Shown one piece after another: positions 1 through 33,279 of a DNA stretch of 33,279 nt (within the stretch, counting starts at the first letter, position 1; the number at the start of each line of letters is the position of its first letter). A program made the translations under genes and the position numbers. The notes below the pieces were generated by a model, which was given only the letters and a program-made list of their open reading frames with translations, was not told the origin of the DNA and made no database searches. The DNA is from a virus. Lineage: Duplodnaviria; Heunggongvirae; Uroviricota; Caudoviricetes. The stretch is taken from IMG/VR virus record IMGVR_UViG_2718217785_000004; one strand, written 5' to 3'.

Positions 1-903
1 TTATGAAAGCATAGACCGTTTACCCTCCCTGGGTACGACGGAACAGGGGTCCTGATGGATAATTACATCCGATCCCGGAAAACGCCGTAAAATAGCCTGC
101 TCTACCTGATCCGCCACCATATGTGCCTGAACCAAAGGCAGAGAGTCTTCCATTTCCAAATGAATCTGAATAAAGCGGGTCGGCCCTGACTGCCGCGTGC
201 GAAGATCGTGAGCGCCGCTAACACCCGGCCAGGAAGTCACGATATCAATAATTTCTTGCCGTTCCTCATCAGGCAATGCGCGATCCAGTAATGACTGTAC
301 CGCCTCATATCCCATGCGTAACGCGCTATATAAAATATAGATGCCGATTCCCAATGCAAACAGAGCATCGGCGCGATGCCAGCCGTACCAGGACAACCCC
401 AGCGCCAGCAGAATTGCGCCGTTCATCATAACATCAGACTGGTAATGTAGCATATCAGCCCGCACCGCCTGGCTTTGCGTCCGGCGCACCACCCAACGCT
501 GAAACGAGACAAGGATAATCGTACAAATTAGCGCCACAATTGTCACGATAACCCCGACGCCTGGATCTGTCATCGGTGTTGGAGATATCAGATGTTGAAT
601 ACCCGTCAAAAACAGGAATAGTGCTGAACCGGAGATAAACATACTTTGCGCCAGCGCCGCGAGGGACTCAGCTTTACCGTGACCAAACGAGTGATTATCG
701 TCGGCAGGTTGCAGGGAATATCGCACCACCAGTAAATTCGTCAACGACGCGCCGATATCCACCAGCGAATCCACCAGCGCGGCGAGAATACTCACCGACC
801 CGGTATACCACCATGCAAAAATTTTAATCAGCAATAGCAGCGAAGCCATCGCCGTCGCAGCAATCGCCGCCCGACTGACCAGCCGTCCATAAGATTGATT
901 CAT
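1..903 (-). CDS. fieF: Cation-efflux (CDF family) ferrous-iron/zinc transporter FieF, chromosomal flank
   Basis: ORF 1..921 translation reads as FieF/YiiP ([35 protein letters not shown]...); likely true start is the internal Met (MNQSYG) at 903; stop TAA at 1..3. Confidence 0.9.
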
Positions 904-984
904 AAATACTCCCGCTATCAACTGACGCTAGTATAACGGAAGCAAATCATCTGCAATGCATTAAGCAGCAGGCAAATTGAGGAT

Positions 985-1012
985 AAAAAAAACCCCCACA
1001 TCATGTGGGGGA
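985..1012 (-). terminator. Rho-independent terminator-like hairpin (CCCCCACA-TGA-TGTGGGGG followed by T8 on the minus strand)
   Basis: Seen in sequence: perfect 8-bp GC-rich stem followed by a U-run when read on the minus strand; lies between prophage ogr and fieF. Confidence 0.5.
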
Positions 1013-1110
1013 AGACAGGGATGGTGTCACAAAAAAGCACCTAACCTGATGATATAAATGGATTTATATCAAGCACTGTCCACATAGCGTCCACATCGAC
1101 CATAAATAAA

Positions 1111-1135
1111 GCCCCTTAACTGAGGGGCTATTTTT
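1111..1135 (-). terminator. Hairpin immediately downstream of ogr (GCCCCT-TAACTG-AGGGGC with flanking T-runs on both strands), likely ogr/late-operon terminator
   Basis: Seen in sequence: inverted repeat 1111..1128 followed by TATTTTT on plus strand and TTTATTTAT on minus strand; ogr stop at 1140..1142. Confidence 0.5.
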
Positions 1136-1139
1136 GTGA

Positions 1140-1421
1140 TCACATCCACATAATTTGCTGCCCTGACGGCAACGGGTGCGGTCTTACAGCGTGGACTTCT
1201 CCCGGCTTCACGATGTATCGCTGTACCGACTCATAAGTGATGAACGTGGCGCTGCAATTCACGTTCTGGCACTGGTGATAACGCTCTTTTGTCGTGTCAG
1301 TGATATAGCGGCTTGTACGCGCATGTGCGGCATGCTGGCATAAAGGACAATGAAACATCGCGAGCACCTCTTCCGGTTTTGTTGATGGTGCCATTTTAGT
1401 TAATTTATCCTTATAAAACAA
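1140..1421 (-). CDS. ogr: Late-gene transcriptional activator Ogr (C4 zinc finger)
   Basis: Translation contains CPLCQH...CQNVNCSATF zinc-finger pattern typical of P2 Ogr / phi-R73 delta; position after gene D as in P2. Confidence 0.85.
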   Translation of the reverse strand: MFYKDKLTKMAPSTKPEEVLAMFHCPLCQHAAHARTSRYITDTTKERYHQCQNVNCSATFITYESVQRYIVKPGEVHAVRPHPLPSGQQIMWM

Positions 1422-1439
1422 ACAGATAAAATAAAAACA

Positions 1440-2603
1440 TCACTCATCACCTTCTGTTTCGTACTCCACATCAGAAAGCCTGACCTCAAGCTCCAAGGAC
1501 GTCGTGAAGCCGCTATTATTCAGAAAATGTGTCACCTTAGTGATTGTCCAGTCCTGCTCGTCTATGACGCGCTTAAAGCCTGACACTTTAACCGGTGTTT
1601 CCGTGTAAATATCAGCACGACCGGTAGCCAGACTGATGGAGAACTCCGCAACGCCCCGTTGCAGCTTATCCCACTTCGCCTGAGCGGCGCGCATGGCCTG
1701 CGCTTTCGTGGCATATACCGTGGTCAGGGCAAAAACGTTGTCAGCCTCACCGGCCATGTATTCACCTTCACGCGCTTCCGGTACTTTAGGCGCTTTCTTC
1801 TGCCTGACCGGTTTCGCTTTCGGGTGCTCCAGTGCGCGCAGGTGTTTCTCTTTCTTTTTGCGTTTCAGTTTTACCTTCTGCTTTTGCGGCTTCGGGTCTT
1901 TGGTGTGAAGCCACTTTGCCGTTACGCCGGTATAGGCTCCACGGTCAGCAATCGCAAAATGGTGGCGGTCGCCGTCGCTGCGGGTTATGGTGACCTGCGG
2001 GATTTTTTTACCGCTGGCCGTCACCCCCTGCCCCGCTTTGAGAAACAACAGTTTTCCCATTTTTACCGAGACCTCACCGCCGTTGCGTTCTGCAAGACGG
2101 GTCAGGAATTTCGCATCAGACTCCTGCGACTGGTCGATGTGCGGAATTTTAATTCCGGCCAGTGACGGAGCGACACTGGCTTCCAGCCTGTTACGGGAGG
2201 CTATCGCCTCAACAATCGCACCGAGCGTGGTGTCATGCCATGAGCCTTCCCGGCGGGAATTGAGCGTCCCGCGAAAATCTGCACTCCGGGCGCGGATGGT
2301 AACCACATCCGGCGCGCCCCGGTGTTCAACCTCATCAACGGTGAATTTCCCTTTGCATACCAGGGCAAAACCTTTCCAGCCGATATACACCGTCAGGACA
2401 GCGCCACGAACCGGCAGCCCGACCTGCCCGTCGGCATCGTTCAGTTCAATATCAAGCTGGTCAGCCTCAAAGCCCCGGTTATCCGTCAGGGTCATGCTCA
2501 TCAGACGGTCGCTGATATTGCCGGTAATATCCCTGCTGTCGAGCATCAGCATATAATCCGGCGTCAGTGTACTGCCTGCATCAAATGTCAGCGCATCCAG
2601 CAT
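1440..2603 (-). CDS. D: Tail protein D (late control gene D family)
   Basis: 387-aa ORF, same length and position as P2 gpD; start overlaps U stop. Confidence 0.8.
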   Translation of the reverse strand: MLDALTFDAGSTLTPDYMLMLDSRDITGNISDRLMSMTLTDNRGFEADQLDIELNDADGQVGLPVRGAVLTVYIGWKGFALVCKGKFTVDEVEHRGAPDVVTIRARSADFRGTLNSRREGSWHDTTLGAIVEAIASRNRLEASVAPSLAGIKIPHIDQSQESDAKFLTRLAERNGGEVSVKMGKLLFLKAGQGVTASGKKIPQVTITRSDGDRHHFAIADRGAYTGVTAKWLHTKDPKPQKQKVKLKRKKKEKHLRALEHPKAKPVRQKKAPKVPEAREGEYMAGEADNVFALTTVYATKAQAMRAAQAKWDKLQRGVAEFSISLATGRADIYTETPVKVSGFKRVIDEQDWTITKVTHFLNNSGFTTSLELEVRLSDVEYETEGDE

Positions 2604-3082
2604 TATCCCGCCCCCGTCATACCCGTGAATCTGGTCGCCATACTGCCAGCCTTACCGATGAGCGATTCCGCCTGTTTACCGATATCGCCATAAAGCGCGG
2701 CCAGTGATTCATCAACGCGGGTGAGTGACAGCGTAAAATCAATTTTCCGGGGTGTGCCGTCTGCAAAGAAAATACTCCCTGTTTCACTCACCCTGCTGAT
2801 GACATACATGCCGTAAATCATGCCGGTGCCATCCAGCAACGGCCACGCCCGTCCCTCCTCTGCCATCAGCCTGAGCGTGGTCATCGTCAGCTTGCCGCCG
2901 GTCAGTTCGGGATAAAGCACACCGGCCAGCGTCATGTTTTCCTCACCCACACCGAGAAACTGGTAGGCATCCCGTTTACCGATACGGGAATTTGACGGCC
3001 AGCGATAATCTGATTCACGCTGCATGGTCTGGTGTGGCAGCGTCTGGCGCATAAAAACAAACATACCTAACGCGAGCATCAT
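2603..3082 (-). CDS. U: Tail protein U
   Basis: 159-aa ORF between T and D, syntenic with P2 gpU. Confidence 0.75.
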   Translation of the reverse strand: MMLALGMFVFMRQTLPHQTMQRESDYRWPSNSRIGKRDAYQFLGVGEENMTLAGVLYPELTGGKLTMTTLRLMAEEGRAWPLLDGTGMIYGMYVISRVSETGSIFFADGTPRKIDFTLSLTRVDESLAALYGDIGKQAESLIGKAGSMATRFTGMTGAG

Positions 3083-3096
3083 TTTTCGTCACCTCC

Positions 3097-5544
3097 TTAA
3101 CCGTCATGCATCATGCTGGCACGGGCGCGCGCACGTTTATCCCGCTCGTATTTTTCGAGCGCATCCTGTAACTGGCGGTCGAGCTGAGTCCCCGGCGCAG
3201 TACCGCCCGTCAGACTGATGTGATATTCGTTTTTACTCTGGTCCACATAAGAGCGGCCAGCCGGTGCCGTGACCGGCTGATAAGCCTGATAGCCTGCATA
3301 AGAGCTGGTCGCCGGAATATAACCACCGGTGCCATACGTGGCGGCATGAGTCCTTGCTGCGGTCTGGTCAAGTGTGTCTGACTCTTTGTTGATAACACCG
3401 AGTTTTTCCAGTACCCAGTCAATACCGCTGCGCAGTTTGTTGAACGCATTAAGCGGCAGCATCAGCGCGTCAGCCAGTGCCTGCCCGAACATGACCCCCG
3501 TGTCACGGCAACGGTTTAGGGTGTCCTGGGTGGCTTTGACCGGGGCAATCAGGTTTTTAAACCACTGCCACGCGGCCTGTAACTTTTCGCCCAGCCAGTC
3601 AAACACCGGCTTAAGTGGCGTGAACAGTTCCCCCACCGGCGCAAATGCCGCTTTCAGCCCTTCCACCACACCGCCAAAGAATGCGCTGACAGGCTCCCAG
3701 TATTTACGGATAAGCAACGCCCCGGCGACAATGGCGGCCACCACAGCCACAACCGGCCAGCTAATTGCCCCGATGGCCGTCATAACAGCACTGCCTATCG
3801 TCGTGAAGATTGCCCCCATTGCGCCTGCTGCCGCGATAATGGCATTGATGCCGGTGATAACCGGCCAGGCTACGAGGCCAATGGCACCGATGATGCCAGT
3901 AAGCGCCAGCGCGCCACCGACAATGAGGCCGATGGTTGACGCCAGTGATTTGTTTTTCTGGATCCAGCCGTCGAGTTTTAACACATACTTTGTGGCCGTC
4001 TGAGTGAGCTTACGCAGTGCGCCTTCCTGCTGGTCAAACAGGTCTGTCCCCACCGCCTCATAAGCGGACTGAAACTCCTTAAAGTCACCGCCGAGGTTGT
4101 CCTGCATGATATTTACCAGCTCGGCAGTCTTCCCGTCTGAGGCTTTAAACGCAGCGGTCAGTTTGTCCAGCTTTCCGGTTGAGGCGGCAGTCATCAGCAC
4201 GGCGGCGGCTGAGCTGGCCTCCTCCCCGAAAATAGTTTTCATGTATTCAGCCTGCTGGGCAGTACCGAGCCGGTTTTTCTCAAAACTGGCCTGCATTTCT
4301 TTCAGAATGGTAAATATTGGCCGGGTGTTTCCCTTACTGTCTGAGGTTTTCACTCCAAGCTCTTTGAGTGCATCCCATGCTTTTCCCGTCGGTGCCTGCA
4401 GGCGGCTTAACACGGCACGGCTTCCCGTCCCCGCCATTGAGCCTGTGATTTTTGCATCATGCAGCGCCCCGACCATTGCGGCGGTTTCTTCAATGCTGAC
4501 ACCGGCATTTTTTGCCACAGGTGCGGCATAGGTCAGCGCATCGCTCATGCCGTCAAAATCGGCGGCGGTTTTGTTCATCGTCATGGAGAGAACATCCCCG
4601 ATATGAGCGACCTTATCGTTTGAAAGCTGAAAGGCGGATTTCATCCCCATCAGCAGGGCAGCGTTTTCTTCCATCGTGCGACGGTTCGCCAGCGCCATAT
4701 TCAGCGTGACCGGCGTTGCCGCCTGAATGGCATCAACATCCCCACCGGCTTTCGCAATAATAATCTGCGCACCGGCTGCATCATCTGCCGAGGCGGCGGT
4801 ATTGTCGCCGAGCTGGCGCGCCTGTTTGCGTAGTGCAGCCATTTCGGCGGAGTCTTTTGCCACTCCGAGCACGGCCTGCAATTCTGAGTTTTTCTGCGCA
4901 AACTCATAACCGGGCATCAGCAGCTTAACTCCGGCCATCGTTCCCGCCGCCGCAATCCCCACACCGGCAGCGCCCACCGAGGCCATATTTCCTGCCAGTT
5001 CCTTTCCGGCCTGATAACGCTGTTTTACTGCGTTAAGTTTTGCCTGTTGTGCACTGACACGCGCCAGTGCGTCGCGCTGACGGTTAAGCTGTGCGGTGGT
5101 TTCACTGATACGGTTTTTCAGCCCCTGCTCATCATGTGCAAGATTGCGGGTATTAATTCCCACAGCGGCCAGTTCCCGCTGCTGGCGCTTAACGGAATCC
5201 GTCAGGCGGTTATATTTCGCCTGTAAGTCCTCCGCCGCACGCTTTGCGGATTCCAGCACTTTCGCCTGAGCACGGGTCGGACGTTCAGTGTTTTTAAACT
5301 GTGTGGCAAGGGCTTCGGCCTCCTGCCGTGCCTTTTCAAGTGCATGACCAGTCACGGCGAGCTGTGCGCTGGTCTTGCGAAATCCCTCAATACGGGATGC
5401 CTGACCATTCAGCTCGCGCAGTGATTTTTGTGTTTCCCGGATATCCCCCGACAGCGACTTGCTCGCTGTGCGGATGGATTTAAACGGGCGGGATGCCTGG
5501 TCAACAGCCCTGAGCAATACCTGTAATTTTACATTGTTACTCAT
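3097..5544 (-). CDS. T: Tail tape-measure protein T
   Basis: 815-aa ORF with coiled-coil N-terminus, Gly/Ala-rich hydrophobic central stretch and C-terminal domain; position after E/E'. Confidence 0.85.
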   Translation of the reverse strand: MSNNVKLQVLLRAVDQASRPFKSIRTASKSLSGDIRETQKSLRELNGQASRIEGFRKTSAQLAVTGHALEKARQEAEALATQFKNTERPTRAQAKVLESAKRAAEDLQAKYNRLTDSVKRQQRELAAVGINTRNLAHDEQGLKNRISETTAQLNRQRDALARVSAQQAKLNAVKQRYQAGKELAGNMASVGAAGVGIAAAGTMAGVKLLMPGYEFAQKNSELQAVLGVAKDSAEMAALRKQARQLGDNTAASADDAAGAQIIIAKAGGDVDAIQAATPVTLNMALANRRTMEENAALLMGMKSAFQLSNDKVAHIGDVLSMTMNKTAADFDGMSDALTYAAPVAKNAGVSIEETAAMVGALHDAKITGSMAGTGSRAVLSRLQAPTGKAWDALKELGVKTSDSKGNTRPIFTILKEMQASFEKNRLGTAQQAEYMKTIFGEEASSAAAVLMTAASTGKLDKLTAAFKASDGKTAELVNIMQDNLGGDFKEFQSAYEAVGTDLFDQQEGALRKLTQTATKYVLKLDGWIQKNKSLASTIGLIVGGALALTGIIGAIGLVAWPVITGINAIIAAAGAMGAIFTTIGSAVMTAIGAISWPVVAVVAAIVAGALLIRKYWEPVSAFFGGVVEGLKAAFAPVGELFTPLKPVFDWLGEKLQAAWQWFKNLIAPVKATQDTLNRCRDTGVMFGQALADALMLPLNAFNKLRSGIDWVLEKLGVINKESDTLDQTAARTHAATYGTGGYIPATSSYAGYQAYQPVTAPAGRSYVDQSKNEYHISLTGGTAPGTQLDRQLQDALEKYERDKRARARASMMHDG

Positions 5545-5716
5545 TCGTGTTCCCGCTTCGCCGGAGCGCCTTTTCGCGCCATGTGATGAGTTCGGTCAGG
5601 CTCATGGGATACAGTTCTGATGGCGGCCAGTGAAATATCACTGCCACATCCGCCATCAGGTCATCGACCGACAGATTTTTCGGAAACGTCACTGCACCGA
5701 GTTCGGCGACAAAAAA
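5537..5716 (-). CDS. E': E' extension of tail-assembly chaperone (E+E' product made by programmed -1 frameshift)
   Basis: Seen in sequence: slippery heptamer T_TTT_TTG on minus strand (plus 5710..5716) in the E frame; the -1 frame stays open for 57 codons to TAA at 5537..5539, overlapping the T start; predicted fusion about 143 aa. Confidence 0.7.
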   Translation of the reverse strand, partial: FFVAELGAVTFPKNLSVDDLMADVAVIFHWPPSELYPMSLTELITWREKALRRSGNTNE

Positions 5717-5964
5717 CCGACCACCTTACCGGCCAGCGCCACAAGGTCAGGCAGTTCCAGTGCGGCAACTTCCTGCTCGGTCAGCATCGGTGCCGTCATG
5801 CGCGGCAACACCTTAATTAGTGCATCAACTTCAGAGTTTGCGACCGCTGCCAGACTGACACCGCGCAGCGTCCCGGCATTGGGTTTCATCAGCGTGACCT
5901 GTTCGATGACCTGCTCACCACGCTTGACCGGATTTTCCAGGGTAATGACATTTTCTTTGTTCAT
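5689..5964 (-). CDS. E: Tail-assembly chaperone E
   Basis: 91-aa ORF between FII and T, ends ...VVGFLSPNSVQ; contains the frameshift site near its 3' end. Confidence 0.8.
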   Translation of the reverse strand: MNKENVITLENPVKRGEQVIEQVTLMKPNAGTLRGVSLAAVANSEVDALIKVLPRMTAPMLTEQEVAALELPDLVALAGKVVGFLSPNSVQ

Positions 5965-6020
5965 GGTTTTCTCACTTCTGAATCAGGGTTAACCGGTCAG
6001 CCTGGCTGACCGGATGAAAA

Positions 6021-6539
6021 TCACAGGCCGATATTGCGGCGGTGTTGCTCCAGCCGGTCGACGCCGTTCACCTTCTCAATCATGTTGATGGTGTCGATTT
6101 CGACCAGCTCCTTACCGTCCATCGTCAGCCGGAAATAGGTGCAGACCACGGAGATTTTCGACTCGGTGTCTTCTCCCTGTTTACCCTCACCGGTGTCGAT
6201 TTCTTTCTGACGGCCACGCATGACCACTTCGACGGCCACCGTTTCGCCGGTATCGTCGCGCTGGTAAGAGCCTGCAAAACGAATCGGCACGGCATCCACG
6301 CCGGTTGCGGCGTAAAGCTCCCAGATAACCGAATCCGGGAAGCCACCGAGCGACCACTCCATTGACAGCGCATCGTCATCAAGGCCGAGGTCTACCGGTG
6401 CGCTGCCGTTCATCCCCGCACCGCGATAGTTTTCGAGCTTACGGGTCAGTTTTGGCAGCGTGACGGACTTCGCGACGCCCTGATAGCTGTAGCCGTTCAG
6501 AAAGACGTTCATTAACTTGAGTTTGCGCGGCATTGCCAT
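6021..6539 (-). CDS. FII: Tail tube protein FII
   Basis: 172-aa ORF directly downstream of sheath gene, P2 synteny. Confidence 0.8.
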   Translation of the reverse strand: MAMPRKLKLMNVFLNGYSYQGVAKSVTLPKLTRKLENYRGAGMNGSAPVDLGLDDDALSMEWSLGGFPDSVIWELYAATGVDAVPIRFAGSYQRDDTGETVAVEVVMRGRQKEIDTGEGKQGEDTESKISVVCTYFRLTMDGKELVEIDTINMIEKVNGVDRLEQHRRNIGL

Positions 6540-6551
6540 CGGTCAGGCTCC

Positions 6552-7742
6552 TTAATTGCTGTTAACCGAGGTGACCAGATTTGCCAGGTATTTATCGGTA
6601 ATACGCTGGCGCAGGGTCAGGTTTTCGAGAGGAGGCACCGGTGTATAGTCGTAGTCGATATACAGTTTTCCGGCCTTGAGGGTTTCCGCATCGTTGGATT
6701 CTTCGCTGAACCAGCATGAGCCATCCACGATATAGCCGTTTGTTTTCAGCTCACGGAATTTGGCATTGATGCCGTCAACGATATCGCGAATCAGCGTTGC
6801 GGTGATGGGCTTGTCCACCGCCCACATGTGCGCCTCAGCCATCGTGTCGGCCAGCACCTGCGCGGTGCGGGTGTAGTTTTCAAAGAGAAACAGTGGGTCA
6901 TCAGAGCAGGTACGGTTACCCCAGAAGCGGAAACCGTCGCGGCGAATCAGCGTAGTGACGCCTGACTCATTAAGCAGGTCAGCATCAGTGCCGGGCTTCT
7001 GCAAATCCCAGAAGACGGATGCACTGATGCCGGTAACACCGTTCACCCCGACGTTGGACAGCGTTTTATGCCAGCCCTGCTCCTGGTCGATTTTAGCGCG
7101 CAGACCCAGCGCACGGGCGGTGGCATACGCGGTGGCGGTGGTACTGGTAACCGTATCCCATGCGAGGAAATCCGGCCAGATGACCATCAGCTCACGCTGG
7201 CTGAAATTCTGGCGGTAGGCTTTCACCTCGGAAATGGTTTTACAACCCCATGCGCTGATATACCCGAAGGCATTCAGTTCCTGGCATACCGATGCCAGTG
7301 CGACGGCGACCTCTTTGGTGTCCAGTCCCGGTACGCCGAGAATACGCGGTTTAACGCCGGTAACCGACTCAGCGCCCATCAGGGCTTTCAGTCCGGTGTA
7401 CTGACCGTTTTCGTCAGTGGTGCCGATGATATTGGAAACGGTCTGCGCGAGTTTCGTTTCTTCGTCGTCGCCTGTTCCGTCTTCCACGCGCACGACAACG
7501 GTGACCGGTTTTGACTGGTCACCGATTGCCTGCAACGATGCCGCCAGCGTGCCTTTTTTACCGGCCTTTGCAATCGCGCTCTGCACATTGGTGATCAGCA
7601 CCGGTTTATTGACGGGGAAGGTTTCCGCATCCGCATCGCTGGCCGTGCAGACCATGCCAACAATGGCGGTGGATACGGTGGAAATGACGCGGGTGCCGTC
7701 GTTAATCTCCAGCACCTGCACGCCGTGATGATAGTCACTCAT
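6552..7742 (-). CDS. FI: Contractile tail sheath protein FI
   Basis: 396-aa ORF, size and position of P2 gpFI. Confidence 0.85.
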   Translation of the reverse strand: MSDYHHGVQVLEINDGTRVISTVSTAIVGMVCTASDADAETFPVNKPVLITNVQSAIAKAGKKGTLAASLQAIGDQSKPVTVVVRVEDGTGDDEETKLAQTVSNIIGTTDENGQYTGLKALMGAESVTGVKPRILGVPGLDTKEVAVALASVCQELNAFGYISAWGCKTISEVKAYRQNFSQRELMVIWPDFLAWDTVTSTTATAYATARALGLRAKIDQEQGWHKTLSNVGVNGVTGISASVFWDLQKPGTDADLLNESGVTTLIRRDGFRFWGNRTCSDDPLFLFENYTRTAQVLADTMAEAHMWAVDKPITATLIRDIVDGINAKFRELKTNGYIVDGSCWFSEESNDAETLKAGKLYIDYDYTPVPPLENLTLRQRITDKYLANLVTSVNSN

Positions 7743-7801
7743 CCGTTTAACTCCGTGGTTAATGGGTGAGTGATATTTTCAGTTGTGCCGGAGATGTCAG
7801 G

Positions 7802-8395
7802 CTATTTGTCCCGGTTGGCTAAGGGATGACACAATTTATTCTTTGTCGCTGATGAGGGGAATTTTTTATAGAGCGTGGACAGGCCAATATCAAAAATCAG
7901 CGCCACACGTTGACGAGATTCCCCCGCAGCCAGCAACCGTCCGACCTGCTCCCACTCACCCGCAGTGAGTTTCGGTCGTCTGCCACCAATACGACCTTTG
8001 GCTCTGGCCGCTTCCAGTCCGGCGCGTGTCCGCTCGACAATGAGTTCTCGCTCCATTTCAGCCAGGGCACCCATCACATGAAAGAAAAAACGCCCCATCG
8101 GCGTGCTGGTATCAATAGCATCCGTCAGGCTGCGAAAATTAACGCCGCGTTCGCGCAGTTCCTCAACCAGAATGACCAGATGCCGCATACTACGCCCCAG
8201 CCTGTCCAGCTTCCAGACCACCAGTGTATCCCCCTCAGATAATGTTCTGAGCAGTTTTTTCAGTCCCGGTCGGTCGGACTTTGTGCCGCTGATTTTATCC
8301 TCAAAAATCAGCTCACATCCTGCACACTCCAGCGCATTACGCTGCAATTCCGTATTCTGGTCATTTGTTGATACGCGGACATAGCCAATAAGCAT
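7802..8395 (-). CDS. Serine-recombinase DNA invertase (Hin/Gin/Pin/Cin family)
   Basis: Translation MLIGYVRVSTNDQNT...VVWKLDRLGRS...MGRFFFHVMGALAEMERELI is the canonical resolvase/invertase catalytic domain (Ser in VRVST) with a C-terminal HTH; sits beside an invertible tail-fibre segment. Confidence 0.9.
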   Translation of the reverse strand: MLIGYVRVSTNDQNTELQRNALECAGCELIFEDKISGTKSDRPGLKKLLRTLSEGDTLVVWKLDRLGRSMRHLVILVEELRERGVNFRSLTDAIDTSTPMGRFFFHVMGALAEMERELIVERTRAGLEAARAKGRIGGRRPKLTAGEWEQVGRLLAAGESRQRVALIFDIGLSTLYKKFPSSATKNKLCHPLANRDK

Positions 8396-8450
8396 GATGG
8401 ATCCCCTGAATAAAAACCAGAGATGATGCCACTTGCCCGTTATCTCTGCA

Positions 8451-8476
8451 TTTTCATAAACGTTGGTTTGGGAGAA
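8451..8476. repeat. hix/gix-like inversion crossover site 1 (TTTTCATAAACG TT GGTTTGGGAGAA)
   Basis: Seen in sequence: 26-bp site with imperfect dyad half-sites; its reverse complement shares TTCTCCCAAACCAA with site 2 at 10314..10339 in inverted orientation. Confidence 0.7.
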
Positions 8477-8944
8477 GGTTCGGCATTACCCGTTGGTGTG
8501 CCTGTTCCGTGGCCTTCCGCCACTCCGCCAACAGGCTGGCTGAAATGCAACGGTGCGGCATTTTCTGCTGAAGAATACCCGGAACTGGCAAAGGCTTACC
8601 CGACAAATAAATTGCCTGATTTACGCGGTGAGTTTATTCGTGGCTGGGATGACGGGAGAGGCATTGACCCCGGAAGGATTCTATTGGCTTCACAGGAGCA
8701 TGCAATGCAAAACGTCACTGGTTCAATAGGGAAAATTCAGCTTTTTAAAGATTTAGTTACCAGTGGTCCATTTCGTCATAACGGTAATAACTATCTGACT
8801 ACTGGATTAACAGCGGTTACAGGCGTAGGTAGTGGAGGGCATGGTGTCACAACATTTGATTTCGATATGTCAAGGGTGGCAAATACCGCCAATGAAACTC
8901 GCCCGGTGAACGTTGCATTTAACTACATTGTGAGGGCTGCATAA
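8477..8944 (+). CDS. Silent alternative tail-fibre C-terminal cassette, promoterless in this orientation
   Basis: ORF 8423..8944 reads through crossover site 1 encoding ...FINVGLGEG, matching the ...YLGLGE junction in H; it has no fibre N-terminus of its own. Confidence 0.65.
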   Translation, partial: GSALPVGVPVPWPSATPPTGWLKCNGAAFSAEEYPELAKAYPTNKLPDLRGEFIRGWDDGRGIDPGRILLASQEHAMQNVTGSIGKIQLFKDLVTSGPFRHNGNNYLTTGLTAVTGVGSGGHGVTTFDFDMSRVANTANETRPVNVAFNYIVRAA

Positions 8945-9546
8945 TGGATAACGCTGTATTAAATAGCGAGTTTATTGCTACGAAGGCAGGGGATATTACT
9001 GTTTATAACTATGATGGTGAAACTCGGGAATATATTTCCACTTCAAGTGAATATCTTGCCGTTGGTGTTGGTATCCCGGCATATTCCTGCCTGGATGCAC
9101 CTGGTATACATAGGGAGGGTTATGTTATCCGCCGTTCTGCAGATTTTAACTCATGGGAATATGTGCCAGACCATCGCGGTGAAATCGTCTATAGCACCGA
9201 AACAGGAGAATCAAAAGAAATCACATCTCCGGGTGATTACCCTGAAAATACAACCACTATCGCCCCTTTATCTCCATACGATAAATGGGATGGTGAGAAA
9301 TGGGTGACAGATACCGAGGCACAGCATAGCGCCGCAGTAGACGCGGCAGAAGCACAGCGTCAGTCACTGATTGATGCTGCAATGGTTTCCATTAGTCTGA
9401 TTCAGTTGAAATTGCAGGCCGGGCGGAAGCTGACGCAGGCAGAAACCACCCGGCTTAACGCTGCGCTGGATTATATTGACGCGTTGACGGCAACAGATAC
9501 CAGCACCGCGCCGGATGTCATCTGGCCTGAACTGCCGGAGGCGTAG
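8944..9546 (+). CDS. Tail-fibre assembly chaperone, alternative copy paired with the silent fibre cassette
   Basis: 200-aa ORF with conserved C-terminal ...LDYIDALTATDTSTAPDVIWPELPEA, similar to the C-terminus of the minus-strand chaperone (...LDYLDALELVDTSGAPDIEWPTPP). Confidence 0.7.
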   Translation: MDNAVLNSEFIATKAGDITVYNYDGETREYISTSSEYLAVGVGIPAYSCLDAPGIHREGYVIRRSADFNSWEYVPDHRGEIVYSTETGESKEITSPGDYPENTTTIAPLSPYDKWDGEKWVTDTEAQHSAAVDAAEAQRQSLIDAAMVSISLIQLKLQAGRKLTQAETTRLNAALDYIDALTATDTSTAPDVIWPELPEA

Positions 9547-9949
9547 GCCATTCAATATCTGGCGCACCGGAAGTATCAACCAGTTCCAGTGCGTCCAGAT
9601 AATCCAGCCACAAATTATATTGCGCCAGTTCGTCACCTTTCAGACGACCAATAGCGGCTTTACCGGGCCATTGTTTACTGTTCATGTATTCGTTGGCCTG
9701 GTTAATTAGTAGCTGTCTTTCTGATTGAGTAATTTCAATAAGCTCTTCATGCGTTGGAGGCGGCGCATCGACCCAAGCGGGCAGTCCAGTGCTATCTGCA
9801 CCAAGCATTTTACCTTCAGGCCAGGCAATACCAGCAAATTGGTTGTAGAGGTTAACACTGATTTCAATAGCTGATTCAGGAATAAACCTGCTTTCAGGTT
9901 CAATATAAAATCCGTTATCAACGGCGTCATAAAAGTATCTTGTTTTCAT
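9518..9949 (-). CDS. G: Tail-fibre assembly chaperone G, expressed orientation
   Basis: 143-aa ORF immediately downstream of H; conserved chaperone C-terminus. Confidence 0.75.
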   Translation of the reverse strand: MKTRYFYDAVDNGFYIEPESRFIPESAIEISVNLYNQFAGIAWPEGKMLGADSTGLPAWVDAPPPTHEELIEITQSERQLLINQANEYMNSKQWPGKAAIGRLKGDELAQYNLWLDYLDALELVDTSGAPDIEWPTPPAVQAR

Positions 9950-9950
9950 G

Positions 9951-11153
9951 TTAATAACCTATTGCGAATAAACAACCGGCAGCTGAAGCACCCGCCCATG
10001 AAGTCCCATTAGTTGTTCTTAAAACACGAACTTTGACTGTCGTTCTGGTAGAGCCACCAATATCGAAGCCCCACGTTGTGCCGGCCGATCCATTCCACGA
10101 GCTAGCAGAAGCACCTGAGTCAATCGCAGTGGCATGAAACAGAGCGTTAGGAAATGCCATAGGTAATGTCACGGTTGCTACTCCAGTCGAATCGGAAAGA
10201 AATCCAGAGACCCACTGGAAAATGATATTTTGTTCAACCCCACCAATTAAAGCCGGGATCAATATTCTCCCGGTATTACCCGTTACCCCTACAGCAGCGC
10301 CAAGTTTTGCCGCTTCTCCCAAACCAAGGTATGCGAGAAGACCAGCTACATCCTTTCCACTCAAATGAGTCAGCGTCTCATCCAGTGGCTGCTTACCTGA
10401 CAGCGCATTGTTAATGGTGGTGCTGAATTTCGGGTCATTGTTAATGGCCGCGGCAATTTCTTTCAGTGTGTCCAGCGTGGCTGGCGCACCATTAATCAGA
10501 GCGGTAATAGCAGCCTGAACAAACGCAGTGGTCGCAATCCGCGTGGTGTTATTTCCTGCGGCAGGCGTCGGCGCTTTTGGTTCTCCGGTAAATGTCGGAT
10601 TATGTTTCTGCGCATACTGGGTATGAGGATCCTGTGCGGCAATGTGGTTTCTCATCTGGTCATCCACATACAGCCTTAATTCCAGGACTTCATCATCCAC
10701 GTATTTACGGGTCGCCAGTACCACCGACGGGTCGATTTTCAGCGTGATGGCTTCGGTATTCGTGACAACCAGAATCATGCGGATAGTCTGGGTACGACCA
10801 CTGCCTTCCTGCAACTGCGGTTTGTACGTTTCCGGGCAGTTCGCCACCGCAATGAGTACGCCTTCATCATCATAAAGCCCAATCTCACGGATCCAGAATC
10901 CGCCCTCGTTCTCAGGGATGATTTGCTCCGCAATAATCTGGCTCTGGTTGTTCGGGTCAACACTCAGAAGATTCAGCGGCGCGATGCGTTTCTGGTTAAT
11001 CAGTTTTGTCTGTGCCGGGTCTGGTGTCGGCAAGACACCATTCGCATCACCAACGGCCATTTGCGTCAGATTCAGCTTACTGCCGAGCATCGTCGCGTTA
11101 GCCAGCCGTGCAGCGCCCTGATTAGTCAGAATGGCGTAGTATTTCACTGTCAT
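9951..11153 (-). CDS. H: Tail-fibre protein H (constant N-terminal part outside, variable C-terminal part inside the invertible segment)
   Basis: 400-aa ORF after baseplate gene I; contains crossover site 2 in-frame (LLAYLGLGEAAKLG). Confidence 0.8.
   Translation of the reverse strand: MTVKYYAILTNQGAARLANATMLGSKLNLTQMAVGDANGVLPTPDPAQTKLINQKRIAPLNLLSVDPNNQSQIIAEQIIPENEGGFWIREIGLYDDEGVLIAVANCPETYKPQLQEGSGRTQTIRMILVVTNTEAITLKIDPSVVLATRKYVDDEVLELRLYVDDQMRNHIAAQDPHTQYAQKHNPTFTGEPKAPTPAAGNNTTRIATTAFVQAAITALINGAPATLDTLKEIAAAINNDPKFSTTINNALSGKQPLDETLTHLSGKDVAGLLAYLGLGEAAKLGAAVGVTGNTGRILIPALIGGVEQNIIFQWVSGFLSDSTGVATVTLPMAFPNALFHATAIDSGASASSWNGSAGTTWGFDIGGSTRTTVKVRVLRTTNGTSWAGASAAGCLFAIGY
10314..10339. 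repeat. hix/gix-like inversion crossover site 2 (TTCTCCCAAACC AA GGTATGCGAGAA), inside H
   Basis: Seen in sequence; inverted relative to site 1, identical over 14 bp. Confidence 0.7.
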
Positions 11154-11761
11154 GCGTTTACTCTCAGGTTATCAATTAAATGAATGGCCGAGGCCGGGAA
11201 ATAATCCCCTCCGACAATAATGGCCTCCGGGGTGTAGGGATAAACCGTCAGGGCGTCGCCGTGATAGCATCCCGCACCGGCAAAAATGTTGCCGGTTGTA
11301 CTTAAACTGATAGCCAGTCCCGTCAGATGGCGGCTTGCCGGTTTTGCATCAGCAACGAGGCGCTCCAGCTCCTGATACATTTCCTCGGTAATACCCTGCT
11401 CAAGCACGCCAACAACGATACGGAACGTCCCCGGCTCCTCGTTGAATTGCCACCACTCCCTCACCTCAATCAGATAGCCGAGCGGCTCCACCACACGGCG
11501 AATCGCACCAATAGTGCCCTTATGGCAGTGAATGAAATACGCATCGCGGATAACAGCGCGTTTGGTCGCTTCCGGCCATTTATCATCCAACCTGTCAACC
11601 GAAAATGACCACGCCAGCCACGGCAGCAGATTTGCCGGACAGGTATCCGGGTTCCACAGCTCACGAATACTGACCGGCGTTTTTTCAATTTCCGCACAGG
11701 CTTTTGCGGCGGCGACTTCAAGCGGTGATGAGCCGGTCGGCAGCAGTCGCGAATCACTCAT
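11150..11761 (-). CDS. I: Baseplate protein I
   Basis: 203-aa ORF, P2 synteny between J and H. Confidence 0.7.
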   Translation of the reverse strand: MSDSRLLPTGSSPLEVAAAKACAEIEKTPVSIRELWNPDTCPANLLPWLAWSFSVDRLDDKWPEATKRAVIRDAYFIHCHKGTIGAIRRVVEPLGYLIEVREWWQFNEEPGTFRIVVGVLEQGITEEMYQELERLVADAKPASRHLTGLAISLSTTGNIFAGAGCYHGDALTVYPYTPEAIIVGGDYFPASAIHLIDNLRVNA

Positions 11762-11762
11762 C

Positions 11763-12662
11763 CTAGCCTCCGGTCACGACGCGGTATTCAGTACAGAAAG
11801 ACGCCTGCGTACTGTTGAGCACGATGTCAGCCAGCGGTGCAGCCAGTTCGACACGCTGCACACCTTCCACATGCAAAGCGGCATAAATGGCAGACAGACG
11901 GATGTCGCGCCCCAGCCGGTGCTGTGCCGTGATATATGCTTCCAGTTTTTTCACGGCGGCAGCGCGGATGGGTTCTCTTTCGGGGCCAGGGTAAAGGTAA
12001 AGCGTGGCGTTTATCTGGTATTCAACAATGGCGGCAGACTGCACGGTCACACGGTCAGCCACCGGCCTGACGTCCTCACCATTAAGGGCGTTACGCACCA
12101 CAGCCAGCAGGTCTTCGGATGCGACACCGTTATTTTCACGTGACAGCACGGAGATGGTGACGCAGGCAGGAGACGGACTGGTAACAGAGATATCCGCGAC
12201 ACGCCCGTCAGCACTGCGACCATGATACTGATAGGCACCCACCGACCCGGCGACGCTTAAGCCCTCAAACGCCTGCTGAATACGCAGACGATAATCGGTG
12301 TCAGACTCCATCACTGCCGGTGTCGGCGGGAGGGTCGAATCATCTGCCGGGGTGATAATCAGGCGCGTGGTGTTGTAATTGGCACCAATCACATCAAGGT
12401 CATTACCGGCGGCACAGGCCAGCATTACCGCCCGTGCGGCCTCATTCACACGCTGACGCCAGATAAGCTCACGATAAGCATTTTCCTCCAGCAGTTTGAC
12501 GAGAGGCTCGGATTCCAGCGTCAGGGTACGGGCAACCGCCTCCTGCTGGTCTTCCGGGTAAAGGGAAATCAGTGTCGCCTTGCGTTCGGCAAGAATGGTT
12601 TCAAAGTCCAGCTCCTCGACCACATCCGGTGCGGGTAGCTGGTTCAGGTCGATAATCGGCAT
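11763..12662 (-). CDS. J: Baseplate protein J
   Basis: 299-aa ORF, P2 synteny. Confidence 0.75.
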   Translation of the reverse strand: MPIIDLNQLPAPDVVEELDFETILAERKATLISLYPEDQQEAVARTLTLESEPLVKLLEENAYRELIWRQRVNEAARAVMLACAAGNDLDVIGANYNTTRLIITPADDSTLPPTPAVMESDTDYRLRIQQAFEGLSVAGSVGAYQYHGRSADGRVADISVTSPSPACVTISVLSRENNGVASEDLLAVVRNALNGEDVRPVADRVTVQSAAIVEYQINATLYLYPGPEREPIRAAAVKKLEAYITAQHRLGRDIRLSAIYAALHVEGVQRVELAAPLADIVLNSTQASFCTEYRVVTGG

Positions 12663-12666
12663 GGTT

Positions 12667-13014
12667 TCAACTCACAGGGATGGTTAACGAAAGTGGCTGG
12701 CCGGTATCGTTGTGCTGGCCGGTTAACGTGACCGTCATTCGCCCGTCAAAACTGCGCTCAGTGGTGACGGATGACAGGGTGACGCGGGGTTCCCATTTCA
12801 GCACCGCCATGTAACAGGCGACCTTAATCTGCAACTCAAGCGCCGGGGTCTGCGGCTGGTCAATCATTGACGCCAGCAACGAGCCGTAATCACGACGCAT
12901 CACCCGTGAGCCGACCGGTGTGCGCAGGATATCGCCGATACTCTGGCTGATATGCTCAAGGTCAGTGACCGTCAGGCCATCACTGCGATTCATTCCGAGA
13001 TAACGCGCTGTCAT
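12667..13014 (-). CDS. W: Baseplate protein W (gp25-like)
   Basis: 115-aa ORF, P2 synteny; start overlaps V stop. Confidence 0.75.
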   Translation of the reverse strand: MTARYLGMNRSDGLTVTDLEHISQSIGDILRTPVGSRVMRRDYGSLLASMIDQPQTPALELQIKVACYMAVLKWEPRVTLSSVTTERSFDGRMTVTLTGQHNDTGQPLSLTIPVS

Positions 13015-13646
13015 AGAGGACTCCCGGTTGTGCCGCCGCTGTCGCCGGGGTGTTTATGGGTATGCAGTACCTTACCGTTTGATGAGAGTTCACCGCCGGT
13101 GTGTTCAATGTTGCCGCGCATCGTCCCGCCCTTCTGCACTTCCAGCGTGCCGGTAATCAGCCTGTTGGTGCAGACCACCTCCGGTGTGTCCAGGGTGACG
13201 CGGGTTGATGCTTTCACCGTGACCACCGGCACCGTGGCAGTAACAGAATCAGAAGCCGTCACGCTGGCCGTTTTAATTCCGCTTACCGTGAGTGCACTGG
13301 TTTCCGGTTCATACTCAATCACCGCCCCGTCAGGGAAACGGATATGCAGGGCATCCGCCGACACAGACGGCGAGGGGTTATCGCCGGAATAAATCCCCGG
13401 CAGAACGAACGCCGTGTCGAGTTCACCACCCACGGCCAGAATCAGCACCTGTTCCCCCACGGAAGGTGCCCACCATGTGCGCGAACGTCCTGCGCGATGG
13501 GTCAGCCACTGAAGCCAGTCGGTGCACATGCCGCCGGTCTGCACACGGCAGCGACCGGCGTTAAGGTCGGTTTCGACGACAAGGCCGGTGCGAATCATGT
13601 TGCGCAGTGCGCGCGCGAGTTCCTGAATATTTGCGAGAGTGTTCAT
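13011..13646 (-). CDS. V: Baseplate spike/assembly protein V
   Basis: 211-aa ORF, P2 synteny. Confidence 0.75.
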   Translation of the reverse strand: MNTLANIQELARALRNMIRTGLVVETDLNAGRCRVQTGGMCTDWLQWLTHRAGRSRTWWAPSVGEQVLILAVGGELDTAFVLPGIYSGDNPSPSVSADALHIRFPDGAVIEYEPETSALTVSGIKTASVTASDSVTATVPVVTVKASTRVTLDTPEVVCTNRLITGTLEVQKGGTMRGNIEHTGGELSSNGKVLHTHKHPGDSGGTTGSPL

Positions 13647-13712
13647 AACGGGAAGGATGCCGCCGGGTCATACCGGCGGCAATGTGACGATGAGGTGTCA
13701 GGAATGGCACAA

Positions 13713-14165
13713 CTAACGGTCGAGGTGAGCCAGGATAATCTCTTCAATCATCTGCACATCCTCACTGGTAAAGCCGAGCAGAGGACGCGCCGGATAATCA
13801 ATTTTCTTACCGTCTTTCCGGTTTTCTTCCGACAGACCGAACTGATGCACGCTGGCGATTTTCGGTGACTTCCCGCCGTAAAACTCCATTGATGCCTGTT
13901 CCGGGCTGGCGCGGATATGCAAAAAACGACTGGTGATAAGTTTCGCAAACATTTTTCGCTTAACACGACCAGTCTTTTTTCTGGCGCTCTGCTGCTGGCG
14001 TGGCGCGTAGGGTGTGCCGTCCGGGGCTTTCTGAGCCATCACCCGACGCTGCTGACTCTGCCGCAGACGTTTCGCCAGTTCGGCGCTCAGTCGCCGACGC
14101 CCTGACGGTGACAGCGATTCAATCAGTCCGGTCAGCCGGTCTTCAAAACGCTTAAACTCATTCAT
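13713..14165 (-). CDS. S: Tail completion protein S
   Basis: 150-aa ORF, P2 synteny; overlaps R by 8 bp. Confidence 0.7.
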   Translation of the reverse strand: MNEFKRFEDRLTGLIESLSPSGRRRLSAELAKRLRQSQQRRVMAQKAPDGTPYAPRQQQSARKKTGRVKRKMFAKLITSRFLHIRASPEQASMEFYGGKSPKIASVHQFGLSEENRKDGKKIDYPARPLLGFTSEDVQMIEEIILAHLDR

Positions 14166-14625
14166 CCCACTTGCTCACCAGTTCGCCATTGATATAAAGC
14201 TCCACCGGGCGGGTGACCGGCTCCGGCGGCGTGGGTTCCGGGATATTCTTCACATGCAGTGCGCCGTCCACCTCACTGACCAGCGTGCGCTCGGTCAGCA
14301 TCAGGCTGATGCTGATATCAAAGCTGCTGTCATTGTTGATGTCTGCATAAAACGTGAAGCCCTTTTTCTGGCCTGCGTCGGTGGTCATGATGTCGGGCTG
14401 ATTTTCCCGCAGCCACGCCAGCACCGGCACGATGAGCAGGTCAAAATCACCGGTAAAGTCGGTCACAATCACATTGAGCGTGTAACGCTTTTCGAATGAC
14501 AGCGACGTCGCCAGTGTGGAGGCAATACTCCCGTTATCCACGAATATCCGCAGCATCTCGGGGCTGGTTTTCAGCACCGTGACGGCATCAGTCAGCGCCC
14601 TGCGCAGGCTGTCGGGTTTGAGCAT
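14158..14625 (-). CDS. R: Tail completion protein R
   Basis: 155-aa ORF, P2 synteny. Confidence 0.7.
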   Translation of the reverse strand: MLKPDSLRRALTDAVTVLKTSPEMLRIFVDNGSIASTLATSLSFEKRYTLNVIVTDFTGDFDLLIVPVLAWLRENQPDIMTTDAGQKKGFTFYADINNDSSFDISISLMLTERTLVSEVDGALHVKNIPEPTPPEPVTRPVELYINGELVSKWDE

Positions 14626-14878
14626 CGTTTTCGTCCTGACAGTGTTTAATCATTTTTACCTGGCTGGCACAGCGTGCCAGCGCGTTCTCAAGCTGCCGGA
14701 TATCGGCACTTAAATCGCCGTTTGTCTCCGGGTCACTGCCCGGCATCGGGCAAAGGCTCACTTTCGGGCAGGCGTTGGGGACAATCACTGGCGTCGGTGC
14801 AGGCCGGGCGCTGGTGCAACCGGCGCACAGCATCAGGCAGGCCAGCGCCGTACCAGCGGCGAAAATCTTCGTTTTCAT
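14588..14878 (-). CDS. lysC: Outer-membrane spanin lipoprotein LysC (Rz1-like), embedded in lysB in another frame
   Basis: Translation MKTKIFAAGTALACLMLCAGCTS... has a lipoprotein signal with lipobox LCAGC, Pro-rich mature part; overlaps lysB 14733..14878. Confidence 0.75.
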   Translation of the reverse strand: MKTKIFAAGTALACLMLCAGCTSARPAPTPVIVPNACPKVSLCPMPGSDPETNGDLSADIRQLENALARCASQVKMIKHCQDENDAQTRQPAQGAD

Positions 14879-15158
14879 TCAGTAACCTCGTGATGGTTTT
14901 CTCGCGCTGTGCTTCACGCTTCGCGGCATTCTCCAGTTCCTGACGCAGTGCCACCTGCGCCAGCTCGTTTTTGTCTGCTCTGGTGATGGCAACATGAAGC
15001 TGATTTTTCAGCATGGTGATGGTCGTCTGCTGTTCACTGGCGACGTTATTCGCCCTGTCCAGCGAGGCGCGCAGGCTGGCGTTTTCATGCTTCGCCAGAA
15101 ACAGACCGGCCACCGCCAGTGATAACAACACAACCAGCACAATCATCAGCTTTGACAT
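14733..15158 (-). CDS. lysB: Inner-membrane spanin LysB (Rz-like)
   Basis: N-terminal TM helix followed by coiled-coil-like charged region; position after lysA. Confidence 0.75.
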   Translation of the reverse strand: MSKLMIVLVVLLSLAVAGLFLAKHENASLRASLDRANNVASEQQTTITMLKNQLHVAITRADKNELAQVALRQELENAAKREAQREKTITRLLNENEDFRRWYGAGLPDAVRRLHQRPACTDASDCPQRLPESEPLPDAGQ

Positions 15159-15571
15159 GGTTCCCGCCCCTCAAAACGCTGACGACAGGCCGTGCGTATC
15201 AACCGGAAGAACACCAACGCCACGAGGTAAATCAGCGCGGTAAAAATCCACCCGGCAGCGACCAGCGAGATAAACGTCGCCACCATCACCACCAGAGCCG
15301 CCGCCCGTCTGCGCCACGGCACCGGCTGCAAAAACAGCGACGCGACAATCTTCACGGCCAGCGATTCCGGCGGCAGCTCCCGCCCGTAGCGTTCCAGCAC
15401 ATACTCAGTGGCATACACGCCGACACCACCGGCAACCACACAGATAACCGTCGCCAGAATCGCCCAGGCGGCGACAAAATTGACGGCCACGCTCTGCGGG
15501 TAAATCAGGGACTGTGCCAGCATCAGCGCCAGCGACACGTTCAGCATCAGTGAAAGGGATAATTTCTTCAT
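15146..15571 (-). CDS. lysA: Lysis regulatory membrane protein LysA
   Basis: 141-aa multi-TM hydrophobic ORF between K and lysB. Confidence 0.7.
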   Translation of the reverse strand: MKKLSLSLMLNVSLALMLAQSLIYPQSVAVNFVAAWAILATVICVVAGGVGVYATEYVLERYGRELPPESLAVKIVASLFLQPVPWRRRAAALVVMVATFISLVAAGWIFTALIYLVALVFFRLIRTACRQRFEGREPCQS

Positions 15572-15585
15572 GGTGTTTACTCCGT

Positions 15586-16083
15586 TTAAGCCGGTACGCC
15601 TCCAGCGGTACGCCAGACGGTGACCAGTTTTTCCAGTGAATGCTCACGCTGACCGTAACCGGCACCCGGCAGGGACGCCCAGATATTGCGACAGCGTGAA
15701 ATGGCGCGCTCAATGCGTCCCGCCCGGATGTCATCCAGTGCACCGCGTTCGCGGATCAACTGAATGGCAAGTCTGTCCTGTGACAACGGACTGAAATCCG
15801 GCAGGGCAAGCTGTTTGCGGTAGTGCGGCCAGAACAGGTAAAGCTGCTGATAGCGACCGGAGGCCGTGGATTTTTCACCGCGACGGTTAAACACCTTCGC
15901 CGGTCGGCCATGCGCGAACGGGTGGTCACTGTAGTCAGTGAAAATTTCCGGCTTCCCGTCCAGTCCGGTGACTATCACGTCATAGCCCCGGTTTTTCGTC
16001 AGCGGATGATTCGCCGTCCCTTCGGACACGGCCAGCATGTCGAGAAAGGCCGCGATATTCTGATGCGTGTTAATAACCGGCAT
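15586..16083 (-). CDS. K: Endolysin K (lambda R-like lysozyme/transglycosylase)
   Basis: 165-aa ORF after holin; P2 synteny. Confidence 0.8.
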   Translation of the reverse strand: MPVINTHQNIAAFLDMLAVSEGTANHPLTKNRGYDVIVTGLDGKPEIFTDYSDHPFAHGRPAKVFNRRGEKSTASGRYQQLYLFWPHYRKQLALPDFSPLSQDRLAIQLIRERGALDDIRAGRIERAISRCRNIWASLPGAGYGQREHSLEKLVTVWRTAGGVPA

Positions 16084-16364
16084 TACGGTTTCCCCCTACC
16101 CTTAAAGCGGCGCTGAATGGCAATCTCAATCACCTGATAACCGGCGATACCCAGCATGGAGCCGATACCGCACACCGCAGGCAGTGACAGGTCAGGAAAC
16201 TGCACCAGAACAACACCGGCAACCATCGAGACAAAACCACCGAGCAACATGCGCCCGATAAACAGACGCGGGGTGATGGGTTCACCACCGGCAAGCACCT
16301 TGCCGACAACAATCAGCACCCCAATCATGAAAAGCGACAGGACGCTTTTTTCTTCTGCTGTCAT
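16083..16364 (-). CDS. Y: Holin Y
   Basis: 93-aa ORF with hydrophobic TM segments and charged C-terminus (RRFKGRGKP). Confidence 0.8.
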   Translation of the reverse strand: MTAEEKSVLSLFMIGVLIVVGKVLAGGEPITPRLFIGRMLLGGFVSMVAGVVLVQFPDLSLPAVCGIGSMLGIAGYQVIEIAIQRRFKGRGKP

Positions 16365-16367
16365 GCG

Positions 16368-16571
16368 TTACTCCCACAGATTGACAGTTTCAGCCACGGG
16401 CGCGGTCTGAACGTCGGGCAGTTCGACGGCGATGCCGTGTGGCAGCACCGCACCCAGTTCAGCCAGTCCCGGATTTGCGGCGAGCACGGTCTCAACCACG
16501 CCCTCAGTGCGCCCGTAATACCGGACACAAATGGCGTCGAGCGTGTCGCCCTGTAGCGCAAAGGTCTTCAT
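16368..16571 (-). CDS. X: Tail protein X
   Basis: Translation MKTFALQGDTLDAICVRYYGRTEGVVETVLAANPGL...; start ATG 16569..16571 overlaps L stop (ATGA). Confidence 0.8.
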   Translation of the reverse strand: MKTFALQGDTLDAICVRYYGRTEGVVETVLAANPGLAELGAVLPHGIAVELPDVQTAPVAETVNLWE

Positions 16572-17080
16572 CAGATTTGACTCACGATGCAGCGCGGCTT
16601 GTCCTGGATGCGCGCCACTGCCCAGCGCATATCCCGCCACAGCTCATCAATGGTGCTGTCAATGCTGTCGGCCTTCTTGTCGCCTTTCGCACTGGCATCC
16701 ACACCGCGATAACGTTCATAAAGCGACGCGGTCGCCATCGCACACACGGCGCGCTCGTAGTAAAAAACTTTGATGCTTTCACCGTCGATGTCGTCCGCCG
16801 GGACGTCCGCCAGACGCGTAAAACCGGCGGCAATTTTCTGTTCGCGGTACTCGTACAGCTCCGCATTCGTCTCCGCCATGCCTGACTTGATGGCCTCACG
16901 CAGACGGGCGGGGGCGACGGTCTGCTCAAGGCGCATACGTTCCCGGACGCGCTTCGGGTCGATATCGGGAAAAAAGAACGTGTTTTTAATCACCGGCTCG
17001 TCGCCTGCCGGTTGCGGGATGACCACCGTACCCTCACCAGACACGGGAGCCTCCTTTCGCGGAATAATCAGCGTCATCAT
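16571..17080 (-). CDS. L: Head completion protein L
   Basis: ORF 16571..17140; probable start at MMTLIIPRKEAP (17080). Confidence 0.75.
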   Translation of the reverse strand: MMTLIIPRKEAPVSGEGTVVIPQPAGDEPVIKNTFFFPDIDPKRVRERMRLEQTVAPARLREAIKSGMAETNAELYEYREQKIAAGFTRLADVPADDIDGESIKVFYYERAVCAMATASLYERYRGVDASAKGDKKADSIDSTIDELWRDMRWAVARIQDKPRCIVSQI

Positions 17081-17179
17081 GACTACCTCTGAAAAGTCGG
17101 GCGGTGGACGCCGGTGCAGTGTCAGGTGATTCACCCTCACTGACCGGCGTGCCGCCCTGGCGCGGGGCGCATTCGGTTG

Positions 17180-17923
17180 TTAACTGGCTTTCTTTTTCGG
17201 GCGTCCACGTTTTGCCGGTGTCACGCTCCGGGTCTTACGCGGGGCGCGGGTGGCCGCTTTGGGCTGCGGCTCCGGCTTCGGTTTCAGCTCCCGCTCCAGT
17301 CGTTCAATCTCTTTTTTGACGCCTGCCTGACAGTCGAGCTGTGTCGCACGTTGCAGGTGAGCCAGCGCACCGGCGGCATCACCACCGTCACGCAGAAACA
17401 GACCGGTAATTTTGTGCAGCTTTGCGCGTACTTCATCAGGCATGTCAGCCGTGGCGGTCAGTTCAAGGGTCTCCGTCAGCAGGCGGGTATCCACAGACTC
17501 ACCGGCAGCGTGAGCGCGCATGGCCGCAAGCGCTACCTCCTCGGTGAACATGTACGGCGGGGTACGGCGGTGTTTACCCGGCATGGTCAGACCGTACTTC
17601 AGGGCATAACGGGCAATCTCCAGCGCACCGGCAATATCGCCGGTATCCAGACGCCACAGCATGACCGTCATCAGAATGTCATCCTGTGCACCTTTGCCCT
17701 GCTCCAGCACGCCGTTCACCCACGGCAACCAGAACGGCAGCAGTTCGCGTTTTTTCGCGGCCTTCAGCTCTTTTGAATAAATCGCTTTCAGTGTGCGCTG
17801 GTCTGCGGCGAGCTTAACCAGCATCTGCTCATAGACAGTTGCATGTCGCAGCGGGGCGGCTTCCCGCTGCGCGGTCATCGCTGCCGAGACCCGCATCATG
17901 TGGCGCTGTGCGGGACTCGTCAT
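17180..17923 (-). CDS. M: Terminase small (endonuclease) subunit M
   Basis: 247-aa ORF with basic C-terminus, P2 synteny between N and L. Confidence 0.75.
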   Translation of the reverse strand: MTSPAQRHMMRVSAAMTAQREAAPLRHATVYEQMLVKLAADQRTLKAIYSKELKAAKKRELLPFWLPWVNGVLEQGKGAQDDILMTVMLWRLDTGDIAGALEIARYALKYGLTMPGKHRRTPPYMFTEEVALAAMRAHAAGESVDTRLLTETLELTATADMPDEVRAKLHKITGLFLRDGGDAAGALAHLQRATQLDCQAGVKKEIERLERELKPKPEPQPKAATRAPRKTRSVTPAKRGRPKKKAS

Positions 17924-17926
17924 CGG

Positions 17927-19000
17927 TTACGCTCCCGGCTCTGCGGTCGCTTTAGCCAGTGTGGAGAAATCACCGACCTTAATTTTTTCCACCAGACAAC
18001 CGGCGGCGTAGTCTTCCACCACGTAATCAATGTTCATTGACTCGTAGTTCTCCACGCGGTCGAGTTTCGGGTTTTCCTCAATCACGCGGCGATGGCTGTC
18101 ATCCATGTAGTAGATGGACAGGTTTTCCAGCTTTGTGATGAGCATCGCATCCGCCGGGAAGTACGGGACGCGTACCGCCGGCAGGTTACCGATGCGTTTC
18201 TGGCTGGTGATGACGTCAGCGGCCAGCATTTCGCTGTTGTCCTGCTCCTTGTTGACGATGGGAAAATACTTGTCCGCCAGTAGCTGACGTCCCACAATCA
18301 CCACAAGGTCAGGGTCTTCCTGATACCACGGCTCAATCAGGTTGTTGGTCGCATCCATCACCAGTGCGTCAAGGCTGGCATAATCACCGCCCTTACCCAC
18401 GCGGATAACCTCAGAGGTGGTGTGCCCTTCCTCGTCAGTGACCTTGCTCATCACGCGCGCCGGTGCTTCATTGCGGTATTTCTGCAGCCAGCCGACCGCC
18501 ACATCCTGTAGCATCGGATTACTGCTGCGGTCAGAGGTTTCGGCACGCCTCACGCCGTTAAAACCGGCCATGATGAAATCAAGGGACTGGCGTTTGATAA
18601 TGGCGTTACGGACACGGAGCTGGAAATCCTGATAACGCGCCCACAGGTCAAGCGTTTTGTAGCGGATATAAAAATCGAAGTTAATCTGGTCGCATTCGTA
18701 CTTGTTTGACGCCAGCTTCGAGAAGTCCTTCGGCTGACGCTCGGTGCCACCGGCGGTGTCGGTGGTGCTGGCGATGGAGCCGGTGACACCGATGCCAATT
18801 TTTTCCCCTTTCATTTCGCTGACCGGCACAATGTTGATGCGGGTCAGAAAGTCAGAGGACTCCTGCATGGTGTTCATCAGGGTCTGGGTGACCGACGGTT
18901 CAACGGTGAATTTTTTCGACACATCACCGGCGTCGATGCCGTTCAGTTCGGCAACACGGGACAGGTAAGCATTAAATTTAAAGCGGGTTTCCTGGCGCAT
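17927..19000 (-). CDS. N: Major capsid protein N
   Basis: 357-aa ORF, P2 synteny. Confidence 0.85.
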   Translation of the reverse strand: MRQETRFKFNAYLSRVAELNGIDAGDVSKKFTVEPSVTQTLMNTMQESSDFLTRINIVPVSEMKGEKIGIGVTGSIASTTDTAGGTERQPKDFSKLASNKYECDQINFDFYIRYKTLDLWARYQDFQLRVRNAIIKRQSLDFIMAGFNGVRRAETSDRSSNPMLQDVAVGWLQKYRNEAPARVMSKVTDEEGHTTSEVIRVGKGGDYASLDALVMDATNNLIEPWYQEDPDLVVIVGRQLLADKYFPIVNKEQDNSEMLAADVITSQKRIGNLPAVRVPYFPADAMLITKLENLSIYYMDDSHRRVIEENPKLDRVENYESMNIDYVVEDYAAGCLVEKIKVGDFSTLAKATAEPGA

Positions 19001-19058
19001 AGTTTTTCCTGAAATTAAGGGTTAATCGTGAAGGTTTTCCCGGACTGACTGACGCCGG

Positions 19059-19913
19059 TTAGCAGTTCGTCATCAGGGCGTCACCGCCACCGCCGGTGGC
19101 TTTACTGCGGCGCTGCTGGGTCAGACTTTCGGTGTGGTCGAGACTGTTTTTCAGGCGGGTGAATGCCTGACTGGTTTCATCCGCCCTGTCAGTCACATCC
19201 TGCTTAAGTGCGGAAAAGGCGGTTTCCATCTCAGCAAGGCGCTGCTCAGTGGCGCTCAGTTTTTCCTGCACATGCTCAGCGACAGCGGTCACCGCTTCAT
19301 GCACGTCATTCAGACGGGCGTCATCGCTGGCCTGTTTACGGCCAAAAATGGATTTCACCTTTTCGGTCAGGGCGGTGAACACGGTTTCAGGCAGGTCTTC
19401 AAATTCCAGCTCAACAGGCGTTGCCACTGAAATCAGGTTTTCAGGGCTTAATTTGAAGCGGTTCAGAGGGTTGTGTTTTGCCGTGCGGCAGAATTCCAGG
19501 TATTCCGTGCCGAGGCTTGCCGGGTCATCGGTGACGGCCAGACCCACCAGATAACATTTGCCGGTATTGGCAAAGTTCGGCTGAATTTCCATTGAGGTAT
19601 AGACCTTCTGCGCGGCCTTGTTCATCGCGATAAGGTCATCGGTCGGGGTGATTTTCGCAAACAGCGCCCATTTGCCTTTCAGCGCCGAATCATCGTCAAT
19701 CTTTTCGGCCTTCAGTTCGACCACATCGCCATAACGCTTAAAAATACCGTCAGGCAGGATGCCGCGCAGATGTTCCAGGTTAATGCGGCAACCATAGACA
19801 CGCGGGTCAAAGGTTTCGGCCATTTCCTGAATATCCTGCGCACTGATGACACGCCCGTCACAGGTGTCACCCTCAACGCCGATACGAAAGAATTTTGAGA
19901 CTTTTTTTGCCAT
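19059..19913 (-). CDS. O: Capsid scaffold protein O
   Basis: ORF 19059..19979; probable start at MAKKVSKFFRIGVEG (19913). Confidence 0.8.
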   Translation of the reverse strand: MAKKVSKFFRIGVEGDTCDGRVISAQDIQEMAETFDPRVYGCRINLEHLRGILPDGIFKRYGDVVELKAEKIDDDSALKGKWALFAKITPTDDLIAMNKAAQKVYTSMEIQPNFANTGKCYLVGLAVTDDPASLGTEYLEFCRTAKHNPLNRFKLSPENLISVATPVELEFEDLPETVFTALTEKVKSIFGRKQASDDARLNDVHEAVTAVAEHVQEKLSATEQRLAEMETAFSALKQDVTDRADETSQAFTRLKNSLDHTESLTQQRRSKATGGGGDALMTNC

Positions 19914-20086
19914 TGTCAGGAGTCCTGAATAGTGATTAGAGGAGTCACATGTCGGCATCAGTTTCCCGACGATGCGCATCCTCCGCCATCAGTCCCGGAT
20001 GGCTTATCACTGATACAACAGCACCTTAGCGAATCGCGGGGCGCGACTCAGTAGCCTTGCCGTGTATTCATCACGGCGAGGTATTC

Positions 20087-21859
20087 ATGACCATCACCAC
20101 AGACACCACTCTTTTACACGACCCGCGTCGTCAGGCGGCGCTGCTGTACTGGCAGGGGTTTTCCGTGCCGCAGATTGCCGCCATGTTGCAGATGAAACGC
20201 CCGACGGTGCAGAGCTGGAAACAGCGCGACGGCTGGGACAGCGTTGCCCCCATCAGCCGTGTCGAAATGAGTCTGGAAGCGCGGCTGACCCAGCTCATCA
20301 TCAAACCGCAGAAAACCGGCGGGGACTTCAAGGAAATTGACCTGCTGGGACGCCAGATTGAACGACTGGCACGGGTCAACCGTTACAGCCAGACCGGCAA
20401 CGAGGCAGACCTTAATCCGAACATCGCTAACCGCAACAAAGGCGGGCGTCGCAAACCGAAAAAGAATTTTTTCAGTGACGAGGCCATCGAAAAGCTGGAG
20501 CAGATTTTCTTTGAGCAGTCTTTCGAATATCAGTTGCACTGGTATCGCGCCGGGCTTGAGCACCGCATCCGCGATATCCTGAAATCCCGCCAGATTGGCG
20601 CGACGTTTTATTTTTCCCGCGAGGCGCTGCTGCGCGCCCTGAAAACCGGTCATAACCAGATTTTTCTGTCGGCCAGTAAAACGCAGGCGTATGTGTTCCG
20701 CGAATACATCATCGCCTTTGCCCGGCTGGTTGACGTTGACCTGACCGGTGACCCGATTGTCCTGGGCAATAACGGCGCAAAACTGATTTTTCTCGGCACC
20801 AACTCCAACACCGCGCAGAGCCATAACGGCGACCTGTACGTCGACGAGATTTTCTGGATCCCGAATTTTCAGGTACTGCGTAAGGTGGCATCAGGTATGG
20901 CCTCACAGAGTCACCTGCGCTCGACCTATTTCTCCACCCCGTCCACACTGGCGCACGACGCCTACCCGTTCTGGTCGGGTGAACTGTTCAACCGGGGACG
21001 CGCCAGCGCCGCCGAACGCGTGGAAATCGACGTCAGTCATAACGCCCTTGCCGGAGGTCTTCTCTGTGCGGACGGCCAGTGGCGGCAGATTGTCACCATT
21101 GAGGACGCCCTGAAAGGTGGCTGCACACTGTTCGACATTGAGCAGCTCAAACGTGAAAACAGCGCCGACGATTTTAAAAACCTGTTCATGTGTGAATTTG
21201 TTGACGACAAGGCGTCGGTGTTCCCGTTCGAGGAGCTGCAACGCTGCATGGTCGACACGCTGGAAGAATGGGAAGACTATGCGCCGTTTGCCGCCAATCC
21301 GTTCGGCTCACGCCCGGTATGGATTGGTTACGATCCGTCACACCGTGGCGACAGCGCCGGATGCGTGGTACTGGCACCGCCGGTGGTGGCCGGTGGCAAA
21401 TTCAGGATCCTTGAGCGTCACCAGTGGAAAGGCATGGACTTTGCCACTCAGGCTGAATCCATCCGCAAACTCACCGAAAAATACAACGTCGAATACATCG
21501 GTATTGATGCCACCGGCCTCGGTGTCGGCGTGTTCCAGCTCGTGCGCTCGTTCTATCCCGCCGCGCGCGACATCCGCTACACGCCGGAAATGAAAACCGC
21601 AATGGTGCTCAAGGCAAAAGACGTTATTCGCCGTGGCTGTCTGGAATATGACGTCAGCGCCACCGACATCACCAGCTCGTTTATGGCTATCCGCAAGACC
21701 ATGACCAGCAGCGGACGCAGCGCCACCTATGAGGCCAGCCGCAGCGAGGAAGCCAGCCACGCCGACCTCGCCTGGGCGACCATGCACGCCCTGTTAAATG
21801 AGCCACTCACCGCCGGTATCAGCACCCCGCTGACATCCACCATTCTGGAGTTTTACTGA
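20087..21859 (+). CDS. P: Terminase large (ATPase) subunit P
   Basis: ORF 20057..21859; probable start ATG 20087 (MTITTDTTLLHDPRRQ); divergent from O as in P2. Confidence 0.85.
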   Translation: MTITTDTTLLHDPRRQAALLYWQGFSVPQIAAMLQMKRPTVQSWKQRDGWDSVAPISRVEMSLEARLTQLIIKPQKTGGDFKEIDLLGRQIERLARVNRYSQTGNEADLNPNIANRNKGGRRKPKKNFFSDEAIEKLEQIFFEQSFEYQLHWYRAGLEHRIRDILKSRQIGATFYFSREALLRALKTGHNQIFLSASKTQAYVFREYIIAFARLVDVDLTGDPIVLGNNGAKLIFLGTNSNTAQSHNGDLYVDEIFWIPNFQVLRKVASGMASQSHLRSTYFSTPSTLAHDAYPFWSGELFNRGRASAAERVEIDVSHNALAGGLLCADGQWRQIVTIEDALKGGCTLFDIEQLKRENSADDFKNLFMCEFVDDKASVFPFEELQRCMVDTLEEWEDYAPFAANPFGSRPVWIGYDPSHRGDSAGCVVLAPPVVAGGKFRILERHQWKGMDFATQAESIRKLTEKYNVEYIGIDATGLGVGVFQLVRSFYPAARDIRYTPEMKTAMVLKAKDVIRRGCLEYDVSATDITSSFMAIRKTMTSSGRSATYEASRSEEASHADLAWATMHALLNEPLTAGISTPLTSTILEFY

Positions 21860-22893
21860 TGAGCAAGAAAAAAGGGAAAACACCGCAACCTGCGGCAAAA
21901 AAAATGACCGCCAGCGCCCCGAAAATGGAGGCATTCACCTTTGGTGAGCCGGTGCCGGTACTCGACCGCCGTGACATTCTGGATTACGTCGAATGCATCA
22001 GTAACGGCAGATGGTATGAGCCACCGGTCAGCTTTACCGGTCTGGCAAAAAGCCTGCGTGCTGCCGTGCATCACAGCTCACCGATTTACGTCAAACGTAA
22101 TATTCTGGCCTCGACATTTATCCCGCATCCGTGGCTTTCCCAGCAGGATTTCAGCCGCTTTGTGCTGGATTTTCTGGTTTTCGGTAATGCGTTTCTGGAA
22201 AAGCGTTACAGCACCACCGGTAAGGTCATCAGACTGGAAACCTCACCGGCAAAATATACCCGCCGTGGCGTGGAGGAGGATGTTTACTGGTGGGTGCCGT
22301 CCTTCAACGAGCCGACAGCCTTCGCGCCCGGCTCCGTGTTTCACCTGCTGGAGCCGGATATCAATCAGGAGCTGTACGGCCTGCCGGAATATCTCAGCGC
22401 CCTTAACTCTGCCTGGCTGAATGAGTCAGCCACGCTGTTCCGCCGCAAGTATTACGAAAACGGCGCGCATGCCGGATACATCATGTACGTCACCGATGCC
22501 GTGCAGGACCGCAACGATATCGAAACGCTTCGCGAAAACATGGTGAAGTCGAAAGGCCGCAACAACTTTAAAAACCTGTTTCTCTATGCGCCGCAGGGGA
22601 AAGCCGACGGCATAAAAATTATCCCGCTCAGTGAAGTGGCAACGAAAGACGATTTTTTTAATATCAAAAAAGCCAGCGCCGCTGACCTGCTGGACGCGCA
22701 CCGTATCCCCTTTCAGTTGATGGGCGGCAAGCCGGAGAACGTCGGGTCACTGGGAGATATTGAGAAAGTGGCAAAGGTCTTTGTCCGCAATGAGCTTATC
22801 CCGTTACAGGACAGAATTCGGGAAATAAACGGCTGGCTCGGTCAGGAGGTCATCCGCTTTAAAAACTACTCACTGGACACTGACAACGGTTGA
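21859..22893 (+). CDS. Q: Portal protein Q
   Basis: 344-aa ORF; start overlaps P stop (TGATG). Confidence 0.85.
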   Translation: MSKKKGKTPQPAAKKMTASAPKMEAFTFGEPVPVLDRRDILDYVECISNGRWYEPPVSFTGLAKSLRAAVHHSSPIYVKRNILASTFIPHPWLSQQDFSRFVLDFLVFGNAFLEKRYSTTGKVIRLETSPAKYTRRGVEEDVYWWVPSFNEPTAFAPGSVFHLLEPDINQELYGLPEYLSALNSAWLNESATLFRRKYYENGAHAGYIMYVTDAVQDRNDIETLRENMVKSKGRNNFKNLFLYAPQGKADGIKIIPLSEVATKDDFFNIKKASAADLLDAHRIPFQLMGGKPENVGSLGDIEKVAKVFVRNELIPLQDRIREINGWLGQEVIRFKNYSLDTDNG

Positions 22894-22898
22894 ACATC

Positions 22899-22920
22899 GC
22901 CGCCTGCTGGCGGCTTTTTT
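22899..22920 (+). terminator. Rho-independent terminator after Q (GCCGCC-TGCT-GGCGGC + T6)
   Basis: Seen in sequence directly after the Q stop codon. Confidence 0.7.
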
Positions 22921-23062
22921 ACACCCCGTCATCACGCCCTCACACGCTCACCACCGCAAAAAACACCCCGCAGACACACCAACGCCTCAACGGGCAGACT
23001 AAGCGCCGTCACGACGCGCTGAGACGCTGAAAAAATAAAATCAGCACCACCGCCAGCGCGCA

Positions 23063-23081
23063 GTGCTTTCCCCGCCTCGCC
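23063..23081. other. cos site: 19-nt P2-type cohesive-end sequence (reverse complement of GGCGAGGCGGGGAAAGCAC)
   Basis: Seen in sequence GTGCTTTCCCCGCCTCGCC; the match to the P2 cohesive end is from memory; located downstream of Q as in P2. Confidence 0.6.
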
Positions 23082-23324
23082 CGCCCGCTTCATGGGGCGG
23101 TTTTAATGCAGTTGCACAGCCATGTCAAAGCCATGTCAACACTAGCAGTATGTAAAAAGAGCAGATATAAGAAACAAATGCAGTTTCATGCAAAAAGCGA
23201 CACACATCATGTCATGAAACAAAGCCGCTAATGAACACTTGCTTTGGTTATCTTAAGGTTTTATCTTCAGCCTAACCTATTGATTGCATGAAACTAAAAT
23301 GAACTCTCAGCAAGGAACGACTAT

Positions 23325-25283
23325 ATGTCAGATTTCGAAATTAAAATTGATTTGAATGTGCTAAATCACCTAGGGATGAGTCTCTATTCCAATACTCCCG
23401 CGGTACTAACTGAGATTATATCAAATGCATGGGATGCAGATGCTCAAAATGTAGAAATTACACTTGATGTTGAGAAAGGAGAGGTCATCATTAAAGATGA
23501 TGGTCATGGCATGTCTAAAGATGACATTATTAATAAGTTCCTAAAAGTCGGTTATGCTCGCAGGGAACATGGAAGAGCCAAAAGCGATCATCTAAAACGT
23601 CAAGTTATGGGCAGAAAAGGTATTGGTAAGCTTGCCATGTTTTCACTTGCCAATAAAATCCAAGTTTATTCGTACAAAAAGGGGGAACAGCCTCAGGCCT
23701 TTGAGGTAGATGTCAAAGATTTACAGCAAAGTATCAAAGAATCAAAAAACTATATTGCTGACTCCCTTGAAATACCCGAAAATCTTGCTTACGGCACTAC
23801 AATTAAATTATTTGAACTAAAAAAAGCCATTGATAGGACTCAAACTTACCTCAGAAAGCGAATAGCTCGTCGATTTAGCATTATTGGCCCCAACCATAAC
23901 TTTACAGTTAAAATTAATGGGACCGATATTACACCGGCAGATAGAGATTTCCTTTCAGATCTCGAGTTCATTTGGGAATTTGGCGAATCCGACCCTGAAA
24001 GGATAAAATCCTGCACAAACATCACACAAAAAAACATATTACCAAATACTATTACCTTTGAAGGAAAAGATGTAAAAGTTAGTGGGTACATTGGCAGTGT
24101 AGTTAAGCCATCACAGTTAAAGAAAGACCCTGAAATATCTAACAACAGCATTACTGTAATCTCTCACGGACGTGTTTTTGAGGAGGACATATTATTAGAA
24201 TTTGGAAGTGCTAAAGTATTCACCAATTATCTGGTCGGTGAAATAGTCGCCGATTTTCTAGATGATAACGAAAAGCCTGATATGGCAACATCTTCTCGTC
24301 AAAAACTACAACAGAATGATCCAAGATACCCTGTACTTAAAGGTTTTCTGGAAAGAACGCTACAACTAATCGATAAAGATTGGGATAAATGGAGACGCGA
24401 AAAAGGAGTAAATGAAGTTAAAAGTAATACTCCAATAGTAAGTGAATGGCTGAATTCTCTCAAAAAACATGAGAGAGAAAGTGCCGAAAAGTTAATTGGA
24501 CGAGTAAACACATTCCGTTTTTCTGGTAATGAGGAAGAACAAAAAGCAGCAAGAAAAACCGTATTAAAAAATACGGTATTAGCCTTTGAAAGACTTAGAA
24601 TTCAAGACAACCTTGATGCATTAGATAAAATAAGCAACCTTCAATCAGAAAATTTTAAAGATGTATTTGCATCTGTCAATGACATTGAAGCAAGCATGTT
24701 TTATGAAATTACTTCGCAACGCCTTAAAGTAATTGAAAAATTCCAAAAAATAACTGATGAAAATCAGCTTGAAAGAGCTGTACAAATGTATTTATATGAT
24801 CATTTATGGTTATTGGATCCTTCATGGGAAAGAGTCACAGGCACATCTGTTATGGAGCAAACATTGACCAAGGAACTAAAACAGATAAACCCTGATGCTG
24901 CTAGCGGTGCTCGTATTGATATCGCTTTCAAAACCGTTTCTGGCAAGCATGTAATTATTGAGATGAAACGACCTAAAGTGCACCCAGATATAATGAACCT
25001 AGTCGCACAAGGTAATAAATATGTACAGGCAACGACACAATGGTTCTCCAATAACCCTAAAAATTGCCCAGGTGGAAATATACCGCATATAGAAGTAATA
25101 TTCCTGGTTGGCTCTGGATATTTACAAGAGAACCAACACTTTATAAATATGCAATTACTTTCTATCAATGGAAAAATATTGACATATAATGACCTAATCG
25201 TGCAATCAAAACAAGCCTATGCTGAATATCAAGACAAAAAGAATGATGCAGCTAGAATTATGAAAATAGTTGAGGGAATCTAA
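23325..25283 (+). CDS. GHKL-type (Hsp90/MORC-like) ATPase fused to a C-terminal PD-(D/E)xK-like putative nuclease; candidate defence/restriction effector
   Basis: N-box EIISNAWDADAQ (res ~31-41), G1 box DDGHGMS (58-64), G2 box GRKGIGKLAMFS (96-107); C-terminus has D...E-x-K pattern (RIDIAF ... VIIEMKRP; D532, E546, K548). AAGGAA Shine-Dalgarno 8 nt upstream of ATG; low GC relative to phage backbone. Confidence 0.65.
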   Translation: MSDFEIKIDLNVLNHLGMSLYSNTPAVLTEIISNAWDADAQNVEITLDVEKGEVIIKDDGHGMSKDDIINKFLKVGYARREHGRAKSDHLKRQVMGRKGIGKLAMFSLANKIQVYSYKKGEQPQAFEVDVKDLQQSIKESKNYIADSLEIPENLAYGTTIKLFELKKAIDRTQTYLRKRIARRFSIIGPNHNFTVKINGTDITPADRDFLSDLEFIWEFGESDPERIKSCTNITQKNILPNTITFEGKDVKVSGYIGSVVKPSQLKKDPEISNNSITVISHGRVFEEDILLEFGSAKVFTNYLVGEIVADFLDDNEKPDMATSSRQKLQQNDPRYPVLKGFLERTLQLIDKDWDKWRREKGVNEVKSNTPIVSEWLNSLKKHERESAEKLIGRVNTFRFSGNEEEQKAARKTVLKNTVLAFERLRIQDNLDALDKISNLQSENFKDVFASVNDIEASMFYEITSQRLKVIEKFQKITDENQLERAVQMYLYDHLWLLDPSWERVTGTSVMEQTLTKELKQINPDAASGARIDIAFKTVSGKHVIIEMKRPKVHPDIMNLVAQGNKYVQATTQWFSNNPKNCPGGNIPHIEVIFLVGSGYLQENQHFINMQLLSINGKILTYNDLIVQSKQAYAEYQDKKNDAARIMKIVEGI

Positions 25284-25288
25284 TTATA

Positions 25289-25312
25289 CCCCCCTGTTTT
25301 TTGACAGGGGGG
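25289..25312. terminator. GC-rich hairpin between convergent stops (CCCCCCTG-TTTTTTGA-CAGGGGGG), putative bidirectional terminator
   Basis: Seen in sequence between stop of the GHKL gene (25283) and stop of the methyltransferase (25325); no clear flanking U-tract. Confidence 0.45.
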
Positions 25313-25324
25313 ATGACATAAGTT

Positions 25325-26374
25325 TTAAATATTCATTTCTGACAAATGTTTTAAAATAGTTTCACCTACGACCTCACCAAGCCTAACAGGAACAGCATTA
25401 CCTATTAAACGCGCAACTGTTCTCATTTCAATTTTTACATCATCAGGCCAAAACTCATACTTTTCTGGGAATGACTGTAATAGCGCAGCCTCTCTTAAAC
25501 TTAATGCTCTATTTTGGACAGGGTGCCCAAAGCGTCCATTCCCATATCCAATACATTGAGTTGTAATTGTCGGTCCAAGTTTATCCCAACACATTCTCCC
25601 ATATACAGCAGTATATGTAGAACCACTTTCTTTTGTATGACATTTTGCTCTTAGCTCTTCTGGCCAATCACGCCATGTTCCACCAGGTTTTGATGCCATT
25701 ATTCTTTTTATATTAATATCAGATAATGATGCAGAGCGATGTAGTTTATCTCCAGCGTGAACAGCACCGGCACTAATTTCAGGAAGATTACCGATTATAT
25801 CTCGCACCGTTTTATAATCATTCTTCTCATGAGTTGGTGGAATTATTTCTATTTCTCCATATTTTGATGCCAATAACACTAATCTTGAACGACTTTGTGC
25901 CATTCCATAGTCTGGACAAAACACCACCCCATACCAAACAAAATAGCCATCATTTTTAAGAGACTTAATGAAGTCCTTAAAAACCTTATGATTCACCACT
26001 CGGGGAACGTTTTCCATTGTAATAATATCTGGCTTTGCAAATTTAATTTGCTTAGCAAAGCTATAAAGCAAAGACCATCTTTTATCTTTTGAACGTACTA
26101 CCCCTAATTTAGCACTATTGGTATAGCTTGAAAAAGGTTGGCATGGGGCACAACCAGCCAAAACTCGAACCTTCGCTCCTTCGAAATATTTAACTAATTC
26201 GCCGTCCTCAATGTCTGTAACACTTTTCTGGACAAAGAGTGATTTATTATTTGTCTCATAGGCAAATCGACAGGCTGCATCTATATCATAACCTGCAACT
26301 ACATTAAGCCCCGACTTCTGAAGACCGTGAGTCAAGCCACCCGCGCCACAGAATAAATCAACAACCTTAATCAA
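25325..26374 (-). CDS. DNA (cytosine-5)-methyltransferase
   Basis: Motif I DLFCGAGG, motif IV PCQPFS (catalytic Cys), ENV, QSRSR, GNAV motifs; ORF track starts at a TTG at 26476, but AGAAGGAGG Shine-Dalgarno 6 nt before a TTG at 26372..26374 (MIKVVDLFCGAGG) suggests the shorter start. Confidence 0.85.
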   Translation of the reverse strand: MIKVVDLFCGAGGLTHGLQKSGLNVVAGYDIDAACRFAYETNNKSLFVQKSVTDIEDGELVKYFEGAKVRVLAGCAPCQPFSSYTNSAKLGVVRSKDKRWSLLYSFAKQIKFAKPDIITMENVPRVVNHKVFKDFIKSLKNDGYFVWYGVVFCPDYGMAQSRSRLVLLASKYGEIEIIPPTHEKNDYKTVRDIIGNLPEISAGAVHAGDKLHRSASLSDINIKRIMASKPGGTWRDWPEELRAKCHTKESGSTYTAVYGRMCWDKLGPTITTQCIGYGNGRFGHPVQNRALSLREAALLQSFPEKYEFWPDDVKIEMRTVARLIGNAVPVRLGEVVGETILKHLSEMNI

Positions 26375-26437
26375 GATAAACCTCCTTCTAATGCTGTGGG
26401 GATTGTAGCATTGTTCTTTCTCATCATCGATGTTTAC

Positions 26438-26476
26438 TTGATGCTTGATTTGTGAATACAAAATCAAGCATGTCAA
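26438..26476 (-). promoter_or_regulatory. Palindrome GCTTGATTT-N9-AAATCAAGC overlapping a TTGACA -35-like hexamer upstream of the methyltransferase; candidate promoter/operator
   Basis: Seen in sequence in the AT-rich 110-bp gap between A stop and the MTase start; -10 element is weak (ACAAAT). Confidence 0.3.
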
Positions 26477-26485
26477 TCATTATTG

Positions 26486-28765
26486 TTAGTTTGTTTCAAA
26501 TCCCGCCCAACCATCAGAAATCGGATATGAAAACGTTTTCCCATCATAATTTACGGTCGCGCCACGCGCCAGCGCCTCAAGCTCCCATCGCTGCGGCCTG
26601 ATACCGTTCTGAGCAAGGTCAACGCGGATACGGGTAATTTGCATTCGTTCCGACCGGGCCAGTCTGGCCGATGGTGCAATTTCATGTGGTTTTAACGAGC
26701 TTCCGTTTCTTTGCTGACGATTTGGCGTTCTCCGACCGTGTTTTAATGCACCTCTGAGCGCCCTCACGACCTCCGGGTCACTCCATTCGATAACACTGTC
26801 ATCAACCAGATTAAGCACTGCTGCGGCGTGCTCAGAAGGTGTGGGAGCCGGTAACGAAGTATCACCACCGGTGAGTTTTCCACAGTTATTGACAGGACTC
26901 CGAGGCGCGGCGATGCCGCTTTTTAAAGTCAAAGGCTCAACGACCGGCACTTTCGGCACAATGCGCCAGTCCGTCGTTCTGGTGATATGAATATGACGCG
27001 CGCCGAGATGCGGCGCGTAAATGCCGACCACTCTCTCGACTTCTTCCTCGTACTCGTTAACGTCATCCGACGGGCTACGGGCAACCCTGACAGTCTGACA
27101 ATCGCGCGGAACATTTGCCCCACCCTGCGCGCTGATATACAACGCAAAATCACCACTGTCTGCGGCAGCGCGTGCAGCCTCGACGCGTTCGTCAAACTCA
27201 TCAGCAATGCTGACGCCGCGAGGCAATTTGCGTAGTTCACGGTAAGCCCCCATTGTCGGCAGGCCAACCGTTTTAAATTGCGGAATGCGCCACGTTGACG
27301 CCCATGCGGTAACAGCCGCGGCAGTGTCTTTCAGCGGCCTGCCGGTATCGTTATCGAGCTGACCATCCAGTGCATAGCCATCGATGTTTTTTGAAATGTA
27401 TTTCGCGATATACCCCGCAGCACCGCCCCGGTTAAGGTGTTTTGCCTGAAAACGGTTTCGCGCAGCTCCTCTTTCGTCGCCATCCTCTTTGAGCGCGTAG
27501 CGACGCATGATTTCAATAATCTGGTTACGCTGGCGTGGATTACAAAAAAGCATCATATGCCAGTGCGGCGTTCCGTCGTGGTGTGGCTCGACGACTCGCA
27601 AACCGTAGACCTGTAAATCATTATCCTTGAATGCCGTGCGCATCAGGCTCCAGATACGGCAGAGATAACGCTGCGCATCCTTTGGATTAAATGCCTCATC
27701 GTTCCAGCCGTGATTTAGCTGGACGGTTTTACTTTCTCCTTTTCCGACCTGACGTGTCGGGTGATACTTTGACGGCGCGGTCAGCGTGATAAACATCCCC
27801 ACATCACCCTCTGCTGCGGCGTAACGCTCAATACCGGCGATGGTGTTCATCAGCTCCATCCGGCGAATTTCTGGATTAGAAATACTGCCCATCACCTTAC
27901 TGATAAGGTCGATGCGCTCGCCGGTTTCCTTGTTTTCAAGGTCACACGATTTAAGAAACTCCAGATTTGCCTGGCGGCGCGCACGCACATCACGAATGGC
28001 ATGTTTACTGGCATAAGGAGAACGGTCTTTATTGACCTCCCCGACAGCAATCAGTAACGCCTCATGCCAGCGCATACGCTGGCCTTTAAGCTGATGAGTC
28101 CACCACTCATCGTTAAACAGACGGGCAATGGCAGAATATGCCTGCCTCGTGGTTATCTGTCCTTTACGGTATTTTTTCCAGTAGAGCGGGGAAATATTGA
28201 AAGCACGTGCAGCGCCAGCAACATGACCATACAGGTGAGTCTGCGCCTCATCCGTAAACAGCGATTCTTTTTCGCCATGTGCATCAACCCATGCATCGCA
28301 GAGTTCCTCATACATCATGAAAAGCTGCGATGAGATACGGGCGGCAAACTTTTTCAGCTCCTTGTCATTCATTCCAGGCAGGCGCGCATAGTGGTCACGC
28401 TCTGCCAGAAACAGCAACGACGCGTCGGTGTTCATTTCATGGCGCTGATTCACGCGCTCAATGCGCGGCCATAAACGACGCTGAAAAGTAGATGTGAGGA
28501 AATAAAACCCGTGCACCGGGCTTTTATTGCGCCGGATGTAGTCATAGCGTGAAGTAAACAGCGAGCGCAAAAAGTAAGGCAGGCGGTTAATCGTGGATAA
28601 AACACCTTGCACCTGACGCATCTCGTCACGTGTAAGGGGTCTTTCGCGCCCGACGGCCTCGCGTGGCGCGTTCCATGCATAAGCACCGGTAAACGCCTTA
28701 CCGGTGCCTGCAGCAAATGCTGACGGAGGTACGCAGGTGTATTGCTCCTGGAAAGAATGACTCAT
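26486..28765 (-). CDS. A: Replication initiation protein A (rolling-circle nickase)
   Basis: 759-aa ORF, size/position of P2 gpA at the end of the early operon. Confidence 0.85.
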   Translation of the reverse strand: MSHSFQEQYTCVPPSAFAAGTGKAFTGAYAWNAPREAVGRERPLTRDEMRQVQGVLSTINRLPYFLRSLFTSRYDYIRRNKSPVHGFYFLTSTFQRRLWPRIERVNQRHEMNTDASLLFLAERDHYARLPGMNDKELKKFAARISSQLFMMYEELCDAWVDAHGEKESLFTDEAQTHLYGHVAGAARAFNISPLYWKKYRKGQITTRQAYSAIARLFNDEWWTHQLKGQRMRWHEALLIAVGEVNKDRSPYASKHAIRDVRARRQANLEFLKSCDLENKETGERIDLISKVMGSISNPEIRRMELMNTIAGIERYAAAEGDVGMFITLTAPSKYHPTRQVGKGESKTVQLNHGWNDEAFNPKDAQRYLCRIWSLMRTAFKDNDLQVYGLRVVEPHHDGTPHWHMMLFCNPRQRNQIIEIMRRYALKEDGDERGAARNRFQAKHLNRGGAAGYIAKYISKNIDGYALDGQLDNDTGRPLKDTAAAVTAWASTWRIPQFKTVGLPTMGAYRELRKLPRGVSIADEFDERVEAARAAADSGDFALYISAQGGANVPRDCQTVRVARSPSDDVNEYEEEVERVVGIYAPHLGARHIHITRTTDWRIVPKVPVVEPLTLKSGIAAPRSPVNNCGKLTGGDTSLPAPTPSEHAAAVLNLVDDSVIEWSDPEVVRALRGALKHGRRTPNRQQRNGSSLKPHEIAPSARLARSERMQITRIRVDLAQNGIRPQRWELEALARGATVNYDGKTFSYPISDGWAGFETN

Positions 28766-29769
28766 TCACATACACCGGCATAGACACTACTGCAAACTGA
28801 CTTATCATTCACCGAAGCCAGCAAATCAAACTGTGCCCCGCCACGCGTGGTCATCGCCCAGTCACGATAAGACTCAATTCCGTAAGCATCGACAGTAATA
28901 ATATCAATGCGGCGTTCCGCACGACGCGGGTCATGAGTTGACGGGAAGAAAGTAGAATTTCCGCGTCTGGAGCATGCGGCGACAAGTCGCTCCCATTCCG
29001 CAACACGCTTAACCTCTTCCGGCCAGCGACTAAAAATTTCAGCTAATTCAGACTTTCTGGCGTGGATGCAGGGCATACAACCGACACGACTGCATCCCTG
29101 CTGGTATAACGGATTAGGTTTAATTCCATGACGTCTTGCAAATGCAAATACCTCCTCATGCGTCCAGTTCAGAATAGGACGGTATACATGGAGCCCGGGC
29201 GTATTGTCCGCATCCTCTTCCCAGGCAGGCAGACCCGCGCGCGCAGGAGACTCCTGAGCGCGAACCCCCTGCCAGCTAATTACCTCATCAAACTCATTAA
29301 GCGCAGGTAACACGACCTGAGTACGTACTGGCTCATGTTTAAGGTCAAAAGTGCAAAATCTGGCTTTAGTGGAAGGAAATCGCCCTTTCCACATGCACAA
29401 ATCAAGAAATGGGATACCAGTAGGCTTGAGAATTTCCAGCGCACAATTGATGCGCTCTGCCGCTTCCCCCGGAGACATTCCGCACTCTTCAACCAGAGAA
29501 ACAGGCCATTTCTCAGCAATAAACTTGCGCTTACCTTCAATCTGTCGGGAGAAGTCAGCTTTAACCCGTTTAACCGGCCCGAGTCGGTTCTCCAGATAAT
29601 CGAGATACTCCATTGTCTGCGGATGCTCATGCCCGGTGTCTGCAAAAACCGGCAAAAAATGCACACCGCTTTCAATACCAACAAGCCATTGAGCAAGGCT
29701 ATCCTTTCCGCCAGAAACAGAAATAATATTGATAGAGCTTTCAGCTCGGCAGCGGGTATCAACTATCAT
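28762..29769 (-). CDS. PAPS-reductase-family PP-loop protein (phosphoadenosine-phosphosulfate reductase/DndC-like fold)
   Basis: PP-loop motif SVSGGKDS near N-terminus and C-terminal Cys cluster CSRVGCMPC; stop overlaps the A start by 4 bp. Confidence 0.7.
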   Translation of the reverse strand: MIVDTRCRAESSINIISVSGGKDSLAQWLVGIESGVHFLPVFADTGHEHPQTMEYLDYLENRLGPVKRVKADFSRQIEGKRKFIAEKWPVSLVEECGMSPGEAAERINCALEILKPTGIPFLDLCMWKGRFPSTKARFCTFDLKHEPVRTQVVLPALNEFDEVISWQGVRAQESPARAGLPAWEEDADNTPGLHVYRPILNWTHEEVFAFARRHGIKPNPLYQQGCSRVGCMPCIHARKSELAEIFSRWPEEVKRVAEWERLVAACSRRGNSTFFPSTHDPRRAERRIDIITVDAYGIESYRDWAMTTRGGAQFDLLASVNDKSVCSSVYAGVCE

Positions 29770-30047
29770 TTAGATTTCCCCGCACAGAGAAACGCAGTCA
29801 GACACTGCTGACCGAGCTGCTCAACCTGAGAGCTCAGCGCCTCAAAAGAGACAGCGTTACCGCTCAAAATATCGTGATGGATCAGACCGGAAACGAGCTG
29901 GTTTAATTTGGGGTAATAGCCGACAACATCCAGCCACTCTTTACCGGCATTCTTCCCGGTTTCAGCGGTCTTTCTCTCCTGCAAAATGAACTGAAAACGG
30001 TCATTTGTGACGACATAACGCTCGCCAATCTCAATACGAATGCTCAT
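29766..30047 (-). CDS. Hypothetical early-operon protein
   Basis: 93-aa ORF, 4-bp overlap with downstream gene; no recognisable motif. Confidence 0.5.
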   Translation of the reverse strand: MSIRIEIGERYVVTNDRFQFILQERKTAETGKNAGKEWLDVVGYYPKLNQLVSGLIHHDILSGNAVSFEALSSQVEQLGQQCLTAFLCAGKSK

Positions 30048-30268
30048 GCCATTCTCCGGTAATGCTTGTTTTTTGCTTCAAAGACTGACTGGCAGGAAAC
30101 ACAACGCGTGGCTGACGGATAAGCCGCACGACGGGCAGCAGGTATTGGCGCGTCACACTCTTCGCAAACCAGCGCAGAAACACCGCAATGTTTTACCCTT
30201 GCCGCGTTAATCTGGCGCTCCAGTAATTCAGCCTGTTGTTCCTGAATAAAATCCTCGTTGTCCGGCAT
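30044..30268 (-). CDS. TraR/DksA-family C4 zinc-finger protein
   Basis: CEECDAPIP...CVSCQ four-Cys motif in a 74-aa protein. Confidence 0.7.
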   Translation of the reverse strand: MPDNEDFIQEQQAELLERQINAARVKHCGVSALVCEECDAPIPAARRAAYPSATRCVSCQSVFEAKNKHYRRMA

Positions 30269-30573
30269 TACCAGCTCCTTTTGTCGTTCAGTTTCTTAAA
30301 TTCATCAGCGCAATAGCTGGCGATTTCTGTCGTTAATTTTGTCAGTTCATCCACGGAGGAAATTTGCTTGTGAAATACAGCGCGTTTAACAAGTAAATTG
30401 ACCACATCAGACAGGAGATTTAATTCGTTCTGATAAATCGCGATAACAGATTCAGTTATGTCGCGTTTTTCTTTATCAAGACAAAGTTGAATAAGAGACA
30501 AATCGCCATTTTTCATAACGGCGATTTTTAAGGCGTTATTCAGTAACACAACTGAATGAGAACAGGACATCAA
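30268..30573 (-). CDS. Hypothetical early-operon protein
   Basis: 101-aa ORF in tightly packed operon. Confidence 0.45.
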
Positions 30574-30794
30574 AGCACCTCCCCGCGAGACAATCCGATA
30601 TTGTGAAATTTTTCCGACTCCTGACTAAGCAGCTCGACTATCTCCACGCGGGATAACTCCGCCTTTGTGATATGGCGAATCATGGCGTCAAGATGAGAAG
30701 AAAAGCGCGTCGCAGCGTCGGCCTGTGCTTCGGTTCTGGCCTGTTGCAGCAGTAATGCGTATTTACCGCACTGATTTTCAGAAACTGTATGCAT
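30570..30794 (-). CDS. Hypothetical early-operon protein
   Basis: 74-aa ORF in tightly packed operon. Confidence 0.45.
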
Positions 30795-30857
30795 GACTTT
30801 CTCCGGGCAAAAAGAAGCCCCGCACGATTAAGCGCGTTAAAAACTCTGGTTAATTAC

Positions 30858-31364
30858 TTAATGCAGATATTGCTCTGGTTTTACCGACGTCAGAATTGTC
30901 GGTGCATACTCAAACAGGCTGAATAATTCACGTAATGCACGGAATAAAGCATCACGCCAGTAACATGATTCTTCATTAATTCGCCAGTATGGCTGGTTGA
31001 ATTCTTTTTCAGTCAATCCGGCATGCATAAATAAAGTACGGCGCTGACTGACAGTTAAAAAGCTAATATATGCATACTCACTTGCACCGACCTGACGGCG
31101 TTTTGAGAATGCCCCACGCAGTTCATCAATTGCACAAACCAGCCGTTCACGTTCGACGTCGTTCATTTCTTCAAAACGCATCGTTGCGTGACGCTGTTTT
31201 AACTGCGCATGGAAGCAAACCGTTAGCCGTTCGCGTTCCATCATCTGATTATAATAATCGCATGTCTCCTGCCAGCGAGGGACGGCCAGATGCTTACCAA
31301 TTATCCGGCGCATAGTTGCTGGCTGTTTTTCAACGAGATTGAGCGTCATCACTGTCATTTCCAT
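30858..31364 (-). CDS. B: Probable replication protein B-like (DnaB-helicase loader accessory)
   Basis: 168-aa ORF at the position and size of P2 gene B; assignment by synteny only. Confidence 0.5.
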   Translation of the reverse strand: MEMTVMTLNLVEKQPATMRRIIGKHLAVPRWQETCDYYNQMMERERLTVCFHAQLKQRHATMRFEEMNDVERERLVCAIDELRGAFSKRRQVGASEYAYISFLTVSQRRTLFMHAGLTEKEFNQPYWRINEESCYWRDALFRALRELFSLFEYAPTILTSVKPEQYLH

Positions 31365-31552
31365 ACCCTCCGGCTTTTCAGAAAGGTCAGAGCCTTTTTT
31401 AACGGACTCTGTTTTTTGGTGCGGATAATGATTCCCTTGCGTCCCTTCCCGTGGGTGATGGTGAAGTCAATCGCCCTGGGGCTTTCGTTACGCAGTAACT
31501 GAGCAATACAACGCGGCTCATTCATAATCACAACCCCATCCACAAAAGCCAT
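31355..31552 (-). CDS. Hypothetical small early protein
   Basis: 65-aa basic ORF between cox and B-like gene. Confidence 0.4.
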   Translation of the reverse strand: MAFVDGVVIMNEPRCIAQLLRNESPRAIDFTITHGKGRKGIIIRTKKQSPLKKALTFLKSRRVWK

Positions 31553-31800
31553 GCATCACGCTGTTCAACCGGTCGGTTATAAAACGCCTCACGTACAGCG
31601 CGATTAAACTCTGGAATGAAAACCCATTTCTCACCGGCGCGGGCCTTCGGCTTATTTGGATCTCGAAGCTCGATAACCGGTAGCTTGTTAGCCTTTATCA
31701 TTTCTGTAACTGCGGTTTTTGGTTTACCCAATAAATCTGCAAACTTTTCCGCATGTACCGCATCAAGCGGGTACTTAATCACATAATCATTAACTTCCAT
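31528..31800 (-). CDS. cox: Cox-like excision/transcriptional regulator
   Basis: 90-aa ORF, first gene of the early operon divergent from C; C-terminal ...RDAWLLWMGL resembles P2 Cox. Confidence 0.7.
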   Translation of the reverse strand: MEVNDYVIKYPLDAVHAEKFADLLGKPKTAVTEMIKANKLPVIELRDPNKPKARAGEKWVFIPEFNRAVREAFYNRPVEQRDAWLLWMGL

Positions 31801-31935
31801 CTATGTTACCCTCATAGGATCCAGCCCCTTAAAAACCGCTTGGAACCGTTTAAGCGGCGCTGGACTCACGCCCGAAAAGGTTCTGGATTAATGACCTTCT
31901 CGGGGAATATAGTCATTAAGTCAGGACTATGTCAA
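31801..31935. promoter_or_regulatory. Lysis-lysogeny switch region with presumed face-to-face Pe/Pc promoters and operators
   Basis: Intergenic region between divergent cox and C; assignment by P2 analogy, individual sites not resolved. Confidence 0.4.
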
Positions 31936-32229
31936 ATGAATATCGCACAGAAATTAAGAGCAATAAGACAATCGGAAGGGCTAACTCAAGCAAAATTCAG
32001 TGAAATCAGCGGTATAGCGTTAGGAACGCTAAAGAATTACGAAGGAGGCCATCAAGACCCTGGCATCCAAGTTGTGTTGCAGGTCACCAATGCACCTCAG
32101 TTCCAAAAATACACACTATGGCTCATGACAGATAAAACAGCGCCGGAAGCGGGACAAATCGCACCGGCTCTCGCGCACATTGGGCCAGAGTCAACAGAAT
32201 CCGACCACTCCGCGAAAAGGATTGGCTAA
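31936..32229 (+). CDS. C: Immunity repressor C
   Basis: Probable start at internal ATG 31936 (MNIAQKLRAIRQSEGLTQAKFSEISGIALGTLKNYEGG... HTH); C-terminal ...APEAGQIAPALAHIGPES resembles P2 C. Confidence 0.8.
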   Translation: MNIAQKLRAIRQSEGLTQAKFSEISGIALGTLKNYEGGHQDPGIQVVLQVTNAPQFQKYTLWLMTDKTAPEAGQIAPALAHIGPESTESDHSAKRIG

Positions 32230-32249
32230 CTCTATATAAAAATTACATT

Positions 32250-32276
32250 TTCACCATTTGCCACCAAAATGGTGAA
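32250..32276 (+). promoter_or_regulatory. Perfect 10-bp inverted repeat TTCACCATTT-N7-AAATGGTGAA between C and int
   Basis: Seen in sequence; preceded by an AT-rich TATATAAAAAT stretch, followed by the int Shine-Dalgarno GGAGGG. Confidence 0.35.
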
Positions 32277-32298
32277 TACAGCGCCGGAGGGCTTTCTT

Positions 32299-33279
32299 AT
32301 GGCAATTAAGAAGCTCGATGATGGTCGCTATGAAGTGGACATTAGACCTCGCGGTCGCGACGGAAAACGCATCCGCAGGAAATTTGAAAGAAAAGCTGAA
32401 GCACTAGCATTTGAGCGATACACAATCGCCAATGCCAGTCAGAAAGAATGGGGAGGCCAGCGAGCAGACCGCCGAACTTTGACAGAATTGCTCGACATCT
32501 GGTGGAAATACCACGGGCAAAACCACGAGCATGGGACAAAAGAGTTTAATCATCTGCTCAAAACCATCAGCGGCATAGGTGATATACCAGTGAGCCGGAT
32601 GAACAAAAGGGCTTTGATGGATTATCGCTCCATGCGACTACGTGATGGCATCAGTGCTGCAACGATAAACCGCGACATGTACCGATTATCCGGCATGTTC
32701 ACAAAATTAATTCAATTGGATGAATTTTCCGGGCAACACCCAATTCACGGACTGCCGCCACTGACGGAGGCTAACCCTGAAATGACGTTCCTGGAAAAAG
32801 CAGAAATCGAAAAACTGCTAAATGTTTTGACTGGTGATGACTTACTTGTCGCGCTTTTATGTCTGAGCACTGGAGGAAGATGGACGGAAGTTGCCACGCT
32901 AAAACCAGCACAGATTACAAGTTGCAGGGTTACCTTCCTGAAAACCAAAAACGGTAAAAAGCGAACAGTGCCGATTTCTGAGGAACTGGAGAAAAAAGTT
33001 AAAGAGGAGGCCAGCGCCAAATTGTTCAAGGTAGATTATGAGAAGTTTTGCGGGATTTTACGCAGAGTGAAACCTGATATACCTCCCAATCAGGCAACCC
33101 ACATTCTGCGGCATACATTCGCAAGCCATTTCATGATGAATGGGGGCAACATAATTGCACTGCAACAGATTCTGGGGCATGCGAGCATTCAGCAGACAAT
33201 GACCTATGCGCACCTTGCGCCTGACTACCTGCAGAACGCCGTCGCTCTGAATCCACTAAAAGGCGGAGTGACGTTATAA
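32299..33279 (+). CDS. int: Tyrosine integrase
   Basis: Probable start at MAIKKLDDGRYEVDIRP (32299); C-terminal catalytic region HILRHTFASH...LGHASIQQTMTYAHL (R-H-R-Y); stop TAA at the last bases of the window. Confidence 0.9.
   Translation: MAIKKLDDGRYEVDIRPRGRDGKRIRRKFERKAEALAFERYTIANASQKEWGGQRADRRTLTELLDIWWKYHGQNHEHGTKEFNHLLKTISGIGDIPVSRMNKRALMDYRSMRLRDGISAATINRDMYRLSGMFTKLIQLDEFSGQHPIHGLPPLTEANPEMTFLEKAEIEKLLNVLTGDDLLVALLCLSTGGRWTEVATLKPAQITSCRVTFLKTKNGKKRTVPISEELEKKVKEEASAKLFKVDYEKFCGILRRVKPDIPPNQATHILRHTFASHFMMNGGNIIALQQILGHASIQQTMTYAHLAPDYLQNAVALNPLKGGVTL

Follow-up and report, generated by a model that had tools for sequence, protein, structure and literature searches.

The design of a DNA-inversion switch of the Mu G, P1 C and e14 P type is not new and belongs to textbook knowledge. 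Inversion in P2-like prophages and the presence of invertases in the Z/fun hotspot have also been reported previously. For the e14 element, inversion has been demonstrated by sequencing and PCR, and the same methods revealed coexisting orientations in the P2-like prophages of EPEC (PMC4272514). DNA invertases with inverted neighbouring genes have likewise been noted at the Z/fun hotspot in a preprint (bioRxiv 2024.10.15.618418).

The locus studied here lies in a window of 33,279 bp (the whole stretch of DNA that was analysed) from E. coli strain C11, assembly GCF_001900355.1, in which a P2-like prophage, apparently intact, is integrated with fieF and cpxP on either side. The order in P2 is H-G-fun(Z)-FI, and the order in the window is H, chaperone, silent cassette, invertase and FI; the invertase module therefore takes the place that Z/fun has in P2, as the preliminary description of this DNA had claimed. 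Elsewhere, the window and P2 are collinear. A second locus in C11, a defective prophage at 3.818 Mb, contains a truncated invertase pseudogene and an orphaned invertible segment. The features of the locus, by position in the window, are as follows.

7802..8395, minus strand: serine DNA invertase of the Pin/Gin family, 197 aa, outside the invertible segment
8290..8395, no strand assigned: candidate recombinational (Fis) enhancer, inferred to lie in roughly codons 1-35 of the invertase
8396..8450, minus strand: spacer from the invertase start codon to the proximal site, with a putative invertase promoter and ribosome-binding site
8451..8476, minus strand: proximal crossover site TTCTCCCAAACCAACGTTTATGAAAA, core dinucleotide 8463-8464, half of inverted repeat I1
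8463..10327, no strand assigned: invertible segment, 1,865 bp from core to core, reverse-complemented in strain C10 relative to the window
8477..8944, plus strand: silent alternative fibre C-terminus, 155 aa after the site, Collar domain PF07484, PHROG 523
8944..9546, plus strand: silent tail-fibre assembly chaperone, TfaE-like, 200 aa, Caudo_TAP domain, RefSeq tfaE
9518..9949, minus strand: expressed tail-fibre assembly chaperone, TfaP-like, 143 aa, Caudo_TAP domain, 48% identical to e14 TfaP
9951..10313, minus strand: expressed variable C-terminus of H, about 120 aa, gp53-like C-terminal domain PF21882 (E 1e-7)
10314..10339, plus strand: distal crossover site TTCTCCCAAACCAAGGTATGCGAGAA, inside H, core dinucleotide 10326-10327
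10340..11153, minus strand: tail-fibre protein H, constant N-terminal 271 aa common to both forms, Phage_tail_fib N-terminal domain

The serine invertase reported earlier between FI and the fibre genes is indeed found there, the sheath gene FI being at 6552..7742. Domain searches place a Resolvase domain (PF00239) at residues 3-135 (E 2e-52) and an HTH_7 domain (PF02796) at residues 138-181 (E 1.2e-12). The protein is 86% identical to e14 PinE and 79% identical to Mu Gin, matches the Gin entries 3uj3 and 4m6f in the PDB (E 8e-94), and is assigned to PHROG 125 (DNA invertase). The catalytic Ser9 is present within MLIGYVRVSTNDQ, at the position of Gin Ser9 and Hin Ser10; the role of S9 in catalysis by Gin has been described (PMC3575834). 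Two further sets of residues specific to invertases, defined in previous work (PMC3798978), are also retained, namely the basic residues K46, K47 and R50 of helix B (Hin K47, K/R48 and K/R51) and the helix-1 patch of the DNA-binding domain, Q150, R153 and L154 (Hin Q151, R154 and L155). This numbering is that of Hin minus 1, as confirmed by alignment with 1hcr. The ORF is intact with all key residues kept, and PADLOC assigns the invertase to none of its defence systems. By its domains and key residues, the enzyme is a member of the Hin/Gin/Cin/Pin serine DNA invertases and is probably the catalyst of segment inversion. The earlier label of Hin/Gin type holds for the family, whereas the closest relative is e14 Pin rather than Hin or Gin.

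The two 26-bp crossover sites are mutually inverted and each has AA as its central dinucleotide. They fall within inverted repeat I1, whose 27-nt arms (8451-8477 and 10313-10339) are 81% complementary, and they share the half-site TTCTCCCAAACCAA, which has exactly two copies in the 33-kb window, one per strand. The chance expectation for this half-site is 0.01 copies, and none of 100 shuffles gave two or more copies even with one mismatch allowed; the two inverted sites named in the preliminary description are thus well above chance. No third site was found within eight substitutions of the 26-mer. The proximal site and the pix site that adjoins pinE in e14 agree at 26/26 positions, and the distal site matches the pix site in stfP at 22 of 26; many related loci have the distal-site sequence as well, 1.6-2.6 kb away from their invertase. 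Reading frames pass through both sites, at the distal site within H (...AYLGLGEAAK...) and at the proximal site within an ORF at 8423..8944 (...FINVGLGEGSAL...), which agrees with the frames proposed from the first reading.

From the centre of the proximal site to the invertase start codon, the distance is fixed at 68 bp, both at this locus and at almost every one of 79 related loci, and the corresponding distances in Mu and e14 are equal within 1 bp. The promoter and ribosome-binding site of the invertase are presumably located in this spacer; the consensus scan did not detect the promoter. The enhancer of Gin, Cin and Pin acts in cis and consists of two Fis sites in the 5' portion of the gene for the invertase. 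Among 67 distinct homologues, synonymous differences are 0.18-0.26 in invertase codons 1-15 and 21-35, compared with 0.38 over the gene as a whole and roughly 0.5 in its 3' third, and the 5' coding region can be aligned with Mu gin and e14 pin. This modest dip in synonymous variation may reflect a candidate Fis enhancer within the first ~35 codons, and inversion may depend on Fis and such an enhancer. A scan of the first 330 nt for Fis motifs (G-N13-C with an AT-rich centre) returned many weak matches and no conserved pair at the expected spacing; it did not discriminate and was left out of the evidence.

The two cassettes that lie between the sites encode fibre tips of different families (gp53-like_C and Collar), with no BLASTP match to the same e14 fibre protein. 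The silent Collar C-terminus is 59% identical to e14 StfE and has no start codon of its own; a scan of the plus strand upstream of it detected no promoter-like site, in line with the promoterless alternative C-terminus of the preliminary description, as is the Caudo_TAP chaperone ORF that follows it. This silent chaperone is 90% identical to e14 TfaE, and its gene overlaps that of the expressed chaperone tail to tail by 29 nt. Neither tip and neither chaperone gave a BLASTP hit at E 1e-3 to Mu S, S', U or U', to the C-terminal part of P2 H or to P2 G; the cassettes belong to the e14 type and not to that of Mu or P2. The gp53-like tip expressed in the window orientation is confined to a handful of E. 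coli genomes and is joined to this H in only two of 5,426 complete ones; tblastn against 50,697 phage records found no match for it.

When the segment is inverted in silico, the 124-aa C-terminus of H is replaced in frame by a 159-aa C-terminus with the Collar domain, and a different chaperone comes to lie next to it. The fibre is 400 aa long in the window orientation (H) and 435 aa in the inverted one (H'), with the frame kept in both and the silent tip becoming residues 281-435 of H'. This predicted inverted arrangement exists. Strain C10, assembly GCF_001900335.1, has this prophage too, integrated at an identical site, with the 435-aa fibre form annotated and an identical N-terminal part of H, and after reverse-complementing 8463..10327 it shows 0 mismatches to the window over 33,279 bp. 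Differing positions span 8478 to 10312, which places the breakpoints inside the predicted 26-bp sites. Both orientations therefore exist in otherwise identical prophages, and the proposed swap of the H C-terminus and chaperone is realised in nature.

A second pair of related prophages repeats this pattern, with SOI121 in the window orientation and strain 1409 in the inverted one. The architecture of the switch is conserved in 79 related loci, and 42 of these 79 IMG/VR contigs carry the same chaperone pair, in orientations that, scored by the chaperones, divide 20 to 22. In E. coli genomes the Collar cassette lies beside an invertase in 786 and is joined to this H in 360, junction counts that also take in matches to e14-like loci and so give no clean ratio of orientations; the chaperone-orientation count is preferred for that reason. 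The inversion switch is real and, apparently, active.

With the anatomy, the retained reading frame, the family membership of the invertase and the two orientations in otherwise identical prophages observed directly, we put the probability of a Pin/Gin-type site-specific inversion switch, swapping fibre tip and chaperone in an apparently intact P2-like prophage, at about 0.93. In the proposed mechanism, invertase dimers would bind both 26-bp sites, Ser9 would make staggered cuts at the central AA dinucleotides, and a 180-degree rotation of the subunits would invert the intervening 1,865 bp. Reading of the late operon V-W-J-I-H would continue into the invertible segment, giving the 400-aa H with the gp53-like tip and the 143-aa chaperone in the window orientation, and the 435-aa H' with the Collar-domain tip and the 200-aa TfaE-like chaperone in the other. 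With two orientations and two sets of H and chaperone products, a population of lysogens is therefore expected to yield particles of two sorts that differ in the fibre tip. The two tips presumably recognise different receptors, and host range may change with orientation, although induction of P2-like prophages is often poor.

A different reading of the two orientations is that the locus is a frozen relic, in which sites and invertase no longer recombine and the orientations are old events fixed in separate lineages. Decayed versions do exist, such as the truncated invertase at the second C11 locus and the stfE pseudogene of e14. However, the absence of any substitution in 33 kb between C10 and C11 besides the inversion implies that this flip is very recent, the invertase ORF remains intact with all key residues, and the near 1:1 ratio of orientations among relatives fits ongoing flipping; we consider a relic very improbable. 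We regard as very unlikely, too, that the inversion is the work of another agent, either an invertase of the Din family acting in trans or RecA-dependent recombination between short repeats. E. coli genomes often contain several such loci, with up to 11 matching places per genome, and the invertases Hin, Gin, Cin and Pin can stand in for each other. Yet the only other C11 locus examined has a truncated invertase pseudogene, the breakpoints lie inside the 26-bp sites, and the exact repeat is only 14 bp, which is too short for efficient homologous recombination. That the C10/C11 difference is an assembly artefact with no biological inversion behind it is scarcely credible, since assemblers can mis-orient segments between inverted repeats but the repeats here (14-27 bp) are far below read length, both orientations recur across independent genomes as well as among 42 viral contigs, and the fibre ORF is intact in both products.

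C10 and C11 form a natural strain pair whose prophages differ only in switch state, and they could be used to test tip binding. It is conceivable, though we hold it rather doubtful, that the gp53-like tip and its 143-aa chaperone constitute a rare uncharacterised receptor-binding module, perhaps for a receptor that is new among P2-like phages, and that the invertase also flips the orphaned segment of the second, defective prophage in trans; such flipping, if true, would tie the fibre state of one element to that of the other. We further note that a complete DNA-inversion switch was recoverable from raw sequence by a first reading.

Among known systems, the P segment of e14 (stfP-tfaP / tfaE-stfE / pinE) has the identical gene order and orientations, including an invertase outside the segment and a 29-nt overlap between the two chaperone genes, and DNA identity reaches 83-89% over the invertase, site and tfaE. 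In contrast to e14, a defective lambdoid remnant with stfE as a pseudogene, the module here resides in an apparently complete P2-like prophage and is fused to a P2-type H N-terminus. In addition, the expressed gp53-like tip is only ~51% identical to e14 StfP, over 64 aa, and the C-terminus of the invertase is 13 aa longer than that of PinE. The G segment of Mu (Gin; S/U and S'/U') shares the logic and layout, the catalytic S9 and the spacing from site to start codon, while its gix sites (TTCCTGTAAACCGAGGTTTTGGATAA) have a GA rather than an AA core and its segment measures 3 kb rather than 1,865 bp.

The invertible loci of other P2-like elements (the EPEC E2348/69 prophages, pro483 and the O157:H43 T22 phage) similarly place an invertase and duplicated fibre and chaperone genes between H/G and FI. 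Phage pro483, which has an annotated DNA invertase, is 94% identical over the 79% of the 3.5-kb region that it matches. The cassette pair here differs from those of the known P2-like loci, and the locus has two sites where the shufflon variant of EPEC has three. More distantly, the Hin/hix system of Salmonella flagellar phase variation uses an enzyme of the same family with conserved residues for Fis/enhancer contact, and the hix core is AA, as in the sites described here. Whereas hin lies inside its own segment and flips a promoter, the invertase here lies outside, and the flip exchanges coding 3' ends.

We conclude, with a probability of about 0.93, that Pin/Gin-type inversion of a 1,865-bp segment swaps the C-terminus of the tail fibre H together with its chaperone. 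The preliminary description had proposed a serine invertase beside two inverted 26-bp sites, each in frame with a fibre sequence, and an alternative fibre C-terminus followed by its own chaperone. Domain matches, a repeat finder and the ORF map recover both arrangements, the latter as a Collar frame reaching 8944 and a Caudo_TAP gene at 8944..9546. The features are as follows.

7802..8395, minus strand: serine invertase ORF, 197 aa (resolvase catalytic domain, E 2e-52; resolvase HTH_7 domain, E 1.2e-12)
8451-8477 and 10313-10339, inverted: arms of the longest inverted repeat, 27 nt, 81% complementary, from the repeat finder
ending at 8944, plus strand: silent fibre frame with a phage tail Collar domain, proximal site in frame
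8944..9546, plus strand: silent chaperone gene (Caudo_TAP), adjoining the silent fibre frame
9518..9949, minus strand: active chaperone gene (Caudo_TAP), coming after H
9951..11153, minus strand: tail-fibre gene H, 400 aa, distal site in frame (LGLGE)

On their appropriate strands, the proximal site (8451-8476) reads TTCTCCCAAACCAACGTTTATGAAAA and the distal site (10314-10339) reads TTCTCCCAAACCAAGGTATGCGAGAA. A 14-mer common to both occurs exactly twice in the window, once on each strand, where about 0.01 matches would be expected by chance with one mismatch permitted, and no third site is present in the window at up to 8 substitutions from the 26-mer. At their 3' ends (window 9518-9546) the convergent chaperone genes share 29 nt, exactly the overlap that tfaP and tfaE have in e14. 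A further inverted repeat near this overlap (9465-9482 / 9591-9608) exists because a homologous C-terminal motif (LDYIDAL / LDYLDAL) is coded on opposite strands.

Inversion was modelled by reverse-complementing the DNA from one central dinucleotide to the other (8463..10327). With the frame kept, 159 residues of the Collar-type cassette take the place of the final 124 residues of H, giving a 435-aa fibre with the 200-aa chaperone gene directly behind it, which is the swap that had been predicted. The alternative C-terminus had also been called promoterless; a promoter scan found no sigma-70-like promoter upstream of it on the plus strand, which fits a cassette that is expressed only once fused to the constant part of H. 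In RefSeq the silent cassette (window 8423-8944; 2400-2918 and 2397-2813 in the retrieved loci L001 and L002) is entered as a gene in its own right, named 'phage tail protein' or 'gp53-like domain-containing protein', with its start codon placed upstream of the crossover site. The entry is probably an artefact of annotating a gene fragment that has no promoter.

Both orientations are found in sequenced genomes. The chromosome of E. coli strain C11 matches the window at 100%, and the 600-bp inverted junction built in silico has a 100% identical counterpart in E. coli strain C10. In C10 this prophage occupies the same position on the chromosome, flanked by fieF and cpxP. After reverse-complementing 8463..10327, the C10 prophage has no mismatch to the window over 33,279 bp. 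The observation behind the earlier reading of an invertase-driven fibre/chaperone switch is confirmed, and its interpretation is supported. The first position that differs between C10 and C11 is 8478 and the last 10312, which places the breakpoints inside the two 26-bp sites. The 435-aa fibre predicted for the inverted state is annotated in RefSeq for C10, and the 400-aa form for C11. In a second, more divergent pair, both junctions have the window orientation in SOI121 and the inverted one in strain 1409.

Similar variation is seen among 79 IMG/VR viral contigs with a gene for a related invertase. Of these, 42 share the window's two convergent chaperone types, 20 oriented as in the window and 22 the opposite way. 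Across the contigs, the centre of the proximal site nearly always lies 68 bp upstream of the invertase start codon, with the distal inverted site 1.6-2.6 kb away. Since the orientation evidence compares assembly with assembly, rather than reads from a single culture, flipping inside one population is implied, if strongly. Some contigs (L064, L072, L078 and L081) have at least three crossover sites, much like shufflon-type systems that undergo multiple inversions. In two others (L063 and L079) the distal site is direct, not inverted, relative to the proximal one; such an arrangement would favour deletion or point to a system with several sites. The C11 chromosome also holds a second fibre locus of the invertible type (3814267-3822863; L086), in a defective Mu/e14-like prophage, with two gp53-like tips, two convergent chaperones and, as its only invertase, a truncated pseudogene. 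The intact window invertase could act on this locus in trans.

The invertase is 86% identical to e14 PinE and 79% to Mu Gin over 181 residues, and its top solved-structure matches are Gin structures (3uj3 and 4m6f, E 8e-94). It has Ser9, the residue that makes the covalent DNA link in Gin (PMC3575834). Residues reported to be conserved only in Fis/enhancer-dependent invertases (Hin K47, K/R48 and K/R51; Q151, R154 and L155; PMC3798978) are present as K46, K47 and R50 and as Q150, R153 and L154, an offset of one that is borne out by alignment to the Hin DNA-binding domain. Analogy with Mu, P1 and Hin suggests that inversion would depend on Fis and an enhancer, and that the two orientations would differ in host range. 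A simple Fis-motif scan was uninformative and did not locate the enhancer. Across 67 distinct homologous genes, synonymous differences fall to 0.18-0.26 in codons 1-15 and 21-35 (codons 1-35 being window 8290-8395), compared with 0.38 for the whole gene and about 0.5 in its 3' third; codons 1-35 show about half the synonymous variation of the 3' third. This dip fits an embedded cis element such as a recombinational enhancer, among other possible causes.

Outside the inversion module, the window has the collinear layout of a P2-like prophage, in the order ogr, D, U, T, E, FII, FI, then I, J, W, V, lysis, head genes, terminase, portal, gpA, cox, repressor and integrase. P2 has fun(Z) between G and FI; here the silent cassette and invertase occupy the corresponding interval, so that the module fills the Z/fun slot, as had been suggested. 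The left end (1-921, minus strand) is the host gene fieF (CDF cation efflux; compare the retrieved locus L006), and the integrase (32269-33279) lies at the cpxP side in C10 and C11. Between the portal gene and gpA, in the old/tin slot that is the other classical P2 hotspot, sits a convergent gene pair (23325-26476). It encodes a 652-aa restriction enzyme of the BbrUII/HgiDII family, which has a HATPase_c_3 domain (PADLOC REase_II, E 2e-91), and a 383-aa C5 cytosine methyltransferase; the two look like a prophage-borne type II restriction-modification system. Directly downstream of gpA, and overlapping its end, is the gene for a 335-aa PAPS-reductase-family protein (28762-29769, minus strand), which PADLOC matches weakly to SspD, BrxP and DndC (E 9e-22 to 6e-4) and which might serve in DNA modification or anti-defence.

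The finding is correct but already known from related systems. Sequencing and PCR revealed coexisting orientations at e14 and also at two P2-like prophage loci in EPEC E2348/69, one two-state and the other a three-site shufflon (PMC4272514). A 2024 hotspot preprint reports that the P2-like Z/fun hotspot often encodes a DNA invertase, with adjacent genes inverted (bioRxiv 2024.10.15.618418), and deposited phages, including pro483 and a P2-like phage from O157:H43, have a DNA invertase annotated between duplicated fibre/chaperone genes. Only the gp53-like active tip is mildly unusual; a search of 50,697 phage records gave no match to it, and its junction with H is found in just two complete E. 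coli genomes, C11 and SOI121.

The inversion module and the P segment of e14, a defective prophage, are close homologues: e14 has the same order (stfP, tfaP, tfaE in reverse, stfE in reverse, pinE) and 83-89% DNA identity across pin, the proximal site and tfaE. The proximal site is identical at 26/26 positions to the e14 pix site beside pinE, and the distal site at 22/26 to that in stfP. Protein identities are 90% for the silent chaperone with TfaE, 59% for the silent tip with StfE and 48% for the active chaperone with TfaP. Mu follows the same logic, but its gix sites are unlike those here and BLASTP finds no relationship to its fibre and chaperone proteins.

Follow-up and report, generated by a model that had tools for sequence, protein, structure and literature searches.

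Does the AT-rich DNA that lies between cos and gene A in a P2-like prophage betray, by its composition, a recent arrival? The window analysed here, 33,279 nucleotides in length, is a P2-like (Peduovirus) prophage of Escherichia coli, with the full P2-like gene order on the 100%-identical locus of E. coli C11. To the left of the AT-rich block lie two backbone genes on the + strand, those of the terminase large subunit gpP (20087..21859; Pfam Terminase_6N/6C/Terminase_5; RefSeq start from the C11 locus; GC 0.575) and of the portal protein gpQ (21859..22893; Pfam Phage_portal and annotation; GC 0.531). They are followed by a putative rho-independent terminator (22897..22914, + strand), a GC hairpin with a T-run that is the counterpart of the annotated tQ of P2, and by cos (23063..23081, - strand), where the exact 19-nt cohesive end of P2, GGCGAGGCGGGGAAAGCAC, is found with 0 mismatches (cosL/cosR annotation of NC_001895). 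To the right lies the gene of the replication initiator nickase gpA (26486..28765, - strand; Pfam Phage_GPA, 4e-124; GC 0.531).

The DNA between Q and cos on one side and A on the other is the cos-proximal gpQ–gpA hotspot, which in phage P2 holds old and tin. It is a published defence hotspot of P2-like phages (Rousset et al., 2022, PMC9122126; Moura de Sousa et al., 2026, PMC13586616), at which many anti-phage systems were validated experimentally (PMC9122126). The window shares with the P2 locus the position between portal/cos and gpA, the conserved flanks and the swapped interior, and no structural difference was found. The initial annotation had taken the block for recently acquired cargo at a known variable locus, and as regards the locus it was right: Table S5 of PMC9122126 records, for this hotspot, the protein pair of the window (WP_000598783 and WP_001279022), also annotated on the C11 locus. 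The module is missing from the table of tested systems of the same paper, and no experiment on it was found in the literature. The terms 'GC content' and 'AT-rich' are absent from PMC9122126 and PMC13586616.

The difference in composition, first judged by eye, was confirmed by calculation. GC is 0.369 over 23117–26485, compared with 0.551 upstream and 0.53 in gene A, and a sliding-window profile falls from 0.51–0.59 to 0.33–0.39 before it rises again. Third codon positions agree, with a GC3 of 0.286 in the nuclease gene and 0.26–0.28 in the methyltransferase gene, versus 0.712 in P, 0.649 in Q and 0.537 in A. The steps had been predicted at about 23100 and 26480; a maximum-likelihood fit with two changepoints placed the island at 23101–26553 (GC 0.368), with a gain of 195 lnL units over a model without island and 2-lnL support intervals of 23089–23153 and 26495–26561. 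Milder dips, to 0.43–0.45, occur elsewhere in the window (8700–10100 and 30150–32050), and they are all that speaks for regarding the GC dip as statistical noise, or as a property of coding sequences unrelated to mobility. This reading is almost certainly wrong: apart from the likelihood gain, the six 500-bp windows within the island (GC 0.354–0.372) lie about 4 sd under the backbone (mean 0.538, sd 0.044, minimum 0.444 for the outside windows), the trinucleotide L1 distance between cargo and backbone (0.516) is twice the maximum reached by 3.4-kb backbone chunks (0.235), and the edges of the island match homology breakpoints.

These breakpoints were obtained by alignment to P2-like relatives, as the initial annotation had proposed. 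Six Peduoviruses with unrelated cargo (Fic, ParB with a methyltransferase, cdtABC, a retron, DUF4238 and DUF4209, all with a GC of 0.33–0.41) are 96–98% identical to the window in the flanks; homology stops at 23114–23117 and restarts at 26459–26512 (at 26705 in one phage). The block between cos and A is thus non-core cargo, and its boundaries are now fixed within a few bases. The extent first given to it, 22894–26485, began 223 bp too far left, 22894–23116 being conserved cos-region DNA with a GC of 0.605. Next to the right edge, the final ~20 codons of gene A (26486–26553) have a GC of 0.353 and are more diverged than the rest of A. Terminal direct or inverted repeats, the sign of a transposon- or integrase-type insertion, were sought at the cargo edges and none was found; P2-like genomes would swap the cassette through homologous recombination within the conserved DNA on its two sides, the cos core and the 3' end of A.

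The last backbone DNA ahead of the homology break is a conserved cos-flank (23081..23116, + strand), made of a GC hairpin with TTTT and then AATGCAGTTGCA, which places an ATGCA motif at +25; it is kept in all compared phages and in P4. A variable AT-rich spacer follows (23117..23177), unrelated in sequence among phages with different cargo and constant in length, with 72 nt from the ATGCA at +25 to that at +97. A phased pair of ATGCA motifs comes next, +97 and +107 from cos (23178..23192, + strand; 23178–23182 and 23188–23192); the pair is conserved in position in P2-like phages and in the satellite P4, and is a probable cos-associated element. The array lies within the first ~90 bp of the AT-rich island and, since it is conserved and shared with P4, these leftmost ~90 bp belong to the cos region and not to the cargo, as part of a cos-flank geometry common to the satellite. 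The array may belong to the P2/P4 packaging signal, as a component not yet described that moves along with each cassette; a literature search linking ATGCA with the cos site and terminase gave no matches.

The first gene of the cargo, R (23325..25283, + strand; GC 0.359), encodes a 652-aa protein with, in order, an N-terminal GHKL ATPase, an Hsp90/MutL-like middle domain and a predicted C-terminal Shedu-type PD-(D/E)xK nuclease. It scored 751.4 bits against the curated NCBIfam equivalog NF050001.1 (cutoff 550), residues 4–651 aligning with profile positions 1–658 of 659, and it matched PADLOC REase_II (2e-91) and Pfam HATPase_c_3; the isolated middle and C-terminal regions gave no informative match to Pfam. 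The GHKL residues E30, N34, D37, D58xGxG62 (D58, G60, G62) and G96–G101 and the nuclease residues E483, D532, E546 and K548 are present in R and invariant across 54 homologues. In the fold search Hsp90-like matches dominated for the whole-chain model (Hsp90/TRAP1 N and M domains at E~1e-12), and the C-terminal domain modelled alone (pLDDT 85) matched PD-(D/E)xK nucleases, the best PDB matches being the SduA structures 8ps5 (E 2.4e-5, TMq 0.54) and 8ti9. On sequence grounds R is classed as a Type II restriction enzyme of the BbrUII/HgiDII family. R.HgiDII was described as an N-terminal GHKL enzyme with the C-terminal domain left unassigned (Orlowski and Bujnicki, 2008, PMC2441816), whereas that of R is modelled as a Shedu-type PD-(D/E)xK fold. 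As judged from the model, R also has the features of paraMORC3 proteins, which are a GHKL domain, an S5/middle domain and a C-terminal RE-fold nuclease with E-D-ExK, in an R-M context (Iyer, Abhiman and Aravind, 2008, PMC2292703); paraMORC3 is a computational family definition and some of its members are standalone, unlike the pair in the window. In RefSeq the nuclease is already called a BbrUII/HgiDII-family restriction enzyme, and phage PhiR44_1 carries a near-identical gene with the annotation ParaMORC3.

The second gene, M (25325..26374, - strand; GC 0.384), begins at a TTG codon after GAAGGAGG, which is the RefSeq start, and encodes a 349-aa predicted C5-cytosine DNA methyltransferase of Type II. 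It matched Pfam DNA_methylase PF00145 (1.3e-55, profile positions 1–323 of 324), TIGR00675 and PADLOC MTase_II, and motifs I (FxGxG), IV (PCQ), VI (ENV), VIII (QxRxR), IX and X are found in this order at residues 8, 77, 121, 160, 294 and 325. R and M are convergent and 41 bp apart. The gap contains a GC-rich hairpin (25289..25312; dG -20.6 kcal/mol), a candidate bidirectional terminator; an inverted repeat of unrelated sequence was seen by eye at the same place in 4/5 orthologous modules, folding having been calculated for that of the window. The region upstream of M (26375..26485, - strand; GC 0.351) contains an extended -10-like sequence, TGCTACAAT, ~30 nt before the start codon, and the position of this TGnTACAAT element is conserved in the window and in the Pantoea, Serratia and Vibrio modules. 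In a consensus promoter scan matches were no commoner than in shuffled sequence, and there was none for R. A shared R/M operator, TGATTT-N8-AAATCA (23347–23368 and 26445–26466), was considered and rejected: the copy in R is explained by the coding sequence of the invariant IDLNVLNH motif, and the five orthologous modules conserve neither copy.

Do the two genes form one system? The initial annotation had recognized a GHKL gene and a methyltransferase gene, and the comparison of family loci refines them to a single functional unit. A homologous C5-methyltransferase adjoins the R homologue in 66/80 loci spanning many phyla, mostly as an M–R operon: M is upstream and co-directional in 60 of these 66 loci and the genes are convergent in four. 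About 10 of the 76 informative loci have no adjacent methyltransferase. The target recognition domain (TRD) is 57% identical across 62 partner methyltransferases and the catalytic core 46%, as expected of a cognate pair with a fixed target. Compared with known HgiDII/BbrUII systems (NF050001), the window module has the full-length match above cutoff and an m5C methyltransferase partner with the family-wide conserved TRD, and it differs in being phage-borne and in the minority, convergent layout; its specificity is predicted. HgiDII and BbrUII are assigned to GTCGAC in REBASE, and with the conservation of the TRD this makes GTCGAC the probable site of the pair. A literature search on BbrII/SalI returned no statement of specificity. 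Avoidance of GTCGAC was rejected as evidence: the window has 3 sites where ~10.6 are expected, but P2, which lacks the module, has only 2, so the depletion is generic and uninformative.

Taken with the homology breakpoints, these data make it very probable that the AT-rich block is a hotspot cargo cassette carrying a two-gene Type II R-M system of the HgiDII/BbrUII family. M would be transcribed from its own promoter on the side of gene A and would methylate the recognition sequence, presumably GTCGAC, on host and prophage DNA. R would be transcribed from the cos side, and its predicted GHKL-ATPase clamp fused to the Shedu-type PD-(D/E)xK nuclease would cut incoming DNA devoid of M methylation, in a reaction that may depend on ATP, so that the lysogen would be protected from other phages.

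A non-R-M mode does exist for the GHKL-Shedu fold, since VcSduA of Vibrio cholerae, a GHKL-Shedu protein, defends without any methylase (PMC12137116). R could accordingly be a sensor nuclease of Shedu type I-D triggered by infection cues rather than by missing methylation, in which case the methyltransferase beside it would have a different task, for instance shielding phage DNA from other restriction systems. The domain order is that of type I-D (PMC12137116; classification PMC10441436), the best nuclease fold matches are SduA structures, and residues E30 and K548 of R are the equivalents of E27 and K557 of VcSduA, which works as a single gene and is inactivated by the E27A and K557A mutations (PMC12137116). 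Shedu genes frequently lie within R-M loci (PMC10441436), and the family loci devoid of adjacent methyltransferase point the same way. As to Pfam SduA_C, 11/54 relatives match it, and R itself gives no match even at E<=10. However, R passes an equivalog model named for two characterized restriction enzymes, and where VcSduA is a single gene, the subfamily of R is tightly linked to a cognate m5C methyltransferase, adjacent in the window as in most family loci. The greater conservation of the TRD than of the catalytic core, and the fact that R and M stay paired in phage-borne copies from each of the six genera examined, also argue against such a sensor, which we consider quite improbable.

The main role of the module may also be selfish, a post-segregational killing that stabilizes the prophage or the cassette rather than a defence of the lysogen; this is possible but doubtful, and is compatible with the R-M assignment. 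A Type II pair that lacks a controller protein and has separate, convergent promoters would suit such a role, as would a cassette spreading in its own interest, the cargo being near-identical on diverged backbones. The slot, however, holds the many validated anti-phage systems cited above, and a rapid swapping of loci is reported in PMC13586616, which argues against strong addiction.

When did the cassette arrive? Among P2-bearing E. coli genomes, 30/2226 carry the cargo, always with both flanks present. Between E. coli hosts the cargo is 99.88–99.97% identical (1–4 differences in 3369 bp), while the flanks are 95.4–98.4% identical (18–51 differences per ~1.1 kb). The cargo has therefore spread recently within E. 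coli, a conclusion that follows from its near-identity on diverging flanks and not from its AT-richness. The same convergent pair occupies the Q–A slot of P2-like prophages of Pantoea, Serratia, Providencia and Proteus; the Vibrio module lies in another slot, of a 186-like prophage. Protein identities between orthologous phage-borne modules are 68–82% for R and 63–75% for M, the range for M being 65–75% in the four genera that have the pair in the Q–A slot, compared with 60–72% for P and 59–65% for Q of the backbone. In every host the module has a lower GC than the backbone, including low-GC Proteus (0.289 for R versus ~0.43). A single-protein scan of species-representative genomes gave no matches, and in a profile scan only distant relatives, 34–43% identical, were among the matches listed.

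The claim that AT-richness marks recent acquisition does not survive these comparisons, as the orthologous modules of four other genera show roughly the divergence of P, Q and A and are still GC-poor in every host. Low GC is here a stable trait and not a clock. If a low-GC donor had recently and directly passed to the window phage a block foreign to P2-like phages, this would account for the GC3 of 0.26–0.29, far from that of the backbone, for the near-identity of the cargo in E. coli hosts with flanks that differ by 2–5%, and for the rarity of the cargo among P2-bearing genomes. Such a transfer is nevertheless unlikely: orthologues with the same layout sit in the same slot in four other genera, R and M have diverged to the same order as P and Q, the GC deficit is kept even in Proteus, and every cargo examined at the slot is AT-rich, including old and tin of P2 (GC 0.348 and 0.329, measured directly; a literature search on their G+C content gave nothing usable). 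Low GC is a lasting feature of the module, and of what the hotspot carries in general, rather than a sign of recent arrival.

In conclusion, the observation is right but unremarkable, publications already covering the hotspot, its function as a store of defence genes and the presence of precisely these two genes at the site. The age of a cargo in this hotspot cannot be read from its low GC, given that the module keeps its deficit in P2-like phages belonging to at least five genera. The pair should be annotated as one R-M system rather than as an 'ATP-binding protein' and an orphan methylase. A broader reading is offered tentatively, with the odds against it: enzymes of the HgiDII family, the phage-borne R among them, might be ATP-driven Shedu-type nucleases whose cutting is licensed through m5C at a fixed site, the GC deficit kept in hosts from Proteus to Serratia being selected rather than historical (for example so that H-NS-type silencing acts on the cassette) and, separately, the ATGCA array being part of the packaging signal. 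If it were true, HgiDII-family enzymes would connect, in mechanism, classical Type II restriction with Shedu immunity.

The 500-bp GC profile of the window, whose overall GC content is 0.521, dropped from 0.51–0.59 to 0.33–0.39 at about 23000–26500 and then rose again. A two-changepoint likelihood fit over 15000–31000 placed an island of GC 0.368 at 23101–26553 (support intervals 23089–23153 on the left, 26495–26561 on the right), with a gain of 195 lnL units from modelling it; windows within the island ranged from 0.354 to 0.372, and those outside had a mean of 0.538 (sd 0.044, lowest 0.444). GC3 was 0.286 for the gene of the 652-aa ORF (R) and, for the methylase gene (M, 349 aa), 0.279 on the long ORF and 0.257 from the RefSeq start, compared with 0.712, 0.649 and 0.537 for the backbone genes P, Q and A, and the trinucleotide distance of the island from the backbone was twice that of any equal-sized backbone chunk. 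All these measures set the island apart from the backbone, and the GC steps predicted in the initial annotation, at about 23100 and 26480, were borne out. The block delimited there (22894–26485) is indeed AT-rich but does not start at 22894, since 22894–23116 is conserved cos-region DNA with a GC content of 0.605.

The flanking genes encode the gpP terminase, the gpQ portal and the gpA replication protein (Pfam), and the 19-nt cohesive end of P2 is present without mismatch at 23063–23081. Over 21000–29000 the window shows 100% identity with a prophage that E. coli C11 carries beside cpxP; that prophage has the complete P2 gene order, and its integrase lies at the window's end. This identifies the window as a P2-like (Peduovirus) prophage, oriented P Q cos [island] A ... 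cox C int. The island occupies the position of old and tin in P2. In six comparison Peduoviruses the flanks were 96–98% identical to the window and the cargos unrelated (Fic/VbhT, ParB+MTase, cdtABC, retrons, DUF4238 and DUF4209), in agreement with the earlier view that this is a known variable locus of P2-like phages. Alignment to these phages also defined the boundaries: homology broke at 23114–23117 in all six, and restarted on the right at 26459, 26499, 26499, 26512, 26512 and, in one phage, only at 26705. The right edge of the cargo falls at the stop codon of gpA (26486). The final approximately 20 codons of gpA (26486–26553) are homologous, but unusually diverged between phages compared with the rest of the gene, and AT-rich (GC 0.353), which explains why the statistical changepoint falls inside A; the cassette recombination junction therefore extends into the 3' part of an essential gene. 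No terminal repeats were found at the block edges, which fits exchange through homologous recombination in the conserved flanks, and we infer that cassettes are exchanged in this way.

All six alternative cargos were AT-rich (GC 0.33–0.41, compared with 0.53–0.56 for flanks), as are the non-essential genes of P2 itself (tin 0.329, old 0.348, orf30 0.34, fun(Z) 0.328), so that cargo at this hotspot is generally of low GC. This pattern was already plain in these classic P2 genes, and the terms 'GC content' and 'AT-rich' are absent from both papers on the hotspot, which was defined by Rousset et al. (2022; PMC9122126; 1,650 arrangements, 18,150 occurrences) and looked at again in 2026 (PMC13586616). 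R is named BbrUII/HgiDII-family restriction enzyme in RefSeq, and the pair is annotated ParaMORC3 and Dcm in the deposited phage PhiR44_1. The island is an HgiDII/BbrUII-family Type II R-M cassette in the P2 gpQ/cos–gpA hotspot, a finding that is correct and already known.

A short array of ATGCA motifs lies beside cos. With the first base beyond cos as +1, ATGCA (in some cases with one base changed) is found at +25, +97 and +107 and in many cases also at about +117 to +120, in the window (23106–23110, 23178–23182 and 23188–23192), in the six comparison phages (L003–L008), in P2 (L102) and in a Pantoea prophage (L089); in a Serratia prophage (L090) the array was recognised by the ATGCA spacing alone. 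The 61 nt from +36 to +96 (23117–23177 in the window) are constant in length and unrelated in sequence among the array-bearing phages, a variable spacer moving along with the cassette. Providencia and Proteus prophages have kept only the +25 ATGCA, plus a degenerate ATGCG or TGCA near +97. The satellite P4 (L103), which is packaged by the P2 terminase and has only the cos region in common with P2, has the motifs of the array at +25, +97, +107 and +120; these lie towards psu and not towards the defence hotspot of P4. The array is therefore associated with cos and is not a cargo promoter, and the cargo proper starts after about 23193. The array is probably part of the packaging signal, possibly a site for terminase or for a bending protein. 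No description of it was found in the literature searched. Two small ORFs in this region, 22932–23093 (−) and 23106–23231 (+), are 'hypothetical proteins' in deposited phage records such as PhiR44_1; one spans the cos cleavage site, the other begins in the +25 ATGCA, and both are probably spurious gene calls.

R (23325–25283, + strand) aligns over its full length with the NCBIfam equivalog 'BbrUII/HgiDII family restriction enzyme' (751 bits, cutoff 550), matches Type II REase models of PADLOC as well, and carries an N-terminal GHKL ATPase domain (Pfam). M (25325–26374, − strand), which has a TTG start preceded by GAAGGAGG, is a full C5-cytosine methyltransferase, in which motifs I, IV (PCQ, with cysteine C78), VI, VIII, IX and X are present. 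The two genes converge on a strong hairpin (−20.6 kcal/mol) at 25289–25312. Across 54 R homologues, the most distant with 44% identity, the GHKL ATP-binding residues (E30, N34, D37, D58xGxG62, G96–G101) and the nuclease motif E483...D532...E546xK548 are invariant. The whole-chain AlphaFold model of R (pLDDT 79) matched Hsp90-family ATPases in their N-terminal and middle domains; for residues 460–652 modelled alone (pLDDT 85, pTM 0.80) the best matches were SduA of E. coli (8ps5, E 2.4e-5) and the nuclease domain of the B. cereus Shedu protein (8ti9), and ordinary PD-(D/E)xK enzymes ranked lower. This architecture agrees with the paraMORC3 family (Iyer et al., 2008; PMC2292703), with the GHKL class of Shedu proteins (PMC10441436) and with R.HgiDII, which was described as a GHKL enzyme in 2008, when its C-terminal domain had no assignment (PMC2441816).

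R might act alone, as a Shedu protein, or together with M. VcSduA, which has the same architecture, works alone and needs both its ATPase and its nuclease residues (PMC12137116); it shows what the GHKL-Shedu fold can do, but its single-gene action is not the pattern of the R subfamily. A profile search of species-representative genomes confirmed at least 579 loci, the best 80 of which (34–43% identical) came from many bacterial phyla and archaeal MAGs. An M homologue lay within 600 bp of the R homologue in 66 of these 80, and at least 4 of the 14 other loci end at a contig edge. M was usually upstream of R and co-directional with it (60 loci among the best 80); the convergent layout of the window was rare (4 loci). 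The target recognition domain (TRD, residues 186–295) of the partner methylases was 57% identical to that of the window, compared with 46% for the catalytic core (n = 62), and 39 of its positions were at least 90% conserved. Since m5C methylases that recognise different targets normally have TRDs that cannot be aligned, this conservation points to one specificity common to the partner methylases of the family. HgiDII and BbrUII, the characterised namesakes of the R family, presumably cut GTCGAC, as given in REBASE; together with a shared family specificity, this makes GTCGAC a reasonably likely target of the window's pair. We conclude that R and M form a predicted Type II R-M system, a cognate pair whose nuclease is of the GHKL-Shedu type. 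In the assays of Rousset et al. (2022; PMC9122126) the pair does not appear.

One archaeal MAG, 'uncultured Cenarchaeum sp.' OY282369.1, encodes the GHKL-nuclease homologue at least five times (loci L032, L037, L043, L059 and L067), and at four of these five loci (L037, L043, L059 and L067) a C5-methyltransferase homologue next to it is lacking. The window is devoid of several GC-rich 6-bp palindromes, namely GGCGCC (0 vs 17.8 expected), TCCGGA (0 vs 7.4), CCATGG (0 vs 6.0) and CGTACG (0 vs 5.0), the comparison being with Markov expectations for the window. A 335-aa ORF at 28762–29769 (−), between gpA and an orf83-like gene, carries, at the identical locus of C11, the annotation 'phosphoadenosine-phosphosulfate reductase family protein'; its slot, empty in P2 and occupied by a Dam-like MethyltransfD12 gene in the phages of Pantoea, Proteus and Providencia, is a second site for accessory genes and is not AT-rich (GC about 0.50). 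At 7802–9949 (GC 0.43–0.45), an invertase-like recombinase gene adjoins tail-fibre and tail-fibre-assembly cassettes on both strands, in what looks like an invertible host-range segment replacing the fun(Z) region of P2.

Hotspot flanks were matched in 2226 of 5426 complete E. coli genomes, and the window's cargo was found in 30 of these, with both flanks present every time. When the window was compared with PhiR44_1 and with four E. coli hosts, differences in the cargo numbered 1–4 in 3369 positions, compared with 20–51 differences per approximately 1.1 kb in the left flank and 18–30 in the right. The cassette is therefore much younger than the present backbones, and these sequence comparisons indicate its recent spread within E. 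coli through recombination. In one of the 30 carriers, E. coli STE15 (NZ_CP095823.1 249806–257991, H55), the region is interrupted by the IS21-like element ISEc12 (istA/istB).

The same convergent pair occupies the same portal–gpA slot in P2/186-like prophages of four further genera: Pantoea ananatis (R 82% and M 75% amino acid identity), Serratia marcescens (77% and 75%), Providencia rettgeri (73% and 65%) and Proteus mirabilis (68% and 68%). In Vibrio parahaemolyticus (L098/L099, 8001–11037; 70% and 63%) a 186-like prophage carries the module between its cI and int genes, at a hotspot other than that of the Enterobacterales prophages. In the Pantoea prophage the methylase gene is followed by a DinI gene. 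Extra small genes are present between the portal gene and cos, placed by means of the ATGCA array, in Pantoea (DUF1493 and DUF8209; L089 6792–7546) and Serratia (HicB; L090 6928–7272), so that cargo can flank cos on both sides.

Amino acid identities of the backbone (P 60–72%, Q 59–65%, A 31–59%) were of the same order as those of the module. In every host examined, the module was of lower GC than its own backbone: R, M and P/Q/A values were 0.36, 0.38 and 0.53–0.58 in E. coli (window), 0.37, 0.39 and 0.56–0.59 in Pantoea, 0.35, 0.39 and 0.57–0.59 in Serratia, 0.31, 0.37 and 0.42–0.46 in Providencia, 0.29, 0.35 and 0.41–0.44 in Proteus, and 0.39, 0.43 and 0.48 (A only) in Vibrio. As this deficit persists in all hosts through approximately 30% nucleotide divergence, AT-richness is no sign of recency here, and its reading as a mark of recent acquisition did not hold. 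The module appears to have been carried for a long time within the cargo pool of the Peduoviridae, repeated import from a common low-GC pool being less likely.

Follow-up and report, generated by a model that had tools for sequence, protein, structure and literature searches.

We analysed a window of 33,279 nt, the whole stretch of DNA considered here, which is an E. coli P2-like prophage in which the replication protein gpA, the portal and the terminase were identified with Pfam. Gene A (26486..28765, minus strand; Phage_GPA, 4.4e-124) is the last gene of the P2-type early operon, with its stop codon at 26488-26486. The DNA is 91-99% identical to P2-like phages up to about 26499; the backbone homology does not extend beyond gene A, after which pro147 and P24B2 have cargo unlike that of the window. 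In the window, a restriction-modification pair sits between gene A and the portal gene Q, whereas among otherwise similar phages pro147 carries retron/reverse-transcriptase cargo in its place and P24B2-like phages carry a methylase with DUF262/HEPN. Position and variable content among relatives both identify the pair as cargo of the gpA-gpQ defence hotspot as defined for P2-like phages, from which defence genes are expected to be expressed in the prophage state (PMC9122126). The P2 old/tin locus (cos-proximal gpA-gpQ hotspot) occupies the same position, but the cargo of the window is a classical restriction-modification pair and not an abortive-infection system.

The methylase gene (25325..26374, minus strand), which is annotated with 1050 nt in RefSeq and in phage PhiR44_1, encodes a 349-aa C5-cytosine DNA methyltransferase with a TTG start. 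The protein matches TIGR00675 (dcm) and Pfam DNA_methylase (PF00145, 9.2e-56, residues 2-341 of 349) and carries both canonical motifs of this class, FCGAGG and PCQ, with motif I (DLFCGAGG) starting at residue 6. We found in it no Pfam domain besides the methylase domain and no N-terminal helix-turn-helix or DNA-binding extension; the extent of the domain therefore leaves no room for the N-terminal helix-turn-helix of autoregulating methylases. Convergent with this gene lies an intact restriction gene (23325..25283, plus strand), and a bidirectional terminator hairpin, CCCCCCTGT-N6-ACAGGGGGG (25289..25312), separates the two. The 652-aa product of the restriction gene belongs to the BbrUII/HgiDII endonucleases (GHKL ATPase of the paraMORC3 type) and scores 751 bits against NCBIfam NF050001 (cutoff 550), with an N-terminal GHKL ATPase (HATPase_c_3, 2.3e-25) and a PADLOC REase_II match (2.3e-91). 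By sequence, the pair is a HgiDII/BbrUII-type Type II restriction-modification cassette: the restriction protein shares the NCBIfam equivalog and the N-terminal GHKL domain with the endonucleases of that GTCGAC-specific family (PMC2441816, PMC2292703), and both methylases are m5C enzymes of the same family (PMC5867850). Many HgiDII/BbrUII relatives are arranged in tandem, whereas the genes of the window are convergent with separate predicted promoters and are carried on a P2-like prophage. All lineages of the clade (68-100% identity) have an intact restriction gene alongside the methylase, and the methylase is its protective partner, a possibility that the original prediction had raised.

The specificity of the methylase could not be named from its homologues, which carry generic labels only. 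Between the catalytic motifs, the variable region shows strong conservation across the methylase family, consistent with a shared core specificity. Within the window GTCGAC occurs at 3 sites against 10.6 expected and A/C-TCGA-T/G at 9 sites against 14.7-31.5 expected, depletions that do not discriminate between specificities. Upstream of the restriction gene we observe a candidate weak promoter, TTGCTT-17-TATCTT (23239..23267, plus strand), which is tentative since it scores under the promoter-scan threshold; the TTGnnT-17-TATCTT arrangement is also found in two further lineages (L027 and L107), and a third (L106) has a spacing of 21 nt. This candidate contains no TCGA; the window has no TCGA box ahead of the restriction gene, and elsewhere one occurs there only sporadically. 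A near-consensus antisense promoter within the restriction gene (24679-24652, 11/12 match) was set aside as chance, its sequence varying freely at synonymous sites in relatives. No C-protein gene or other small helix-turn-helix gene was found in the cassette; the interval between Q and the nuclease holds only ORFs of 26-53 aa with low-complexity translations that are implausible on inspection, and none lies between gene A and the methylase.

Gene A and the methylase start are 111 nt apart (26485-26375), and this gap has 35% GC, compared with 53% for gene A. The AT-rich gap, TTGACA hexamer (26476-26471), palindrome, ribosome-binding site and TTG start that had been described here are all in place, and the palindrome has the 9-nt spacer described for it, its arms being longer than the 9 nt that had been noted. 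It is a lineage-specific inverted repeat, ATGCTTGATTT-N9-AAATCAAGCAT (26441..26471), with 11-nt arms (26471-26461 and 26451-26441) that are 100% complementary. No other perfect 11-nt inverted repeat with a spacer of 3-20 nt exists in the window, where a first-order Markov model expects 0.17, or 0.02 in the 3.6-kb AT-rich cassette, and the repeat is unlikely to be pure chance locally, though its choice was made post hoc. TTGACA and the left arm belong to the P2-type backbone downstream of gene A and are also present in pro147 (AATGATTGAAATGGTTGATTTTG): the segment 26459..26481 (minus strand) is 21/23 identical to the DNA that follows gene A in pro147, where other cargo is found. The right arm falls within a 17-nt junction segment (26458-26442) found in neither the backbone nor related cassettes, and the repeat thus straddles the junction of backbone and cassette. 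Furthermore, it is restricted to a lineage of at least 99.7% identity; all other lineages with this cassette lack it, even L110 and L112, in which the methylase directly follows gene A. The 30 E. coli copies neither support nor exclude selection on the repeat, since they are at least 99.8% identical.

Upon comparing the region upstream of the methylase in 14 lineages of the window clade (56-100% methylase identity), we find that the only blocks conserved at fixed spacing, amid flanking DNA that is unalignable, are the 8-bp palindrome CATCGATG, a TG, TAcAAT, the ribosome-binding site and a TTG/GTG start. The palindrome (26425..26432, minus strand), which is invariant or has one mismatch, contains the -35 hexamer TCGATG (26430-26425) with its TCGA core (26430-26427). 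At a spacer of 17 nt it is followed by an extended -10 (26402..26410, minus strand), made up of TGC (26410-26408) and TACAAT (26407-26402), whose defining bases (TGn, and A2 and T6 of TAnnnT) are present in 14/14 lineages. From promoter geometry, transcription is predicted to start at 26395..26397 (minus strand), 5-7 nt past the -10, with a leader of about 21-23 nt. The ribosome-binding site AGAAGGAGG (26381..26389, minus strand), a GGAGG-type site kept in related lineages, lies 6 nt before the TTG start (26374-26372). This start codon, proposed originally, is confirmed by the comparison: it is retained in 10 lineages (66-100% identity), replaced by GTG in two others, and in L022, L023 and L025 an in-frame stop leaves the same TTG as the first possible methylase start.

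The conserved promoter lies 40-75 nt downstream of TTGACA. A consensus scan does not flag it in the window, where the -35 matches the consensus at only 3/6 positions, but does flag the homologous promoter of phage P24B2 (TCGAGA-17-TATACT). In several lineages (L022, L065, L086, L055 and L075) an intrinsic terminator is found just upstream of the promoter, implying that promoter and methylase are insulated there as a unit. Additionally, the promoter blocks are kept where other genes or terminators separate the methylase from gene A, and in the non-P2 contexts of Vibrio and Aeromonas islands. Very probably, then, the methylase gene has its own promoter and is an autonomous transcription unit that would be expressible in the lysogen; we infer the activity of the promoter and this expression from the anatomy, conservation and statistics observed here. 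The claim that the methylase carries its own promoter and operator is thus supported for the promoter, at the conserved blocks, and not supported for TTGACA and the long palindrome as its elements.

Next, we considered the TCGA box across the methylase family. Loci were gathered solely through motifs within the coding sequence, a procedure that does not favour any upstream motif, and the methylases were clustered at 80% identity. TCGA-NN-N17-TANNNT was present in 29/70 clusters, the other 41/70 being without it. An earlier tally of 61 clusters gave 23 with TCGA, 5 with the next best 4-mer and 1 with TTGA, and shuffles averaged 0.5; other spacers in that tally (15, 16, 18 and 19 nt) gave 0, 1, 1 and 5, respectively. 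The base before TCGA was A or C in 27/29 cases (p = 4e-7) and the base after it T or G in 25/29 (p = 9e-5), a palindromic flank preference that sigma-70 does not explain. The box accompanies the methylase regardless of its partner, be it paraMORC3 in convergent or tandem arrangement or DUF262 + HEPN. M.HgiDII, a characterised family member, methylates GTCGAC, of which TCGA is the core (PMC5867850). In bacteria and archaea, reported m5C motifs include RTCGAY and CTCGAG with relaxed flanks, and an RT(m5C)GAY motif is reported from B. breve. A test for co-variation between methylase residues and box flanks (ATCGAT or CTCGAG class) gave only three columns that were loosely disjoint, none of them clean; it lends no support to flank-specific recognition and no direct support to reading the box as the cognate site. 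In clades with a CTCGAG box, domain scans of the partner for an XhoI-type enzyme returned DUF262 + HEPN, a result that says nothing on specificity.

Taken as a whole, we consider it probable that the cassette carries an autonomous methylase promoter with probable feedback through the TCGA box, and that the 11-nt repeat is a junction scar. The methylase gene would have brought its own sigma-70 promoter with the cassette (TCGATG, a 17-nt spacer ending in TGC, and TACAAT), and a short leader with a strong ribosome-binding site would lead to a start codon, TTG, that may be deliberately weak. Such a promoter would allow methylase synthesis in a lysogen that represses the early promoter, and since no terminator separates gene A from the methylase here, early-operon read-through probably supplies extra methylase during lytic growth. 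The C at position 2 of the -35 is non-consensus for sigma-70, which prefers T, and this invariant non-consensus C in a palindromic -35 leads us to infer that the methylase itself methylates or binds the box. The box could then exert negative feedback by methylation or by methylase occupancy, as in CfrBI or LlaDII, and the methylase might in this way hold down its own production through the conserved palindrome over the -35. Should the specificity be GTCGAC, as for HgiDII, CATCGATG would fall short of a complete cognate site. The 11-nt repeat would most simply be the scar of the recombination that joined cassette to backbone, taking no part in methylase control; at most, it would fold as a hairpin at the 3' terminus of gene A mRNA.

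The original prediction allowed that the palindrome may be an autoregulatory operator, and in its full form this reading makes TTGACA the methylase -35 and the repeat a site bound by the methylase or another repressor. The repeat is indeed perfect, unique in the window and overlapping the last base of TTGACA, and autoregulating m5C methylases exist (PMC3874152). Against it, a promoter scan of the gap returned no sigma-70-like pair, and of the -10 candidates 15-18 nt downstream of TTGACA (TCACAA, CACAAA, ACAAAT and CAAATC) none has an A at position 2. That base is near-invariant in -10 hexamers, and the occurrence of TTGACA alone is not significant. Moreover, TTGACA and the left arm are backbone shared with pro147 and its different cargo, the repeat is absent from all diverged cassettes, and neither a helix-turn-helix in the methylase nor a C-protein ORF is at hand to bind it. 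The half-site centres are 20 bp apart, and a search of the window for further half-site copies, as a sign of a regulon, gave one match with 1 mismatch, which is chance level. We thus regard both TTGACA as a -35 and the repeat as an operator as very improbable. Scarcely credible, in turn, is a methylase without any promoter of its own that is merely the last gene of the repressed early operon, an orphan or anti-restriction enzyme made only in lytic growth. The shared strand with gene A and the lack of an intrinsic terminator between the two genes in the window lineage would suit it, but the intact restriction gene co-conserved throughout the clade contradicts it, since a methylase silent in the lysogen would then be lethal, as does the persistence of the promoter blocks behind intervening genes or terminators and in the Vibrio and Aeromonas islands.

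The repeat is statistically unusual and could still have a lineage-specific role. A further reading makes it an RNA hairpin that would stabilise early mRNA at its 3' end, serve as a processing site or partially attenuate read-through into the methylase gene. As RNA it forms an 11-bp stem of -13.0 kcal/mol, 15 nt past the gene A stop and present in the centroid fold, and most other 9-10-nt repeats in the window resemble terminators. However, the stem is AU-rich, with 3/11 G-C pairs, and is followed by CAAGUAAACAUCG; it has neither the G+C-rich stem of an intrinsic terminator nor a U-tract on either strand, and the terminator scan did not report it. The fold of the gap is ordinary relative to shuffled sequences (z = -0.64), and no Rfam family came close to its gathering score when 25200-26700 was scanned with a permissive cutoff. 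L110 and L112 share the gene order but have not kept the hairpin, and we consider an RNA function unlikely. Concerning the conserved promoter itself, the TCGA box may be no more than a weak -35 variant inherited with a mobile methylase module, or a site for a host or other protein, with no feedback by methylation or by the methylase. A constitutive promoter can well be built from a weak -35 and an extended -10, and methylase residues show no co-variation with the flank class. Yet purely neutral inheritance cannot keep four bases and an exact 17-nt spacing amid unalignable DNA, selection for strength would favour T at position 2 and so TTGA over TCGA, the reverse of the tally, and the flanks show a palindromic preference. 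We consider this reading possible but doubtful, and prefer an autonomous promoter with a feedback box.

Compared with known regulated systems, the arrangement resembles CfrBI and LlaDII, in which the methylase promoter is controlled through methylation of a cognate site inside the promoter. As there, a short palindrome with the family core target TCGA lies over the methylase -35 under strong selection and no separate regulator gene is present; methylation control belongs to those systems, whereas methylation of the window box and its transcriptional effect are putative. The divergent CfrBI genes share one control region (10.64898/2025.12.04.692298), whereas the window genes are convergent and the region upstream of the restriction gene is without TCGA. 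The C-protein systems (PvuII, AhdI, Esp1396I and Kpn2I) face the same need for methylase before nuclease in a new host, and a weak restriction-gene promoter, described for Kpn2I, appears to be present in the window; in contrast to them, the cassette has no small helix-turn-helix controller gene, which in such systems usually precedes the restriction gene. The methylases SsoII, Ecl18kI, EcoRII, MspI and ScrFIA repress their own promoters through an N-terminal helix-turn-helix (about 70 aa, SsoII-like). An m5C methylase and a palindrome near its promoter are common to these systems and the window, but the window methylase lacks the N-terminal extension, and its large palindrome is not a conserved inverted-repeat operator over the promoter.

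Prophage-borne restriction systems must make methylase before and alongside nuclease, early genes being shut off. Here the methylase control region could be read from comparative sequence, and it differs from the element most striking by eye; palindromes that span junctions in phage hotspots call for caution, since they can be scars left by recombination and not operators. We advance as a possible, if tentative, generalisation that the HgiDII-like m5C methylase family is a self-limiting module, with its own target, degenerate A/C-TCGA-T/G, built into the -35 at 17 nt from the -10. If true, unmethylated incoming and methylated resident copies would be transcribed at different rates, 5-methyl-C possibly providing a thymine-like methyl group where sigma-70 prefers T, and the result would be an epigenetic switch independent of any regulator protein. 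At least three different effector modules (paraMORC3 nuclease, DUF262 + HEPN and DISARM-like helicases) would have been combined with this switch, and the site recognised by family methylases would be shorter or looser than GTCGAC, the assignment for HgiDII. Overall, the family-wide TCGA box at the -35 leads to a simple, testable prediction: epigenetic feedback that needs no regulator, in a large family of methylases associated with several defence effectors.

We found that the window is a P2-like prophage of E. coli, the same as IMG/VR contig 2718217713_000004, and that its cassette is 99.7% identical to that of phage PhiR44_1. A C5-cytosine methyltransferase of 349 aa (25325-26374, minus strand; PF00145, 9.2e-56) lies 3' of replication gene A (26486-28765, minus strand; Phage_GPA, 4.4e-124), and convergent with it is a 652-aa restriction protein with an N-terminal GHKL ATPase (23325-25283, plus strand), with a perfect 9-bp hairpin between the two (25289-25312). 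With 751 bits, the 652-aa protein scores above the 550-bit cutoff of 'BbrUII/HgiDII family restriction enzyme', an NCBIfam equivalog, and its PhiR44_1 annotation is 'ParaMORC3'. With gene A on one side and terminase P and portal Q past the restriction gene on the other, the pair is placed in the cos-proximal gpA-gpQ hotspot of P2-like phages (Rousset et al.), where the cargo of P2 itself is old and tin (PMC9122126). The whole cassette is present at at least 99.8% identity in 30 complete E. coli genomes, and the flanks alone were matched in about 1,400 others. The cassette is an ordinary restriction-modification system of the HgiDII/BbrUII (paraMORC3) kind in a known hotspot. Directly 5' of gene A in the early operon, overlapping its start, is a 335-aa PAPS-reductase-domain protein (28762-29769, minus strand), near whose position related phages carry a second DNA methylase (L108; L numbers denote loci holding relatives of the methylase cassette) or a Dam-type MethyltransfD12 (L110, L112). 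Just past the terminator 3' of portal gene Q, where a P2-like cos site would be expected to lie, we also observe the tandem direct repeat GCCATGTCAA-A-GCCATGTCAA (23119-23139, plus strand).

The gap between gene A and the methylase spans 111 nt at 35% GC. Every feature listed in the original prediction is present, namely a TTGACA hexamer (26476-26471), an inverted repeat whose 11-nt arms, 26471-26461 and 26451-26441, are separated by a 9-nt spacer, a AGAAGGAGG ribosome-binding site (26389-26381) and a TTG start (26374-26372). No usable -10 partner was found for TTGACA, all hexamers 15-18 nt downstream lacking A at position 2, and a consensus promoter scan reported nothing in this gap. Relatives of the cassette were gathered through coding-sequence motifs only, together with exact-protein look-ups, and their upstream regions were then anchored. 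Across 14 lineages with 56-100% methylase identity, mostly in P2-like hotspots and one in a Vibrio cholerae island, the flanking DNA cannot be aligned, and four upstream blocks recur at constant spacing: CATCGATG (with one mismatch in 3 of the 14), TG, TAcAAT, and the ribosome-binding site with a TTG or GTG start. The window carries TCGATG at -35 (26430-26425), TGC ending a 17-nt spacer (26410-26408) and TACAAT at -10 (26407-26402), a predicted extended -10 promoter from which transcription would start near 26396 with a leader of about 22 nt. The counterpart in P24B2, TCGAGA-17-TATACT, was flagged by the promoter scan itself. Judged from sequence, an autonomous methylase promoter is probable. 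L022 has an intrinsic terminator just 5' of this promoter and several other lineages have terminator-like hairpins there, and thus in these the methylase forms an insulated, self-sufficient unit. The proposed TTG start was borne out, being fixed by an in-frame stop directly upstream in L022, L023 and L025. This rare start, beside a strong GGAGG site, is kept down to 66% protein identity (L026-L029, L106-L109, L111), which points to selection that keeps methylase translation below a ceiling.

Next, we examined the 11-nt inverted repeat, which is the sole perfect short-spacer repeat of this length in the window, against 0.17 per window expected under a Markov model (0.02 for the AT-rich cassette). 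The stop codon of gene A is usually about where P2-type backbone homology ends; pro147-like phages retain this homology up to 26459, where pro147 reads AATGATTGAAATGGTTGATTTTG followed by a hypothetical gene and retron/reverse-transcriptase genes, and homology to the diverged cassettes L020, L021 and L107 (83-90% methylase identity) starts at 26441-26439. TTGACA and the left arm are therefore backbone sequence. The promoter predicted for the methylase is the conserved downstream element, not TTGACA, which lacks a usable -10. The right arm falls within a 17-nt stretch (26458-26442) matched by neither backbone nor cassette source and, by these homology limits, the repeat spans the backbone/cassette junction. 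A pattern search found the exact repeat in 9 of 113 loci, all with at least 99.7% identical methylases, and it is missing from all other clade lineages, including L110 and L112, where the methylase likewise directly follows gene A. The repeat is most economically read as a junction scar, whose right arm would be an inverted copy of neighbouring backbone put in where backbone meets cassette. The original prediction suggested that the palindrome may be an autoregulatory operator, which is very unlikely given its absence from diverged lineages, its straddling of the junction and a half-site recurrence elsewhere in the window at chance level. Moreover, the methylase domain occupies residues 2-341 of 349, leaving no room for the N-terminal helix-turn-helix used by the SsoII, EcoRII, MspI and ScrFIA methylases (PMC3874152), and a search of the cassette for a C-protein ORF found none, which sets the proposed operator apart from both SsoII-like and C-protein control. 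A lineage-specific RNA role, to which folding of the repeat as a -13 kcal/mol hairpin would point, is improbable, as the hairpin has no U-tract, is not a canonical terminator, and the repeat matched none of the Rfam families.

Across the methylase family, the pattern TCGA-NN-N17-TANNNT occurs 41-79 nt 5' of the start codon in 29 of 70 methylase clusters (80% identity) and is missing from 41. In a first tally of 61 clusters, TCGA was found 23 times, the next best 4-mer 5 times and TTGA once, with shuffles giving a mean of 0.5 and a maximum of 4, and alternative spacers of 15, 16, 18 and 19 nt yielding 0, 1, 1 and 5. In 27/29 the base 5' of TCGA is A or C (p = 4e-7), and in 25/29 the base 3' of it is T or G (p = 9e-5), hence the box is a degenerate palindrome, A/C-TCGA-T/G. 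Its C at -35 position 2 does not fit the sigma-70 consensus, which argues for selection on something besides promoter strength. The box goes with the methylase regardless of partner, whether a convergent or tandem paraMORC3 nuclease, a DUF262 (GmrSD_N) and HEPN pair, or the helicase-flanked (UvrD/SNF2), DISARM-like context of L115. The homologous promoter there (L115:2300-2500) reads TCAATG-17-TAGAAT, TCAATG being the TCGA box with the CpG-to-CpA substitution that deamination of a methylated CpG would produce. At L001, L037, L040, L074, L116 and L117, which are further P2-like hotspots and islands where the methylase has this TCGA-box promoter, a convergent DUF262 (GmrSD_N) and HEPN (MAE_28990-like) pair replaces the paraMORC3 nuclease 3' of the methylase, and the methylase module appears to have been swapped between effector modules. 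The P24B2 methylase (L001:3974-5003), annotated over only 705 nt, appears frameshifted, since its matches to residues 2-232 and to residues 231-348 fall in different frames.

For the restriction gene, the promoter appears to be no more than weak, the candidate being TTGCTT-17-TATCTT (23239-23267), which contains no TCGA, and its ribosome-binding site also seems weak; these signals tentatively fit an arrangement that lets methylase be made first. About 140 nt 5' of this gene lies ATGCAnnTTCATGCA (23178-23192, plus strand; k-mer TTCATGC), found in 9/11 diverged lineages with counterparts in L025, L027, L029 and L106-L110, which may be cos-side backbone or a restriction-gene control element. Inside the gene, an antisense sigma-70 promoter close to consensus, TTGACA-16-TAAAAT (11/12; 24652-24679, minus strand), is probably due to chance, since both hexamers vary at synonymous positions in 7 diverged lineages.

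From the observed anatomy, conservation and statistics of the control region, we infer a mechanism in which the methylase promoter would be active in the lysogen; methylase supply there is required by logic, because an intact nuclease is co-conserved (68-100% identity) in every clade lineage. As no terminator separates gene A from the methylase in the window lineage, gene A read-through would add methylase in lytic growth. The TCGA box would be the methylase's own target or binding site, giving negative feedback through methylation or occupancy, a proposal we regard as tentative, with the balance somewhat against it. As indirect support, the characterised relative M.HgiDII methylates GTCGAC (PMC5867850), documented m5C motifs include RTCGAY in B. 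breve and CTCGAG with relaxed flanks in Halorubrum, and the region between the methylase catalytic motifs is strongly conserved family-wide. However, GTCGAC is not contained in CATCGATG, methylase residues do not co-vary with box flank class, and the 41 clusters lacking the motif also count against feedback. In CfrBI and LlaDII, the methylase promoter is controlled by a cognate site inside it (PMC3874152), and the TCGA box conserved within the -35 of the methylase promoter resembles this arrangement; the literature searched yielded no description of such a box for the HgiDII-type methylase family. It is possible, if doubtful, that several defence systems share the box as a portable module for epigenetic feedback that needs no regulator. 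Overall, the TCGA box represents a testable addition to a known regulatory kind, not a new kind.

Follow-up and report, generated by a model that had tools for sequence, protein, structure and literature searches.

Solo genes for PAPS-reductase-like proteins rank among the more common "auxiliary" annotations in phages and are routinely called sulfur-metabolism genes. One such gene lies directly upstream of replication gene A in an integrated P2-like prophage, which constitutes the 33,279-nt stretch of DNA analysed here (the window) and is 99.9% identical at this locus to Yersinia phage P37. What does the encoded enzyme do in the early operon of this phage? The features of the locus are the following.

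26486..28765, minus strand: replication gene A, encoding the rolling-circle nickase (Pfam Phage_GPA, 4e-124)
28762..28765, minus strand: ATGA overlap between the stop codon of the PAPS-like gene and the start codon of gene A (plus strand, tcat)
28762..29769, minus strand: gene for the PAPS-reductase-superfamily PP-loop protein (335 aa, ATG start), ortholog of coliphage 186 Orf84
28765..28794, minus strand: C-terminal tail CSSVYAGVCE (residues 326-335), with the invariant C334-E335 protein end
29068..29097, minus strand: GCSRVGCMPC (residues 225-234), with the CxxC pair C231/C234, conservation of which was scored among 121 representatives
29353..29355, minus strand: Cys139 in motif RFCTFDLKHEP, a candidate Fe-S ligand kept in 100% of 121 representatives
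29698..29715, minus strand: PP-loop SGGKDS (residues 19-24), the ATP alpha-beta pyrophosphatase signature, read from the sequence
29766..29769, minus strand: ATGA overlap between the stop codon of the orf83-like ORF and the start codon of the PAPS-like gene (plus strand, tcat)
29766..30047, minus strand: orf83-like DUF5405 ORF (Pfam DUF5405, phrog_154), kept upstream of the insertion
30044..30268, minus strand: orf82-like TraR/DksA zinc finger ORF, a retained small early ORF
30268..30573, minus strand: orf81-like DUF5405 ORF, a retained small early ORF
30570..30794, minus strand: orf80-like DUF2732 ORF, a retained small early ORF (the small-ORF block spans 30044..30794)

Comparison with related phages revealed that the PAPS-like gene is an extra insertion of ~1 kb at the orf83/A junction. 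In P2, Wphi, and L-413C, orf83 is joined straight to A without the cassette, and the insertion is clean by this comparison. Alignment to P2 indicated that the first ~35 nt of gene A belong to the cassette, with P2 homology resuming near position 28731, and that the orf83-like ORF diverges from P2 orf83 only at its 3' end. An earlier reading of the sequence alone had placed the gene in the position of small ORFs of unknown function. This was incorrect, since homologues of P2 orf80, orf81, orf82, and orf83 are all present upstream, the order of the first three matching that found in P37 and E. coli 65COLEC; the gene is additional. It was detected in 67 of 5,426 E. coli genomes, 1,724 of which contain a P2-type A gene. 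A foreign composition of the cassette was ruled out, as its GC content (0.47-0.53) is like that of its neighbours; the hotspot cargo downstream of A has a GC content of 0.34-0.43. No sigma-70-like site that could provide the gene with its own promoter was found upstream on the coding strand.

The window protein shares 82.3% identity, over residues 2-335, with Orf84 of coliphage 186 (AAC34185.1; U32222.1, 25743-26747). As in the window, orf84 occupies the slot between orf83 and A and displays 4-nt overlaps at both ends (in record L084, Orf83 and Orf84 span 3729-4004 and 4001-5005, respectively), and the two proteins end with the same VCSSVYAGVCE sequence. The phage backbones differ, being of the P2 type (Cox, C repressor, B) in the window versus the 186 type (Apl, CI, CII) in 186. 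As judged by these sequence comparisons, the window gene is the P2-type ortholog of 186 orf84 and belongs to a long-known gene family rather than to a new one. According to the 186 GenBank record, orf84 is of "unknown function; not essential".

The 4-nt overlap with gene A reported earlier was confirmed (tcat at positions 28762-28765) and resembles the overlap with the orf83-like ORF. The translational coupling proposed on that basis is genuine, since the 186 record ties translation of A to that of Orf84: translation of orf84 to its end appears to be needed for translation of A, and terminator tM1, located just inside A, is active when A is untranslated. An ATG or GTG codon overlapping the TGA stop (RTGA), in frame with gpA, was present in 37 of 45 related loci. 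The record and the retention of these junctions favour an explanation in which the ORF is chiefly a leader for translation of A that supplies ribosomes and averts premature termination, with a vestigial enzyme activity. We consider this explanation extremely unlikely. The dN/dS ratio of the gene, determined against two diverged copies, is 0.04-0.08, and the catalytic residues are invariant down to 40% identity, including at loci without a downstream gpA. In addition, a leader role does not call for 1 kb of coding sequence, since the far shorter orf83 suffices in P2. For a related reason, coupling to A does not hint at the function of the enzyme, as had been suggested: A is coupled to whichever ORF precedes it, because A overlaps orf83 in P2. 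The cassette merely recreates the P2-type ORF/A overlap junction.

Assignment of the protein to the PAPS-reductase fold with a PP-loop was upheld by several approaches. A match to PAPS_reduct (PF01507) was obtained with an E value of 1.4e-35 (123.3 bits versus a cut-off of 22.5) over residues 15-236, together with matches to phrog_424 and phrog_15238. PF01507 was the only Pfam domain detected, the scan revealing no THUMP, PUA, or zinc-finger RNA-binding domain. Structure comparison identified a Rossmann-like alpha/beta fold resembling CysH, CysD, and FAD synthase, the best structural matches being APS and PAPS reductases, and the SGGKDS motif is located at residues 19-24. The PAPS-like family also gave a weak PDB match to 21fy_C, named 'PptA' (E value of 1e-3). 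The AF2 model contains a helical insert of 55 residues, and the protein has a C-terminal extension of 100 residues beyond CysH. Since the last 66 residues are modelled with low confidence (pLDDT <50), any geometry of the putative Fe-S cluster is tentative. The 335-aa ORF predicted earlier is real, as attested by the PF01507 match, the low dN/dS ratio, and >5,000 homologues. The family comprises 351 clusters at 50% identity (E<1e-30) and spans Proteobacteria and Firmicutes. Among 10 longer relatives in which domain fusions were sought, only P0256 displayed an N-terminal methyltransferase-like match, which was weak and below the cut-off in Pfam; the remaining nine are insert variants.

Conservation of the cysteines was counted over 121 representatives displaying 40-57% identity. 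C139 and C231 were conserved in 100% of the sequences, C234 and C334 in 98%, C326 in 81%, and C226 in just 7%. Among 40 diverse family members, G21, D23, and S24 of the PP-loop were invariant, as were C334 and E335. Motif PTGxPFLDLC and the terminal CE are signatures peculiar to the subfamily, the window protein ending with KSVCSSVYAGVCE. The CSRVGCMPC cluster described in the sequence-only reading is present, but it had been assigned to the C-terminus; it spans residues 226-234 and is therefore located in the C-terminal third of the protein. The better conserved C-terminal pair, C326/C334, had escaped that reading.

The possibility that the protein is a true APS or PAPS reductase, i.e., an auxiliary metabolic gene product raising the supply of sulfite and cysteine during infection, has several arguments in its favour: the top structural matches, the use of this name in PHROG, GenBank annotations, and several papers, and the conserved cysteine of the C-terminal tail, which recalls the catalytic cysteine of the ECGLH motif. 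Furthermore, the SIGCEPC sequence of the P. aeruginosa APS reductase (chain 2goy) aligns with RVGCmPC of the window family, and the CxxC motif of 2goy ligates a [4Fe-4S] cluster. Of the CC...CxxC ligands used by the APS-reductase branch, the CxxC pair has an aligned counterpart in the window family, and upstream a single cysteine (C139) is conserved rather than CC. However, the scores of the protein were below every curated cut-off (NCBIfam equivalog or subfamily), with 66.8 bits versus 154 for PRK02090, 55.2 versus 235.3 for APS_reductase, 45.6 versus 165.1 for the cysH model, and 41.7 versus 254.2 for PAPS_reductase, and alignment to CysH by sequence was limited to the C-terminal half. The loops aligned with the canonical ATP-cleaving SGGKDS of the window family are degenerate in CysH (SSSFGIQ in 6vpu and 1sur) and in APS reductase (SFSGAED in 2goy). 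The catalytic ECGLH motif of the reductases is not found in the window protein, as the family ends with CE; the sole ECG sequence (residues 95-97) is part of the helical insert, its C96 being kept in 1% of the relatives. Finally, CysH lacks the helical insert and the C-terminal extension, and the genes surrounding family members serve DNA replication and methylation rather than sulfur metabolism. The missed cut-offs of the curated models, the alignment of the P-loops, and the lack of an ECGLH motif thus rule out CysH orthology, and the searches pointed to no characterised metabolic enzyme as an ortholog. An activity in sulfite and cysteine supply is very unlikely, and "cysH" labels on such phage genes, e.g., in record OU784746, are unjustified.

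The neighbourhood of the family points in another direction. In non-P2 loci, whether taken from viral contigs or from species-representative genomes (Pseudomonas and Paenibacillus among them), DNA methyltransferases were the commonest Pfam class beside family members, and 16 of 80 viral loci had a D12 Dam gene directly upstream. Methyltransferases were enriched at the adjacent position in comparison to positions 2-4 genes away (odds ratio of 9-12, p<=1e-4) in three of four locus sets, the loci not being phylogenetically independent. This adjacency may reflect just a common cargo slot in phage genomes. In the window, no methyltransferase gene directly adjoins the PAPS-like gene; the nearest is located beyond A, where it is paired with a restriction-enzyme-like gene. 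Genes for DndD, SspC, the BrxC ATPase, DndE, SspB, or a cysteine desulfurase were found neither in the window nor in 160 related loci; this search covered 257 neighbours in 102 non-gpA loci, the gpA loci being labelled by BLAST.

These neighbours also bear on the nature of the substrate. The target could be other than DNA. As a tRNA or rRNA thiolase similar to TtuA, TtcA, or NcsA, the protein might, for instance, adjust translation or help to evade anticodon nucleases; alternatively, like QueC-like Cap9, it could adenylate a protein carboxylate or a small molecule. The [4Fe-4S]-dependent tRNA thiolases TtuA, NcsA, and TtcA belong to a separate sequence family (ATP_bind_3), and the window protein lacks zinc fingers and RNA-binding modules and occurs in a context of DNA replication and methylation. 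The lack of RNA-binding domains (THUMP, PUA, zinc fingers) in the Pfam analysis, the proximity to the PAPS-reductase, SspD, and BrxP families rather than to ATP_bind_3/TtcA, and DNA methyltransferases as the sole recurrent neighbour class make a non-DNA target unlikely.

Together, these results argue that this widespread subfamily consists of putative ATP-cleaving, cysteine-rich enzymes of the DndC/SspD/TtuA type accompanying DNA methyltransferases. For the window gene, we propose a dispensable nucleic-acid-modifying or anti-defence enzyme, involved neither in sulfate assimilation nor needed for replication, a proposal to which we give an even chance. In this proposal, the cassette, lying in the early lytic operon with orf83 on one side and the gene for nickase A on the other, would be translated in chain with both. 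The protein would act as a PP-loop ATP pyrophosphatase with a [4Fe-4S] cluster probably bound by C139, C231, and C234, while C334, always followed by the terminal Glu, could provide a fourth ligand or a sulfur relay. The chemistry would most likely be that common to DndC, SspD, and TtuA, in which ATP would adenylate an oxygen on the nucleic-acid substrate and AMP would then be displaced by sulfur delivered via the cluster or cysteines. The enzyme would act during lytic growth, either by itself or together with Dnd/Ssp components of the host or a DNA methyltransferase. A more specific version, in which a single gene thiolates DNA for counter-defence without a DndD/E, SspB/C, or BrxC partner, introducing a phosphorothioate (PT) or a thio-base in a stoichiometric step with, and just before, nicking by A, is distinctly unlikely. 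We know of no unusual modification reported for phage 186, a well-studied phage. The function of phage PAPS reductases is directly testable, because orthologs are found in the tractable coliphage 186 and in E. coli P2-like prophages.

Among defence systems, the closest PADLOC models were SspD (8.6e-22), BrxP (1.1e-15), and DndC (6.5e-7). The profile comparison with the DndC, CysH, and PAPS families called for in the sequence-only reading identified the protein as a member of the superfamily that is neither DndC nor CysH. The DndC model TIGR03183 gave 22.6 bits versus a cut-off of 290.4, over residues 132-212 only, and the other two matches were also partial, involving residues 126-263 and positions 72-202 of 277 for SspD and residues 132-257 of the window protein and a 779-position model for BrxP. 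Identification of the protein as DndC, SspD, or BrxP was rejected, since curated cut-offs were missed or matches were partial and partner genes were absent. IbrA/YbdN-type PAPS reductases contain a C-terminal DUF3440 domain and have an adjacent ParB-like partner (IbrB/YbdM); this type was ruled out, since PF01507 is the sole Pfam domain and only 2 of the 129 genes neighbouring the relatives encode a ParB HTH domain.

DndC, SspD, and BrxP share with the window protein the PAPS-reductase superfamily domain, the canonical PP-loop, and a set of cysteines compatible with a three-Cys [4Fe-4S] cluster plus a relay Cys. Specifically, C139/C231/C234, C326/C334, and SGGKDS of the window protein are compatible with a DndC-type cluster, Cys dyad, and ATP pyrophosphatase, respectively, DndC combining a three-Cys cluster with a Cys dyad (PMC10853773). 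The genetic contexts differ. DndC shares its operon with genes for DndD (an ABC ATPase), DndE, and in some cases DndA/B, whereas the window gene has orf83 and gene A as neighbours; SspD is linked to SspB/SspC, whereas the window gene is solo and phage-borne; and in BrxP (BREX type 4) the PAPS domain is joined to DUF4007, with brxC/Z/L as linked genes, the window protein having neither. In all four known PT systems, a PAPS-domain protein is paired with a P-loop NTPase (PMC12914056), and LC-MS revealed no PT in a strain with a PAPS-reductase gene beside an ATPase gene and without an adjacent dndD (PMC12914056).

Since known PT synthesis needs such partners, a solo gene devoid of its own ATPase or DNA-recognition partner could instead act by interference. 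The protein would be a DndC/SspD mimic titrating or hijacking the IscS persulfide or the DndD-DndE/SspBC components of the host, with the outcome that host PT would be redirected onto phage DNA or PT-dependent restriction would be disabled. The identity of the top defence-model matches, a vibriophage precedent specific to host Dnd (see below), and the rare and patchy occurrence of the gene among P2-like prophages, as expected of host-specific counter-defence, are in favour of such a mimic. However, the PP-loop and four cysteines are strictly conserved, which speaks for a functional enzyme and against a decoy, the family is spread over Proteobacteria and Firmicutes, and docking to DndDE is doubtful because the DndC HMM scores are very weak (22.6 versus 290). 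Interference is considered unlikely.

The DNA-modification or anti-defence role originally suggested is the best available reading, considering the methyltransferase enrichment and the vibriophage anti-Dnd precedent. PAPS reductases have been found in Aca-regulated putative anti-defence operons (PMC13551039). In the vibriophage, p0018, a PAPS-domain/Dam fusion, and p0019, of unknown function, led to escape from host Dnd when transferred together (bioRxiv 10.1101/2021.05.05.442762), so that the phenotype belongs to the two genes jointly. In p0018 (Piel et al.), the PAPS domain spans only aa 4-175 and is joined to Dam, whereas the window protein has 335 aa, is unfused, and displays a Cys-rich C-terminal half; the two are likened by domain and context. 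No PAPS-Dam fusion is present in the window; in many relatives of the window gene, Dam is the immediate upstream gene.

The PAPS-like gene is a known gene, namely, orf84 of coliphage 186 and its P2-type copies. It overlaps both of its neighbors:

29766-30047, minus strand: orf83-like ORF (DUF5405), upstream of the PAPS-like gene
28762-29769, minus strand: PAPS-like ORF, ATG start, 335 aa
26486-28765, minus strand: replication gene A (Phage_GPA, 4e-124 in Pfam), downstream of the PAPS-like gene

The position and length of the ORF, as well as its overlap with A, were exactly as described in the sequence-only reading. The plus strand reads tcat at both junctions: the coding-strand ATGA at 29766-29769 is shared by the orf83-like stop and the PAPS-like start, and that at 28762-28765 by the PAPS-like stop and the A start. 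The protein matches Pfam PAPS_reduct (1.4e-35; 123 bits versus a cut-off of 22.5), with SGGKDS at residues 19 to 24 and CSRVGCMPC at residues 226 to 234. A protein-level search of phage genomes retrieved Orf84 of 186 (82.3% identity over residues 2 to 335), which occupies the same slot as the window gene, flanked by Orf83 and A and overlapping each of them by 4 nt. The dN/dS ratio was 0.04 in comparison to 186 orf84 and 0.08 in comparison to another E. coli copy, indicating strong constraint at the protein level.

The GenBank record of 186 describes orf84 as "unknown function; not essential" and states that translation of the A protein appears to need orf84 to be translated to its end. It also reports a terminator just within A that is active when A is untranslated. 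Thus, the translational coupling to A deduced from the overlap is real and already on record for the ortholog. Its use as a hint of enzyme function does not hold, since A overlaps orf83 by 11 nt in P2 and RTGA-type junctions are common across loci containing gpA (the rolling-circle nickase gene), indicating that coupling is a property of A expression. In 37 of the 45 loci in which gpA follows the PAPS-like gene, the TGA stop is overlapped by an ATG or GTG in the gpA frame; the ATGA or GTGA serving as the gpA start is created by a Glu codon (GAA or GAG) and the stop of the PAPS-like gene. The Cys-Glu-stop ending, at 28762-28770 in the window, is retained also in loci without gpA downstream.

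Two genes locate the window in its host genome:

1-921: host cation-efflux (CDF) gene, at the left end of the window
32269-33279: phage integrase, running past the right end of the window

These ends identify the window as a P2-like (Peduovirus) prophage in its integrated state, with one junction included. The DNA sequence of the PAPS-like gene is 99.9% identical in Yersinia phage P37 and 100% identical in prophages of several E. coli genomes, where its existing annotation is "phosphoadenosine phosphosulfate reductase family protein." The early operon comprises, in order, cox, a small ORF, a B-like ORF, DUF2732 (orf80), DUF5405 (orf81), a TraR/DksA zinc finger (orf82), DUF5405 (orf83), the PAPS-like gene, and A. 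Because homologues of orf80 to orf83 are all present upstream, the PAPS-like gene does not stand in place of the small P2 ORFs, as had been proposed, but beside them. The orf81-like (30268-30573) and orf83-like (29766-30047) ORFs, both DUF5405, are paralogues inside one operon.

A 2.5-kb query extending from orf82 to A matched ~90 phage records. Almost all of these records, including P2, Wphi, L-413C, and fiAA91-ss, had contiguous flanks with ~94% identity, the orf82-to-A span being 1,480 bp versus 2,503 in the window. Just two genomes, P37 and a "Peduovirus P2," had the middle part, and both are represented in GenBank as well as RefSeq. Aligned with P2, this cassette extends from the 3' end of orf83, which is diverged (roughly 29770-29855), to about 28731, which is 35 nt inside A, so that the first dozen A codons belong with the cassette. 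Its GC content (0.47 to 0.53) is that of the neighboring genes. No coding-strand sigma-70-like promoter was found for the cassette, indicating that it is transcribed from the early promoter. A terminator-like hairpin (29795-29814, minus strand), consisting of a 7-bp stem and then a T-rich tail, is located within the 3' end of the orf83-like reading frame and shortly before the PAPS-like gene begins; the corresponding operon of 186 contains several anti-terminated terminators. Among 5,426 complete E. coli genomes, 1,724 contain a P2-type A gene and 67 the PAPS-like gene (near-identical in 14 and ~79% identical in DNA sequence in 53). The gene is thus accessory and held by a minority of E. coli genomes.

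Two other groups of genes in the window are as follows:

25325-26476, minus strand: C5 DNA methyltransferase (Pfam, 1e-55), immediately downstream of A
23325-25283, plus strand: 652-aa GHKL-ATPase protein (PADLOC type II restriction-enzyme model, 2e-91)
7802-8395, minus strand: serine invertase (Resolvase and HTH_7)
8423-8944: tail-fibre Collar-domain ORF, beside the invertase
8944-9546: tail-fibre assembly gene

The methyltransferase and GHKL-ATPase genes converge, and the GC content of 23325-26476 is 0.34 to 0.43 versus about 0.52 in A; this region looks like restriction-modification-type cargo carried at the A/Q (tin/old) defence hotspot of P2. The invertase adjoining tail-fibre genes suggests that 7802-9546 is a Gin/Cin-like invertible host-range segment.

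Older phage papers counted genes of this kind among sulfur-assimilation morons (PMC2920897, PMC9144972), and true sulfonucleotide reduction ranks third among the alternatives that we considered for the PAPS-like enzyme. Sequence models are discriminating for this protein, every curated NCBIfam model being missed by a wide margin: PRK02090 (66.8 bits; cut-off, 154), APS_reductase (55; 235), cysH (45.6; 165), PAPS_reductase (41.7; 254), and DndC (22.6; 290). PADLOC gave partial matches to SspD (8.6e-22), BrxP (1e-15), and DndC (6.5e-7). In a profile of 40 diverse members of the protein's family compared with PDB sequences, SGGkDS aligned to SSSFGIQ of CysH and SFSGAED of APS reductase. The canonical ATP alpha-beta-cleaving PP-loop, lost in sulfonucleotide reductases, is thus retained in the family. 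The ECGLH motif is absent from the PAPS-like protein. From the NCBIfam cut-offs, the canonical PP-loop, and the lack of ECGLH, we judge with high confidence that the protein is not a CysH-type metabolic enzyme.

The AlphaFold2 model (mean pLDDT of 75; mostly 85 to 95 for the core of residues 1 to 270 and <50 for the last 66 residues) adopts an adenine-nucleotide alpha-hydrolase fold with a helical insert (residues 74 to 128) and a C-terminal extension. The family RVGCmPC aligned to SIGCEPC of the P. aeruginosa APS reductase (2goy), in which the CxxC ligates a [4Fe-4S] cluster. Over 121 representatives (40 to 57% identity), conservation was 100% for C139 and C231, 98% for C234 and C334, 81% for C326, 79% for C125, and 7% for C226. 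The CSRVGCMPC motif is thus present as reported, but its first cysteine is no family feature. All 40 aligned members have a C-terminal Cys-Glu. We have high confidence that these are the motifs of a working ATP-pyrophosphatase that has a cysteine/Fe-S site; from the same motifs, an Fe-S cluster and sulfur chemistry are predicted. The family profile also weakly matched a 270-aa solved chain, "PptA" (PDB 21fy_C; E 1e-3).

The family comprises 351 clusters (50% identity; E<1e-30), and 292 GTDB species have a homologue. Its members occur in prophages of Proteobacteria (Gamma-, Beta-, and Alphaproteobacteria) as well as Firmicutes such as Paenibacillus and Lysinibacillus. Among 80 viral-contig loci, gpA was found no more than three genes downstream in 29, mostly as the next gene, and a D12-class Dam methyltransferase (Pfam, 1e-55) immediately upstream in 16 and within four genes in 23. 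In the 51 viral-contig loci without gpA, DNA methyltransferases were the commonest Pfam matches among 129 flanking proteins (6 C5, 3 N6/N4, 2 D12, and 1 MT-A70); the less redundant species-representative genomes gave 10 C5, 2 N6/N4, and 1 Dam among 128. Same-strand C5 methyltransferases directly adjoin the PAPS-like gene in Pseudomonas and Paenibacillus. Other neighbors were ordinary lambdoid replication/nin-region genes (P, SSB, RusA, YopX, dUTPase, Q). With positions 2 to 4 genes away as the internal control, methyltransferases were enriched at the adjacent position with odds ratios of 9 to 12 in three of four locus sets (p = 1.5e-6, 6e-6, and 1e-4) and 3.7 in the fourth (p = 0.09), these values applying to phylogenetically related loci and to BLAST-labelled methyltransferase clusters only. 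In five Pseudomonas loci (L119, L127, L138, L143, and L165), the adjacent C5 methyltransferase-like ORFs are unusually long (580 to 760 aa), suggesting extra fused domains. One distant family member, the 560-aa P0256, combines its PAPS domain with an N-terminal region that weakly matches the SAM-methyltransferase model Methyltransf_23 (2.7e-4, short of the Pfam cut-off).

A vibriophage gene described by Piel et al. fuses a PAPS domain (aa 4 to 175) to Dam (aa 299 to 470); transferred together with a neighboring gene, it made infection of a Dnd-carrying host possible (bioRxiv 10.1101/2021.05.05.442762; Nat Microbiol 2022). Interference with the host DNA phosphorothioation (PT) machinery is our first-ranked alternative. 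PAPS reductases also occur in Aca-regulated putative anti-defence operons and variable phage regions (2026 NAR; PMC13551039). In all four PT systems, a PAPS-domain protein is paired with a P-loop NTPase, and a Bacteroides strain with a PAPS-reductase gene beside an ATPase, lacking an adjacent dndD, has no PT dinucleotides (PMC12914056), which counts against a solo PT enzyme. No DndD/SspC/BrxC-type ATPase, DndE, SspB, or cysteine desulfurase was found among the neighbors in any locus examined. Most likely, at about an even chance, the protein is a dispensable enzyme that modifies nucleic acid to counter defence and is associated with DNA methyltransferases; action on RNA or another substrate ranks second among the alternatives. 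By combining a working PP-loop with three cysteines in the core and one in the tail, the family is similar to the tRNA thiolases and to DndC, which has a 3-Cys [4Fe-4S] cluster and a sulfur-accepting Cys dyad (PMC10853773), and this likeness points to a reaction in which a substrate oxygen would be adenylated and then replaced by sulfur.
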